DNA of 64,000 nt, taken from the NCBI GenBank assembly GCA_964016885.1, contig OZ024741.1, positions 127,100,001 to 127,164,000 of the forward strand, in the 5' to 3' direction. Positions 1 through 64,000 of this stretch are shown here, piece by piece. Under the pieces are notes generated by a model. It was not told where the DNA came from and made no database searches. It saw only the letters and a program-made list of their open reading frames with translations. The stretch's first letter is position 1; each line of letters begins with the position of its first letter. Both the position numbers and the translations under genes were made by a program. Source of the stretch: Eledone cirrhosa. Lineage: Eukaryota.

Positions 1-1703
1 CCCTCTCTATGATGTATCGCATGAGGTGGAGGTTGTCGTGTATGGACCTGGTCGGGATTGCACACGTTTGCGTTTTCCCTACCAGGTTTTCGACGACAAG
101 CGCCAGCCTCGTTACTAGCACCTTGGCCAAAATCTTTAACTCTGTGTTGAGCAGAGTTATGGGCCTGAAATTGTTTATTTCGTCCCCCTTCTTCTCGTCT
201 TTCCTGATCAGCGTTACTACGCCCTTGCCTGCAGAACTGGGAATTGTCTCGTTCTGCTTCCAATTGCAGTAGACATCTTCGAGGACGCCAGAGAACAAGT
301 CCGACATGCCTCTGTAAAACTCATAGGGTAGACCGTCTAGACCGGGTGATTTGCGTTTCCCGCAGCGGCCCAGAGCGTCCCGTATCTCAGTGTCTGTGAT
401 CGGTCTTTCGCAGAACTCGGCGTCCATGCTCGAGGGACGCAGCAGGCCGGCGAGGTATGAACCAAAGTCCATTGCCCCGTTCGATGGACCGTCGTACTGC
501 TCAAACAGTCGCGCAAAGTGCCGCTGAAAGGCCGCGCACATCTGCCTGGGGGTCAAGTAGCACGCGTCCGTTTTGGTCTTTCAAAGACCGAATCGTGGAC
601 TTGTTGCCACTTTTCGCTTCCGCCACTTGGGTCCGGCTAACAGCTTTTTCTCCCTCCTTTCATAGAGCACGTGATTTACTTCTGACCACGCAGCCTTTAT
701 GTTTTGCGTCGAAGAGCTGGTCCAGTGCCGTTCTCGATGCTAGCACTCTAGCTGCGTTGCCACTCCTAAGCGCCTCTTCTACCTTGGCTACTAGTTCTGT
801 TTCTGATTTGTTTTTCTCTAAAGCTAATTCTCTGCTAAACCCTATCGATTCTACTCTAATTGCTCTCTTGAGAGAGTACCGCCATCTATTGTTGACGATG
901 GCTCTCGTCAACTCTTGCTTAACTAATCTACTTATCCGTTCACTGTAGGCTTTTCGTGCCGGCAACGACACGTTCAGCTTCCAGTATCAGGGTCCTTGTC
1001 TATGTATTCTATCACGGTTGACTATGCAGACGACTAGTTTGTGATCTGAATAGGCAACTATGTGCATTTGTGGACAGCTTAACATCTTCTTGTCCTTCTC
1101 TCTAATGAAAAACCTATCTAGACACGATCTAGATGTCCCGCTGCGGTTTGCCCACGTCCACTGTTGTGCAGTCGGGAAATCTAGTCGATACCTATCGGCC
1201 AGTTGGAATTGGCCGATTAGATTTTTTAGGCTGTTGCACCCTCCTCTACTGGGACATGCTCCCATATAGTCCCATCGTGCATCTAGGATACCATTTCAGT
1301 CCCCCACTAAAACCAAGGAGCGAGACGCTTAAAGAAGTCTAGCCGCGATTGTGATTGCCCGGTCGGGGCATAAACGGCCACCAGTCTGAAGGCTCCACCT
1401 CCAATACTGTTCACGTCTAGGACTACCAGTCTACCCTCCGAGTCCAAGTGTACTTGCTGTACTTCGAGATCCAGGTTTTTCCGAAACATGACAGTCACTC
1501 CCCCTCCACCTCCCGGCTGACAGAGATGCGTAGATCTCAAAGTCATTGAAGATGGGAGATAGTTGCTGCCTGTTGTGGATCCTGGACTTGGTGATGGCTA
1601 TTACATCTATACCGTGTGACCTAAGGTCGTTTAAAAGTTGGCCCTGTTTTCAGGGCATCCCTAAGCCACGCACATTCACGCTTCCAACTCGTAAGTCGGC
1701 CAT
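1..1703 (-). pseudogene. Tx1-type ORF2 (APE endonuclease + start of RT) with stops and frameshifts
   Basis: ATG at 1703 reads MADLRVGSVNVRGLGMP*KQG; further pieces FRLVAVYAP, LDRFF, YSDHK, KSPGLDG, FRPITLLN spread over several frames. Confidence 0.9.
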
Positions 1704-2398
1704 GTTAGTGGAGAAGAGTTGGCGAAAAGGACGAAAAGGTGCACTTATCTTTTCGTTTCCTGGAGTCGGGTTGTTCAACCTCCATTTCAGTTCTGGTGGG
1801 GGGTGTTGAGTGGGGTGGGGAAACATTTCAACAGGACACGGTTTATTGGTTTTTGGCAGTAGTTGCCAACGTCCTATGAAAACTGTTCTTTCAATTTCTG
1901 ATAAGTTTCTATCAAAACCCTTATTAGTTTTAGGTGTGGTTGAGAGTCTGCTTTTACAAAGGTTTGCCCCTCAGTTTCTACTTTGGGGTCTTGGGAGATG
2001 ACCTCCATTAGGTTTTTGTTGTTTGTGTTAATGTATGTGTATTGATGTTTGTTTTTTTGTTGTGTTGTTTTGGTTTGTTATTCATTTTGTAGTTTTCTTT
2101 TTATGGTGGGCATTTGTGTTTGGGGTGGTGTTGGTGTTTGTTTTGCTGGTAAGGGGGGGGGGGGTGATTGTGGTGCTGTTTGTGTTGTTGTTTGTGTTGG
2201 TGGTTGTATGTTCGTATTGATGATTGTTGTTTTTGTGGCTTTACGGTGTCTCTTTTTTTGTTTGTTTTTATTTCCGAGGCTCTCCTTCATCTTCACTTGG
2301 GGATGGAGGAGTAGCCTCGTCTGGTGATGAATCGTCATCAGGGGCGTGTAGGAGGGGTGTGTTGTGTGGTGATGGTGTGTTTGTGTGTGTGATTGTGG
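1..2398 (-). mobile_element. Tx1/L1-clade LINE, degenerate; 5' part missing, continues off window
   Basis: Pro/Thr-rich ORF1 remnant (1704-2398) followed by an APE-RT ORF2 homologous to the 7.9-11.3 kb element. Confidence 0.9.
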
Positions 2399-2685
2399 AT
2401 AGATAGATAGATATATTTATATATAAAATATATAGAGAGAGAGAGAGGGGGGGGGAGATAAGTGAGAGAGAACCAAGTTTCAATTTGACAATATTTCAAA
2501 TTGAAACGTCTTTCTCTCACTTAATGTAAACACTGTGCTGATTACATTAACACACTGAGGCCGTATGGAGAACACACTTTCAACTGGAATTACCCTGTTT
2601 GCGTAGTAGGATTAAGTAGTCATGGTGGCGCCACTTTCAGTATTTAACGAACATTAACCAGTAAACGTACTTATATCTATATATA

Positions 2686-2721
<36 letters not shown>

Positions 2722-2788
2722 CACACACATATATATATGTGTATTTATATATATATGTGTATATATATATATATATGTATTTATATAT

Positions 2789-2822
<34 letters not shown>

Positions 2823-2871
2823 GCATATATATATATATATATATACATACAAATTTATATATATATACATC

Positions 2872-2927
<56 letters not shown>

Positions 2928-3050
2928 GGTAAATATTGATGCAATTCAATTCAAGCACTCAACGTATTTTTTCCGCATAGGAGTGACGGAGTAAATATCG
3001 AATAAGGAAAAGCGAAGTAGTTTCAGATGTTCAAGTCCTTTAATAATAAT

Positions 3051-3124
3051 GCTGTGATATATAATTCAATGACGACACTGGCCACACTGTTCTGTGTGCG
3101 AGTGTCGTGACATCATCAGACAGC
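3051..3124 (-). ncRNA. Type I hammerhead ribozyme motif (A15.1 mutated) in a PLE-like 3' fragment (~2925-3960)
   Basis: gctgt-CTGATGA-stem II (acgacact/agtgtcgt)-GAAT-tatata-TC-acagc. Confidence 0.6.
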
Positions 3125-3968
3125 TTGTTACATAATCAGGTTATGTTTCCGTTGCAATCCAAATTGAATCGACATGGGAACGGATGAAGTGTGTGCTTTT
3201 CGGTTCTTCATCCGTTCCCCTGTGAGTACCAATTCACCCCCACCGGTCTGCGCAGGCGCATGTCCGAAGGAAGTTGACCATTAGCTACCGCAGATTTCAG
3301 CGAAATTCGCTTAGTCAGTTCACCCTCTCAGCCAAACAATGGCCCACCTAGGCCTGTACCATAGTTTACTGCTACCCATGCCGACTGTGGCAGTCAGCCG
3401 AAAGCCAGAGGGGATGGGAGAGTGTTAGTTTTTACAGGTCACAATACTACCTCTCACCAAGCGTGGACAGTACGACTGACCATCAACTCATAAGAGAAAA
3501 TAAACTTAATTCTAGGTATCATGGTTTTATATTGGAAGTTAAGAGTGAGAGTTGGAAATAAAAATTAAAATCCTAAATCAAATATCAGAAATTATAAATT
3601 AAACAATTAAAAAATTAACAATTAGAAATTAAAAAATGTTTCAAGTGAGAATCCGGATTGAGGTGAGTAAAAAAATATAGATTGAAGTGAGTAAATAATA
3701 TGGAGAGAGATGTTTAAGTAAGAAGTTCTGAGAGGGGTTCTAATGTCACAGTTACTCTATCCACATATTGAACGACAGTGGCGTACATTAGAACGGAGGG
3801 TAAACTACAGTATTCAGGGCAGTAGTCAATCTGGTACACAGTCATAATTTCCATCACATGGAACAAAACCAAAAAAAAACAGACATAAAGTACACAAAAG
3901 AAAAGAACCAATAATGAATAAATGCAAAAACACAGAGTACATATATGCATTGAAATATATATCACAGC

Positions 3969-4030
3969 ATTACCAGTAATGCACTGAGTAATTGCTGGCC
4001 TTGTGCCTAAAGTAGAAACAATTATTATTA
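3969..4030 (+). mobile_element. 3' fragment of tRNA-SINE
   Basis: Matches the 3' end of the 6457-6640 SINE. Confidence 0.75.
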
Positions 4031-4047
4031 AAGGATTTGAACTTCTG

Positions 4048-4169
<122 letters not shown>

Positions 4170-4185
4170 CATACATACATACATA

Positions 4186-4674
4186 AACGTGTTTTGCAAC
4201 GGGTCACATTGTGGCTCAATGAAAAGTTAATAAATTAAATAATCAGAGCTATATATCATAAAACATGTCTATAGAATCACCAGATAAAATATATACCATT
4301 TCCTCTCCCAATTAGCATAATTAACTATATAAAAAATCGAATAGACCAGGCTATAAGAATAAGGTTTCTATGAAGAAATCTCCAACAAATAACCGAAACT
4401 AGCCCTTGGCGTCGGCCGCAACCGAATATTTATCGAATATTTCGACAGCGTAATCGCCCAGTCAATTAAACAGAATTAGGTGTAAAATAAGCTATGAGAA
4501 AATAGAATACATTGCGACCGACGCCAAGGGCTAGTTTCGGTTATCTGTTGGAGATTTCTTCATAGAAGCCTTATTCTTATAGCCTGGTCTATTCGATTTT
4601 TTATATAGTTAATTATGCTAATTGGGAGAGGAAATGGTATATATTTTATCTGGTGATTCTATGGACATGCTTTA

Positions 4675-4683
<9 letters not shown>
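4186..4683. mobile_element. Foldback element, probably PLE-derived, abutting (TA)n
   Basis: Inverted arms 4250-4421 and 4512-4683; extra tail 4186-4249 on the left arm only. Confidence 0.75.
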
Positions 4684-4745
<62 letters not shown>

Positions 4746-5104
4746 GCTTTAATATATATATACATATATATAAGTGTGTGCATGTATGTAAGTATATGTG
4801 TGTGTGCCTGTGTATGTATGTATGTGTGTGTATACGGGTGTATACACGCATTTATTTATGTGTGTGTTTACGACTTTTGTTTATATAATTAATGGCTTTT
4901 AGGTTGTCTTTTGAAAAGTACAATGATATGTTTGTATGAAAAGATGGTCGTGTTTAAATTATGTTGAATTACTCACATATTAGTTATTAATGTCAAAACG
5001 ACTCAACTTCTTGTGCATCTAGCCGTTCATTTAGCTAACTATCTAGACATGTATTTATTGTATTTAGTCATCAATAAATAGGAACACATATTAATGTTTA
5101 TAAA

Positions 5105-5210
<106 letters not shown>

Positions 5211-5221
5211 AGTAAGTAAGA

Positions 5222-5314
5222 CCCCGACGGCTGAGCTCAAGCCGTTTCGACGGCTAATTCTGTACTGAATGAAAAATCAGTTCTGGTATTTAAATAGCCG
5301 AACTTGTCAAGGGG
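5222..5314 (-). ncRNA. Type I hammerhead ribozyme with U3-A8 variant core
   Basis: cccc-TTGACAA-g..cggcta...tagccgtc-GAAACGGCT-tgagctc-AGCCGTC-gggg. Confidence 0.75.
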
Positions 5315-5457
5315 CAATTCCATATATGGTCAAAGAGATAATCACCAGGATTGGTCATCCCACAAGGTAGTAGTAATTCAGCGAAGGCAAGTTGGTGGGG
5401 GAGGTAGCCAAACCTGCCAGTAGGAGAAAAGGGGAGAGGGGGCGGAGTAGACCCATA

Positions 5458-6023
5458 ATACCATCAAACTCTCTTACAGCACTACACCTAACTTCGCACA
5501 AAACATCGTCTCCTCCAACAACAAAAAACTCAACCCCGATGGAAGAAACAACCCAAATAGCAGTGGAGAGCCGACCAGGAGGTGCAACTGTCCTGATAGA
5601 TCAGGTTGCCCCCTCGACAACAGATGCAGAGACCGTAATGTGATCTACCAGTGCAACGTGAGCACGGACACCTTCAACAAAGCCTATATAGGATTGACCG
5701 CATGCGACTTCAAGACCCGGCTATACCAACACAGACATACCTTCCGAAACCCGGCCCGGCGTCACGCCACTACACTTTCGGGCCACATATGGGACCTCAA
5801 GGAAAACAACATCAACTATGATCTCACTTGGAAATTACTGTCCAGAGCCAACTCCTACACGGGAGGACGCTGTCCGTGCAATTTATGCTCGGAGGAAACG
5901 TTACAAATGCTGTTTTCGACGGACCAACTCCTTAACAAGAAAGATGAACTGGTTACTGCATGTAAACACCGATTACGTAGGACTTACCTCGCCCTCAAAC
6001 CCCATAATGACCCGGGGGGGTAG
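5458..6023 (+). pseudogene. PLE C-terminal Zn motif + GIY-YIG endonuclease (Naiad-like)
   Basis: NTIKLSYS...CNCPDRSGCPLDNRC..VIYQC...YIGLT..FKTRLYQH...CNLCSEE. Confidence 0.9.
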
Positions 6024-6456
6024 CGTATAACACCCCACTTGCCTATTTTGTAATGGGTAACCCCTGCTTGCCTATGGAGACGTAAGATCTTCCTTTACAC
6101 TTTTTTTTATCGATCCAGTATCTCTTTCTTCTTTTTCCCTTTTTCCCTTTTCTCCCTTTTTCCTGTATTAATTTTCCGTTCTTTATTTTTAATTCGTACG
6201 ACTTTTCATGTAGCTTGGATAAGACATTTTGTTTCGTGGCGGTACCCTTAGAGTTAGCACCATTATTTTTTTGCGGGACCCTGAATTACATTCTCGTACT
6301 AGTCTACTTTCTTGCACTGGGTGGTTGCTGGCCCGGTGTTTGGGGTAGAAACCGTTATTTATTTATTTTTTTCGTGGTGGTCTCTGTAGTATTCCGACCC
6401 CCCCCCCCTCTGTTGACCCGTCACCGTACGATACACGCACTTATACCCCGCATAAG

Positions 6457-6640
6457 GGTGGAGTGGCAGTATCGGTAGAGGGTCGGACGCCATGCTTTCC
6501 AGCATAGTTACGTCCCTTTACGATCTGAGTTCAAATCCCGCCGAGGTTGACTTTGCTTTCATCCTTACGAGGTCGATAAAATAAAGTACCAGTAATGCAC
6601 TGGGTAATTGCTGGCCTTGTGCCTAAAGTAGAAACAATTA
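6457..6640 (+). mobile_element. tRNA-derived SINE
   Basis: A-box-like TGGCAGTATCGG and B-box GAGTTCAAATCC; multiple copies in the window. Confidence 0.85.
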
Positions 6641-6862
6641 TATATATATATACATACATACAAATATTATATTTGTACATATGATATATGCATATGATAT
6701 ACATATAGATAGATAGATTTTTTATGTTTTTGTATTTGTCTATGCCTGTAAGCTCGTCAGTAATATGTTTCAATATTTAAAGAGCTCTCTGTACAATCGT
6801 AAAAATGGGGAGAGAAGACATATTCTAAAACATTGATGCCATGTACATATATATAAAAATAC

Positions 6863-7287
<425 letters not shown>

Positions 7288-7876
7288 TTCTTGTCACCAA
7301 TGAATACATTCTCTGCATTATATATATAAAGTTACGAATCCTATAAAAGCAATATATATTCTGAAATAAAAAGTAAAGAAATATAATAGAGGGTATAAGT
7401 GTTGGAAATAAAAGCAAAACTATGCGAGAGCTAAATGTATATTGAAAGAAAGAATACATAAACTGAATAGCCACTTGTAAATTTATAATGTATATATAGG
7501 TTACAGCTTTTCTTTTCTATTTGTTTACACCACACATATCACTTGTTTATCCTGCAGAATCTATAAATCAACCTCACTACCACTATTACTACTACTACTA
7601 CTACTAATAATAATAATAATGATTTCTTTATTAACCACAAGGGTTTACATAAAGTAGACATTAAGGACAGTGCCGGACAATACAGGACGGTACAAATGGG
7701 CATTTCTGCGTGTAAAAAAAACAAAAAAAAACAGAGGGTGTAACAAAAAATAACAATGAAAAATTCCCCAATAGGGGGGAGACTTCGGAGGGACATTTGT
7801 GGAGCAAGCCCAGTAAAAAGCCACAATGACCCTGACCACCAAGGCAAGTGCCCTCTCCCAGTTTTCCACCTTTAAT

Positions 7877-10800
7877 TTACAGATATATACTCAGAGTAGG
7901 CCCATTTACTCGGGCCATTCTTGCTTCTCTTACCCATCTTTCAACAAAATGCTGGGAAGAGAGCACTTCCCTCTCTACTCTGATTTTCCTTTTCAAATGA
8001 AATTTGAAAAAGTCCATCAGAGCATCACCGAAGAGGTAAGTGCTCGTCTTCAGCCCTTTCAAACGTGTCCACCATACTATCTCTTTCGCCATGTCCACCA
8101 GACAGATAAAAACTGCCTGCCCTTCCCGTCTAAAGGAGGAGGGCGGGGCAATCCTCACGATGGACTCAGCTGATAGCCGGATCCGTCCTAAACGCGACAG
8201 CAGGTGTTCGACATAAACCCACAAGTCAGCAATTTTCGGACACTGGACGAGTGCGTGCAGGACGGTTTCGTCGCCCTGTGCGCATCTCGGACATGCCCGG
8301 CTGACGGCACCTCCATGCCTGTAGAGTTTATCCCGAACTGGCAAGACTCCTCGGTAGCACTGCCAGGCCAGAGATTTCTGGAAGTTGTCCATAGGCCCTG
8401 GCCCGAAAGTTCTTCCGAAGAGATTGGCTAGTTGATTTTCGTCGACGCCTAGAGTTTCCCCAAGTACGTCGTCGCTCTTCCCCTCCACTAATCCTCTATA
8501 GAACGCCGAGGTGGAGTTTCCACCGATCACATTGCCCGATTGGTCGAGGGCTGTGAGCGCCTGAAGACATTCCAGTCTCCAGGCGCTCACTCTCGGTCTT
8601 CGCTTGACCCAGGACTGCAGCTCCGTCAAGGAAACGAGCTGGGGAAATACGTGTCTAGCAAACGGCGACCACACCTGATCACCGTCGAGGAAGAGGTGGA
8701 GATGTCGTAGCCTGAGCGCGTGCCTGTGCATCATCAGCCACGGCATGCCCAGCCCTCCACGTAGCGGGTGTTGACAACAGATGGACCGCCTGACCATCGG
8801 AGCGCGTCCCTTCCACAAAAAGCGAAAGAGCAAACGCTTCAGCGCAGTCAGGCGAGGCTTAGGACAAGGTACGACGGTCAGGCGGTAGCAGATGACAGAC
8901 GCGATGTACGCGTTAGCCACCTCCGCTCGACCTTTCAGGGATAGCTTCCTCTCCGCCCATTTCTGGGTGAGAGAAGCCACCCTGCTCGTCACCTCGTCCC
9001 AGTTTTTGTCCGTCTGGAGGTCCGGACCGAACCAGACCCCTAGCAATTTAACCGGTCCGTCCGTCCAGTGTCCGACGACGCTGTTGGACAGCATGGACCT
9101 GCCTCTCCAGGTGCCGAGTTGCAGGCCCACTGACTTTTCCTGGTTTATCATTGCTCCTGTCACCGCTTCGTATTCTCTTAGTGTAGTGCCGATCGCCTCG
9201 ATGCGTTTGGCGTTCGACACCACTACGGTGACATCGTCCGCATATGCTGACACGGATCTTCCGCATCCTAGTTCGCGCGGGACGCCCCTCAACGTCTCCA
9301 GTTTGTGCAGTAATTGCTCGAGAGTCAATACGTACAAGAGGGACGAGAGGGGACATCCTTGGCGGACCGAGCGCATGATGTTGAACGGTTCCGACAGGTG
9401 ACCGTTCACTCTCACCACAGAGCAGATGTCGCTGTGCATGGCAGTGATCCAGCCTCTGAAGACGGGCCCAAAGCCAGCCGCCCTCAGGACTGCCACTAGG
9501 TAACGATGGTCGACCCTATCGAAAGCTTTCGACTGATCTAAATTGATCAAGGACCCACCCGTGCCAGGTTCCCTAGCTACCCTCTCTACGATGTATCGCA
9601 TGAGGTGGAGGTTGTCGTGGATGGATCTGTCGGGAATGGCGCATGTCTGCGCCTCTCCCACCAGACCACCAACGACAAGCGCCAACCTCTTTGCTAGCAC
9701 CTTGGCCAAAATCTTGAACTCTGTGTTTAGCAGAGTTATGGGCCGGAAATTATCTATGTTATCCCCCTTGTTCGGATCCTTTCTCAGCAGTGCCACCGCT
9801 CCTCGGCTCACAGAACTGGTAATTCTCCCGTTCTGTTGCCAGTTGCAGTAGACGTCCGCCAAGAGGCCTCCGAACAAGTCTGGCATCTGTACGTAAAGTT
9901 CATAGGGCAGACTATCCAAACCAGGCGATTTACCCCTTGTGCAGCTAGTCATTGCCTCCCTTACTTCAGCGGCTGTTATCGGCTTTTCGCAAAACCTCGC
10001 CTCAGTGGCCGAGAGCCGCGGCAGTCCGTCGAGGTAGACACTAAAGTCCATCCCTCGACCCGGCCCACAGCTTCCCCCGAACAGCTGAGCGAAGTGTCGC
10101 TGAAAAGCTTCACACATTTTCCCGGGATCGAGTAGCATGCGCCCGTCGTGGTCCACCAAAGACCGGATCGTGGCTTTGTTGCCACGACGCGCCTCCGCCA
10201 CTCGGGCCCATTGAACGGCTTTCGTCCCCTCGTGTCTGAGAGAACGCACCCTAGCTCTGACAACGCAGCCTTCATGCTTTGCATTGAAGAATTGGTCAAG
10301 GGACAATTTCGCCGCAAGCACGTCGGTCGCAATGCCTTTGCTAAGCGCCTCGTCTAATTTTCTAACTAGTTCTCCCTCTGCTCTATTTTTCTCTATTGCT
10401 AAAGCCTTACTAAACCTAATGGATTCTATTCTAATCGCTCTTTTCAGAGCAAACCACCACTTGTTGTTGACGATGGCCCCCGTCAACGCCCGCTTAACTA
10501 GTTCGCTAATCCGGTCTCTGTAGGCCTTGCGCGCTGGTAAGGACGCGTTTAGCTTCCAGTAGCCGGGTCCTCGTCTATGAAGCCTATCTAAGTCAAGCAC
10601 ACAGATCACGAATTTGTGGTCCGTGTAGCTGACTATCTTGAATTGTGGACAGCCTATGCTAGACCTATCTATTTCCCTACAAAATACTCTATCTAGATAT
10701 AATCTGGATGACCCTATGCGATTTGTCCAAGTCCACATTGGCGCATTCGGGAAATCCAATCGGTACCTGTCAGCCAGTTCAAAACGCCTGAGCAGGTTGG

Positions 10801-11296
10801 TGAGGCTCTTGCACCCTCCACCCCTATCCGCTAATCCCACACAGTCTCAGCGTGCATCTAAGATCCCGTTCCAGTCGCCCACTAACACTAAAGAGCGGGA
10901 CGTTCCAAGAAAGGTCTCCAGACGCCGGAAGAAATCAGGCTGCCCTGCTCCTGTCGAGGCATAGACGGCCACTAGCCTGAAAGCTTGCCCGTCTCCGCTG
11001 GTCACGTCCAGCACCACCAGCTTACCCTCTGGGTCCAGGAAGATGGCCCGTATGGCGAGATCCAAACCTCTCCGAAAAAGCACAGCAACTTCTCCCCCCG
11101 ATCCAGGACGGCTGGGAGATGCGTACACATCGTAGCCGCCGAAGATCGGTGCGAAGGCCCGTGCTTCGGAGATTCTGGTCTCGCTGATGGTCACTACATC
11201 TATGTTTAGTGACCTGAGGTCTTTGAGCAGGTGACCCTGTTTCCATGACGACCCCAAGCCACGCGCATTTATGCTGCCTATTCTGAGTGAGGTCAT
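7877..11296 (-). pseudogene. Tx1 ORF2 (APE endonuclease, RT, C-terminal CCHC) with one frameshift near 10843
   Basis: GSINARG, SET, VGDWN, YTDH, KSPGLD, DQSKAFD, QGCPLS, AYADD, CPRC..ETVLHALVQC; ORFs 10847-11296 and 7877-10840. Confidence 0.95.
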
Positions 11297-11331
11297 GTTT
11301 AAAATAGAGTGGAAAAGATGGGAAAGACCAC

Positions 11332-12914
11332 TTACCGTACTTTTGGTAGAGGAGGGATGGTTTTTACATCCCTTTTCACTTGATCGTCTGGTGAAGGGAC
11401 CGTTGAATCGTCCCTTCGGCTGGTCATCGGCTCTCCTATGAGTATGTCCGAATATACTCTTCGGTTGATAGTTCCTCCTAGGTCTCTGAAATGACCAACT
11501 GCGTTGGGGAATTTCGTTTTAATGTTTGTGTATTGTTTCTGTGCTATTTTTAGCAGTCTTATGTTAGTTGGCGTTTTGATTGGTGCTGGTATTATGTAGT
11601 CGTGCTGTGAAATGTCTGTGTGTTCAGTTATGTAAGTCATTAGTTTCTTGTTGTGTGTATTTATTGCTGTGCATTTGTTTTTCTGGGGGTGGGGTGTGGT
11701 TCTGCTATTTTCTTGTCGTTATTGCTGGGTGTGTGTGTTTTGTTGCTGTGTTTGCGATATTGGTGCTTGTGGTGGTGGTGTTGAAGGTGTTGTTGTTGTT
11801 GGCGGTGGGGTTGTCGCCGGTGGTGATGGTGGTGCTAGTGTGGGTGGTGATGGTGTTGGTGGTGTTGCTGCTGTGAGTCTATTTGCAGTAGCCTTTACCC
11901 TTTTTTCATTTCTTTCCTCCCTTTTCGAAGACGACGATGCGCTGCTTCTGCGTTTGTGCCTTCTTACGACCTTTTGCCATCCCTCTCCCACCTCACACTC
12001 CATGTCTGATTCTGTGAGGTCGGGGAGGGGTACCAGCTCCACTCTTTCACTTGTTGTTGTTGGTGATGTTTGCAGTGGAGTCTCTGTTGCAGCTGCATTT
12101 GGTATTGCTGTTGTTGTTGTTAATATTTCCACTGCTGCTGCTGTTTTTGATTTCCTAAGGCTTTTTGTATTTGAGCCTCTGTGGCTCTTTCAACCCTACG
12201 GGATTTTGTGCTTACTGTACGGTACGTGACCGTACAGTGCTGTTGGGTTTCGAAGATGTTTTCGGCTGCCTTGCAGATTGCTCGGTGTCCGGTTTTCATC
12301 ACCATCTTCTTCGCTTCCTCTAATTCCTCATTTGTTATGAGGATGGTTTCCAGGTTCTTTGCGATACCTGCAAACGAGATTGGTTTTTCTTTGCTACTGT
12401 TGTTGTTGTTGTTGTTGTTGTCGTCAGAGCTGCTGTTACTTTTGTTGTTGCTGCAGGTACTACGACTACTGCCGCCGCCGCTGTTGCTGTGGTTGTTGTT
12501 GTTGTTGCTGCTGCTGCTGTTGTTGTTGCTGTTGCTGCTAATGCTGTTGTTGTTTATGCTGCTGCTGATGCTGTTGCGGCTGCTACTGTTGTTTTCCTTG
12601 TCACTGTTGCTGCTGCTGCTGTTATTACGGCTGCCACTGCTATTATTCCTGAGGTCAGACGAATGAAATGGGTTTTCGTATTTCCCGCACACCTTTTTCG
12701 TCGTTGTCGTCGTCGTCGTGGAGAAATCTTGCACGCTTTGCACGTGATTTTTCTTTTCTGGCGTCGCTTGCGAAAAAGAAGGGAGGGAGAGAGACAATCT
12801 TCTCTCTGCTGTCGTGACGATTGAGGAAGAAGAAGGCGGAATGAGTGGGAGTGACCTATGAAAATTCTTTTTTGTAGCCATGTTGTTTTTTTGTTTAAAA
12901 TAAATATTGGGCAC
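11332..12914 (-). pseudogene. Tx1 ORF1, disrupted, with Ser/Asn- and Pro/Thr-rich tracts
   Basis: Consecutive minus-strand ORFs 12120-12914, 11719-12132 and 11332-11640 upstream of ORF2. Confidence 0.7.
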
Positions 12915-13099
12915 AAAACCCCAATAAGCGGTTATTTAACCCCGAAGGGCCAAATAACAGGCAGAAAGACCCCTCTCACGAGGAGGAGGAGGGTGTTTTT
13001 GTCTACAATTTGGTTAAAGTTTTAAACAATTTACGATTGTTATAGCGGTCAAAATTTACAATACCTTACAGAGCCGAGCCTCCGTCAACCGTAGCATTC

Positions 13100-13197
<98 letters not shown>

Positions 13198-13813
13198 GAG
13201 CTGCACAATACATACATTGAATAATGTGTAAGCATTTTGACCTGCCCCATCAAAAGAATTGGTGGGAGCATCAACCACCTCCCATACTTGAAAAAGATCA
13301 CATCTCAATCTTGTGGAACTTTAGCATCCAAACAGACCGAAAAATAGATGCAAATAGACCTGATATAATATTGAAGGACTTTAAAAAGAGGGTATGCCTG
13401 TTAATTGATATGTCTGTTCCAATAGACAAGAATGTATGTATAAAAACATTTGAAAAATTGAGCAAGTATAAGGACCTGGAGATAGAAATTGGAAAAATGT
13501 GAAAATTGAGAACTAAAACAATACCAGTGGTTGTAGGCGCTCTGGGAATGATACCTAAGGGGTCTAATGATTACTTATCGCAGATCCCAGGAAACCCGCG
13601 TATGGGAGGAATACAAAAGATAGTACTAATGGGAACTGCCCATATACTAAGAAAGATTCTGTCAATATAAGTACATCACAAGTCTAAACACCTAAAGATG
13701 CATGTGTGTGTATGTATGTTCTTTCTTGAACATGGTGGACCTTGTTGTCTCTTTAGGTCACTGGTTGTGACTTGGTGATAACTCGTATGAACATAAAGCA
13801 AGATAAATGCAAC
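13198..13813 (+). mobile_element. 5'-truncated R4/Dong LINE (RLE domain + 3'UTR) in (TAA)n
   Basis: ILWNFSIQTDRKIDANRPDIIL...LLIDMSVP...EKLSKYKDLEIE; bounded by (TAA)n on both sides. Confidence 0.9.
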
Positions 13814-13904
<91 letters not shown>

Positions 13905-13905
<1 letters not shown>

Positions 13906-14296
13906 GACCTGACCTGGTGGTTGTGGACAAAGAAAAAAGATCGTGTCTGATTGTGGATGTGGCCTGCCCGTTCGACACGAGAGTGCAAGAGAAGGAGAGG
14001 GAGAAAATTAACCGATACCAGGACCTAAAGTGGGAGGTGAAAAGGATTTGGAACTGCCATGAAGTCAAAGTGATCCCGATTGTCATAGGCGCACTGGGGA
14101 CTATCTCCAAAGGTTTCCAGGGATGGTTAAAGAAAATCGGCCCCTTCACGCTTTTTGGAACGCTTCAAAAGGCATGCTTGCTTGGAACAGCAAGAACCCT
14201 CCGATACGTCCTGAATATCTGAGGCTGCAGGTAGTGGCTTGATATTCAATCCAACGGACTTTCCAGTTAACCAACATCAATGACTTAGATTCAAGG
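13905..14296 (+). mobile_element. Second, distinct 5'-truncated R4/Dong LINE in (TAA)n
   Basis: RPDLVVVDK...IVDVACPFD...EKINRYQDLKWE...PIVIGALG...LQKACLLGTA. Confidence 0.9.
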
Positions 14297-14329
14297 AATA
14301 ACAATAACAATAATAATAATAATAATGAT

Positions 14330-14471
14330 AATTGTTTCTGCTTTAGGCACAAGGCTAGCAATTTAAAGGGGAGGGAGTCGATTAAATTGACTACAGTGCG
14401 TTTCTGGTGCTTTATTTTATAGACTTAGGATGTATGAAAGGCCAAGTTGACCTTGGCACGATTTGAACTCA
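14330..14471 (-). mobile_element. Diverged tRNA-SINE with (ATT)n tail
   Basis: Similar to the 6457 and 63791 SINEs in reverse orientation. Confidence 0.7.
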
Positions 14472-14739
14472 TGAGAGAATATATATTTTTATCCCGTGGG
14501 AGGTGGGTATTAGTAGTATGGTGAACTTGGCTTTAGTCGGGTGACAAAGTTGGTTCATAATGACCACATTTTTACTCAACGACACTCGTCACCGAAACAT
14601 TAATATACTTGATTCAATTTGGAAACCATTACTACGTAGTTGCTAGAAATAACAGCCAGATCTCTATATATTTAAAACGGAATAGCGCCTTACACAATGT
14701 AGTCAGAAATATACGGCTTGGACGTTACACCGCTTTAGA

Positions 14740-15130
14740 ATAATAACAAACAACCTCAATACATTGATTTATTGTGACTGAAAACGAAGGCATTAGACAA
14801 TGTGAAGTTGTGGTTGTATAAATAGAAGAGTGCCAAATATCAAAGCCTTGTACAGTTGGGGAAGGAGATGGGATGGCAGGCATGGTTATTTCCAGTTGAG
14901 ATGAACTGTAGAGAATTCCTGTCGGTATTGATGTGACAGGAGAAGATAGAAGCAACAACTCACAAGATGGGTGATGTAGCAAAAAGAGCCTCTTGTTGGT
15001 TATAGAGCAGAAGAGAACAGATAAGCTGGAAGCCAGGAAAAGATGAGCAGTGATTTGACCAACATTGCTGAACCACCAATGTGCCATTGTGCGTTACGGT
15101 TCAGGGTGGAAACACCAAATGAACGTTGAA
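14740..15130 (+). pseudogene. Degenerate RLE-type non-LTR C-terminus (HERO/NeSL-like)
   Basis: Fragments KYQSLV..GWQAWLFPVE..CR resemble this group. Confidence 0.45.
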
Positions 15131-15134
15131 CACC

Positions 15135-15633
15135 GTTTGATATCAACCGTTCCTGGCCAGAACTGCGTTCAACGAAGGGAGATGAGTGTGAACCGTTTCG
15201 ATACCAACCGGCCAAAACCAACACTGGTCCTATGAAGCAAAAGCACCCATTTTAATGGATACTTATTTAAATGAATATCGTTCAAAATGATTTTATATAA
15301 AAGCCCTATATTTAGTAACTAACTATCTTAATGAAGTAAATAATAATTTTAGAAAATCCCTCAAAACTATTCTATAATTAAATGAGACGGATAGAAAGAG
15401 CTATAAACTGAAACACTTGCAACCTTTCTGATATGGACCTGGCTAAAACCGGCTCTGATCCTATGAAGCAAAACCTACATGTTAAAGGGTTTCTATTTAA
15501 ATTAAAGTATTCTAATATAATTTTATAAGTTAGTAATGAAATAATTAATACTTTTTCGTAAATCTCTCAAAATTGTTCATTAATAAATTGAAATAGAGTA
15601 TATTTTATGAGATATATGATGTCAAAAGGGTTA
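15135..15633. repeat. Tandem ~230-bp degenerate units ending AAAGGGTTAA (piggyBac-like MITE)
   Basis: Repeated cctatgaagcaaaa...atttaaa motif at ~15228 and ~15460; GGGTTAA end. Confidence 0.4.
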
Positions 15634-17069
15634 AGCTGTAATTATTCTTATCGTTTCTGAGATGTATAAGCAGTAAAAGTGAAGTGAGATCGCTCCGATC
15701 GAGCAATTACTTTGCTTCCTTAGCTTGCTAGTTAATACTTTATCTCTAGCTGTAAATCACTCGCTATATAACTTTATCTTTGTAGTATATTAGATGTATT
15801 TTATATATTTTGTTTTTAGTTATCTCATTAGCTACTTCGCATATCTTAAATGTCCAACCTCTCACCATTTAATTAATTCCCGATATACACGTCACTAGCT
15901 CTTTCTCATCTCTTTTCCTTGCTCTTGCTCACTTTCAGTTTGTTACATTTTTATCTCATACCCATCTCAATCTCTCCTTCTTCCTTTATATATCTTTTTG
16001 TTCTTTTTAATTAGCTTATTAGCTATGTCTCACGCTCTTTCATATTAACAAGCTTCCAATGTCCACCCATTCTACTCGTTTTTGTTTTTGCTAGCTATCT
16101 TATTTTGTATTATTCCGCCCATAGATACACAAGAAGCCGACTTATACACATCCCCATGTAAAGGATTTCTATAATACGTGATGCAGATATGCCAATCGAT
16201 TTGAAATTAGCCAAACAATTGCGTATCTGGAATATTTTCAGTTAAATCAATGTAGAGAGTGTTTAGAAAACGCCGACAGCTAATTGTCATTTTATATCTA
16301 CGACATACCATACAGTCGATTATGTAAAAGACTAAATAGGATTTCCAGTTAGGTTTAAACCTCTAAGCTAGCGAGAACGATAATCAATTATTAATATATC
16401 CTCTTTTCTAGGAGCTGACAGACATAAAATTGAATGGAAGGATAAAGTAAAGTGTTCGCGGAAACGTTAATTTTCTAGCCTCTAGAAAATTTGGCGAAAA
16501 TTATTTGACAAGTAGATAGAATTGACACATGCTAACAAAAGGGAAATTGGATATCAATATTCCAGGAGTAATTAACGGAATATGAACCATAAATGAATTA
16601 CATTGACAGAGGTAGTTGACTGGAAAGGAAGCATGACATGGAGAAAATCGTTCTTTTCCAGGGGAAAATGCACAGAAACCAACTCGAGTTTAATAACTGA
16701 CTAAAATTTACTTGAATAACGATGGATAATACGAAATAGACAGTAGAAGATATTAGATCATATTATATTATATATTATATAATCATATTATATAATATAT
16801 AACATGATATCACTGCAATGTATTGTTGTCATGCATGGCAGTAAGATTAATGTATGGCAATGCGCACTAGTTGACAGTGAGAACTTGCATGTTTTTCCTC
16901 AAAGGATATATGGATATATATATATTAAGAATCTTAATTGAAGGGAAGAGCTTCTAAGATTTCAGCAGCCGAGAATAGAATTGAAAACGTACATTGTTCC
17001 ATGGACGTTTATCTTCACAGTGATCACCAGCCGCTCTTATACCGTTAAAGGTAGCCACGTTTAGGTACG

Positions 17070-17136
17070 GTTGAAACACACATACACACATGCATGTAGT
17101 CGTTAACACACACATATGGCTGAGTGTGCATGTGTG

Positions 17137-17189
<53 letters not shown>

Positions 17190-18740
17190 TTTCACCGCCC
17201 ACCCCACAACTAACAATACTAACACCTCCACGCCGCCCCTCATCCGACCACCCTTCCCCAACTAACATACTAACATCCCTCCCTTCTTCTCCTCCCCCCT
17301 CCTTATCACACGCACACACACACCGGCACATATATACACGCGCTCACACTAAACACACGCCCTACTACCACCACTAACCCTCACCCCCACACCTCCATCC
17401 CACCACCCCGCAATTAACATCACTAACACCCCTGACCCCAAGCACACGAACACACGCACCCACTTACACCACCCACCCCACACGCAACTAACATCACTAA
17501 CACCCCCCAACCCCACGCACACGTACCCACACACCCTCGTACACCACCAACTCTACACACCCTACCACCACTAACCCCCACTCACACCTGCATTCAACCC
17601 TTTCCCCACCTCCCGTATACTAACACCCACTAACACCCCATTCATCAAACTACACACACACCAGTACACCACACTCCCTCCATCGACCCCCACACCCTTC
17701 ATTCCCTGCTCCACCCACACCCTTTCTCCACACTCACTCATCCCACTAACACCTCTACTAATACACACACACACCCTCCTCACTCCAACTTTCACACCTA
17801 CCCATCCTCGCCCCTTCCACCCGACTGCTGCTATGCCCTCTGACCACCTCCCAGCACAAACAGACACACAGCACTCCCACCGGCTTGACCACTTCCTGTT
17901 GCGCGCGCACCCCACATCTCTCCTTTTCCAACCATCTCTTCATGGAATACTCGTATGTGGAACTTGACCACCGTGGAATCTACTAACATCATAGGAGTTT
18001 ACCAACATTTCAACCACATCCTCTTACGGAATCACCTATATAACTCACCCACACACACACCCAAAAAAAAATTTTTTTTTTTTCTCCCACACGCCACCTA
18101 CACCCACAACACGCTTAAACCCCACACACACGTGCTTTCCACCACATATTTACACCCTCAGCCTCCGGATTCCTCTCCCCCCACCCCTCTACCCAACACA
18201 CACGCACAGACACTCCGACCTACACCCCAACCCACACACACCTCTTCCTGAACATGCAACCCCGTTCTTCCCCCAACCCTTGCTTTCACATACACACACA
18301 CACACACGTACACCTACACACACACACCACCTTCAGCCCTCCCCGCTCGGACACCCCGTCTCCCTCTCCCCACTCCACCCGCCACCACCCCTACACACCC
18401 CACACCCTTCCACCACCTGTTTTACCCCTTTTTAATTTCAGTTTATTTTGATCATGCTTTTATATTTATTTTTATTTCATTTCATTTTATTTTGATCATG
18501 CTTTATTTTTATTTTTATTTTTAATTTCATTCGCACCGTTTCCTCCCACCCCCTTTTCGCTATATGTCTCTCCACCACTCCCCTACACACCCTTTGAACT
18601 CTCTTCCCACACACTTCTCACCTGAGCAAGGGCTTATGCCCGAAACGTCGTTCCCCACCACCACCCCACTCTCCAGAGCGTGAAATTAATAAACATTCGT
18701 TGTACTGCCTCTCTGTTTTGTTCCTGTTCACATTTTCCAT
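17070..18740 (+). mobile_element. C/A-rich PLE-like 3' region with hammerhead-like motif
   Basis: ac-CTGAGCA-a-gggc-ttat-gccc-GAAACGTC-gt at 18620-18651, AATAAA near 18688, then (TA)n. Confidence 0.5.
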
Positions 18741-18815
18741 TATATATATATATATATAATTGTAGGCTCGCCAGTGTGAATAAGGATAAAATGCATTTAT
18801 ATATAATCAATGTGC

Positions 18816-18973
<158 letters not shown>

Positions 18974-19156
18974 GTGTGTGTGTGTGAATATCTTATTACA
19001 TTGAAATTCTTTGACGTACGGTCGAGCGATCGATTAAAACCGTTTCATGTCGTTAACCCAACACATTACACGCGGTGTATATATATATGTGTGTGTGTAT
19101 ATATATATGTGTGCAAATATATATGTATAAATAAATGTATGTTTGTATATAAATGG

Positions 19157-19267
<111 letters not shown>

Positions 19268-19289
19268 GATAATTTAATATATCAACTAA

Positions 19290-19928
19290 CATAAGCGCAC
19301 AGATGCACGCCCATGCCAGCAAATACACAGGTTATGTCATAGTACCTAGGTGGTTCAATGCAGGAGAATGCAGAACAATAATATAAAGGACGTAAAATAA
19401 GAAAATATTTTTTTAAAAAAATTTAAAAAAAATTTTTTTCTTACTTAAATTTTCACTCCAACTAATTAGTTTCTGCAATGGGATAAAGACAGTTACGTAA
19501 TCCAACTGTCGAGAATTCATTGCGTCATCAGGAAGTCTATTCTCAGTTAAGTCTCCAGGCAATGCGCGGACACTGGCGGCTCATATAAAAATAATAATAA
19601 TTCGGTAGATCGAACAGCTTGCGAGGACTGGATTCTATGTACCGAAATTCTCACTGCTTCAAGCAGTGAGAATTTCGGTACATAGAATCCAGTCCTCGCA
19701 AGCTGTTCGATCTACCGAATTATTATTATTTTTATATGAGCCGCCAGTGTCCGCGCATTGCCTGGAGACTTAACTGAGAATAGACTTCCTGATGACGCAA
19801 TGAATTCTCGACAGTTGGATTACGTAACTGTCTTTATCCCATTGCAGAAACTAATTAGTTGGAGTGAAAATTTAAGTAAGAAAAAAATTTTTAAATTTTT
19901 TTAAAAAAATATTTTCTTATTTTACGTC

Positions 19929-19936
<8 letters not shown>
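19290..19936. mobile_element. Near-perfect palindromic PLE foldback (family D)
   Basis: Arms 19381-19659 and 19661-19936 with 1-nt centre; left-only tail; (TA)n flanks. Confidence 0.9.
19784..19865 (+). ncRNA. Type I hammerhead ribozyme (mirror copy at 19455-19536, minus strand)
   Basis: acttc-CTGATGA-cgcaatg...cattgca-GAAACTAATTAGTT-ggagt. Confidence 0.8.
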
Positions 19937-20014
<78 letters not shown>

Positions 20015-20065
20015 CCATTTATATATATTTATGGTCCATCTGGTTCCTTACCACAATTCCTTCGT

Positions 20066-20317
<252 letters not shown>

Positions 20318-20325
20318 ATATATAC

Positions 20326-20366
<41 letters not shown>

Positions 20367-20370
<4 letters not shown>

Positions 20371-21056
20371 AAGTTTGTCCTTCATCAGTGGCCTTCCAAC
20401 CGTCACAGGCATTTCATCGCTTTAAAGGCCATATACCTCAGGTTGGTGCGAGCAACGGCTAAAAAAAGTCGTTGGGACACGTAAATAAAGGGGACGCTAG
20501 GGTAAACAAACAAAATGGTTTAAGCAACAGAAAGTGATGAAGAAAGAGACAAGTCCCACATTTCTATGAATATAAATTCGGTGAAATCGTGAACGAGAGA
20601 ATAAAGACCATCAAACCTGGTTGAAATGTGAGCAAGGAAGGAATTTCGCACAGGTCTAACGGGAGGAAGAAGGGGTCTGGTCTGCGAATTCGGTAAACAT
20701 AAGTTCTGTGAAGTCGCAGACGAGAGAGAGAGAAAAAAAATTCATACCGGCTTAGCCAAGAGCGCGCGAGAAAAGAATTACGGACAGGTCAAACGGGAAG
20801 AAAGGGGAGGAGGAGAAGTAGTGACAGAGAATGAGTGAGTGAAAGGTGAGGAAGAGGCTAACAGAGAGAGAGAGACTGCTAGAAAGGGTAAAGATACAAA
20901 GAACGAAACAGACGGGTAGCAGCAGAGGAAAAAATATATGTGTAAATATGATAATAATGGAGCTGCGGCGTTGCAAATGGGTTACATATGAAAACGTTTG
21001 TCCTTCATCAGTGGCCTTCCAACCGTCACAGGCATTTCATCGCTTTAAAGGCCATA
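20367..21056 (-). repeat. ~68-bp direct repeats (20367-20434, 20988-21056) flanking a purine-rich spacer; pLTR-like
   Basis: Near-identical repeats containing CTGATGA on the minus strand. Confidence 0.7.
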
Positions 21057-21154
21057 TACATATATTTACATATACATATGTATGGAGAGAGAAAGAAAGG
21101 ACGAGATACATTCATATATATTTACATATATATGTAAATATATATGCATATCTA

Positions 21155-21195
<41 letters not shown>

Positions 21196-21198
<3 letters not shown>

Positions 21199-21424
21199 AA
21201 CCAGTAAGACCCCGACAGCTGAGCTCAAGCCGTTTCGACGGCTAATTCTGGACTAAAAAAAAAAAAAAAAAAATTTTTTTTTTTTTTAGTCCAGAATTAC
21301 CCGTCTAAACGGCTTGAGCTCAGCTGTCGGGGTCTTACTGGTTCCTATTACCCACTCTACTACCTCAAGTATTGAGTACTTTGGTGCGTTATGGTCCACC
21401 TGGTTCCTTACCACATTTCCTTCG

Positions 21425-21427
<3 letters not shown>
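21196..21427. mobile_element. Family B mini-foldback with A19T14 centre
   Basis: Arm 21196-21254 is inverted relative to 21288-21348; tail on the right. Confidence 0.85.
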
Positions 21428-21515
<88 letters not shown>

Positions 21516-21669
21516 TATGCATATATATTTATAAGTAGAACGGGTATTTAATTTGTTGGAAGTCCGATAAATATAAATGTTTATAACTGATTTAGAGCAT
21601 TCAACAATTTACTGGAGTAAATATTCAATGATATTAAATGAATAGAAACTATATTTATAAAACCATATT

Positions 21670-21733
21670 TATTTTATTATATATATTTCAAGGGTACCAA
21701 GACAACATTGGTACGCTTTCATCAGATAAAATA
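21670..21733 (-). ncRNA. Type I hammerhead ribozyme, family A (mirror at 25178-25242 has GAAA>GATA)
   Basis: tattttat-CTGATGA-aagcgtaccaa..ttggtaccctt-GAAA-tatata-TA-ataaaata. Confidence 0.85.
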
Positions 21734-22579
21734 CAAAGTTTGTTTTATAAATAGAGACATACACATGAATATGTAAATAATTGAAAACCAACCGTTTATT
21801 TAAACGACACTGAAAGAGAGAGAGAAGATATACGGGAGAAAGATAAAAATATTACGAGAGAGAGAGAAGAAATAAACAAAAGAAGATGAATAAAACTCAT
21901 ATAACGTTAATTTGGGGGAAATATATTCTAAGTATATATCTTAATAGTACGTGTATTTACGATTATTAGTTGTTTAAAATTCGTTTATAATATAATATTT
22001 TCTGTTATAAGTAGATAAATAAATAAATAAATAAATAAATAGATGGGTATATCATGCTATAGATAATTGTTTTAATGAGTTTTGAGGGATATTGGTTTTG
22101 TATTTAATGTAAGTAAATATTAAGTTAAGTTAAATTAAATTAACTGAGTTAATAAGAATATTTATATTTATATATTTTAAAATGGGAAGATACGGAAAAA
22201 CTCCAGTTTAATTTATTTATTCGTTAGTATGAGACTATTTAGTCAAAATAAATATAAATGTTGAAAGATATATTTAACCAGAATCAGTTAGTGGTTATAA
22301 ATCTAATAAAAAATATTGAAAAAATATTTAAAATTTGAGAAAATGTTTTTTAAAATAATTTATAAAAGATAAGTAATTTTATAAAGAAATAAAAATTAAA
22401 TAATTAAAAATAAAGAATTAAAAATTATTAAGATTAAAATTACAATTAAAATTAAAATTTTTAAAGAAATTAGAATTATATATGTATATATTTTATGAAA
22501 CTTTAAGAAGTGGATGTATATGTATATATATGAAGTAGAATTATATATGTATATATTGTATGAAACTTTAAGAAGTGGA

Positions 22580-24110
22580 TATATTAGATAGAATCATACC
22601 GCAACTTACCTAAAACTATGGAACGGTACTAATGAGGTTATAGATTGGTTCAATAACATAAAATTTAAACATTCATTCAATTGGATATTGCAAACTACTA
22701 CTCCTCTATTACTCCTAATTTACTTAATAAAGCTCTTATCTATGCATCTAAACATACAGATTTATCTAGCGAAGAAATGCATATCATTTTAACTGCACGG
22801 AAAACTTTTATTGAATTCAACAATCATCTCTGGACTAGAGCCGATAGAAAAAATAATTTTGATATCACCATAGGATCATCAGACTCGGCGCAAATAACGG
22901 ATCTTGTGGGAATATTTATTAATAGAAAAATACCAGAGATGACCAGTGGTTTATATCGTGATATATGCTGCTTTTAATTGAAAATCATAGTCATTGTGAA
23001 ATTAATAGGAAAAGAAAAGCCATAATACAATTCTTCAATAGCTACAACCTTAAGTTAGAAATAGAGAATAACTATACAATTGTTAACTTTTTAGACGTAA
23101 CATTAAACCTTAACACAGGGCTCTACTATCCATTCCATAAAATTAATGAGAATCTAAACTATGTAAGTTTTAACTCTAATCATCCTAGATCTATCAAGAA
23201 CACTATTATTATTCAATAACGTATTTCACGCATCTCCGCTAATAAAAACATTTTTGACGATAAGGCAGAATATTATAATGAAGCTTTAAATAGAGCAGGC
23301 TATATAAATAAGATTAAATACATCGACAACAATAATAAGGCAAATAACCCTAATATTAATTATAATTATAATAAAAAATGTTACTTAAACTCTAAAACTA
23401 GCAGAAGAACTAGAACTAGATATATTATTTGGTATTCACCCCCATTCTCATTAAGCGTAAAAACACCTTTAGCAAAGCTATTCTTTAAAGCACTAGATAA
23501 ATGTTTTCCTAAAGCCCACAGATACCACTCAATCTTTAACAGACATACTATAAAACTATCCTACTCTACCACTATGAACATAGCACAAAATATAAATAGA
23601 ATTAATAATAGAAATTTAAACCCTAAGCAAAATAACCAAAATAGCAGTAATATCTCTAGCAATATCCAACATAATAGTACCGTTCTGAATAACAACTCCG
23701 CAAAATGTAACTGTAGAATTAAATCAAACTGTCCTTTACAAAATAAGTGTTTAGATAAGGATGTCGTCTATAAATGTACAGTCAAAACCAGTGATAATAT
23801 ATTTAACTATGTAGGTGCAACTTCTACAGAATTTAAAAGTCGCTGGAATAATCACGAGTGTTCTTTCCGAAGATTTGATAAAAAAATTTTAACTCCTCTT
23901 TCAAACCTGATATGGAACTTAAAATGCAAGAATATGGACTATTCATTAACTTGGGAAATAGTTTCAAAAGCACCCGCGTACCGAAACACAGCTTTATCTA
24001 GATTCTGTAAATTTTTTCATACTTAAATGTAAGAACTTTATTAATCTAAGAACGAATTTATTTAATTCTTGTAGACATCGTCTGCATTCAACATTCAGAA
24101 CTATATATAA
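22580..24110 (+). pseudogene. Naiad-like PLE RT + GIY-YIG, disrupted
   Basis: DIANYYSSI, FDITIGSSDSAQ, LYRD, NFLDVTL, SNHP, CNCRIKSNCPLQNKC..VVYKC..YVGAT. Confidence 0.9.
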
Positions 24111-25311
24111 ATTATAATTATACTTATAATATTTCTACTTATTTCCATAACAATCTTATCCACTTGGTTTTAATATATTGATATCTCTAAATCATAAAAT
24201 CTACAACATTTACTATAATTCCACTTCTTAAAGTTTCATAAAATATATACATATATAATTCTAATTTCTTTAAAAATTTTAATTTTAATTTTAATTTTAA
24301 TTTTAATTTTAATTTTAATTTTAATTTTAATTTTAATTTTAATTTTAATTTTAATTTTAATTTTAATTTTAATTTTAATTTTAATTGTAATTTTAATCTT
24401 AATAATTTTTAATTCTTTATTTTTATTTATTTTATTTTTATTTATTTTAAAAATTACTTATTTTTTATAAATTATTTTTTAAAACATTTTCTCAAATTTT
24501 TAATATTTTTTCAATATTTTTTATTAGATTTATAACCACTAACTGATTCTGGTTAAATATATCTTTCAACATTTATATTTATTTTGACTAAATAGTCTCA
24601 TACTAACGAATAAATAAATTAAACTGGAGTTTTTCCGTATCTTCCCATTTTAAAATATATAAATATAAATATTCTTATTAACTCAGTTAATTTAATTTAT
24701 GTTAACTTAATATTTACTTACATTAAATACAAAACCAATATCCCTCATAACTCATTGAAACAATTATCTATAGCATGATATACACATCTATTTATTTATT
24801 TATTTATCTACTTATAACAGAAAATATTATATTATAAATGAATTTTAAACAACTAATAATCGTAAATACACGTACTATTAAGATATATACTTAGAATATA
24901 TTTCCCCCAAATTAACGTTATATGAGTTTTATTCATCCTCTCTTGTTTATTTCTTCTTCCTCTCTCTCGTACTATTTTATCTTTCTCCCGTATATCTTCT
25001 CTCTCTCTTTCTCCAGTGTCGTTTAAATAAGCGGTTGGTTTTCAATTATTTACATATTCATTTACATATTCACACATAAGTTTGAATAATCCCATATATA
25101 TTTCCACTATCCAGTGAATTTCCAACCGATAAGGTATGATTTTTATGTGTATGTCTCTATTTATAAAACAAACTTTGTATTTTATCTGATGAAAGCGTAC
25201 CAATGTTGTCTTGGTACCCTTGATATTATATATAATAAAATAAATATAGTTTTATAAATATAGTTTCCATTTATTTAATATCATTGTATATATGTATATA
25301 TGTATATACAT

Positions 25312-25427
<116 letters not shown>

Positions 25428-25500
25428 ACAAATATATATATGTCGCAAATATATATATGTCGCACCTCCGAATCCCTTTTAAAATTATATATATATACAT

Positions 25501-25587
<87 letters not shown>

Positions 25588-26118
25588 CATCTGTATGTGT
25601 ATATATATATATATATTGGTAAACGGAAAGGAAAATGCTGACAAATTGTTCACAGTGAAAAATAGTTTAATTAGGAATAAGTGAGAATTAGTAATAGTAT
25701 TGGTTAGTATTCAGTTTTGGTTTTAAGTTTTACCGGTTGCGCATTTCTAATGCTTTTCAAAAATAATTTTGAGATAGAGCGTCCGTGATGTTTGCCCTGA
25801 TCTGATAGTTTTGGGAATTCTACCTGTTTTTATGTTAAAAAAGTGGCTCCAGCGGTATTAAAATAAGTTTTGCGCCAATTCGTGTTGCAAAAATTCTTGT
25901 GGTCAAAACAATTTTGATTGGTCGGTAGAGGTCATGTGAATGTAAAAAATTGATTTTGCGCCAAATGTAGGTTTGTGTCGGCTGACTGAGAAATAAGTCT
26001 TTCACAACAAATATGTGTGTGTGTGTAGTAGTAGTAAATAGGTTCGTTGTTGTGATAATGGTCAGCAGGGATGTGTATGCGAACCGCAGCCTGTTGACAG
26101 TTCAAATGCCTATTAAGA

Positions 26119-26181
<63 letters not shown>

Positions 26182-26366
26182 CAGAGTAATTCGTGGTAGA
26201 GGGATGGTGAGTAGGAATGTGCCTGTAAGTGTGTGGGGGATATTTTAACATGTTAAAAGATATTTTTTCAGCTCTTGTCTTATACGGAGAAGTGTGTGTG
26301 TGTGTGTGTATGTGTGTGTGCGTGTGTCTCTTTGTATGTTAATGTACGCGTGTGTGTATGTGTGTG

Positions 26367-26447
<81 letters not shown>

Positions 26448-26624
26448 AAGAGAGAATGTGTGTGTGTGTGTGTGTGGATGGATCAGTATTTATTTCTGTT
26501 GAAATGGTGTACATTATTCGATATTTTCAGTAAAATCGATTCTCTCAATAGAACATCAAAAACCTTAATAATAAAAGGTGTGAAATGATATATAGTATTG
26601 GCATAATACCAAGGTGTGTGTGAG

Positions 26625-26880
26625 TGTCCAGATTGTACGTACTGCAAGGGGATCCATTAGGCATTGCCGTATTGGAATACCTGTGCACAAATATGTATCT
26701 GGAGTGTGTCCAGAAATTGTATAGCTGTGCACAAATTGTACACATGTATCTGGAGTGTGTCCAGAAATTGTATACCTGTGCACAAATATGTATCTGGAGT
26801 GTGTCCAGATTGTACGCACTGCAAGGGGAATTCATTAGGCTTTGCCGTATTTGAATACCTGTGCACAAATATGTATGTGC
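26625..26880. repeat. ~44-bp minisatellite in the Neptune 3' region (mirror at 44140-44410)
   Basis: Repeated tgtgcacaaatatgtatctggagtgtgtccaga units. Confidence 0.85.
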
Positions 26881-27102
26881 CCATCAGTGTGCAATGCATG
26901 TGTACGTTTATGTATGTGTGTGTGTTGGCACGTTTATATCTATAGACATCAAAAGGTATGCAAATTTGTGTATATTTGTGTTGCACCATAGAACATGTGT
27001 GTTTGCGTATGTCATTGTGTTTATATGTGGGTAGAGATGTATGCTGATGTAGCTATGTATGTTGACGTGTGTATGTTGACGTGTGTATGTTGTGGGTTCG
27101 TC

Positions 27103-29430
27103 TTAGGGAGAAGTGTTTAGACGGGGTCCGTATTTGTTAATAAAGTAAGATTCCTTGCTGATGCACTGGGTGTGGGTGGCATTATCTTTAAATTTGTAGA
27201 AGGGAAAGATTCTGAAGTTGGGATGATTTTGGGCGGCACATGTATCAATGTGTTCACTCAGTGGTATTTTCCTGTATTCCCGTATTTTAATTTGGGATCT
27301 ATGGACAGTCATGCGTTGGCGGAGGCTGTTTTTGGTCTGGCCTATGTATTGTTCCCGACAACCTGAGCAAGTTAATACATATATTAGATTTTCTGATGCG
27401 CATGTGAAATTGTGTTTTACTATAAAACGTTGTCATCCTTTGAAATAGAATTCCGAACCCTCTATTAGGTTGATGCAAATGCCATAGTTGGGTCTATCGC
27501 ATTTTTTTACTGTGGGTTTCGTTGTTGTGGTTGGCAGTACTTTGGCATGTGTTAGGATGTTTTTCATTGACTTAGATTGTCTTTTGCTCTTTATGATATC
27601 GTGTGTTCGTAGGATTTGGTTCATTCTATGGTCCTTTTTCAACACAGGGATGTTCTGGAGGATGGTGTCAAAGGCTTCATTGTTGAGGGGGTTGTGTGTG
27701 GAGATGTATGGAAGAGCTTTTCGTTTCGGTTGATTTACTTTAGGGTGTCTAAGGTCCTGGGCACTGAGTTTTAGGGCACGTTGGATTCCATTGTCAATTA
27801 GTGATGCAAGGTAGTCCCTGCCTATGAGTGTGTCCTTTAGTTCTTGTAGCCGTAAGTAGCAGGTGTTTTTATTGGAGACTATAGTACAGATTCTCTTGGC
27901 TAAGTTGTAGGGAATATTAATTTTAACGTGTCTAGGGTGGCAAGAGTTGAAAGGAAGATATTGCTTGGAGTCTGTGGGCTTGTAGTATATGTCTGTTTCT
28001 ATTTTTTTGTTATGGATCTTAATGAGGATGTCGAGGAAGAGGAGTTGTTGATGGCTGTATTCCATCGTGAAGTTAATATTCGTGTTGAGCCCATTTATAA
28101 GGGTGTGAAATTCTTTAAGTTTCTCGATGTGTTCGTGCCAAAGGATGAAGCAGTCATCTAGATATCGCTTCCAGTTCCTTTCTATGTGTGAGTGGAGAGT
28201 GTTTCCAAATTTGTTTAGGACTTTAGTGTAGAGGGTGATTTCCAGGTATCCCATGACTAGGTTGGCATAAGTGGGGGATGTTTTCGTTCCCATAGCGGTC
28301 CCAGATTTCTTCCTGTAGGGTTTGTTATTGAAAACGAAGTAATTGTTCTCCAAGATAAATTTGAGTCCCTCTATCACGAATTCTTTTTTGATGCGTTGTG
28401 GGAGTTCATTGTGGTAATTATCCAGCCAGAATTGGATAGCTTCTATTCCTAGGTTGTGGGGGATGTTGGAGTATAGGTTGACTACATCGAACGTCACTAG
28501 TAGGGTTTGTTCAGAAAGTGGCATATTAGGGAGGTGATTGAGCATATCTAGGTCGTCCCTTATATAGCTTTTGATGTGTTTGAGAAAAGGCTTGAGAAGG
28601 GTATCAATGAAGTTGCTGAGGCGGTGGGTTTCGCAAGCGGAGCCTGCTATTATAGGTCTTAATTTGAGATCATTGGGTGAGGGGACATTGATGACTATGT
28701 CTGTGGCTTCCTTGCATGCCTTACTTATTAATTCGCTTTTATGTACTTTAGGGATACCGTAGAAAAGGTTGGATTTACTTGTGAAGTCTGTGATGAAGCT
28801 GAATTCCTTGTTAGTGAGTCCTTCTTTGTATTGGTTGATCAGAGTTTTTAGGTTTCTCATAATTTTCTGTTGATTGTAGTGTTCAGCCTTTTCGTAGTAT
28901 GTTTCGTTTTCCAAAGTGGAGAGCGCTAAGTTGATATAGAATTCTGTCTCCATTAGGACTACTGTACTCCCTTTATCAGCCTCTTTAATTGTAATGGTTC
29001 TGTCGGTTTTTAATCTATTTAATTCTTCCCATTCTTTCTTGTTGAGGTTTGGCTTGTGTTTTTGTCTGTGCAAGTGTTGGTAAGGGAAGTTTGTGATGTG
29101 TTCACAGAATTCGTCCAGGATTTTATTTCTACCTTTCGATGGGGTGTAATTGCTTCTATTTCTGGCTAATGATTCATCCTCATTGTACTGGTCGAATAGT
29201 TGTTCACTGAGTCGTAACTTTCTACAGAAGTCTGTGATGTCTTCCTTCATTTCATAGTAGTTAGGACGTAGTGGGGTCGGTGTAAATTTAAGACCTTTGG
29301 AGAGTAAGTTGATAAGGTTGGGCGTTGGTTCTGCACTAATAAGATTGATAATTTTAATTACTATCGGTTTCTCCTCCCTGTCTTGTGTTATTTTGTTTGC
29401 CTGTATCTGTGTGCTGTGTCTAAAAAATGG
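27103..29430 (-). pseudogene. PLE reverse transcriptase-GIY-YIG polyprotein with one in-frame TGA at 27433-27435
   Basis: LSKGLKFTPTP, ADKG, RPII, FDVVNLYSNIP, GTAMG, RYLDD, SCHP, LIYVLTC..C..QYIGQT. Confidence 0.92.
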
Positions 29431-30064
29431 TTGGGGTAGAGGGGTTGTCTGCTGATGTTAAGTGGTCTCCTGTGTTTGTTATATTCCTTGTTGTTGTAAA
29501 ATGTGGTTCGGGTTGGTGGTTGTAGATTGAACGGGGTGTGTTTCTATGTGCCATGTTGGATTGTGGTGTTGTAGGTGGCCTACGTTGTTGGTTGTATTGT
29601 GTGGTGTGGGTTTGTTGTGTATTGTGGAAGCGAGAGTTGAGAAAATGGAAATTACCTTGCTGTCCCCTTGAAGCGGGGAAGTTGTTACATCTATCATGGC
29701 GGTGGTATCTTTTCCCTATGTTTGACGATGAGGCATCCGCGTAGTAGTTGACTGATTTGGTATGGTGTCTCCTTGAAGGGGGAAAGTTGTAAATGTCATT
29801 CTGGGGGAGATGAGTTCTAGGGTTTTTGTTCCTTCTTATGGTAGCGAGATATTTATATGAGTGTGTGTGTGTGTATGTATATATAAATATATACAAATAT
29901 ATGCATGTATGTATATGTACATATATGTGTGTGTATATATATATATATATATTGGAAGATAGATAGATAACTAGAGAAATACATACATACATACATACAT
30001 ACATACATACATACATACATACATACATACATACATACATACATACATACATACATACATACAT

Positions 30065-30473
30065 GGTGGTGGCTGCCAACTCGTTTTCGAGTACGGCCAC
30101 TACTTTATATCCATGTAGGAGAACCCCTACCGATGCGCTGAACGACTATGACTTTTTAGTCCAGCCAGCGACTTGAAAACTCTGGTACAAACACTACGCT
30201 TGTGACAATTATTGACACAGTGCTGGGCCCATGGTACCATGTGACGACAAGGGCAGAGAGATATCGAGATATAAAGCAATGCCTGTGCCGTGAAGCTTTT
30301 ATAGTGAGCAAAGGCACTGCACAAAGCCAGTCCCACTCTCTTAACCAAGATGATATTTACCAAAAAGAAGAACAAGTCAACATCATTGGATACCATCAGG
30401 GTTGCAGGTGTTATATCAGAGTTTTCCTTCTCCTAGAATTCTGCCTTGACAAAGGCTAAGGGGTCATCTCTCC
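30065..30473 (-). mobile_element. Non-autonomous RTE derivative (5'-truncated) in (CATA)n
   Basis: RTE-type GAGAAGGAAAACTCTGA motif close to the C-terminal C2H2 remnant SVCTRVFKSLAGLKSHSRSAH; same family as 58401-59001. Confidence 0.7.
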
Positions 30474-30572
30474 CATACATACATACATACATACATACAT
30501 ACATACATACATACATACATACATACATACATACATACATACATACATACATACATACATACATACATACAT

Positions 30573-31929
30573 AATCGGAGTAATTGATGTTAAATCTTAA
30601 TTCTAAACAACACCGAAAACGTCCACATCAACAGTGACATAGACCGCCTTTACTTGAAACGTAAGCAGGGAGGCAGAGGCCTAACATCAGTTCAGACAGC
30701 ATTTAAATGTAGCATCATATCCCTCCGACAACATTTACGTACCTCGAAGCATAGGAGCCCGCCTCTCGAGCATGTCTATCTGCATGAAACAGATAAGAGC
30801 ATGAGAGTTGGGAAGGAACTCCTTGAAAGATACTCCCTGCATGATAATCAAAAACTCGCACCCAACAGTACCGCAGTGAATCTATAGATGAAAAACTGCA
30901 TGCTTATCAGCAAAAAATCATGCATGTATATGTTGCCAGGAAGCTCCAGAGTGAGAGTAATATAGATAAGCAAATTAGTCTATATTGGACCAACAACCGC
31001 TATATTGGCTCCCACTTTGAAGGATACGCTTTTTCAATCCAAGAACAGGAAATCAACACAAATACCTGATACATAAAAGAGATAGGGATGCAGGCAAAAC
31101 ACCTAGATGTGACAAGTTTAGACTCTGCAGAATTAACGTCGAAGATGTCACCCAAGTCATAAGCAGCTGTCCAAAGATGTCATCGAGGTACTATCTACCT
31201 ATGAGGCATGATGTAGTGGCCATAACACTGTACAATGCAATCCGTAGAAAAGATAGCCCCGATAATAAACACATTAAAAGCTACAACAATGTGGAAGACA
31301 TACATATACATAATATGAAAGAGAACTGGTGGAATGTTCCAGTAAAAACCCCAATAAAATGCAGGCATAACAGACCAGATATTATGATATGGGACAGGGA
31401 GAAGAAAACATGCACAGTAGTAGAAATTAGCTGCCCAGCAGATGCCAATATAATATCAAAGATTAGTGAAAAGGAAAATATCTTTTGCAGAACTGATGAG
31501 AAATCTGCAGATACTCCACCCTGATTATACCTTCAGATTTATGCCTGTGAGTATTTGGGACACGGGGAGATGTTAGTAACTGCCTCAATACAAATCTTGA
31601 GAAGCTGGGCTTCATAGGAACAGAAAGAACACAACTAGTTAGGAAATTACAAGTACAATCCATTAATAGAACAGTAAAAATATGTAAAAAATTCCAAAAA
31701 TTCTGCATATACACTTGTACAGATATAAAGCATATGTACATGCACACATATAATTCAAAATATATACATCCACACATGCAATAACATCCATACCTGCACA
31801 CGCATGCATGCATGCAGACATGCATACATATCTACCTAGTTGATGTTGTGTAAATTCCAATGAGAGAGTCTTGTATGTATGTTAGAAACCGACTCTCTCT
31901 CTATTGGCAAAAATTTGTGAAATTATAAA
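30573..31929 (+). mobile_element. 5'-truncated R4/Dong-type LINE (CATA-associated family)
   Basis: RLYLKRKQGGRGL, EGYAFSIQEQEI, MRHDVVA, HNRPDIMIWD..VVEISCPAD. Confidence 0.9.
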
Positions 31930-31933
31930 TATA

Positions 31934-32052
31934 TGTATGTTCTTCTGGTTTTATAATTTCACAAATGTTTGCCAATAGAGGAAGAGTCGGTTTCTGACAT
32001 ACATACAAGACTCTCTCATTGGAATTTACACATCAACTAGGTAGATATGTAT
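31934..32052 (-). mobile_element. Short 3'-end copy of the same R4 family, tail-to-tail with the previous copy
   Basis: Reverse complement of 31824-31929 plus CCAGAAGAAC(ATAC) end. Confidence 0.85.
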
Positions 32053-32054
32053 AT

Positions 32055-32156
<102 letters not shown>

Positions 32157-32430
32157 TGTGTGTGTGTTTATATATACACACACGTCTGACTGGTTGTGTG
32201 TAAAGCAATGATGAGTGGTGTAAAAATAAACAGGGACATTCGTAGGCGGTTCATAGACTTATGTTTTATGAGAGAATGTCGGGATGTTAGAAGAAGGGAA
32301 GTAGGGGCATCAAATATATTATGTGTGTGTCTGTGTATAATTTATATACATATATTCATATATATACATATATATAAATATATATATGTACATATATATA
32401 CATATATACAAATCTATATGTATGTATATG

Positions 32431-32523
<93 letters not shown>

Positions 32524-32736
32524 AATAATAATAATAATATTTCGTTTCTGAACCTCCAAAGTATAACAATAATAATAATACATATATATATAATATATAT
32601 ATAGATAGAGAGAGAGAGAGAGAGAGGTGAATGAGAAGAACAAAATCCGAGGCCAGTAATTTATTTTAGATCAGTGCGAGGTGAAATTACATTGAGACAC
32701 TATATGTATTAATATATAATATATATATATATATAT

Positions 32737-32738
<2 letters not shown>

Positions 32739-32785
<47 letters not shown>

Positions 32786-32897
32786 GAGCTGAGAGAGAGA
32801 GAGAGAGAGAGAAGAGAGAGAGAGGAGAGAGATGAGGAGAGAGAGAGGAGGGGAGTGAGAGTGAGAGAGAGAGAGAGAGGAGAGAGAGAGCGAGAGC

Positions 32898-32929
<32 letters not shown>

Positions 32930-32936
32930 CGAGGAG

Positions 32937-32967
<31 letters not shown>

Positions 32968-33001
32968 GAGGGGAGGGAGTGAGAGTGAGGAGAGAGAGAG
33001 A
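32739..33001. repeat. Imperfect (GA)n tract; (CT)n/(TATC)n tract at 33490-33690
   Basis: Direct reading. Confidence 0.9.
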
Positions 33002-33168
33002 TACATATATAAACATTATTGTCACCGTTTTTGATGAATTATTCCACAAAATGGAGTCTAGATAATCTTTTCCCATTACATTTTTTTAATGACATAAGAT
33101 AAAGTCAATTACCCAGTGATTGCTCAACACTAACACTAACGACAACGATATATAGGCATATATATGTG

Positions 33169-33204
<36 letters not shown>

Positions 33205-33486
33205 AGAGAGAGATATACATGATATACGGATAAATATTTTCCCGTTGTGTCGAAGAGTGGCCTTAAATGTCAAGAGAATGAGATTTAGTCATTACATCAT
33301 TGTATGTATCAATACAATGATACATAAAGGCTGCCATTACGAAACTAAATTTGAAACCAAGAATGAAGCCATATCTAATTAAAATCCTGTCGAATTCAAG
33401 TTGGCCTTTCATTCATTCGGGATAGATGAATAAAGTACCAAGCCAAGTAAAGGGGGCCGATTCTTCGTCTATAACATTTCTCTCAT

Positions 33487-33542
<56 letters not shown>

Positions 33543-33969
33543 TCTCTCTCTCACTCTCTCACTCACACTCTCTCTCTCCATCTCTATCTATCTATCTTTA
33601 TCTAGCTATCTGTCTCTCTATCTAACTCTATCTATCTCTATCTATCTATCTATCTCTCCATATATCTATCTATCTATCTCTATCTCTCTCAAATCGACTA
33701 TGTTCAGATCTGGAAAACGAGGGGCTGCGCCGGGTTTAAGTGTCCCACAAACACCATGTATTACTGCAGTGCTGCTACGACTTCATAAGGAGTTAAAGGC
33801 TGATTGCATAAAATATTTCTGGAAGCCAAGTGCACATTTTTGTTCTTTCAATAGTTGATACTAAAATGTATCGCATATTACGCTTGCAGATTGCGGTTAC
33901 TCCCTACCTGAAACATGTTGGAAAATATATGATTAGGGTTATGGCTGTCAGCTACCTTAATCTAAAGGC

Positions 33970-34047
33970 AAACAAATCTCCATGAAATCAAACAGACAAA
34001 TCTCCATGAAATCAAATAGACAAATCTCCATGAAATCAAACAAACAA
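33970..34047. repeat. 24-bp tandem repeat x3
   Basis: caaatctccatgaaatcaaa(c/t)aga. Confidence 0.9.
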
Positions 34048-34602
34048 AATCCATACATCTACACTCAAACTTACCGAGCAGATACCCACAAAAGAAATAG
34101 AGTAAAATCAAAACCCTACTCAAACATACTCAGCATAACAAATGCTAATCCTATATCAATTACTGGTACGGGGGCAGCGGACATCATCAGGCGTCAGTCA
34201 TCATATAACGTTATTTTTATATCTATATCTAGTGTTTATTCAACGACAAAATGATTTTTCATTTTTACTTTTTCACCGAAAATTCATATTTAGGTCCCTG
34301 CTTAAAATGGAAAGAAATATATACTAAAATAGTTGTTTTTTTGTGTAATTGTCTGTTACCAAGGTATAAAGAGCTAGCTGTCATATCGAATTAACAGCCA
34401 AGAGCGATAGAAATGTCTGCGTATATATAATATATATATCCGCATGTATGTGTACAAATATGTCTGTTTCAATGCTATATATATATATATATACAAACAT
34501 ACATGCATATATGTATATACACATATGTACATACGTACGTAAATACAAACATACATACATACATACATACATACATACATACACACATACATGCATACAT
34601 AT

Positions 34603-34690
<88 letters not shown>

Positions 34691-34692
<2 letters not shown>

Positions 34693-34751
34693 TTTCCTCA
34701 TGATTTCCTTCGAATGAAACAATTCTAGTCCTGTAGAAGCAATTTCTATAT

Positions 34752-34756
<5 letters not shown>
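34691..34756 (+). mobile_element. Family C PLE terminal fragment with mutated hammerhead
   Basis: gctttc-CTCATGA-tttccttcgaat-GAAAC...GTA-gaagc. Confidence 0.65.
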
Positions 34757-34815
<59 letters not shown>

Positions 34816-35106
34816 AAAGTGTCCCGCATGCTAAAATCATGCAAAATAACTCGTAAAAATGTGAGTGAAGACAACGAAAAAACGGACGAAACACTACTGT
34901 GTTTCAATGCTTTAAGATCGATACACCTAGCTATGTGCCCATGAACTGTTATAAATGGACACAAGGGAGATCGCTGGTCTTTCGACTATTTACAAATGTG
35001 CTACAACTGAAAGGAAGAGATAGACAAAGTCTAACAAATTAGCCAAGAACAGAAAGTATGCACAGAAGGCGAAGTAAAATGAGACGGTGAAGATACAGAA
35101 AATACA

Positions 35107-35241
<135 letters not shown>

Positions 35242-35474
35242 TGCGTGTGCGCGCGCGTGTGTGTGTGTGTGTGCGTGTTTATGCTGTTTATTGAGTCAAA
35301 ATAAAATGTCATTGTGGCTGTTTACTTGAAGCTTACGCCGAAACTAACGAGTTTTTAAAAAAATTTTTGAAAAACAGTCACCATTACACATAAATATGCA
35401 TACGTATACATATATATACATAGATATATAAGTATCTGAGTGTGTATATATATATGTGTGTGTGTGTGTGTGTA

Positions 35475-35547
<73 letters not shown>

Positions 35548-35549
35548 CT

Positions 35550-36166
35550 ATATATAGTTCAAGGAAATAACAAAACAAGAGATAAAAAAGACTTATTAGT
35601 TTCATGCTTTATATGGAAAAGGGGAAAGAAAGTTCGACATATGATAATATAAAATCATCTATAAAATAATATATAAAATAAATGTTTACATATATCTTAA
35701 TTAGAATATTTTTTTAAAGTAAATTCTAGAATAAACGGCAAATATGACTTAACTATTTAACTATATATTAATACTAATAGTCTATTTCTAATTCTAATAT
35801 ACTTTTTTCTTATATTCTTTCCTTAAATTTTCTTCCACCCTAATATTAATATTAACCTCTATCTCTTCTTCCCTTAAAAAATAATCATAATAACTATTTA
35901 AATTTACCTAGCATCTAAATATAACGATCTTTTTAAACTTTACGTTATCCTCATTAACATATCCATCCTAAGATTTGAATTTCTTTTTCACTATCCAAAC
36001 AGAACTTAAAACGAAAAGTTCTTCTTTTGGGATATCTCACTATCTGTAAAAGAATTTTGGTATTTTATCTGATGAGAGCGTGCCAAAACTTTGGTGAAAT
36101 ATGTATAATATATATGATAAAATAATTTGGTTTTATAAAGATAGTTTCCATTTATTAATATTATTG

Positions 36167-36170
<4 letters not shown>
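35550..36170 (+). mobile_element. Family A PLE 3' region with damaged hammerhead at ~36061-36124
   Basis: tattttatCTGATGAgagcgtgccaa and the same downstream terminus as 25178-25287. Confidence 0.6.
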
Positions 36171-36241
<71 letters not shown>

Positions 36242-36426
36242 ACAGAGAGAGAGAGAGAGTGAGAGAGGGGGGGGAATGGTGATAAAATTTGAAGATACGC
36301 TTGTTTCTTTTTATATGCATATACGTACAAATATGCAGTGAACAAAGAAATTAGCTCATACGAAATTTGATGGATGTGCAGTAAGAATCGTGTATGTATG
36401 TATTCATGTATGTATGCATGTATATG

Positions 36427-36492
<66 letters not shown>

Positions 36493-36532
36493 CATTTATA
36501 GAGAGATTATATATATATTTAATATATATTTA

Positions 36533-36725
36533 ATATAGAAATGGCTTCTACAGGACTAAAAACTGTTTCATTCCGAAGAAATCATCAGGGCTTTCCTGGT
36601 GATTTCTCCCGAATGAAACAGTTCTAGTCCTGTAGAAGCCATTTCTATATTAAATATTTATACTCTGTTATGTAATGAGTACCTTACTTACTGTCGTTAC
36701 CCCCGATTGAATCCGGGATAAACAT
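36533..36725. mobile_element. Family C mini-foldback with hammerhead motifs in both arms
   Basis: Arms 36533-36589 and 36595-36652; right-only tail. Confidence 0.85.
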
Positions 36726-36748
36726 ATGTATATATATATACGTACATG

Positions 36749-36793
<45 letters not shown>

Positions 36794-36904
36794 CGGCGTA
36801 GGTGTAGGCTTGAAAATATATATATATGGGGTCCTGAATCTTTTCATATATATATCATCATCATTATCTTCATCACCGTTTAACGTCTATCTGCCACGCT
36901 AATA

Positions 36905-37090
<186 letters not shown>

Positions 37091-37278
37091 TGTGTGTGTG
37101 TGTGTAGACGCGCGCCACCATCCACTTTTCTAAAAAAAAACAACTCATACACAAAACGCCAGCACCAACAGTTTTGCAAGGGATGGCAACATGAATGGAC
37201 CTATTATTTTTATCTAAAGACATTTTTTTTCCAATTCCATCCCGCCTGTCCCCTTAATCTATTTTATTTATCATTCTT

Positions 37279-37314
37279 TCTTCTGATGAAGGACTAGCGT
37301 CCGAAACGTTAAGA
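37279..37314 (+). ncRNA. Minimal PLE-type hammerhead ribozyme
   Basis: tctt-CTGATGA-a-ggac-tagc-gtcc-GAAACGTT-aaga. Confidence 0.85.
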
Positions 37315-37412
37315 TCCACTTCCTGCTATATAAAGCGTTAACCTAATATATACCTTCCATATACTGTACCGATTGTGTTGTTATTTCTGTTTACCTTTTA
37401 CATACATACATA

Positions 37413-37492
<80 letters not shown>

Positions 37493-37671
37493 AAAATATA
37501 TATACATATATGTAGGGAGAGAAAGAGAGATGACGGTGGGCTATAGTAGACGTCACTTGCACAATGTGCCATGCAGTGTCACTGAGCCCAAAACAATAAA
37601 TGACACTAATAATCAATCACTATAAAATAATAGTTAAGATAGTTTTTTTAAAGTATCTCTGGAGACGAAGA

Positions 37672-37962
37672 AAATTGGACACAGGACGTCACTGTGTGGT
37701 GCCAAAGGTCCCGTCTTCCACATCTAGAATAAGGAGCAGATATTGCAATAGCCTGGAGTTCAAGGGCCCTCAACTCTTCAACAAGCTGCCGAGGGATCTG
37801 AGAGATCTGCATGGTGTGGATCTGGTTGTCTTCAAGAAACATCTCGACACCTTGCTATCCAGGATTCCGGATGAGCCCACAGCAAGGCACGAGGGAAACC
37901 TAAGGGCAGCAGCAACGAACTCCCTCCTGCACCAGTGGCAAACCAGTACAGGCTGGAGATGA
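37672..37962 (+). mobile_element. CR1-type LINE ORF2 3' fragment
   Basis: NSLEFKGPQLFNKLP...FKKHLDTLLSRIPDEP...TNSLLHQ. Confidence 0.85.
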
Positions 37963-38141
37963 AATGCGTAGCTGTTCTAACCATCAGCCGGATGGTTAGA
38001 ACAGGTAAAAGAGTAAAGGATTATAGGTACCTACTATCTATCATTTATAGCGGTCGACTATTATTTTGTTGATTTGTGTTGTAGCAAACACATTTCAATT
38101 TTTAAACTTTACCTGTCTTAAATCAATCGCCTTATATATTA

Positions 38142-38207
<66 letters not shown>

Positions 38208-38242
38208 CGTATAAATGTATGTGTGTGTTTATATATATATAT

Positions 38243-38305
38243 AAGCCCCTTTTTTTTAAGTAAAAAGAAATTCAAACACACACACACAACACACACATAC
38301 ACACA

Positions 38306-38338
<33 letters not shown>

Positions 38339-39036
38339 GCACACAAATAAACATACATATCTTTACTTTCTTTATTCAATAGAAAATCTGAATTCTGACA
38401 CCCCAGCGAACTAACCATATTCACTGAACCAGAACAATTCTCCCATCCAATTTCTCTTGACCATTATCTTTTGCTTGTCATAAAATTCTCTAAAAAGGCT
38501 ACAGAATAGATTTCTAAATAAGGGCGCGAAAATTTAATGAAAAGTTGTTCACGTGACAGCCATAATTTCATTTATAACCAATCAAATTACGTTTATTAAA
38601 AAAAAAGCCTCCGTGAGCCCCTTTTTTTTAAGTAAAAAGAAATTCAAACACTCATATATGAAAAAACAACCTGTGTCCCCCCCCCTTGTTTGAAGAACTT
38701 TGTAACGCGAACTGGCGCGAAATTTATTATAATTATTGACCAACCAATCAAATTACTTCTCTCAAAACCTGGCGTTTCGAGCCACTTTTTTCCATATAAA
38801 ACAAGTAACATTCAGAGACCAACCAGATGTGAGAAAAACCACAGACTCTCCATCTCAACTCTACTTTTGTAAAGCAGAAGAACTGCGAAACCGGTAAAGG
38901 AACCAAATAAATATATATATATTTTTTAAAAAAATAAGACTCCAGTTGCATTTACGATTTCATCTTTTTTTTTCTTTATACTTTCACTATTGTAGGACAC
39001 CTCGTTTATTTTTCATTTTCTAAAAAAAGGCTCACT
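38243..39036. mobile_element. Two tandem MITE-like units; a related end lies inverted at 39749-39822
   Basis: Shared start AGCCCCTTTTTTTTAAGTAAAAAGAAATTCAAACAC at ~38244 and ~38616; complementary GGCTCAC end at 39036. Confidence 0.5.
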
Positions 39037-39126
39037 TTCTAATATATATATATACATATGTGTCCGTGTGTCCATGTGTGTATGTGTATAAATGTATGTG
39101 TGTGTTTATATATATATATATATAAG

Positions 39127-39167
<41 letters not shown>

Positions 39168-39247
39168 TACATATGTGTGTGTGTCCGTGTGTGTATGTGT
39201 ATAAATGTATGTGTGTTTATATATATATAAGTATTTATATATATAAG

Positions 39248-39304
<57 letters not shown>

Positions 39305-39855
39305 GTGTGTGTGTCCGTGTGTGTGTGTGCGTAAGAGAGAGAGAGAGTGAGAGATTAGATCAATATATAGCTATAAATATAGACGTATACACGTACATGC
39401 ACGTATATACGACGCTATTCTTTATCAAGCAGTTTTTATCAAGCCTTTTTCTTCACATAAAGCTATATTGTGGAGTGAACAGGGTGACATTTGTAGTTAA
39501 ATTTAACGTAGTTCAGCGTATTCCCATTCCTACAGAATATCAAAACCAGTGATAACCCTGTCTCTGTTCGTTTATTTACTCAACTCTATGTAAATCGGTC
39601 ACAATACATGCCGTCATATATAGAAATAGTGTTTTTGTGTGTCAATGGATGTTATAGGCCCAATAAACATTGCATTTCTTTCTTTCGTATATATATATAT
39701 CGAATTTATTATTTGTATTTTATTATTTATTATTTGTATATATATATTGGAAAGTGAGGTTTTTTTTACAAAATGAAAAATAACCGAGGTGTCCTACACG
39801 AGTGAAAGTATAAAGAAAAAAAGAAGCCATTTCTATATTATATATATATATATAT

Positions 39856-40250
39856 AGGGAGTGTAACTTGGAGTTACTGCAGGTTCACCCGGGTGAGCAC
39901 TCGATGTTTAGGCTCACTTCTGTGTTGAGATGTACAGCTATACAGAGTGTAATATACTGAAAGGATAACAAGGACGATTGGTTACTCCTTCATTACATTT
40001 ATTGGTAGGTGACGCGCGTTTCGCCACTGATCAGCTCCAGGTTCGATCTGTATCGATCTTACCCGACTCAATAATCGGCAGCTCGACGAACCCTTTTTTC
40101 TTATACCATTTTAAAGGGTTCGTCGAGCTGCAGATTATTGAGTCGGGTAAGATCGATACAGATCGAACCTTGAGCTGATCAGTGGCGAAACGCGCGTCAC
40201 TTACCAATAAATGTAATGAAGGAGTAACCAATCGTCCTTGTTATCCTTTC
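39856..40250. mobile_element. Palindromic PLE foldback with degenerate hammerhead
   Basis: Arms 39959-40095 and 40113-40250; GAAACGCGCGTC half-core; left-only tail next to (TA)n. Confidence 0.85.
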
Positions 40251-40255
40251 TTATC

Positions 40256-40438
40256 GGTGAATTGGCAGTATCGGTAGAGGGTCGGACACCATGCTTTCCA
40301 GCATAGTTACGTCCCTTTACGGTCTAAGTTGAAATCCCGTCGAGGTTAACTTTGCCTTTCATCATTACGGGGTCGATAAAATAAAGTACCAGTAATGTAC
40401 TGGGTAATTACTGGCCTTGTGCTTAAAGTAGAAACAAT

Positions 40439-40441
<3 letters not shown>
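40256..40441 (+). mobile_element. tRNA-derived SINE
   Basis: Close match to 6457-6640. Confidence 0.85.
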
Positions 40442-40489
<48 letters not shown>

Positions 40490-40506
40490 GTGTGTATATA
40501 TATATA

Positions 40507-40574
<68 letters not shown>

Positions 40575-40580
<6 letters not shown>

Positions 40581-40973
40581 ATGTTGAAAAGGTAACACAC
40601 CAGAGAGAGATATATAGTGCGTTATCAATAATACAGGGAAAAAACCACCAGTGTATGGAATCTATAACCTATGAAAGGCAGACTATAGACACGAAAATTA
40701 AAAATATAAATTAAAGCGTAAATAAATACCTCTATAACTATATAACACACGTACAAATCCAAAGATATGTTTCACCAAAAATTTGTTGAAAGAAATGGTC
40801 TAGTCTCGGTTCATCAGCGTGTGTAAGGCTGTATTATTGATAACGCACTATATCTCTCTCTCTCTGGTGTGTTACCTTTTCAACATATTGTATTTTAAAG
40901 AGCTCAGGATCTCTTCTCCTTTGAGCACATTATTTACAGGGAATAGCGAGGGCCTATGCCTCCGTTAATTTAT

Positions 40974-40980
<7 letters not shown>
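40575..40980. mobile_element. PLE foldback with ~60-bp arms and right-only tail
   Basis: 40575-40635 inverted versus 40829-40893; (TA)n flanks. Confidence 0.8.
40745..40824 (-). ncRNA. Type I hammerhead ribozyme with full stems
   Basis: acacacg-CTGATGA-acc...ggt-GAAACatatc-tttg-gatttGTA-cgtgtgt. Confidence 0.85.
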
Positions 40981-41012
<32 letters not shown>

Positions 41013-41321
41013 GTTCAAGAGTAACCAATCTTAAAGAGAGAGATTGAGATAGTAGAGGAGATATGAGAGGAAAGATTGGTGAGTTAGTTAGAAGCCAAAG
41101 CGTAAAGCATGTGCTCAATGTGCAATATGCATTAGAAAGCAGCTAGGTGGCTGGGTTCATGCAGAGGTTAGGTGCGCAGAGCTGGAAATATTCATTAGTT
41201 AAGCAAAACAAGACCACAAATTTCACAAGGAAGACATTATTAAAAGATTGTCAACATATTTAGTTTGATGTAAGGAATGTAGAGAATAATAATAATAATA
41301 ATATTAATAATAATAATGCCC

Positions 41322-41440
41322 GTTTACAATTGTTTCGCTACTCCGTATAATATTTCTGGATCAGATGACTATGTATCATAATTGATCTGGTTCAGTTGAA
41401 AATAATTAACATTTAAAAAAACAGAGTGGCTCATCGGAAC
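41322..41440 (-). ncRNA. Hammerhead motif with long stem II insert (U4C)
   Basis: gtt-CCGATGA-gccactctg...cggagtagc-GAAACaattGTA-aac. Confidence 0.6.
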
Positions 41441-41808
41441 TCAAAGGAATATAAATTAAAATAATGTTACATAATATAATGTTCCATATATTAGTTTTTA
41501 CTATGGTGCCTTTGTTTCATCAGCTGTCAGCCATAATCAAGCAGTACTCATCTGTCGAGGCTGCATTGTGTGAGATCTGCCTATGGGTAACAAGATGGCT
41601 GCCAAAGGGCATATTTACCTTACTAATTAGAGGGTGGTTTCAGGGGAAGTAACTTCTCGAAAGATTAGAGATTGTGTGTATTTTATAGTTATGTGCTAGT
41701 ATTTAAATTATTTAATTGAGAAACAATGTAGGGGAGGTAACTTATAATTATCGAGTTGTTCATAGCAATTTAACTTATTAGTTACAATTAGAGATGGGGC
41801 TACTTGAC

Positions 41809-42186
41809 TAAGTTGGGTCAAAAACTCTATTGGCGAAGGAATTAGCCCTTCGATGTTGACAGCTAATGGTTACCTACGTTCTATCGTTAATTGGTAGAGG
41901 TCTTGATAGAGTTATGTAATATGCTTCCGTAACACAGAGATCACAAGATTTCCTTCGTCTATTGAACGGTTGTGCCCTAGCTACGATATCCCATTTTAGT
42001 GAGTGTTGAACTTTGTTTAATTTAAGGTTTTTAATTAGCCTAGCTAGCGATGTCGAACATCTGTTGCTAGGGTATCGGAAGGAAAAAGAGTGCGCATTAT
42101 AGCGTACCTTAAAAGGGTTAGAGGTAGACCCGATATAAGAGCTGGTATTCGAAGCAGTCTCAACTGTGCACCTATAGACTATGTGT
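41809..42186 (-). pseudogene. GIY-YIG endonuclease remnant not in the ORF track
   Basis: Manual translation: IVYRCTVETASNTSSYIGSTSNPFKVRYNAH...LKWDIV...CDLCVTE...CQHRR. Confidence 0.85.
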
Positions 42187-42245
42187 ATACAATCTTTTAA
42201 TAATGTCTTCCTTGTGAAATTTGTGGTCTTGTTTTGCTTAACTAA

Positions 42246-42450
<205 letters not shown>

Positions 42451-42473
42451 TTTACCCGCCTTCGATATATATA

Positions 42474-42625
42474 ATATAGAAATGGCTTCTACAGGACTGG
42501 AACTGTTTCATTCGGGAGAAATCATCAGGCAGCCATTTATATATTAAATATTTATACTCTGATATGTATTGAGTAGCTTACTTACTGTGGTTACCCCCAT
42601 TGAACTCGGAATAAACTTATAAATA
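42474..42625. mobile_element. Family C mini-foldback; intact-core hammerhead on the minus strand at 42484-42534
   Basis: ggctgc-CTGATGA-tttctcccgaat-GAAACAG..CTGTA-gaagcc; tail matches 36650-36725. Confidence 0.8.
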
Positions 42626-42633
42626 AATAAATA

Positions 42634-42679
<46 letters not shown>

Positions 42680-42684
42680 TATAC

Positions 42685-44651
42685 ATTTATCTTGGAGAAC
42701 AATTACTTCGTTTTCTATAACAAACCCTACAGGCAGAAATCTGGGACCGCTATGGGAACGAAAACAGCCCCCACTTATGGGATACCTGGAAATCACCCTC
42801 TACACTAAATTCCTAAACAAATTTGGAAACACTCTCCACTTACACATAGAAAGGAACTGGAAGCGATATCTAGATGACTGCTTCATCCTTTGGCACGAAC
42901 ACATCGAGAAACTTAAAGAATTTCACACCCTTATAAATGGGCTCAACACGAATATTAACTTCACGATGGAATACAGCCATCAACAACTCCCCTTCCTCGA
43001 CATCCTCATTAAGATCCATAACAAAAAAATAGAAACAGACATATACTACAAGCCCACAGACTCAAAGCAATATCTTCCTTTCAACTCTTGCCACCCTAGA
43101 CACGTTAAAATTAATATTCCCTACAACTTAGCCAAGAGAATCTGTACTATAGTCTCCAATAAAAACACCTGCTACTTACGGCTACAAGAACTAAAGGACA
43201 CACTCATAGGCAGGTACTACCCTGCATCACTAATTGACAATGGAATCCAACGTGCCCTAAAACTCAGTGCCCAGGACCTTAGACACCCTAAAGTAAATCA
43301 ACCGAAACTAAAAGCTCTTCCATACATCTCCACACACAACCCCTCAACAATGAGGCCTTTGACACCATCCTCCAGAACATCCCTGTGTTGAAAAAGGACC
43401 ATAGAATGAACCAAATCCTACGAACACACGATATCATAAAGAGCAAAAGACAATCTAAGTCAATGAAAAACATCCTAACACATGCCAAAGTACTGCCAAC
43501 CACAACAACGAAACCCAGAGTAAAAAAATGCGATAGACCCAACTGTGGCATTTGCATCAACCCAATAGAGGGTTCGGAATTCTATTTCAAAGAAGGACAA
43601 CGTTTTATAGTAAAACACAATTTCACATGCGCATCGGAAAATCTAATATATGTATTAACTTGCTCAGGTTGTCGGGAACAATACATAGGCCAGACCAAAA
43701 ACAGCCTCCGCCAACGCATGACTGTCCATAGATCCCAAATTAAAATACGGGAATACAGGAAAATACCACTGAGTGAACACATTGATACCTGTGCCGCCCA
43801 AAATCATCCCAACTTCAGAATCTTTCCGCTCTACAAATTTAAAGATAATGCCACCCACACCCAGCGCATCAGCAAGGAATCTTACTTTATTAACAAATAC
43901 GGACCCCGTCTAAACACTTCTCCCTAAGACGAACCCACAACATACACACGTCAACATACATACCTACATCAGCACACATCTCTACCCACATATAAACACA
44001 ATGACATACGTAAACACACATGTTCTATGGTGCAACACAAATATACACAAATTTGCATACCTTTTCATGTCTATAGATATAAACGTGCCGACACACACAC
44101 ATACATAAATGCACACATGTATTGCACACTGATGGGCACATACATATTTGTGCACAGGTATTCCAATACGGCAAAGCCTAATGAATTCCCCTTGCAGTAC
44201 GTACAATCTCGACACACTCCAGATACATATTTGTACACAGGTATACAATTTCTGGACACACTCCAGATACATGTGTACAATTTGTGCACAAGTATACAAT
44301 TTGTGCACAGGTATACTATTTCTGGACACACTCCAGATACATATTTGTGCACAGGTATTCCAATACGGTAAGGCCTAATGGATCCCCCTTGTAGTACGTA
44401 CAATCTGGACACACACACACACTCACACACACCTTGGTATTATGCCAATACTATATATCATTTCATACCTTTTATTATTAAGGGTTTTGATGTTCTATTG
44501 AGAGAATCGATTTTACTGAAAATATCGAATAATGTACACCATTTTACCAGAAAAAAATACTGGTCCACACACACACACACACACACATTCTCACACACAC
44601 ACATATATACACACATACACACGCGTACATTAACATACAAAGAGACATATA

Positions 44652-44682
<31 letters not shown>

Positions 44683-44791
44683 TTCTCCGTATAAGACAAG
44701 AGCTGAAAAATATATTTTAACATGTTAAAATATCCCCCACACACTACAGACACATTCCTACTCACCATCCCTCTACCATTAATTACTCTGC

Positions 44792-44825
<34 letters not shown>

Positions 44826-45357
44826 TCTTAATAGGCATTTGAACTGTCAACAGGCTGCGGTTCGCACACACATCCCTGCTGACCATTATCACAACAATGA
44901 ACCTATTTACTACTACTACACACACACACATATTTGTTGTGAAAGACTTATTTCTCAGTCAGCCGACACAAACCTACATTTGGCGCAAAATCAATTTTTT
45001 ACATTCACATGACCTCTACCGACCAATCAAAATTGTTTTGCCCACAAGAATTTTTGCAACACGAATTGGCGCAAAACTTATTTTAATACCGCTGGAGCCA
45101 CTTTTTTAACATAAAAACAGGTAGAATTCCCAAAACTAATCAGATCAGAGCAAACATCACGGACGCTCTATCTCAAAATTATTTTTGAAAATCATTAGAA
45201 ATGCGCAACCGGTAAAACTTAAAACCAAAACTGAATACTAACCAATACTATTACTAATTCTCACTTATTCCTAATTAAACTATTTTTCACTGTGAACAAT
45301 TTGTCACCATTTTCTATTCCGTTTACCAATATATATATATATATACACATACAGATG

Positions 45358-45435
<78 letters not shown>

Positions 45436-45458
45436 AAAAGGGGTTCGGAGGTGCGACA
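42685..45458 (+). mobile_element. Neptune-like PLE copy 2, 5'-truncated (RT-GIY-YIG to 43927)
   Basis: Near-identical inverse of 25458-28360; small deletion near 42778 and frameshift near 43342. Confidence 0.92.
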
Positions 45459-48314
45459 ACTTAGGAGGAATATGACTACAGTCTGGCTGGACTGCAGGAA
45501 AGCTTTCGATTCTGTTCCCCACTCTTGCATGATAGAGGCCCTCCAACTTGCTAAAGTCCAAGGATTTATTATCAGAGCCATAGAGAAGCTGTCTTCTTGG
45601 GCTACTATCCTAAAGGTAATGACAGAGAAGGAGGACTCTATTTTCACTGATAAAATAAAATATCGCAGGGGTATATTTCAGGGAGACAGTCTCTCTGTGA
45701 TATTATTCATCCTGTCCTTAAACCCTTTGTCCTTTCTGCTCAAGAAATGTGAAGGATACATCATTGGCTCACAGGAGGACAGAAATATGAACCTAACCAT
45801 AATTTATTTGTGGATGATCTGAAACTCTATGCCAAGAACATGGATGGGATGAATAAAAATCTTGTCCTGGTTACAACGTTCTCAAAGGATACAGGAATGG
45901 AGTTTGGCCAAGATAAATGCTTATATATGACTGTAAAGCGGGGAAAAACAACAACCCAATCTAGCAACATCGTCATCTGTTTCACCGATATCTGCCTATC
46001 TGTTTCACCGATATCTGATGAGGACTGCTACAGATACCTGGGGATAGATGAGAACATATCCTATAATGGTATCTGTAATAAGGAACACGTAACCAGGGAA
46101 TACTACACCCGATTAAGAAAGATATGGTCATCGGAACTATCTGCGCAAAACAAAACAGTGACTCACAATATGTTTGCTGTGCCTGCCCTAACACCAACGT
46201 TTGGAATACTCAATTGGACGATAGACGAAATCGAAGCAGTTGATGTTAGAACTCGAAAAATACTAAACAATACCGGAAACTTCCACATCAGCAGGGACAT
46301 AGACCGCCTTTACTTGTGTCTATGTTAGAAACCGACTCTCTCCCTATTGGTAAAAATTTGTGAAATTATAAAACCAGAAGAACATACATACTTACATACG
46401 CAGAACTGATGAGAAATCTGCAGATACTCCACCCTGATTACACCTTCAGATTTATGCCTGTGATTATTGGGGCACTGGGGTATGTTAGTAACTGCCTCAA
46501 TACAAACCTTGAGAAGCTAGGCTTCACAGGAACAGAAAGAACACAACTAGTTAGGAAATTACAAGTACAATCCATTAATGGAACAGTAAAAATATGTAAA
46601 ATATTCCAAACATTTTGCATCTAATAACTGCATATACACATATACAGATACAAAGCATATACACATGCACACATACAACTCAAAACATACACATCCACGC
46701 ATACAATAAAATCTATATCTACACATGCATGCACACATATCTACCTAGTTGATGTTGTGTAAATTCCAATGAGAGAGTCTTGTGTCTATGTTAGAAACCG
46801 ACTCTCTCTCTATTGGGAAAAAATTGGTGAAATTATAAAACCAGAAGAACATACATACATACATACATACATATATACATACATACGTACGTACACAATA
46901 AAACGGTGGCTCACAGTGTGTTTGGAATACTTGATTGGACGATAGACGAAATCCGAGCAATTGATGTTAGGATTCGAAAAATACTAAACAACACCGGTAA
47001 CTTCCACATCAACAGTGACATAGACCACCTCTACTTGAAAAGGAAGCATGGTGGCAGTGGCCTAACATCAATCCATACAGCATTTCAATGTCGCATCATA
47101 TCCCTCCGACAACATTTACGAACCTCGAAGCGTAAGAACCCGTCTCTCGAACAAGTCTATCTGCATGAGACAGATAAGATCAGGAGAATTGGGAAGGAAC
47201 TCCTCGATAGATATTCCCTGTGTGATAATCAAAGACTCACACCCATGGAGCTGCTTAGCAGTACCGCAGTGAATCCATGGATGAAAAACTGCATGCTTAT
47301 CAGCAAAAAATCATGCGTGGATATGTTGCCAGGAAGCTCCAAAGTGAGAGTAATATAGATAAGGAAAGTAGTCTATCTTGGACCAAAAATCGCTATATTG
47401 GCTCCCACTTTGAAGGATACGCTTTTTCAATCCAAGAACAGGAAATCAACAGGAAATACCTGATTCACAAAAGAGATAGGGATGCAGGCAAAACACCTAG
47501 ATGTGACAACAAGTACAGACTCTGCAGAATTAACATCGAAGATGTCATCCAGAATTAACATCGAAGATGTCATAAGCAGCTGTCCAAAGATGTCATAGCG
47601 GTACTATCTACCTATGAGGCATGATTTAGTGGCTAAAACACTGTACAATGCAATCCTTAGAAAAGATAGCCCCGACAATAAACACATTAAAAGCTACAGC
47701 AATGTGGAAGACATATACATAATATGAAAGAGTACTGGTGAAATGTTCTAGTCAAAACCCCAATAAAATGCAGACATAACAGACCAGATATGGGACAGGG
47801 AATAGAAAGCATTCACAGTAATCAAACATTAGCGAAAAGGAGAATATTTATGCAGAACTGATGAGAAATCTGCAGATACTCCACCCTGATTACACCTTCA
47901 GATTTATGCCTGTGATTATTGGGGCACTGGGGTGTGTTAGTAACTGCCTCAGTACAAATCTTGAGAAGCTGGGCTTCACAGAAACAGAAAGAACACAAGT
48001 AGTTTGGAAATTACAAGTACAATCCATTAATGGAACAGTAAAAATATGTAAAACATTCCAAACATTCTGCATCTAATAACTGCATATACACTTGTACAGA
48101 TACAAAGCATATGTACATGCACACATACAACTCAAAACATCCACATCCACACATACAATAACACCCATACCTGCACACACATGCATGCATGCTGTCATGC
48201 ATACATATCTACCTAGTTGATGTTGTGTAAATTCCAATGAGAGAGTCTTGTAACTATGTCAGAAACCGACTCTCTCTCTATTGGCAAAAATTTGTGAAAT
48301 TATAAAACCAGAAC
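45447..48314 (+). mobile_element. Tandem array of three 5'-truncated R4/Dong-type copies (45447-46384, 46399-46850, 46895-48314) separated by (CATA)n
   Basis: WLDCRKAFDSVPH, GIFQGDSLS, DDLKLYA, YRYLG; each copy ends GAAATTATAAAACCAGAA(GAA)C(ATAC)n. Confidence 0.9.
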
Positions 48315-48517
48315 ATACATACATATACCATTTATGTTATGTTGTTTGCCAGTGGGTAAAACGGGTTCCGGTTAGTAAACGATTGTGCAATAAATTAATG
48401 CCAATCATCCATAGTAGATGTGGTATCCCATGGCTTGTGCAGGAACAGAGTTAAATCTTCATTAAAAACAACAGAAAGCCGGACTGGAAACTTTCTTTAA
48501 AATTTTAATTCCGCGAA

Positions 48518-48593
48518 AACACTATACGTATTTCAATGGCTTAGTTTCATCATCCGATCATGATGCAAGATTTAGGCGATCTCATCAGGTGTT
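48518..48593 (-). ncRNA. Type I hammerhead ribozyme in a non-coding PLE-like segment (~48325-49500)
   Basis: aacac-CTGATGA-gat...att-GAAAtacgtaTA-gtgtt. Confidence 0.75.
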
Positions 48594-49535
48594 GATTGCA
48601 AAATTACTTATATAAGATAACAGGATTACGGTGAACACAAACAGAAGATAGATAGATTTGGTTCGGAGATGGCTTGCCAATTCGGTGTTATTGTAACGTC
48701 AAACCATCGCCGAATGCCATACAGGCATCAATGCTACGCATTATGGGTTAGTAGGCGTGATAGCGTGGGTCGGAGGTTGTTGAATGGTGACAGAAATGTC
48801 ATTAGAAAATGTCATTCATTAATCAAAACCAAGTATTCCGCTGCTACTGGAGTCTAGTTGTATTAAACTCCGTGTCTGTAGACATTGGCCAAATACCAAC
48901 GTATTGTGACGGTGAAGACTTAAAGGGTTATAAGCGCTATAGCAGGGTACAGACTATAGATGTTGTATAAAATAAAATGAAATATAAGTTATAAAAAATT
49001 ACACAAGGTTACACAAATTATAATATTAACAAAAATCATAAAACTTGTAGAGATTACAAAAAATGATATGTGAGTGTTACGTTAAATAGATTAAGAAAAA
49101 TTAACAAGGAAAATAAAATAAGAGAAGATAAATTGTGAAGAAACATAAATATTAAAATGTTGATAGTGTAGTTACAAAGATTGTTAATTATATCAATAAT
49201 GTCAAAGATTCTCGAAAGTAAATCACTGAATGATTAAAGGGTAATTGAACTATTTCGCGCATGTATGCGTTTATATTGTGGTCGAAAATGCTGTGCGGTA
49301 TATCCTCAACTGACGTAACAGTCCTCTTCGCCCCACAAAGTCCCCAAAAATAGATTACTTGTGACCTGAGTATATTCAAATAATGAAGAGAGGGGAAAAT
49401 TAATTAGTTTAATTCCAAGCACTCAAGGTAGTCAGTCGCTGACTCATCGCACACCAGACAATGCTAGCAATACCCACGAGAATTGTATAATGATAGATAA
49501 CACATTACATATTCTTATTTTTCTCTACAATGAAA

Positions 49536-49649
<114 letters not shown>

Positions 49650-49684
49650 CGAAGAATCAGTGGAGCATCGAAACACAATTTATT

Positions 49685-49777
49685 ACGCATTACAATTGTT
49701 TCTCCGGCAAACAGCTCGAGGTGCGATCTGTTTGTGGATCGAACCTGACTCTGGATTCGCAAGTTCCTCAGATACGT
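49685..49777 (-). ncRNA. Type I hammerhead ribozyme in a PLE-like segment (~49646-50020)
   Basis: acgtat-CTGAGGA-long stem II-GAAACaattGTA-atgcgt. Confidence 0.7.
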
Positions 49778-50251
49778 CTAGGGATTTCGAAGCAAATCTT
49801 CTTTCTGTTGGACCCTTAGAATTTCTATCATCTGCAGTCATCCTGTTTGCACGGCCCGTCGATTGGTCAAGAGTTCGAGACGTCATCTGTATGTTTGACC
49901 ATTCAAATCTGCCCACTAACCCTTTTCATTCAGGCGTGAGCTGTCATTCACCTTGATTCTGTCGCCAGAATTACTGTTAGGTGGGCGAGGGGTTATGAAC
50001 TGCCTTTCCAGTCCATAGCTTGCCCGGCGCCCGGCACATATACACCCATACACGTATGCTCACACATAGACATTCTGAGCTCCTGATCGCACACTTATCT
50101 GTGCGGACATACACACACATAGAGCTCGCGCGTTTGCGTACACATGCATATATTCACCCCTCATATATAGGTACATGCATACACAGACATACGCACACAC
50201 GTACAAATACACGGGCCCACAGACATACATATATCTATCCATATATACACT

Positions 50252-50318
<67 letters not shown>

Positions 50319-50339
50319 AATTCATATCTAGTAACATAT

Positions 50340-51067
50340 ATATACATACAGATGCATATCAATGTTAGCAAATATATAGGTTTTGTCTTAATAACAGTGT
50401 GGTTCAATGCATGGGGTTGCAGAACAATAATATAAGAGACGTAAAATAAGAAAATTATAAAATTAACTTACTTACTAAAATATCACTTCCAACTAATTAG
50501 TTTCTGGAATGGAGTAAATATATTTTCCGAAGAATAATATATAGAAGCATTCCGTCGTCAGGAAAGTCTATTCTCATGTAAGTTTCCAGGCAAAGCGAGG
50601 ACACTGGAAACTTATTAAAAAATAATTCAGTGGATAGGAAATAGCGAAGCGTGGACTGAATTCCAAGCCATTGAGAAAATCACTGCCTCTACGTCTGTGG
50701 CAAATTCAAAAAGAATCGAACACGTGACATCGAGGTCAATCAGTGGAAAGTGGTTTGCTAATAAGACAGCGGCCTACCTACAACCGTAGCAGCAGTCATG
50801 GCCAATATTGCTCGACAAATAATTTGGAGATAATAATAAAGAATTCAGTCCACGCTTCGCTATTTCCTATCCACTGAATTATTTTTTAATAAGTTTCTAG
50901 TGTCCTCGCTTTGCCTGGAAACTTACATGAGAATAGACTTTCCTGACGACGGAATGCTTCTATATATTATTCTTCGGAAAATATATTTACTCCATTCCAG
51001 AAACTAATTAGTTGGAAGTGATATTTTAGTAAGTAAGTTAATTTTATAATTTTCTTATTTTACGTCT

Positions 51068-51074
<7 letters not shown>
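50340..51074. mobile_element. Family D foldback (diverged relative of 19290-19936)
   Basis: Arms 50430-50663 and 50841-51074; left-only tail. Confidence 0.9.
50937..51019 (+). ncRNA. Type I hammerhead ribozyme (mirror at 50485-50567, minus strand)
   Basis: tttc-CTGACGA-cggaatg...cattcca-GAAACTAATTAGTT-ggaa. Confidence 0.8.
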
Positions 51075-53300
<2,226 letters not shown>

Positions 53301-53302
53301 TT

Positions 53303-54348
53303 AAACATTAGATCAAACAATATATCTTTAAATTATAAACAATATAGTTATCTTTCCCTTAATAAAAGTTGGTTTACTATTCACATTTACGAGACATTCA
53401 AATTATACATAAATGTTTAAATTTATATATCTCACCTTTTACATTAATAGATTATACATAATATTATACATCTTCTCTTAAAAAAAAAAATTATTATTTT
53501 CACATTCTTAAGGTATATATAGAAAATGCATATATATCATCGCTCGACATATCTTACGAGTTTTCATAATTATTTATACTTAAATAAGATCTATATTCAC
53601 GCATAATTATTTATGTACTAAATAATTTTTTTTAATAACGATATACGATACATTTTTTTTATAACTGCACTCATCATAATATTCATATATATGCGTAAAT
53701 TATATACAATCGTATATATAAATAAAGCGTATCTTTCACATATTATAATGCTTTAATAAATTAATTGTTCTCAATTTAATACATTAATTATTATGAATAC
53801 TTCCATATTCTTAAAATATATTATAAAATTAAATAAATAAATATAATTATTTCATTCTTTCTATACCGATGTAAATATGTTTGGGTGCATATATGCATAT
53901 TTCTATAAATAATCCTAAATTAACTTTAAAATAATTTTTTTCAAATTTAATAGCAAACCCTTATTAAAAAAAATATAATTTAGATAAATATTTAAAATCT
54001 ATCTAGCGTCTATACTTAACGGTCCTTTTCAGTTTTAATGTTATCCTCATTAGCATATTTATCCTGAGTTTTGAAAATTTATTCACTATCTTCAATAAAC
54101 TTATAACATGAAGTTCACATGAAGATATGTCACTATCTTTACACCAATTATTGTATTTTATCTGACGAAAGCGTACTAAAATATTAGTACCCTTGAAATA
54201 CGTATAATAAAATAAATATGGTTTTATAAAGATATTTTCCATTTATTAATATTGTTGATATTAATGATACTCCGGAATAAACCGGTGAGTGCTTCTAATC
54301 TGTTATAAATTAACTTTATTGAATAATCAACAAACCAAACAACTCATT

Positions 54349-54350
<2 letters not shown>
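53303..54350 (+). mobile_element. Family A PLE AT-rich 3' region with tail
   Basis: Terminal ~220 bp homologous to 61650-61875 and to 21530-21760 reversed; left boundary inferred from composition. Confidence 0.65.
54154..54214 (+). ncRNA. Type I hammerhead ribozyme, family A
   Basis: tattttat-CTGACGA-aagcgtactaa-aata-ttagtaccctt-GAAAtacgtaTA-ataaaata. Confidence 0.88.
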
Positions 54351-54429
<79 letters not shown>

Positions 54430-54699
54430 CAGTATACATATCAAAGTGTTGTAGTTTGCTTGAAGCTTTGTTGAATAGGAAACACAAATTTAAATAATTT
54501 TGAAAACCATACAATGCACTAGAAAATTAAAATTGTTAAGATAACAATAGAATCTTACCTTAGAAAATTTAATAATCTCAAATATTTTCGGGTTTAAAAT
54601 CCCATTATCAAGGGAGTATCCCTGTGAGAGACTTAAAGGATCGATCGGAGATAACTTGTTAGGAAGGCAGATTTAAGTTAAATGTAATGAACAACAATT

Positions 54700-55195
54700 A
54701 GTGTTGTGGATAGGGCAATTCGCTAGGGTGCATCCGTTATCCTCGTTGGAGGGTTGCCTTGTGGAGAGGCATCTTCGCAGGGAAGGTCCAGAGTAAGCTG
54801 TTTTTTATATTGAGGCCCTTTCTTCTGATGGCTTTGCGTATGGCGTTGGTGGTTTCCTCGCTGATATGTGGGATCTTGAAGAAGCAACTATTGTTTGCGT
54901 TGGTCCGGTCTCTGGGACTGGAGTTTCATCGTGGGGTGGAGAAGAAAGCTGGTCAGCCGTTAATATCTAGCACCCTGTGGCATCGTCTGATATGGGATGC
55001 TTTATTAGCAGTGTCGCTGGATCGGTTGCATTTGCGAGCCATTTCGTTGAAGATGTACCCTCTTTTAGAGTTATTGGGGAGGGCAGATTTGTAATGCACA
55101 AACAGGTCCCTGCTGCCACTTTGCGATAGAAATCAGTGTGGATTTCACCGATATCAGAGGTGTTCAGGTTGAAATCAAGTAGAGCGATTTGTAAT
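54700..55195 (-). pseudogene. PLE RT thumb/linker remnant
   Basis: HTDFYRK..DLFVHYKSALP..K..IFNE..LDING*P..FFKIPHISE. Confidence 0.7.
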
Positions 55196-55333
55196 GTGAT
55201 ACAGCCATAGTACCGTTGGTATTTTCAACAAAGCCTTGCTAATATAGTGTCATGCGGTACACCATGTTAACAATTGATATTTATTTCGTATTGATTTGTC
55301 TCTTTCTATTGATTTTTTTTTTTCTAATTTCAG

Positions 55334-55574
55334 AAGTGGCAATGCAAATAGTCCTTCACGGACCCGTTTGATGATAATGGTCAATAAAAGAGGAAGATCA
55401 ACCACAACAACTACAAATAGAATGTCGGGTTCCGGACGTCGTCAACTGACCACCGGACAAACAATTACCCAACGTGCTTCATTGACAAATCCTCATCAAC
55501 CAGTCCGGCCGGGTCCCGGCACTAATTCAGCCACGTCACCGAACGGTAAAATGCCTACCAAGCCACCTGGCTAG
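55334..55574 (+). CDS. Putative terminal coding exon of an unidentified host gene (Ser/Thr/Pro/Arg-rich)
   Basis: Long polypyrimidine tract ending TTTCAG at 55333; only one long open frame (79 codons to TAG); AATAAA motifs at ~55675-55711. Confidence 0.5.
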
Positions 55575-55776
55575 AAATTCCTTCTCCTCTCACTACAACT
55601 TTATGCGACTAAAAACAAACAAACGTTAACAACGACGAAGATTCCACGATAATGATGATCTTATTAATATTAATAATAAAGATAGTGATGTGATAATAAA
55701 CTTGAAATAAATGGTAATTGCATTCCACCTTTATGTATATGTATTTATATATGTATGTATATACTTATATCTGTAT

Positions 55777-55814
<38 letters not shown>

Positions 55815-55847
55815 ATATCTTATATATATATATATATATATATATAC

Positions 55848-55900
<53 letters not shown>

Positions 55901-55962
55901 ATATCTTATATATATATATCTTATATATATATATACCTATATATATATACTTGTATCTGTAT

Positions 55963-56031
<69 letters not shown>

Positions 56032-56251
56032 TATAAGTATATACATATATGCACATATATATGTGTATATATATATGCATATATATGTATATATATATAT
56101 GTATACATATACATACATATATATGTATATATGTATACATACGTATATCTGTATATGTATATATATGTATGTGCATATATATATACATATATATGCGTAT
56201 ATATATACATATATATATATATGTATATATATACATTTATATGTATGTGTG

Positions 56252-56306
<55 letters not shown>

Positions 56307-57086
56307 CTGGAGATATGATAAATCGACGAACACGTTATTTGTGTATTTAAAACAAATCAATTTCTGACAGTTTAAAGGTTGTCGAGATATTTTAATTTTA
56401 CAAAACCTTACAAAACATCTTTCAAATATTATATTGATATCACCGTATTCTCGTTGTGCTTCTCGTTTATTTTACATTATATTCAGTATCCAGTTCCTGT
56501 AAGTTAAAAAAAAATTATACTTGTGTGTTATTCAAAGATCATGTTGCATTGGATCATTAAATGTTGCTATGTATATTAAAAAGAAAAGTAAAAGAAAAAA
56601 ACTCAGCTTTATATTGTTATATGCAAAGGCAACCACGACGGCATAAATAATACTACGTTAACTTTTATGCCGAAACATTCATTCAATATATGTATTTCAA
56701 TACTGTTATGTTGTCCGTCCTTGAAAAACGAAAAATATATACATATTCTAAAAGTAAACTGAACTGTTCCATTGACGAAATAATTTTCTTATATTATGAT
56801 TAATTCCGAAGAAGTGTATCCTCCTAAAACAATATTTCGGTACTTTTTAAATTGTATGTTTTATTCATTTAGTTGGTTATTTATATTATGCTATGTTTAT
56901 TATTTATATTGTTTTGTTTTTCATTTCTATCTTAATCTCAAAATATTTATGTTATTTATTGTATGATATTTAATATATGGTGTTTTTGGAAAAAACGGTA
57001 TAGTTCGATCATATTGTTTCCACTTTCAAAGTGTTAGTGTCAACTGATAAAAACGTAGTATGAAGAAAGGTTTTCTGAAACAATGA

Positions 57087-57175
<89 letters not shown>

Positions 57176-57274
57176 GGTGTGTGTATTATGTATGTATATG
57201 TATATATATAACATATATATATATATACATATATATATATGTATGTATTATGTATGTATATGTATATATATAAC

Positions 57275-57312
<38 letters not shown>

Positions 57313-57315
<3 letters not shown>

Positions 57316-57590
57316 GGCGCATAGCTTAGTGGTTAGAGCAGTAGGCTTGCAATCGAAAGGTTCAATTCTCGTATCGGGCGATGTGTTGTTTCCTTGAGCA
57401 AGACACTTTATTTCACGTTGCTCCAGTTTACTCAGCTGAAAATGAATACCAGCAATAGCTGGGGGTTTAACTGTGCGATGGACTGGCGTCCTGTCTAGGG
57501 GGGAGTCTTGTACTCTCAGTCGCTTCACGCCATGAATCCGAGATAAGCACCGGCCAAATGAGCCTTCTGGCTTAAGACAGACTTTAGACT
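57313..57590 (+). mobile_element. tRNA-SINE with conserved central domain (CORE/V/Meta-like); partial inverse copy at 57826-57930
   Basis: TAGCTTAGTGG A-box, GGTTCAATTC B-box, CCTTGAGCAAGACACTT. Confidence 0.8.
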
Positions 57591-57997
57591 TACGGCCTGC
57601 CCGCCCAGCCAGTGGAATAGCGTCATCGTATGGCTAAAACAGCACGTACTGTGACCAGCGGCGCCAATTGACGCTCGACAGACTGGTTGGTCAAGGTGAT
57701 CAAGGTGATATATATATATATATATCGACAGTCAATCGACTTTCGTCAAGTTGGACCGAAGAAACAATGTTTCCATTGGTCTTTCCAATTGCTAATACTA
57801 TCTATTGGTCGCAGCTCCAGGTGGAAGGAGCAACGTGAAATAAAGTGTCTTGTTCAAGGATATAATACACCACCCGGTCCGGAAATCGAACTCACAACCT
57901 CAAAATTGTGATTCCAATTCTTAACCACTCAGTGTGTGATTGTGTGTGTGAGTGTGAAACTGATACAAAATGGAAGAAACTCAGATGTAGATATTAC

Positions 57998-58224
57998 TGC
58001 AAATACAGCTGTTTGCTATAAATAATATCTTATAAAATCGAGTAAAATAAGTCAATTGCAGGGAAAAGAGATCATCAGCCGCTACGGAAATTTGAACATC
58101 ACATCGTTCAGAAAGATATGGAGTTCCATCATCCATACCGTCCCCTGGTGACATTTTTTCAGCCTCTAGGGTTATTTTACCCGATTTTTTAAGCTATTAC
58201 TTATAGCTATCAGCTGCATTTGCA
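57998..58224. repeat. Imperfect inverted repeat (old MITE/foldback)
   Basis: tgcaaatacagctg...gtaaaataa versus ttattttac...cagctgcatttgca. Confidence 0.7.
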
Positions 58225-58400
58225 ATTATTTCTGTCTGCGTTTCTTACATTTTCTGTGAGCTTCATAATTCTTCTGCGCTTCGTCACGAAAGTTCCATGC
58301 TTTATTTATGTATACATACGTACATACATACATACATACATACATACATACATACATACATACATACATACATACATACATACATACATACATACATACA

Positions 58401-59001
58401 TGGTGGCTGCCAACTCGTTTTCGAGTACGGCCACTACTTTATATCCATGTAGGAGAACTCCTACCGATGCGCTGAACGAGTGTGACTTTATAGTCCAGCC
58501 AGCGACTTGAAAACTCTGGTACAAACACTACACTTGTGACAATTATTGACACATAGTGCTGGGCCCATGGTACCATGTGACGACAAGTGCAGAGAGATCT
58601 CCAGATATAAAGCAATGCCTGTGCCGTGAAGCTTTTATAGTGAGCAAAGGCACTGCACAAAGCCAGTCCCACTCTCTTAACCAAGATGATATTTACCAAA
58701 AAGAAGAACAAGTCAACATCATTGGATACCATCAGAGTTGCAGGTGTTATATCAGAGTTTTCCTTCTCCTAGAAGTCTGCCTTGACAAAGGCTAAGGGGT
58801 CATCTCTCCCGGTGATTTTGGATAGCCATTGACTCTTAAGAGCTCCTTTGACAGGTTTTGTTTTTAGTCCTGCAGGATGTCCAAAGTCACCCTCCTCACC
58901 AAGAAACCTTGGTGGGGTTGCCAGTTTAGTCGCCAACGACCCGACCATGAGACAGGTTGTACTGGGATACATGTTACCAGTAGCACCAACTGGTGACCTG
59001 A
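58401..59001 (-). mobile_element. Non-autonomous RTE derivative, longer copy, flanked by (CATA)n
   Basis: RTE 5'UTR-like motif plus C2H2 C-terminal remnant; homologous to 30065-30473. Confidence 0.75.
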
Positions 59002-59055
59002 CATACATACATACATACATACATACATACATACATACATACATACATACATACA

Positions 59056-59087
<32 letters not shown>

Positions 59088-59124
59088 CATATACATATAT
59101 ACATATATACATATATAAATATAT

Positions 59125-59155
<31 letters not shown>

Positions 59156-59156
<1 letters not shown>

Positions 59157-59344
59157 ACGAAGGAATTGTGCTAAGGAACCAGATGGACCATAACGCACCA
59201 AAATACTCAATACTTAGTGCAGTAGAGTGGGTAATAGGAACAAGCATGACCCCGACAGCAGAGCTCAAGCCGTTTCGACGGCTATTTCAGTCCAGAAATA
59301 GACGTCGAAACGGCTTGAGCTTTTCCGTCGGGGTCATACTTGCT

Positions 59345-59348
<4 letters not shown>
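59156..59348. mobile_element. Family B mini-foldback
   Basis: Left arm with tail 59156-59288; right arm 59289-59348 ending CCTAT(AT)n. Confidence 0.85.
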
Positions 59349-59428
<80 letters not shown>

Positions 59429-59577
59429 GGGTAAAAGATGTGTGGATCATGTTGACGAAATTCAAATCTCACACACACGTGTATGTGTGTGTGTGTGTAT
59501 GTATATATATATATATGAATATAAATATACATATATATATATACATACATATATATATATATATATGAATATATATG

Positions 59578-59608
<31 letters not shown>

Positions 59609-59692
59609 ATATGTGTTAGTTAATCACCCACACTATTGTAGGCAAAATAGAGCACTCAACAAAGTAGGTCCACGTACTCCATAATATAACTT

Positions 59693-59880
59693 TAATAATT
59701 GTTTCTACTTTAGGCACAAGGCCAGCAATTACACAGTACATTACTGGTACTTTATTTTATCGACCCCGTAAGGATGAAAGGCAAAGTTAACCTCGGCGGG
59801 ATTTGAACTCAGACTGTAAAGGGACGTAACTATGCTAGAAAGCATGGCGTCCGACTCTCTACAGATACTGCCAATTCCCC
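59693..59880 (-). mobile_element. tRNA-derived SINE
   Basis: Reverse complement of the 6457 family. Confidence 0.85.
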
Positions 59881-59889
59881 TTTAATAAT

Positions 59890-60408
59890 GAAGTACAAAT
59901 CAACAAGCTAGAATTTATTTCATTTATTCATTATACAATTGCCCTTATATATATTTCGATGATAACTGTTATGCAACAGTTATGATATAACTCGTCGGCG
60001 CTTTGAGAAAGCAACACCAATGATCAGCCCGGGACATATCAATGAATTGAAACAGCAGGAGAAATCTTTTTTTCTTCCTGTTCTTTCTGTTCAACTATTA
60101 GCTGTCTGATAACTATTGCATAAGTTATCATCGAAATATGTAATATATATAACAGTAATTGTATAATGAATTAATGACGTAAATTATAACCTGTTGGCTT
60201 GTATTTAATTATATATATATATGTATATATAAGAAATGTAAATCTGAGTTTTTTTTAATATTGATAATAATATTCGAATAAGATCTCAACACAATTTCAT
60301 GCCATCTAAGGTTTCTTCAACCAGCATAGGACATATATATTCTATATCAACAATATACTGATTGAAGTTTGAAAGCATAGGTAGCATGATTTTGTGGTGA
60401 GATCTTAT
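59890..60408. repeat. Two old imperfect inverted repeats (59890-60210, 60278-60408)
   Basis: tcattatacaatt..ttcgatgataact versus agttatcatcgaa..aattgtataatga; aagatctca.. versus ..tgagatctt. Confidence 0.65.
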
Positions 60409-60484
60409 ACATACAATATATTTTGACTCTTTTTCCTTGATCTATTCTTCGGAAAATCTTATATGAATGTGTGTGGGGGGTGAG

Positions 60485-60630
60485 GTGTAGACATAGCTGT
60501 GTAATTATGGAGTTATGATTCTGGGTTCAGTCTCATTGAGCGTCACTTTAGGCAAGTGTCTTTTACTATTGCCTCCGGGTTGATCAAATTTACTTGTGAA
60601 GGTAGACAGAAACTACAGAGAAGCCTGTCG
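60485..60630 (+). mobile_element. Degenerate SINE
   Basis: GGTTCAGTC B-box-like motif, TTAGGCAAGTGTCTT, ends GAAGCCTGTCG(TA)n. Confidence 0.55.
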
Positions 60631-61066
60631 TATATATATATATATATATATAGTGCGATGTATATGTGTGTTCATTTCCTCTAACTTAGCGGTTCAATAA
60701 TATATGTACCAGATTTCAAATAATAATTTCCCGAATCGATATGATCGCTAAATTGTATCAACGTGCTACTCCAGCATTGGTGCAGTCTAATAACTAAACC
60801 CATTAAAAGACAAATATACGTATGCATATGTATGTGTTACTGAGTTGGTGATGGGGTGGGTGTATGGGTGGCTATTTTTAATGAGAAACTTTCAAAATTA
60901 AATTTCCGGTAATTAAAATTTCTGTGTTGTTGGTGTATAAGAAATATTGGAAATAGTGGCGAAAAAGCAATAGATCTGGTAACAACGCAATCAATAATTA
61001 TACATTGATTTTCATATATATATATGTGTGTATATATATATATATGTGTGTGTGTATATATATATA

Positions 61067-61374
<308 letters not shown>

Positions 61375-61379
<5 letters not shown>

Positions 61380-61870
61380 ATGATATTAATAAATGGAAAC
61401 TATATTTATAAAACCATATTTATTCTATTATATATATTTCAAGGGTACCAAAACTTTGGTGCGCACTCATCAGATAAAATACAAAATTTGTTTTATAAAT
61501 AGTGACATACCCAGGAATCAGACCTTAACAGTTCAGGTTCCGTTTGCATAGTGAGAGAATAGAGGTAAAAAGAAAAAAGGGGAAGTAAGGAAAAAGAACA
61601 AATATTTCAAATTATGTTGATGAATATGCAAATGAAGTTGCTGATTCCTGGGTATGTCACTATTTATAAAACAAATTTTGCATTTTATCTGATGAGAGCG
61701 TACATAAGTTTTGGAACCCTTGAAATATATATATTAGAATAAATATGGTTTTATAAATATAGTTTCCATTTATTAATATCATTGATATTATACTCCAGAA
61801 AATCTGTCGAGTGCTTTGAATCTGTTATAAATATATTTGTTGAATTACCAACAAATTAAATATCCCTTTG

Positions 61871-61875
<5 letters not shown>
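61375..61875. mobile_element. Family A foldback with hammerheads at 61421-61481 (-) and 61682-61741 (+)
   Basis: Arms ~61375-61521 and ~61642-61788; right-only tail. Confidence 0.88.
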
Positions 61876-61938
<63 letters not shown>

Positions 61939-63156
61939 TATATATGTGATTTGTGACGAAATATCGTAGAAGGTTAACCAATTGTAAGGTAAATGAAACG
62001 ATCAAAAATATTCTAGTCTATTATTGTAGATAATTTATTTTCTTTCTTTTTTGTCATTTTTTTCTTCTTATTTTCCAAGATATTCCCTCATATATATGCG
62101 TGGGTGTGTGGGTGTATTCATATATATATATATATACACATACATACATATATAGATATATATATAATATATATATATTTACACTCATACACACACAAAC
62201 ATATACACGTATGTGTGTACCTTTATATATATATATACGTGTATGTGTGTGTTTAGAAATTCCCACATATCTCCGTAGCCCTTCTGTAACGACCACCACA
62301 CCTTTGTTGGCATACAATATTTGCTAAACTTTAAATATTTCATTCGATTAATATTTCACAGAATCGATATTACCGTATGAAAGAAAAGCATTTTTATTTC
62401 GAAAAAGCCGATAAAAATTTCTGCCAATTCATTTGGCATTTATATCATTCAAAATAACTTTTAAAAAGAAACAAATCAAAGAAGCAAACAAATATAAAAT
62501 TAAAATATTTTACATTTCCTTTGTGACGTCATATTTATTATAGACTTCATTGATGTTCTTAATTTTCCTATGACGTCATATGTCCACGAATAGGCTAACA
62601 TGGTGTCCCTGCTAAGCTATTTATATTGTGAGTTATACTTGAGTTACGATCATTCCATTAATACTCTTTCTTACCACACACAACTCTATAGTAAACTCTT
62701 TCTATCTCATAAAGTATACCAACTAATTACACCCATACACAAGACCACCTAACTCTTTTTTTCATTTCATGATATCATTCAACTACAACGCCATTTTTCA
62801 TTGTTCATTTTTGGTGAATAACATCACCTATTTTTCACACCAATCACAACCAATCGTGTAAAAAATAAGGTCTCTTCCTGACGCATGGCGTGTCATGGGC
62901 ACTTTAAACTTGGCGGAGCCCATCACTTTTCAGGTCGGAGTGGTACCTTATTTATCCACCTTTAAAAGATAAAATTCACCTGGGTGGGATTTGAACTCAA
63001 AGAACAGAGAACCGGAACAAATTCCGAGCTGTTCTTAAACCCGGACTCAAACAATTCTACTAATTAGCCTCCTAAGCTAACTATGATTATTTCTATTCCG
63101 TTAAATTAATTGCTAGGCTATAAGTTATATATTCTTAGACTAAAACTGTTCAAATA

Positions 63157-63380
63157 CAGGGTGTTTCAAAAAAATCAGATATCATTTAAGATATAGATAT
63201 CATAGAAACTACAAAATCTAAGGCAACGAGACGGAGTAAGCTGTTGTGTAACTGGAATGTTGAGCAGCATAAGATTTATTCCTCAAAATTTGTCATCATT
63301 ATGACACTAACTCACAATATATAGTGGTAGTTTCTGGGACATTTACATCTCAAATAATACCTAATTTTTGGAACACCCTG
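63157..63380. mobile_element. Tc1/mariner MITE
   Basis: TIRs CAGGGTGTTTCAAAAA / TTTTTGGAACACCCTG with TA on both sides. Confidence 0.85.
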
Positions 63381-63790
63381 TATATATATATATACGAGTG
63401 TGTGTGTGTGTGGTGTTGAACTTCCGTTGGTTACGTCAATGACTGTTCCCGGTCAGGGAATCGGACATGTTCTCACAGCACGTTCCTTCTGTCGTTTCAA
63501 CTGGCAAAAATTATTGAACCTGTAAACCAAGGGAGCCAGCCTTGTCACACACTGTCACGCTGAATTTCCCAGAGAACTTTGTTAATGTTTGAGGGATGCT
63601 CAGCTACTTGTACGTGCACGTTAATTTCACGAGCAAGCACTTCCATTGATTGAATCAACTGGAACACTCATCATCGGAAACGACGGAGGTCCAATCTGGT
63701 GTATTAAGACACCTCTGTATTTAACTGTAATTTATTTTATTAAAGATTTTCCATACTCCCTTAATCGTCTTTAATCAATTAATGAGGACG

Positions 63791-64000
63791 GTGGATTGGC
63801 AGTATCGGTAGAGCTTCGAACAACATGCTTTGTGGCATATAGTTACGTCCATTTACGTTCTGAGTTCAAACCATACCGAGATTTGCTTTGTCTTTCATCC
63901 TTACGGGGTCGATACAATAAAGTACCAGTCAAGAACTGGTGTCGATATAATCGACTTTCCCCTCCCCATAAATTGTTGGCCTTGTACCTAAATTAGAAAT
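63791..64000 (+). mobile_element. tRNA-derived SINE (older subfamily)
   Basis: TGGCAGTATCGG, GAGTTCAAA, AATAAAGTACCAGT. Confidence 0.8.

Follow-up and report, generated by a model that had tools for sequence, protein, structure and literature searches.

Introduction

Hammerhead ribozymes are carried in the pseudo-LTRs of Penelope-like elements (PLEs), including a variant with a U3-A8 core (Cervera and de la Pena, 2014; PMC4209133), and the in vivo role of PLE hammerheads has been described as 'still unclear' (PMC8557442). For PAc, the Poseidon PLE of Anolis, two internal start sites of reverse transcription and AT-rich nicking have been described in vitro (Frangieh et al., 2024; PMC11167929); in the available part of that study, ribozyme mutants left in vitro insertion unaffected and no RNA-seq reads ended at the cleavage site. 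Genomic 5′ junctions of R2 record the cut site of its HDV-like ribozyme and also show non-templated bases as well as template jumps (Eickbush et al., 2013; PMC3774820). Metazoan non-LTR retrozymes, which are PLE-related and also carry type I hammerheads, consist of short tandem units that are non-coding and have been detected as circular RNA, and the available text on them reports no junction scars (PMC7229834; bioRxiv 10.64898/2026.07.22.740005); an RtcB-type ligase joins hammerhead ends in vitro (PMC7229834), and seamless ligation of this type would hide most cuts. A further study, in its available part, tests bacterial hammerheads only (PMC8782182). In the main texts of the literature covered, we found no report of base-precise genomic marks of PLE hammerhead cleavage or of tail-like scars.

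The element described here shares with the hammerheads of Cervera and de la Pena (PMC4209133), as far as the available text goes, the type I form in a pseudo-LTR, a long helix II, a short helix I, the covariant U3-A8 core and the G10.1-C11.1 pair. It differs in helix III, which here is a 5-bp stem with a 9-nt loop rather than the minimal dimer type, and in that the paper states that in vivo evidence is absent, whereas we find genomic marks at the bond. With PAc, judged from the parts of the report at hand, it shares AT-rich nicking of both strands, two internal start sites of reverse transcription that define tailed and tail-less ends, and a hammerhead upstream; the tail, however, is 82 nt here against 30-40 in PAc (a PLE tail of 30-40 bp is also given in PMC8557442), and the tail-less start lies only 17-19 nt from the cut, so that run-off stubs are visible.

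Results

A 19-nt insertion in a TA run

The window is the whole 64,000-nt stretch of Eledone cirrhosa DNA that was analysed (assembly GCA_964016885.1, contig OZ024741.1, positions 127,100,001 to 127,164,000). At 36828-36846 of its forward strand lies a 19-mer within (TA)n, with 11 nt of TA repeat on the left (36817-36827) and 9 nt on the right (36847-36855), where a target-site duplication is indistinguishable from the repeat. The 19-mer is the reverse complement of 61177-61195, where on the reverse strand it is preceded by GAAACGGCCGTC and ends at the tail-less boundary of the element. The exact identity claimed in the original prediction was thus confirmed; a third arm, at 61248-61266, matches with one mismatch, and 100 shuffles of the window gave 0 matches. 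The insert is the end of a PLE pseudo-LTR: it extends from +1 of the predicted hammerhead cut to the tail-less 3′ boundary, and its start coincides with the scissile bond predicted for a type I hammerhead with a U3-A8 core. The base before it is a T in phase with the TA run, where the parent has the C of a CpG, and the junction of this copy is therefore uncertain by 1-2 nt. The surrounding segment (36790-36900) has the insert nested among other TA-targeting repeats, and the SINE-like ends on either side presumably resemble octopod repeats.

The insertion at 61177-61348 consists of a tail-less and a tailed arm folded back on each other; their inner boundary is approximate. The tail-less arm (61177-61222, reverse strand) reads through the cut (61196|61195) and is without 11 nt of stem III and the catalytic core; the tailed arm (61223-61348, forward strand) has +1 at 61248, the tail-less boundary at 61266 and an 82-nt tail to 61348. 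The core is likewise absent from the 36828 insert. As the 5′ half of the catalytic core is missing from the 61177 insertion and its stem III is 11 nt shorter than in intact copies (such as L087 and L206), it is not itself a ribozyme, and the reading of this element as a minimal ribozyme had to be given up, the element being a damaged copy; in intact copies the assignment of the cut to GTC|GGGG still holds.

The element family

The genome (3.0 Gb) holds 1,435 exact arms of the 19-mer, and sister subfamilies with the same ribozyme and 17-nt end contribute 25,012 and 18,877 arms; 4,483 and 2,171 sister matches include the hammerhead core. Arms end tailed (82 nt) or tail-less within (TA)n. In a sister element (L187) the ORF is a frame of 710 aa that lies about 1.1 kb upstream of the hammerhead and in which inspection by eye shows RT-like (YRDD) and YIG/Cys motifs; GIY-YIG, RVT_1 and HTH_animal occur in its ORF atlas neighbours at 0.96-0.99, and Pfam and PDB searches gave no direct match for it. 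Related ORF remnants of the insert's own subfamily (about 55-85% identity in the main matches) occupy the same position, which in L196 is about 1.1 kb upstream of its hammerhead. One copy (L379) is continuous from the tail into the ORF, inverted arms occur in L187-L193, and five cores on C1 lie 3,542-3,543 bp apart, giving tandem units of about 3.54 kb; the region G000:C1:91473190-91493785 contains five tandem 3.54-kb units and an inverted copy of the youngest sister subfamily. The element is an endonuclease-bearing (EN+) PLE, with a reverse-transcriptase ORF whose C terminus is GIY-YIG-like, a pseudo-LTR with a hammerhead, an optional tail and microsatellite targeting. A non-LTR retrozyme was considered and ruled out: the unit is 3.5 kb and encodes an ORF, unlike the short non-coding tandem units of retrozymes as described in the available text.

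Sister copies are also present in the window. The pseudo-LTR arm at 5209-5460 (reverse strand) has a complete predicted hammerhead, with the 5′ strand of stem I at 5314-5311, the U3-A8 core at 5310-5304 and the cut at 5226|5225; at 5451-6023 (forward strand), inverted relative to this arm, lies the C-terminal GIY-YIG-like end of a sister ORF, near-identical, as judged by eye, to that of the L187 ORF. Two fold-backs, with approximate ends, read through the cut on both arms: 21197-21425 (+1 at 21213 on the reverse and 21329 on the forward strand) and 59158-59346 (+1 at 59253 on the reverse and 59330 on the forward strand). Further PLE-like RT and GIY-YIG frames occur at 27433-29457 (-), 42627-43927 (+) and 23220-24026 (+), two of the three inside a long inverted repeat (25506-28261 versus 42770-45439). 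The segments 7877-11518 (-) and 12120-12935 (-) contain a LINE-like RT frame as long as 989 aa, accompanied by an APE-like frame and by an ORF upstream; the frame length makes it look recent.

A predicted type I hammerhead

Intact copies of the own subfamily (L087, L095, L196 and L206) show, in order, CCCC, the core UUGAUAA, G, a long stem II, GAAA, the 5-bp stem III, GUC and GGGG. UUGA-N-AA (N = U, G, A or C, position 7 varying freely), GAAA and GUC are conserved across subfamilies; a C3.A8 form of the core is found in 27 among the matches listed (100 sister core matches). Over 18 copies, 95-97% of the cells in helices I-III are paired, and the G10.1-C11.1 pair is present; covariation is limited to two pairs changed on both sides, with 77 of 500 shuffles as high, in 18 closely related sequences. 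The pseudo-LTR thus carries a predicted type I hammerhead with a conserved U3-A8 core; both this core, as a PLE variant, and the element class are already known. Rfam hammerhead models gave no match in the window at the gathering score, nor in L379:1400-1750 at E ≤ 10. The unconstrained minimum fold is the hammerhead for members of subfamilies with many 5′ ends at the bond (L379, L171; see below), whereas for L175, L206, L196 and L087, where such ends are few, the hammerhead lies 2.7-5.2 kcal/mol above the minimum; that the calculated energies track spike strength across six copies is suggestive only. A canonical minimal hammerhead, with a CUGAUGA core but no stem III, is also present in the window at 37283-37315 (forward strand) and belongs to an unrelated family of about 3,095 copies.

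5′ ends accumulate at the bond in sister subfamilies

All tallies were made in one assembly, on near-exact, A/T-flanked copies. For the main sister group (25,012 arms), 36 rows begin exactly at the bond among the matches listed (100 of 318; hand tally). These represent 33 loci and, with three local duplicates and one segmental duplicate dropped, 32 independent events, of which four are scars (see below), two are possible local tandem copies and 26-28 are true 5′ ends. The other classes among the matches listed (100 of 318), counted with duplicates kept, are far smaller, with a mean of 2.4 per bond: two at +3, three at +2, one at +1, four at -1/-2, seven at -3, three at -4, three at -6/-7 and six at -8/-9. 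Against the largest neighbouring class, the spike has a Poisson P(≥26|7) of 3e-8. Genome-wide, 88 rows, some of them duplicated, begin at the bond in the sister subfamilies. Sixteen of the 5′ ends at the bond are tailed and 12 tail-less, and both start sites of reverse transcription therefore run off at the same base; the junctions at 0 share no microhomology with the TA target. In the C3.A8 TCCTACTCG subfamily (18,877 arms), which is mixed in makeup, the rate of 5′ ends at the bond is about 3.6-fold lower (P = 4e-4), with eight at 0 and five to six at -1/-2 among the matches listed (100 rows). Elsewhere, at L376 (G000:C12:24548324-24548444), six head-to-tail 24-bp units, each made of the cut-site stub and a short TA run, form a minisatellite born from the stub.

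A/T-rich scars at the bond

A second mark is found in copies with a whole ribozyme upstream, ending at GTC, followed by extra bases and then GGGG. In a search that allowed an insert at any of 10 bonds (a 9-nt stretch), all 96 rows with at least 4 extra nt were inspected. Eighteen rows (17 events) hold non-duplicative A/T-rich inserts of 5-30 nt, all of them at the bond and with intact flanks; two of these rows share their insert as the two arms of a single palindrome, and three inserts could be placed one base away. Tandem duplications, G-run expansions and local rearrangements account for the other 78 rows. The scars total 163 A, 62 T, 22 G and 8 C (64% A, 24% T), often with T first, and nine of them (16-30 nt) match their own 3-kb loci for at most 8-11 nt and are not copied from them. 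At 13 upstream control bonds a single filler, with a flanking duplication, was found among the matches listed (100 of 186), as against eight comparable scars in the same contigs. The core is carried by 16 of the 17 scarred arms, compared with eight of 70 control arms. The scars resemble tails on cleaved RNA that was rejoined during copying.

Copies with C3.A8 mismatch cores account for four of 16 scars, against an 18% share of cores; being scarred at the expected share, they gave no separation when tried as a dead-core control. An extra A-U pair in stem II marks a variant found in nine of 16 scars and in 2,171 of 6,654 cores, a weak enrichment (P = 0.04). In L228, two successive 5′ ends at the bond are joined through a short T/A tail on a 3′-truncated unit, an arrangement that fits a jump on linear cut RNA, and in L375 and L240 both arms end at the bond with filler between them. 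One fold-back, L370 (G000:C7:18516344-18516431), has tailed and tail-less arms with the same 5-nt scar on both, implying one template molecule or the copying of one arm from the other. A-rich scars are absent from the own subfamily in 64 rows and in 12 rows, where 0.6 would be expected. Two own-subfamily loci (L428 and L429) have G-rich inserts of 15-20 nt at or within the G-run after the cut, and one of 18 rows of the unrelated minimal-hammerhead family (3,095 copies) has an A/G-rich 7-nt insert at its predicted cut (L455).

The own subfamily of the insert

Read-through was assessed with 92 arms anchored on the exact 19-mer, from 90 loci covering the first part of the contig 1 list; two arms served as references, leaving 90. 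Seven of these 90 arms lose homology at the bond, compared with 22 events spread from -1 to -25 (1.2% per base; P = 1.3e-4), but several of the seven are inversion joints with possible G microhomology; the remaining 83 read through the cut site. Among all 75 A/T-flanked rows of the subfamily (hand tally; sets of 20 and six loci checked), five to six start at 0, with two inverted-tail joints also at 0, while -1/-2 forms a rival class that is as large (seven to 10) and about 15 are spread over the other 12 bonds; the excess at 0 has a P of 0.002-0.03, depending on the background. Thus, the excess at the bond is real but not sharp, and the prediction of a genome-wide spike of 5′ ends at GTC|GGGG holds strongly for the sister subfamilies and only modestly for the subfamily in which it was made. 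An A/T run directly precedes six of the 1,435 exact arms, and arms with an A/T run at the bond amount to 0.35-0.42%. Cleavage would be a minority route, since most copies read through the site. An R2-type 5′ end, set by the ribozyme in most complete insertions, was accordingly rejected: R2, judged from the available text, shares the cut site in genomic 5′ junctions, the non-templated bases and the template jumps, but it has another ribozyme and element class, and its cleavage sets the 5′ end of full-length copies, whereas here under 1% of arms are involved, as stubs or rejoined scars.

Most arms end inside stem II. In L379 a depth step lies at 1540-1560; most arms are without the core and stop in stem II, and scarred arms nearly always reach the core. 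Two putative classes of template, a core-less short RNA and a core-bearing read-through RNA, would fit this pattern.

For the single copy at 36828, the most serious alternative is that it is an ordinary 5′-truncated PLE stub, made by random fall-off of the reverse transcriptase or by later erosion through the TA repeat, which starts at the bond by chance or started at -1/-2 and lost its CpG C. The starts of short own-subfamily stubs are indeed spread over almost all positions between +5 and -9 (about 1.25-1.7 per bond), and the C-to-T decay at -1 that the second variant needs is common. Yet the five to six starts at the bond stand above this background, as do the seven breaks in the unbiased sample of 90, and an ordinary stub would leave the sister spike and the scars unexplained. 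We regard this origin as rather unlikely, and a start by hammerhead cleavage as the probable one for the 36828 copy. The claim that the insert is a cDNA of the self-cleaved 3′ product was therefore well supported for the class, by the spike of 5′ ends and the scars at the bond, but is no more than probable for one copy in a subfamily where -1/-2 is as large as 0 and most arms read through.

Discussion

Our main reading, to which we assign a probability of about 0.75, is that the insert is probably a short cDNA of RNA already cut by the element's own predicted hammerhead, with the 5′ ends and scars of the class as marks of cleavage. That the marks at the bond originate from cleavage, as a statement about the class, appears highly probable from the genomic copies.

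One other source of the spike would be pausing of the reverse transcriptase on uncut RNA at the folded three-way junction, at the entry to stem III. Stem III begins at -2, so that a pause would end the cDNA at -1 or 0; -1/-2 is indeed raised in two subfamilies, the own one and TCCTACTCG (in the latter, five to six versus eight at 0 among the matches listed), and the majority of arms stop within stem II. In the main sister group, however, 26-28 ends at 0 face only four at -1/-2 among the matches listed, and the scars are A-rich on the RNA-sense strand, reach 30 nt, neither lose nor repeat a flanking base and need the core upstream; a stalled enzyme that adds bases and then resumes would not be expected to do so at one bond only. 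Pausing is, in our view, an improbable source of the spike.

Cleavage could also be real but due to a protein nuclease, or to the ribozyme of another copy acting in trans, rather than to the element's own core. The scarring of C3.A8 copies at their expected share (four of 16 against 18%) is compatible with this, as is the report, in the available text, that the anole PLE hammerhead cleaved only with protein present (PMC11167929). The same text has cleavage abolished by core mutants but not by endonuclease mutants (PMC11167929), and here the cut falls precisely on the NUH bond of a core that is conserved. We regard a foreign cutter as distinctly improbable. The least probable account, that the joints arose at the DNA level through CG/CCG microhomology collapsing hairpin insertions to CCCC|GGGG with filler added by repair, draws on the common G-run slippage and on palindrome centres that follow microhomology (about 21 of 50 in the GAGCTC loop, nine of 50 at CCG and 10 of 50 at CG), but it is opposed by simple flank|GGGG junctions without microhomology to the TA target, by 0 of 50 centres at two neighbouring 2-nt palindromes, by scarred copies that are not hairpin centres (the L370 palindrome has the same scar on both arms) and by the one filler at control bonds among the matches listed.

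Some candidate evidence was set aside. Palindrome centres were rejected as proof of cleavage, because the gap limit had produced part of their pile-up; once the gap was widened, their positions tracked microhomology. Among assembled contigs of four sequencing runs, the one that ends near the bond is explained by a graph branch, and a search for stand-alone 5′ products returned matches dominated by other subfamilies.

If the insert is a cDNA of cleaved RNA, its formation can be sketched as follows. A minority of core-bearing transcripts would self-cleave in the germ line. The PLE protein would nick the TA run and prime reverse transcription at one of two internal sites, tail-less or tail-end, and the enzyme would run off the 5′-OH end 17-19 nt (or about 100 nt) further on, the stub being sealed in as the 36828 insert may have been. 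Healed 3′ ends receive mixed A/G and U tails from terminal transferases of the host. The upstream product may sometimes be A/U-tailed by these enzymes, and reverse transcription could then jump onto the tail, or the pieces could be ligated, to leave a scar at the bond. As seamless rejoining would leave no trace, 0.35-0.42% is a floor and not a cleavage rate. In the full sequence of events, germ-line cutting by the PLE hammerhead would be followed by healing of the cyclic-phosphate end and the addition of a mixed A/U/G tail, and a jump of the reverse transcriptase from the 5′-OH end onto that tail, or the copying of rejoined RNA, would leave a base-precise genomic record; we would put this at even odds.

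The base-precise 5′ ends and tail-like scars provide germ-line evidence on in vivo cutting by PLE hammerheads, here with a non-canonical U3-A8 core. Wherever a genome has many PLE copies they offer a cheap test, and they suggest that template jumping or RNA repair takes part in PLE transposition. If the proposed route is true, PLE transposition could normally include a step of cut-and-rejoin or circles, with most events hidden by seamless rejoining, and the height of the spike in each subfamily would be a read-out of in vivo activity from any assembly.

What the first reader, a model, noticed from the sequence alone, without database searches (positions are those of the whole stretch)
54154..54214. 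Family A covariation and invariantly palindromic stem/loop III
Seen: gtacCaa/ttGgtac (21670) versus gtacTaa/ttAgtac (54154). Stem III is a palindrome in nearly all families: ATATATAT, ATACGTAT, ACTAATTAGT, ACAATTGT, ACGCGCGT, ACGGCCGT, ACCGGT. Known: minimal PLE HHRs can cleave as dimers through palindromic stem III. Inference: RNA dimerisation could also deliver two templates to one target, which would explain the foldbacks.
Basis: partly seen in the sequence, partly recalled or inferred. Interest (0 to 1): 0.7.

Follow-up and report, generated by a model that had tools for sequence, protein, structure and literature searches.

The report
Paired hammerhead ribozymes in Penelope-like retroelements
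This is a hammerhead ribozyme motif at the end of a broken Penelope-like jumping gene; its self-complementary third stem likely lets two motifs fold as a pair, as already published, but it likely does not cause the mirror-image insertions, which also form in families without the palindrome and have one long and one short arm in all 11 cases scored.

Summary
54154-54214(+) is a type I hammerhead at the end of a Hydra-clade Penelope-like element (family A, six copies here). The C-G to T-A change is real but lies in stem II and in one copy (28 of 500 shuffles match the count). Palindromic helix III is enriched (4 of 7 families, p about 8e-4) but not invariant, and is published for these elements. 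The two-template inference fares badly: families with non-palindromic helix III fold back as often (3 of 4 loci versus 8 of 14); 11 of 11 scorable foldbacks pair a long-tailed with a short arm, which independent priming on two equivalent RNAs does not predict; copies were made from uncleaved RNA; the predicted free family A dimer is weak (Kd about 1 mM). Best reading: dimeric ribozyme, with foldbacks from priming both DNA ends at two fixed start sites. The scan has noted palindromes and start-site hairpins elsewhere in this genome. No RNA was seen and nothing was assayed.

The parts
54154..54214 (+). Type I hammerhead, family A: stem I 54154-54161 with 54207-54214, core CTGACGA 54162-54168, stem II 54169-54194, GAA 54195-54197, helix III ATACGTAT 54198-54205, predicted cut after A54206
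   Evidence: fold z = -3.45 with stems I and II in the MFE and helix III not formed; no Rfam hammerhead match
54177..54186 (+). Stem II pair T54177-A54186, C-G in 4 of the other 5 copies (one unpaired in the alignment)
54201..54202 (+). Centre of helix III, C-G here, T-A in most copies, T-G in a read subfamily and in the 36061 copy; can pair only between two motifs
53970..54351 (+). Recognisable part of the family A copy, with the long 3' tail, ending in (TA)20 at 54352-54391
54269..54290 (+). Bulged hairpin ACTC-stem-loop-stem-GAGT in the tail, a few bases beyond the site where short copies end
21670..21733 (-). Family A hammerhead in the long-tailed arm of the 21.5-25.3 kb foldback
22601..24008 (+). 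Broken Hydra-type RT and GIY-YIG ORF of family A (frameshifts, one stop), CNCRIKSNC linker; lies in the short-ended arm
25178..25242 (+). Family A hammerhead, decayed GAAA box, short-ended arm of the same foldback
36061..36123 (+). Decayed single family A copy, short end, helix III ATATGTAT
61421..61481 (-). Family A hammerhead, short arm of the 61.37-61.87 kb foldback
61681..61741 (+). Family A hammerhead, long arm of the same foldback; tail hairpin at 61792-61812
36530..36728 (.). Family D foldback (control case): non-palindromic helix III, short plus long arm
42467..42640 (.). Second family D foldback, long arm joined at stem I to the short arm
40577..40980 (.). Family E foldback (control case): hammerhead 40745-40824(-) with non-palindromic helix III, long plus short arm
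52890..53305 (-). 5'-truncated end of a different, GC-richer Hydra-type ORF, head to head with the upstream side of the 54154 copy with no (TA)n between

Best explanation
The motif is a type I hammerhead at the 3' end of a Hydra-clade Penelope-like retrotransposon copy, whose palindromic helix III likely forms only when two motifs pair, likely within one tandem transcript or with protein help, while the foldbacks likely arise separately, when both ends of a cut (TA)n target prime reverse transcription at two fixed start sites in the RNA tail. Shown in sequence: core, stems, link to a Hydra-type ORF, (TA)n flanks, head-to-head arms, one long and one short end in every scorable foldback, a conserved bulged hairpin 7-9 bases beyond the short end, and copies that run through the cleavage site. 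Predicted by energy model: monomer helix III is not formed and the double hammerhead is favoured. Inferred: dimer cleavage; two priming events on uncleaved RNA by a protein dimer; most likely one RNA molecule read twice (leading enzyme from the near site, trailing enzyme from the far site), then joining of the two cDNA ends, often through the ribozyme's own stems.
For: Hydra link: the ORF upstream of the 25178 copy has CxCX5C, and its five homologues have CxCX5C (5 of 5), ADKT/S (4 of 5) and RWK (3 of 5), the diagnostics given in PMC8557442. Dimer design: forming the 2-bp monomer helix III costs 2.9 kcal/mol in family A, and the double hammerhead is 4.5-5.2 kcal/mol below two MFE monomers and within 0.7-1.7 of the cofold MFE. 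The helix centre shows T-A, C-G and T-G; C at the first central position is at most 3.5%. Among the 40 rows listed (13 not shown), helix III has one variant row (A to G) while five loop II positions have 12. Foldbacks: 11 of 11 long plus short (A x2, B x2, C x2, C', D x2, E, G2; bound 0.0005 under independent site choice, 0.008 by family). The short-ended arm holds the unique spacer in A x2, D42 and E, so the long arm cannot be a snap-back copy of the first cDNA. Arms come from one subfamily in A, B and C. Published: two adjacent RT start sites that bound the tail, both strands cut and extended, predicted protein dimer, ribozyme mutants not affecting insertion (PMC11167929).
Against: No RNA evidence and no cleavage assay. 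The helix III centre shows only three states (at least two events), unphased in reads, and the T-G form is largely one subfamily whose RAD-seq depth is inflated. Energies ignore tertiary contacts and Mg2+. Published minimal PLE hammerheads cleave poorly even as dimers. One RNA versus two cannot be told from 11 loci: same-subfamily arms also follow if one source was active at a time, and in one D and one C foldback the arms are less alike (91%, 88%) than one arm is to another locus (96%, 92%) over 52-57 nt. The PAc data are from another clade. The second hairpin expected beyond the long end is not in these inserts and was not tested here. Any hairpin can form an extended duplex, so D and E could still dimerise (cofold gains 10.0 and 4.7 kcal/mol).
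Confidence: 0.68

Rival explanations
1. One reading: two transcripts pair through helix III (and swapped stems I), and the RNA dimer brings two templates to one cut, one per DNA end.
For: Two priming events are needed. Copies derive from uncleaved RNA, so an uncleaved dimer could exist. Families B, C, C' and H have palindromes strong enough to pair in trans (predicted Kd about 2e-6 to 2e-5 M for B dimers; -13 to -14 kcal/mol for the C' and H 8-mers). Family C keeps GAGCTC in its loop in 5 of 6 copies although its monomer stem is already 5-6 bp.
Against: D and E fold back without the palindrome (3 of 4 versus 8 of 14 loci, Fisher p = 1, small numbers). A symmetric dimer does not by itself give 11 of 11 long/short arms. 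Family A dimer Kd about 0.4-1.4 mM; isolated AUAUAUAU duplex -2.8 kcal/mol. Naiads lack canonical hammerheads yet have inverted copies and tails. Only 1 of 25 published Hydra-clade hammerheads has a perfect Watson-Crick palindrome (counted from File S2).
Confidence: 0.12
2. Foldbacks come from self-priming (possibly on an antisense template) or from a hairpin intermediate that the endonuclease resolves asymmetrically, giving the one-sided tail; the hammerhead is still a dimer-type processing signal.
For: Proposed in PMC3846280 (self-priming) and PMC8557442 (tail from EN resolution). Several junctions lie in self-complementary stems (C, C', D, E). Near-identical arms in B (99-100%).
Against: Simple snap-back of a sense cDNA fails where the short-ended arm holds the spacer (A x2, D42, E). 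Short ends sit at a fixed distance from a conserved hairpin in A, B, C and C'. In vitro the tail ends match RT start sites.
Confidence: 0.14
3. The palindromes and the paired changes are by-products of mutation (template-switch correction of hairpins, AT-rich low complexity, CpG decay) with no selection for pairing.
For: Stem II covariation is one event of two transitions. ATATATAT is low-complexity in a (TA)n-rich genome. ATACGTAT to ATATGTAT to ATATATAT is a CpG-decay series. Most copies are decayed.
Against: CpG decay should give CA as often as TG, yet T-G is about 16-40% and any C at that position at most 3.5%. Different palindromes occur in unrelated families, GC-rich ones included, and near-palindromes with 1-2 nt centres hold across 22 of 25 published Hydra families.
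Confidence: 0.05
4. The foldbacks are assembly or long-read chimera artefacts.
For: B arms are 99-100% identical; one has a 1-nt spacer.
Against: Arms differ by 4-12% in A, C and D, end at family-specific sites, and opposite-strand joints appear in independent short-read runs.
Confidence: 0.01

Closest known systems
Minimal and palindromic-helix-III hammerheads of metazoan Penelope-like elements (Cervera and de la Pena 2014, PMC4209133; parts 1-2 of 4 read)
   Same: Type I topology, enlarged helix II, small palindromic helix III, proposed dimer action, dispersed truncated copies, pairs on opposite strands 100-700 bp apart, covariation within families, U3-A8 core variant (family C).
   Different: Family A has an 8-bp helix I, A-U rather than G-C at the base of helix II with a C·C mismatch, and a 4-nt loop III; that paper does not link the dimer to foldbacks in the parts read.
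Hydra clade of C-terminal EN+ Penelope-like elements (Craig et al. 2021, PMC8557442; passages and supplement parts read)
   Same: CxCX5C linker, C-terminal GIY-YIG, (TA)n target, hammerhead at the 3' end, inverted 5'-truncated copy, one-sided tail.
   Different: Family A's hammerhead differs from all 26 Hydra-clade rows of File S2, including Hydra-1_Obim; tails here are about 70-110 nt against the 30-40 bp described; published helices III mostly have a 1-2 nt centre (1 of 25 perfect palindromes).
PAc Poseidon element in vitro (Frangieh et al. 2024, PMC11167929; parts 1-2 of 4 read)
   Same: Two internal RT start sites bounding the tail, both strands cut and extended, uncleaved RNA as template, protein-assisted ribozyme, predicted protein dimer.
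   Different: Other clade; single substrates in vitro, foldbacks not addressed; here both ends show 2-5 nt TA microhomology to the target.
Dimeric type I hammerheads of axolotl retrozymes (Cervera and de la Pena 2020, PMC7229834; passages read)
   Same: Weak helix III with palindromic tetraloop; dimeric constructs cleave much better than monomers.
   Different: Tandem non-coding repeats in which the partner motif lies in cis; family A is linked to a coding element.
L1 twin priming and retroviral kissing-loop dimerisation (recalled, no call)
   Same: Two target ends prime on one RNA (L1); a loop palindrome pairs two genomes (retroviral DIS), which family C's GAGCUC loop resembles.
   Different: L1 gives an inversion without duplication; here both arms repeat the same sequence. 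A DIS is not part of a ribozyme.

Membership tests
Type I hammerhead ribozyme | CUGANGA and GAAA boxes, U16.1-H17 site, three helices open at helix I | tested here: met
Type I hammerhead ribozyme | Match to a curated Rfam hammerhead model | tested here: not met
   No hammerhead family at E up to 10 on 54100-54270; none among the best 150 window matches listed. Models miss minimal PLE forms (inference).
Type I hammerhead ribozyme | Self-cleavage at H17 | not testable with these tools
   no assay; no RNA run listed
Dimer-type PLE hammerhead | 1-2 bp helix III capped by a palindromic loop, unstable as monomer | tested here: met
Dimer-type PLE hammerhead | G10.1-C11.1 pair with an unpaired nucleotide after A9 | tested here: not met
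   Family A starts helix II with A-U or G·U pairs
Dimer-type PLE hammerhead | Cleavage needs a second motif | not testable with these tools
   energy model only
Hydra clade PLE | CxCX5C linker before a C-terminal GIY-YIG domain | tested here: met
   CNCRIKSNC in 23220-24026, followed by a GIY-YIG-like segment read by eye; Pfam gave no family for this piece
Hydra clade PLE | RWK and DKT motifs | tested here: inconclusive
   That part of the ORF is missing in the window; present in homologues 3 of 5 and 4 of 5
Hydra clade PLE | (TA)n target, hammerhead at the 3' end, inverted copy and one-sided tail | tested here: met
Hydra clade PLE | RT phylogeny within the clade | not tested
   no tree built
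Naiad clade PLE | N-terminal endonuclease, no canonical hammerhead | tested here: not met
   EN is C-terminal and the hammerhead canonical in order
Non-LTR retrozyme | Head-to-tail tandem non-coding units each with a hammerhead | tested here: not met
   Family A copies are single or head-to-head and linked to an ORF

The most novel reading that the evidence does not exclude
A Penelope-type insertion complex can load two RNA molecules, one per DNA end, and the uncleaved hammerhead dimer is the coupling: helix III would act as a retrovirus-like dimerisation signal rather than only a catalytic switch. Family C (stable monomer stem plus a retained GAGCUC loop) and the direct head-to-head junction at 53305 between the 54154 copy and a different Hydra ORF (two templates, unmatched helices) are the places to look.
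Probability: 0.13. Interest if true: 0.7.

Novelty: new member of a known kind. Interest (0 to 1): 0.3.

Why it matters
The function of PLE hammerheads and the origin of the inverted, one-tailed insertions are stated as open in PMC8557442. This window adds an apparently undescribed Hydra-clade family, sequence support that the centre of helix III is kept pairable, and a natural control that separates the two questions: foldbacks form with or without the palindrome and are asymmetric in all 11 cases scored.

Tried and rejected
No genome is held for the window, so genome-wide phased counts were not possible. Rfam gave only microsatellite-driven miRNA matches among the 150 rows listed and no hammerhead at 54100-54270. 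The repeat finder was swamped by microsatellites; a self-BLAST replaced it. Sequencing runs: no RNA holder listed, which is no evidence on expression. Metagenome scan with a pattern that leaves helix III free (119 loci from 5 of 64 parts): no family A copy; 14 of 119 passed the filter, 7 of them one unrelated hammerhead family with ACTA-NN-TAGT (centres AA, TT, GT; none a perfect palindrome), the other 7 look like chance. Naiad and Nematis assignments were dropped for Hydra. My first reading of family D's long 'stem I' at 42528 was dropped: it is the foldback junction. 53305-53970 could not be assigned to any family (all scores within shuffles). An automatic measure of short ends by local alignment ran into the microsatellites in 5 of 8 pairs and was redone with anchors. 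Foldbacks left out of the 11: H and K (a SINE-like repeat at one end), 4250-4683 (no hammerhead recognised, single locus), 5209-6460 (right arm interrupted), the 25.5-45.4 kb pair (may be two insertions). One search stopped before families C and E; their helices were folded. Literature searches listed no paper whose title or abstract start proposes hammerhead dimers as carriers of two templates; subscription papers are not covered. Supplementary figures of PMC4209133 and the supplement of the bioRxiv preprint were not seen and may show related motifs.

Full report
The window is animal DNA, rich in microsatellites and retroelement fragments. No genome is held for it. I did not determine the species.

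Observation. 54154-54214(+) is a complete type I hammerhead: an 8-bp stem I, CTGACGA, a 26-nt stem II, GAA, ATACGTAT and the U-A cleavage site. It folds better than all 200 shuffles (z -3.45); stems I and II are in the MFE and helix III is not. Rfam does not recognise it. Six family A copies lie in the window. The reported gtacCaa/ttGgtac to gtacTaa/ttAgtac change is real, lies in stem II and is confined to this copy. On the six-copy alignment 2 of 22 pairs change on both sides and 28 of 500 shuffles reach that number (the 36061 copy is poorly aligned in stem II). Reads and contigs laid on the locus show C in 77-85% and G in 76-92% at the two positions. So the covariation is one event and proves little alone.

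These bases cannot pair in a monomer hairpin. In reads, C at the first position is at most 3.5%, while G at the second is 16% of contig depth on one reference and up to 43% on the other, so a T-G form is common; it gives tandem U·G pairs in a dimer, and the 36061 copy carries it. Among the 40 rows listed (13 more not shown) helix III has this single variant, while five loop II positions have 12 rows. Caveats: three states need only two events, the tables are unphased, depth over helix III is inflated by related subfamilies, and the RAD-seq runs favour one subfamily.

How general is the palindrome? All seven listed strings exist behind GAA, but three are not in intact hammerheads here. A descriptor that leaves the loop free gave 13 hits (0.9 per shuffle), 9 perfect palindromes (0.04 per shuffle), 2 clear exceptions and 2 probable chance hits. 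Family D, missed by the descriptor, has a stable 4-bp helix III with a variable 8-9 nt loop. By family, A, B, F and G are perfect, C is near-perfect, D and E are not: 4 of 7, p about 8e-4, families perhaps not independent. The feature is published: 'small and palindromic Helix III' and dimer action in PLE hammerheads (PMC4209133, parts 1-2 of 4), and better cleavage of dimeric axolotl constructs (PMC7229834, passages). In File S2 of PMC8557442 I count 25 Hydra-clade families: 16 with 4 bp and a 1-nt centre, 6 with a 2-nt centre (one perfect Watson-Crick), 3 with a 3-nt loop. A metagenome scan found one unrelated family (7 of 119 loci) with ACTA-NN-TAGT and imperfect centres.

What carries it. 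The 25178 copy lies downstream of a broken RT and endonuclease ORF at 22601-24008, 39% identical over 260 residues to an unnamed 729-aa protein. It has the CxCX5C linker, and the homologues have RWK and DKT, the Hydra-clade marks of PMC8557442 (passages). An earlier scan note gave me the Hydra lead. Family A's hammerhead matches none of the published rows, so it is probably a new family. Three more Hydra-type ORF ends lie at 5457-5972(+), 42185-41850(-) and 53290-52890(-).

Energetics. Forming the monomer helix III costs family A 2.9 kcal/mol. The double hammerhead, with both stems I swapped, is 4.5-5.2 kcal/mol below two MFE monomers, which is a Kd of about 0.4-1.4 mM in trans; family B is about 2-20 micromolar. 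The isolated AUAUAUAU duplex is -2.8 kcal/mol. For family A the dimer is therefore plausible in cis or with protein, and unlikely as a free pair. These are nearest-neighbour estimates without tertiary contacts.

The foldbacks. All are head to head, with the hammerheads pointing outward and microsatellite, mostly (TA)n, outside. In 11 of 11 scorable cases one arm ends about 70-110 nt further 3' than the other (A x2, B x2, C x2, C', D x2, E, G2); five structures were left out, as listed under Tried and rejected. Independent choice of start site on two equivalent RNAs would give this at most with p = 0.0005 (0.008 by family). The short end falls 7-9 nt before a bulged hairpin in 7 of 8 arm pairs measured; D is not resolved. 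I looked for this hairpin because earlier scan notes describe it. A one-sided tail is published (PMC3846280, passages; PMC8557442), and in vitro it lies between two RT start sites (PMC11167929, parts 1-2 of 4). In A x2, D42 and E the short-ended arm holds the unique spacer, so the long arm cannot be a snap-back copy of the first cDNA; two priming events are needed. All six family A copies continue upstream through the cleavage site, and C and C' foldbacks stop inside stem II, so the template was uncleaved or re-ligated, as PAc data suggest.

Its own refutation was an unchanged foldback frequency without the palindrome. D and E supply a small natural version: 3 of 4 loci fold back, against 8 of 14 for perfect palindromes (Fisher p = 1), with the same long/short design. 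Naiads, reported without canonical hammerheads, also show inverted copies and tails. Arms share a subfamily in A, B and C, which fits one RNA but also one active source.

Mechanism I commit to. The hammerhead likely works as a double hammerhead between two pLTR copies of a tandem transcript or with the element's protein (inferred). Insertions are made from uncleaved RNA (shown by copy structure). A protein dimer likely cuts (TA)n and primes both ends at two hairpin-marked sites, most likely on one RNA, and the two cDNAs are joined at their ends (inferred). The palindrome is not needed for this step (supported by small numbers).

Verdict. Also read: part 1 of 5 of bioRxiv 10.64898/2026.07.22.740005 and passages of PMC3681739, neither decisive. 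Interest 0.3.

Noticed in passing
window 52890-54351: The 54154 copy's upstream side joins directly, with no (TA)n, to the truncated end of a different GC-richer Hydra-type ORF on the other strand (junction about 53305): possible hybrid insertion from two RNAs, or a deletion between neighbours.
   Followed up: partly
window 5209-5456(-), 20177-20316(-), 21197-21425, 51151-51455(-), 59154-59349: Family C: U3-A8 core variant (TTGACAA/TTGATAA), very long stem II, 5-6 bp helix III with a GAGCTC palindrome in the loop, like a kissing loop; its relative C' (61180-61350) has only ACGGCCGT.
   Followed up: partly
window 19353-19376(-), 21354-21377(+), 50402-50425(-), 54269-54290(+), 61792-61812(+): Bulged hairpin (RYTC, 4-bp stem, loop, 2-nt bulge, GARY) with different stem sequences in families A, B and C, 7-9 nt beyond the short end.
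   Followed up: partly
window 21236-21310, 59262-59320, 61195-61250, 42495-42560, 40790-40860: Foldback junctions fall inside the ribozyme's own stems or loops, suggesting RT stalls there or that the stems supply the microhomology.
   Followed up: partly
window 25506-29457(-) and 42627-45439(+): Two 97-98% identical copies of a DKG-type Penelope-like element, head to head 14.5 kb apart, both ending at the same site; no hammerhead found by my descriptor.
   Followed up: no
window 41050-42252: Family G2 foldback with a Hydra-type ORF end and a degenerate CCGATGA core with very long stem II.
   Followed up: partly
window 4250-4683: 434-nt foldback in (TA)n with no hammerhead recognised; the left arm may carry a 70-nt tail.
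   Followed up: no
window 31830-32052, 46313-46860, 48201-48327: Small palindromes and repeats of another retroelement end without a hammerhead, next to LINE-like fragments.
   Followed up: no
window 7877-10846(-): 989-aa open frame with RVT_1 and zf-RVT, an L1/Tx1-type LINE by recall, with a second partial copy at 1-1706.
   Followed up: no
window 6453-6638, 40256-40438, 59698-59884, 63790-63939: A repeated element of about 185 nt, SINE-like, twice sitting at the end of a foldback arm.
   Followed up: no
L008, L016, L033, L051, L057, L080, L099 (at the pattern match): An unrelated type I hammerhead family in metagenome contigs with covarying stem II and helix III ACTA-NN-TAGT.
   Followed up: partly
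reads laid on window 54187-54250: An abundant family A relative with a different stem II (ATGCCATATT/AATATGGTAT) and helix III ATATGTAT, with a G-C to A-T change at one stem II pair.
   Followed up: partly
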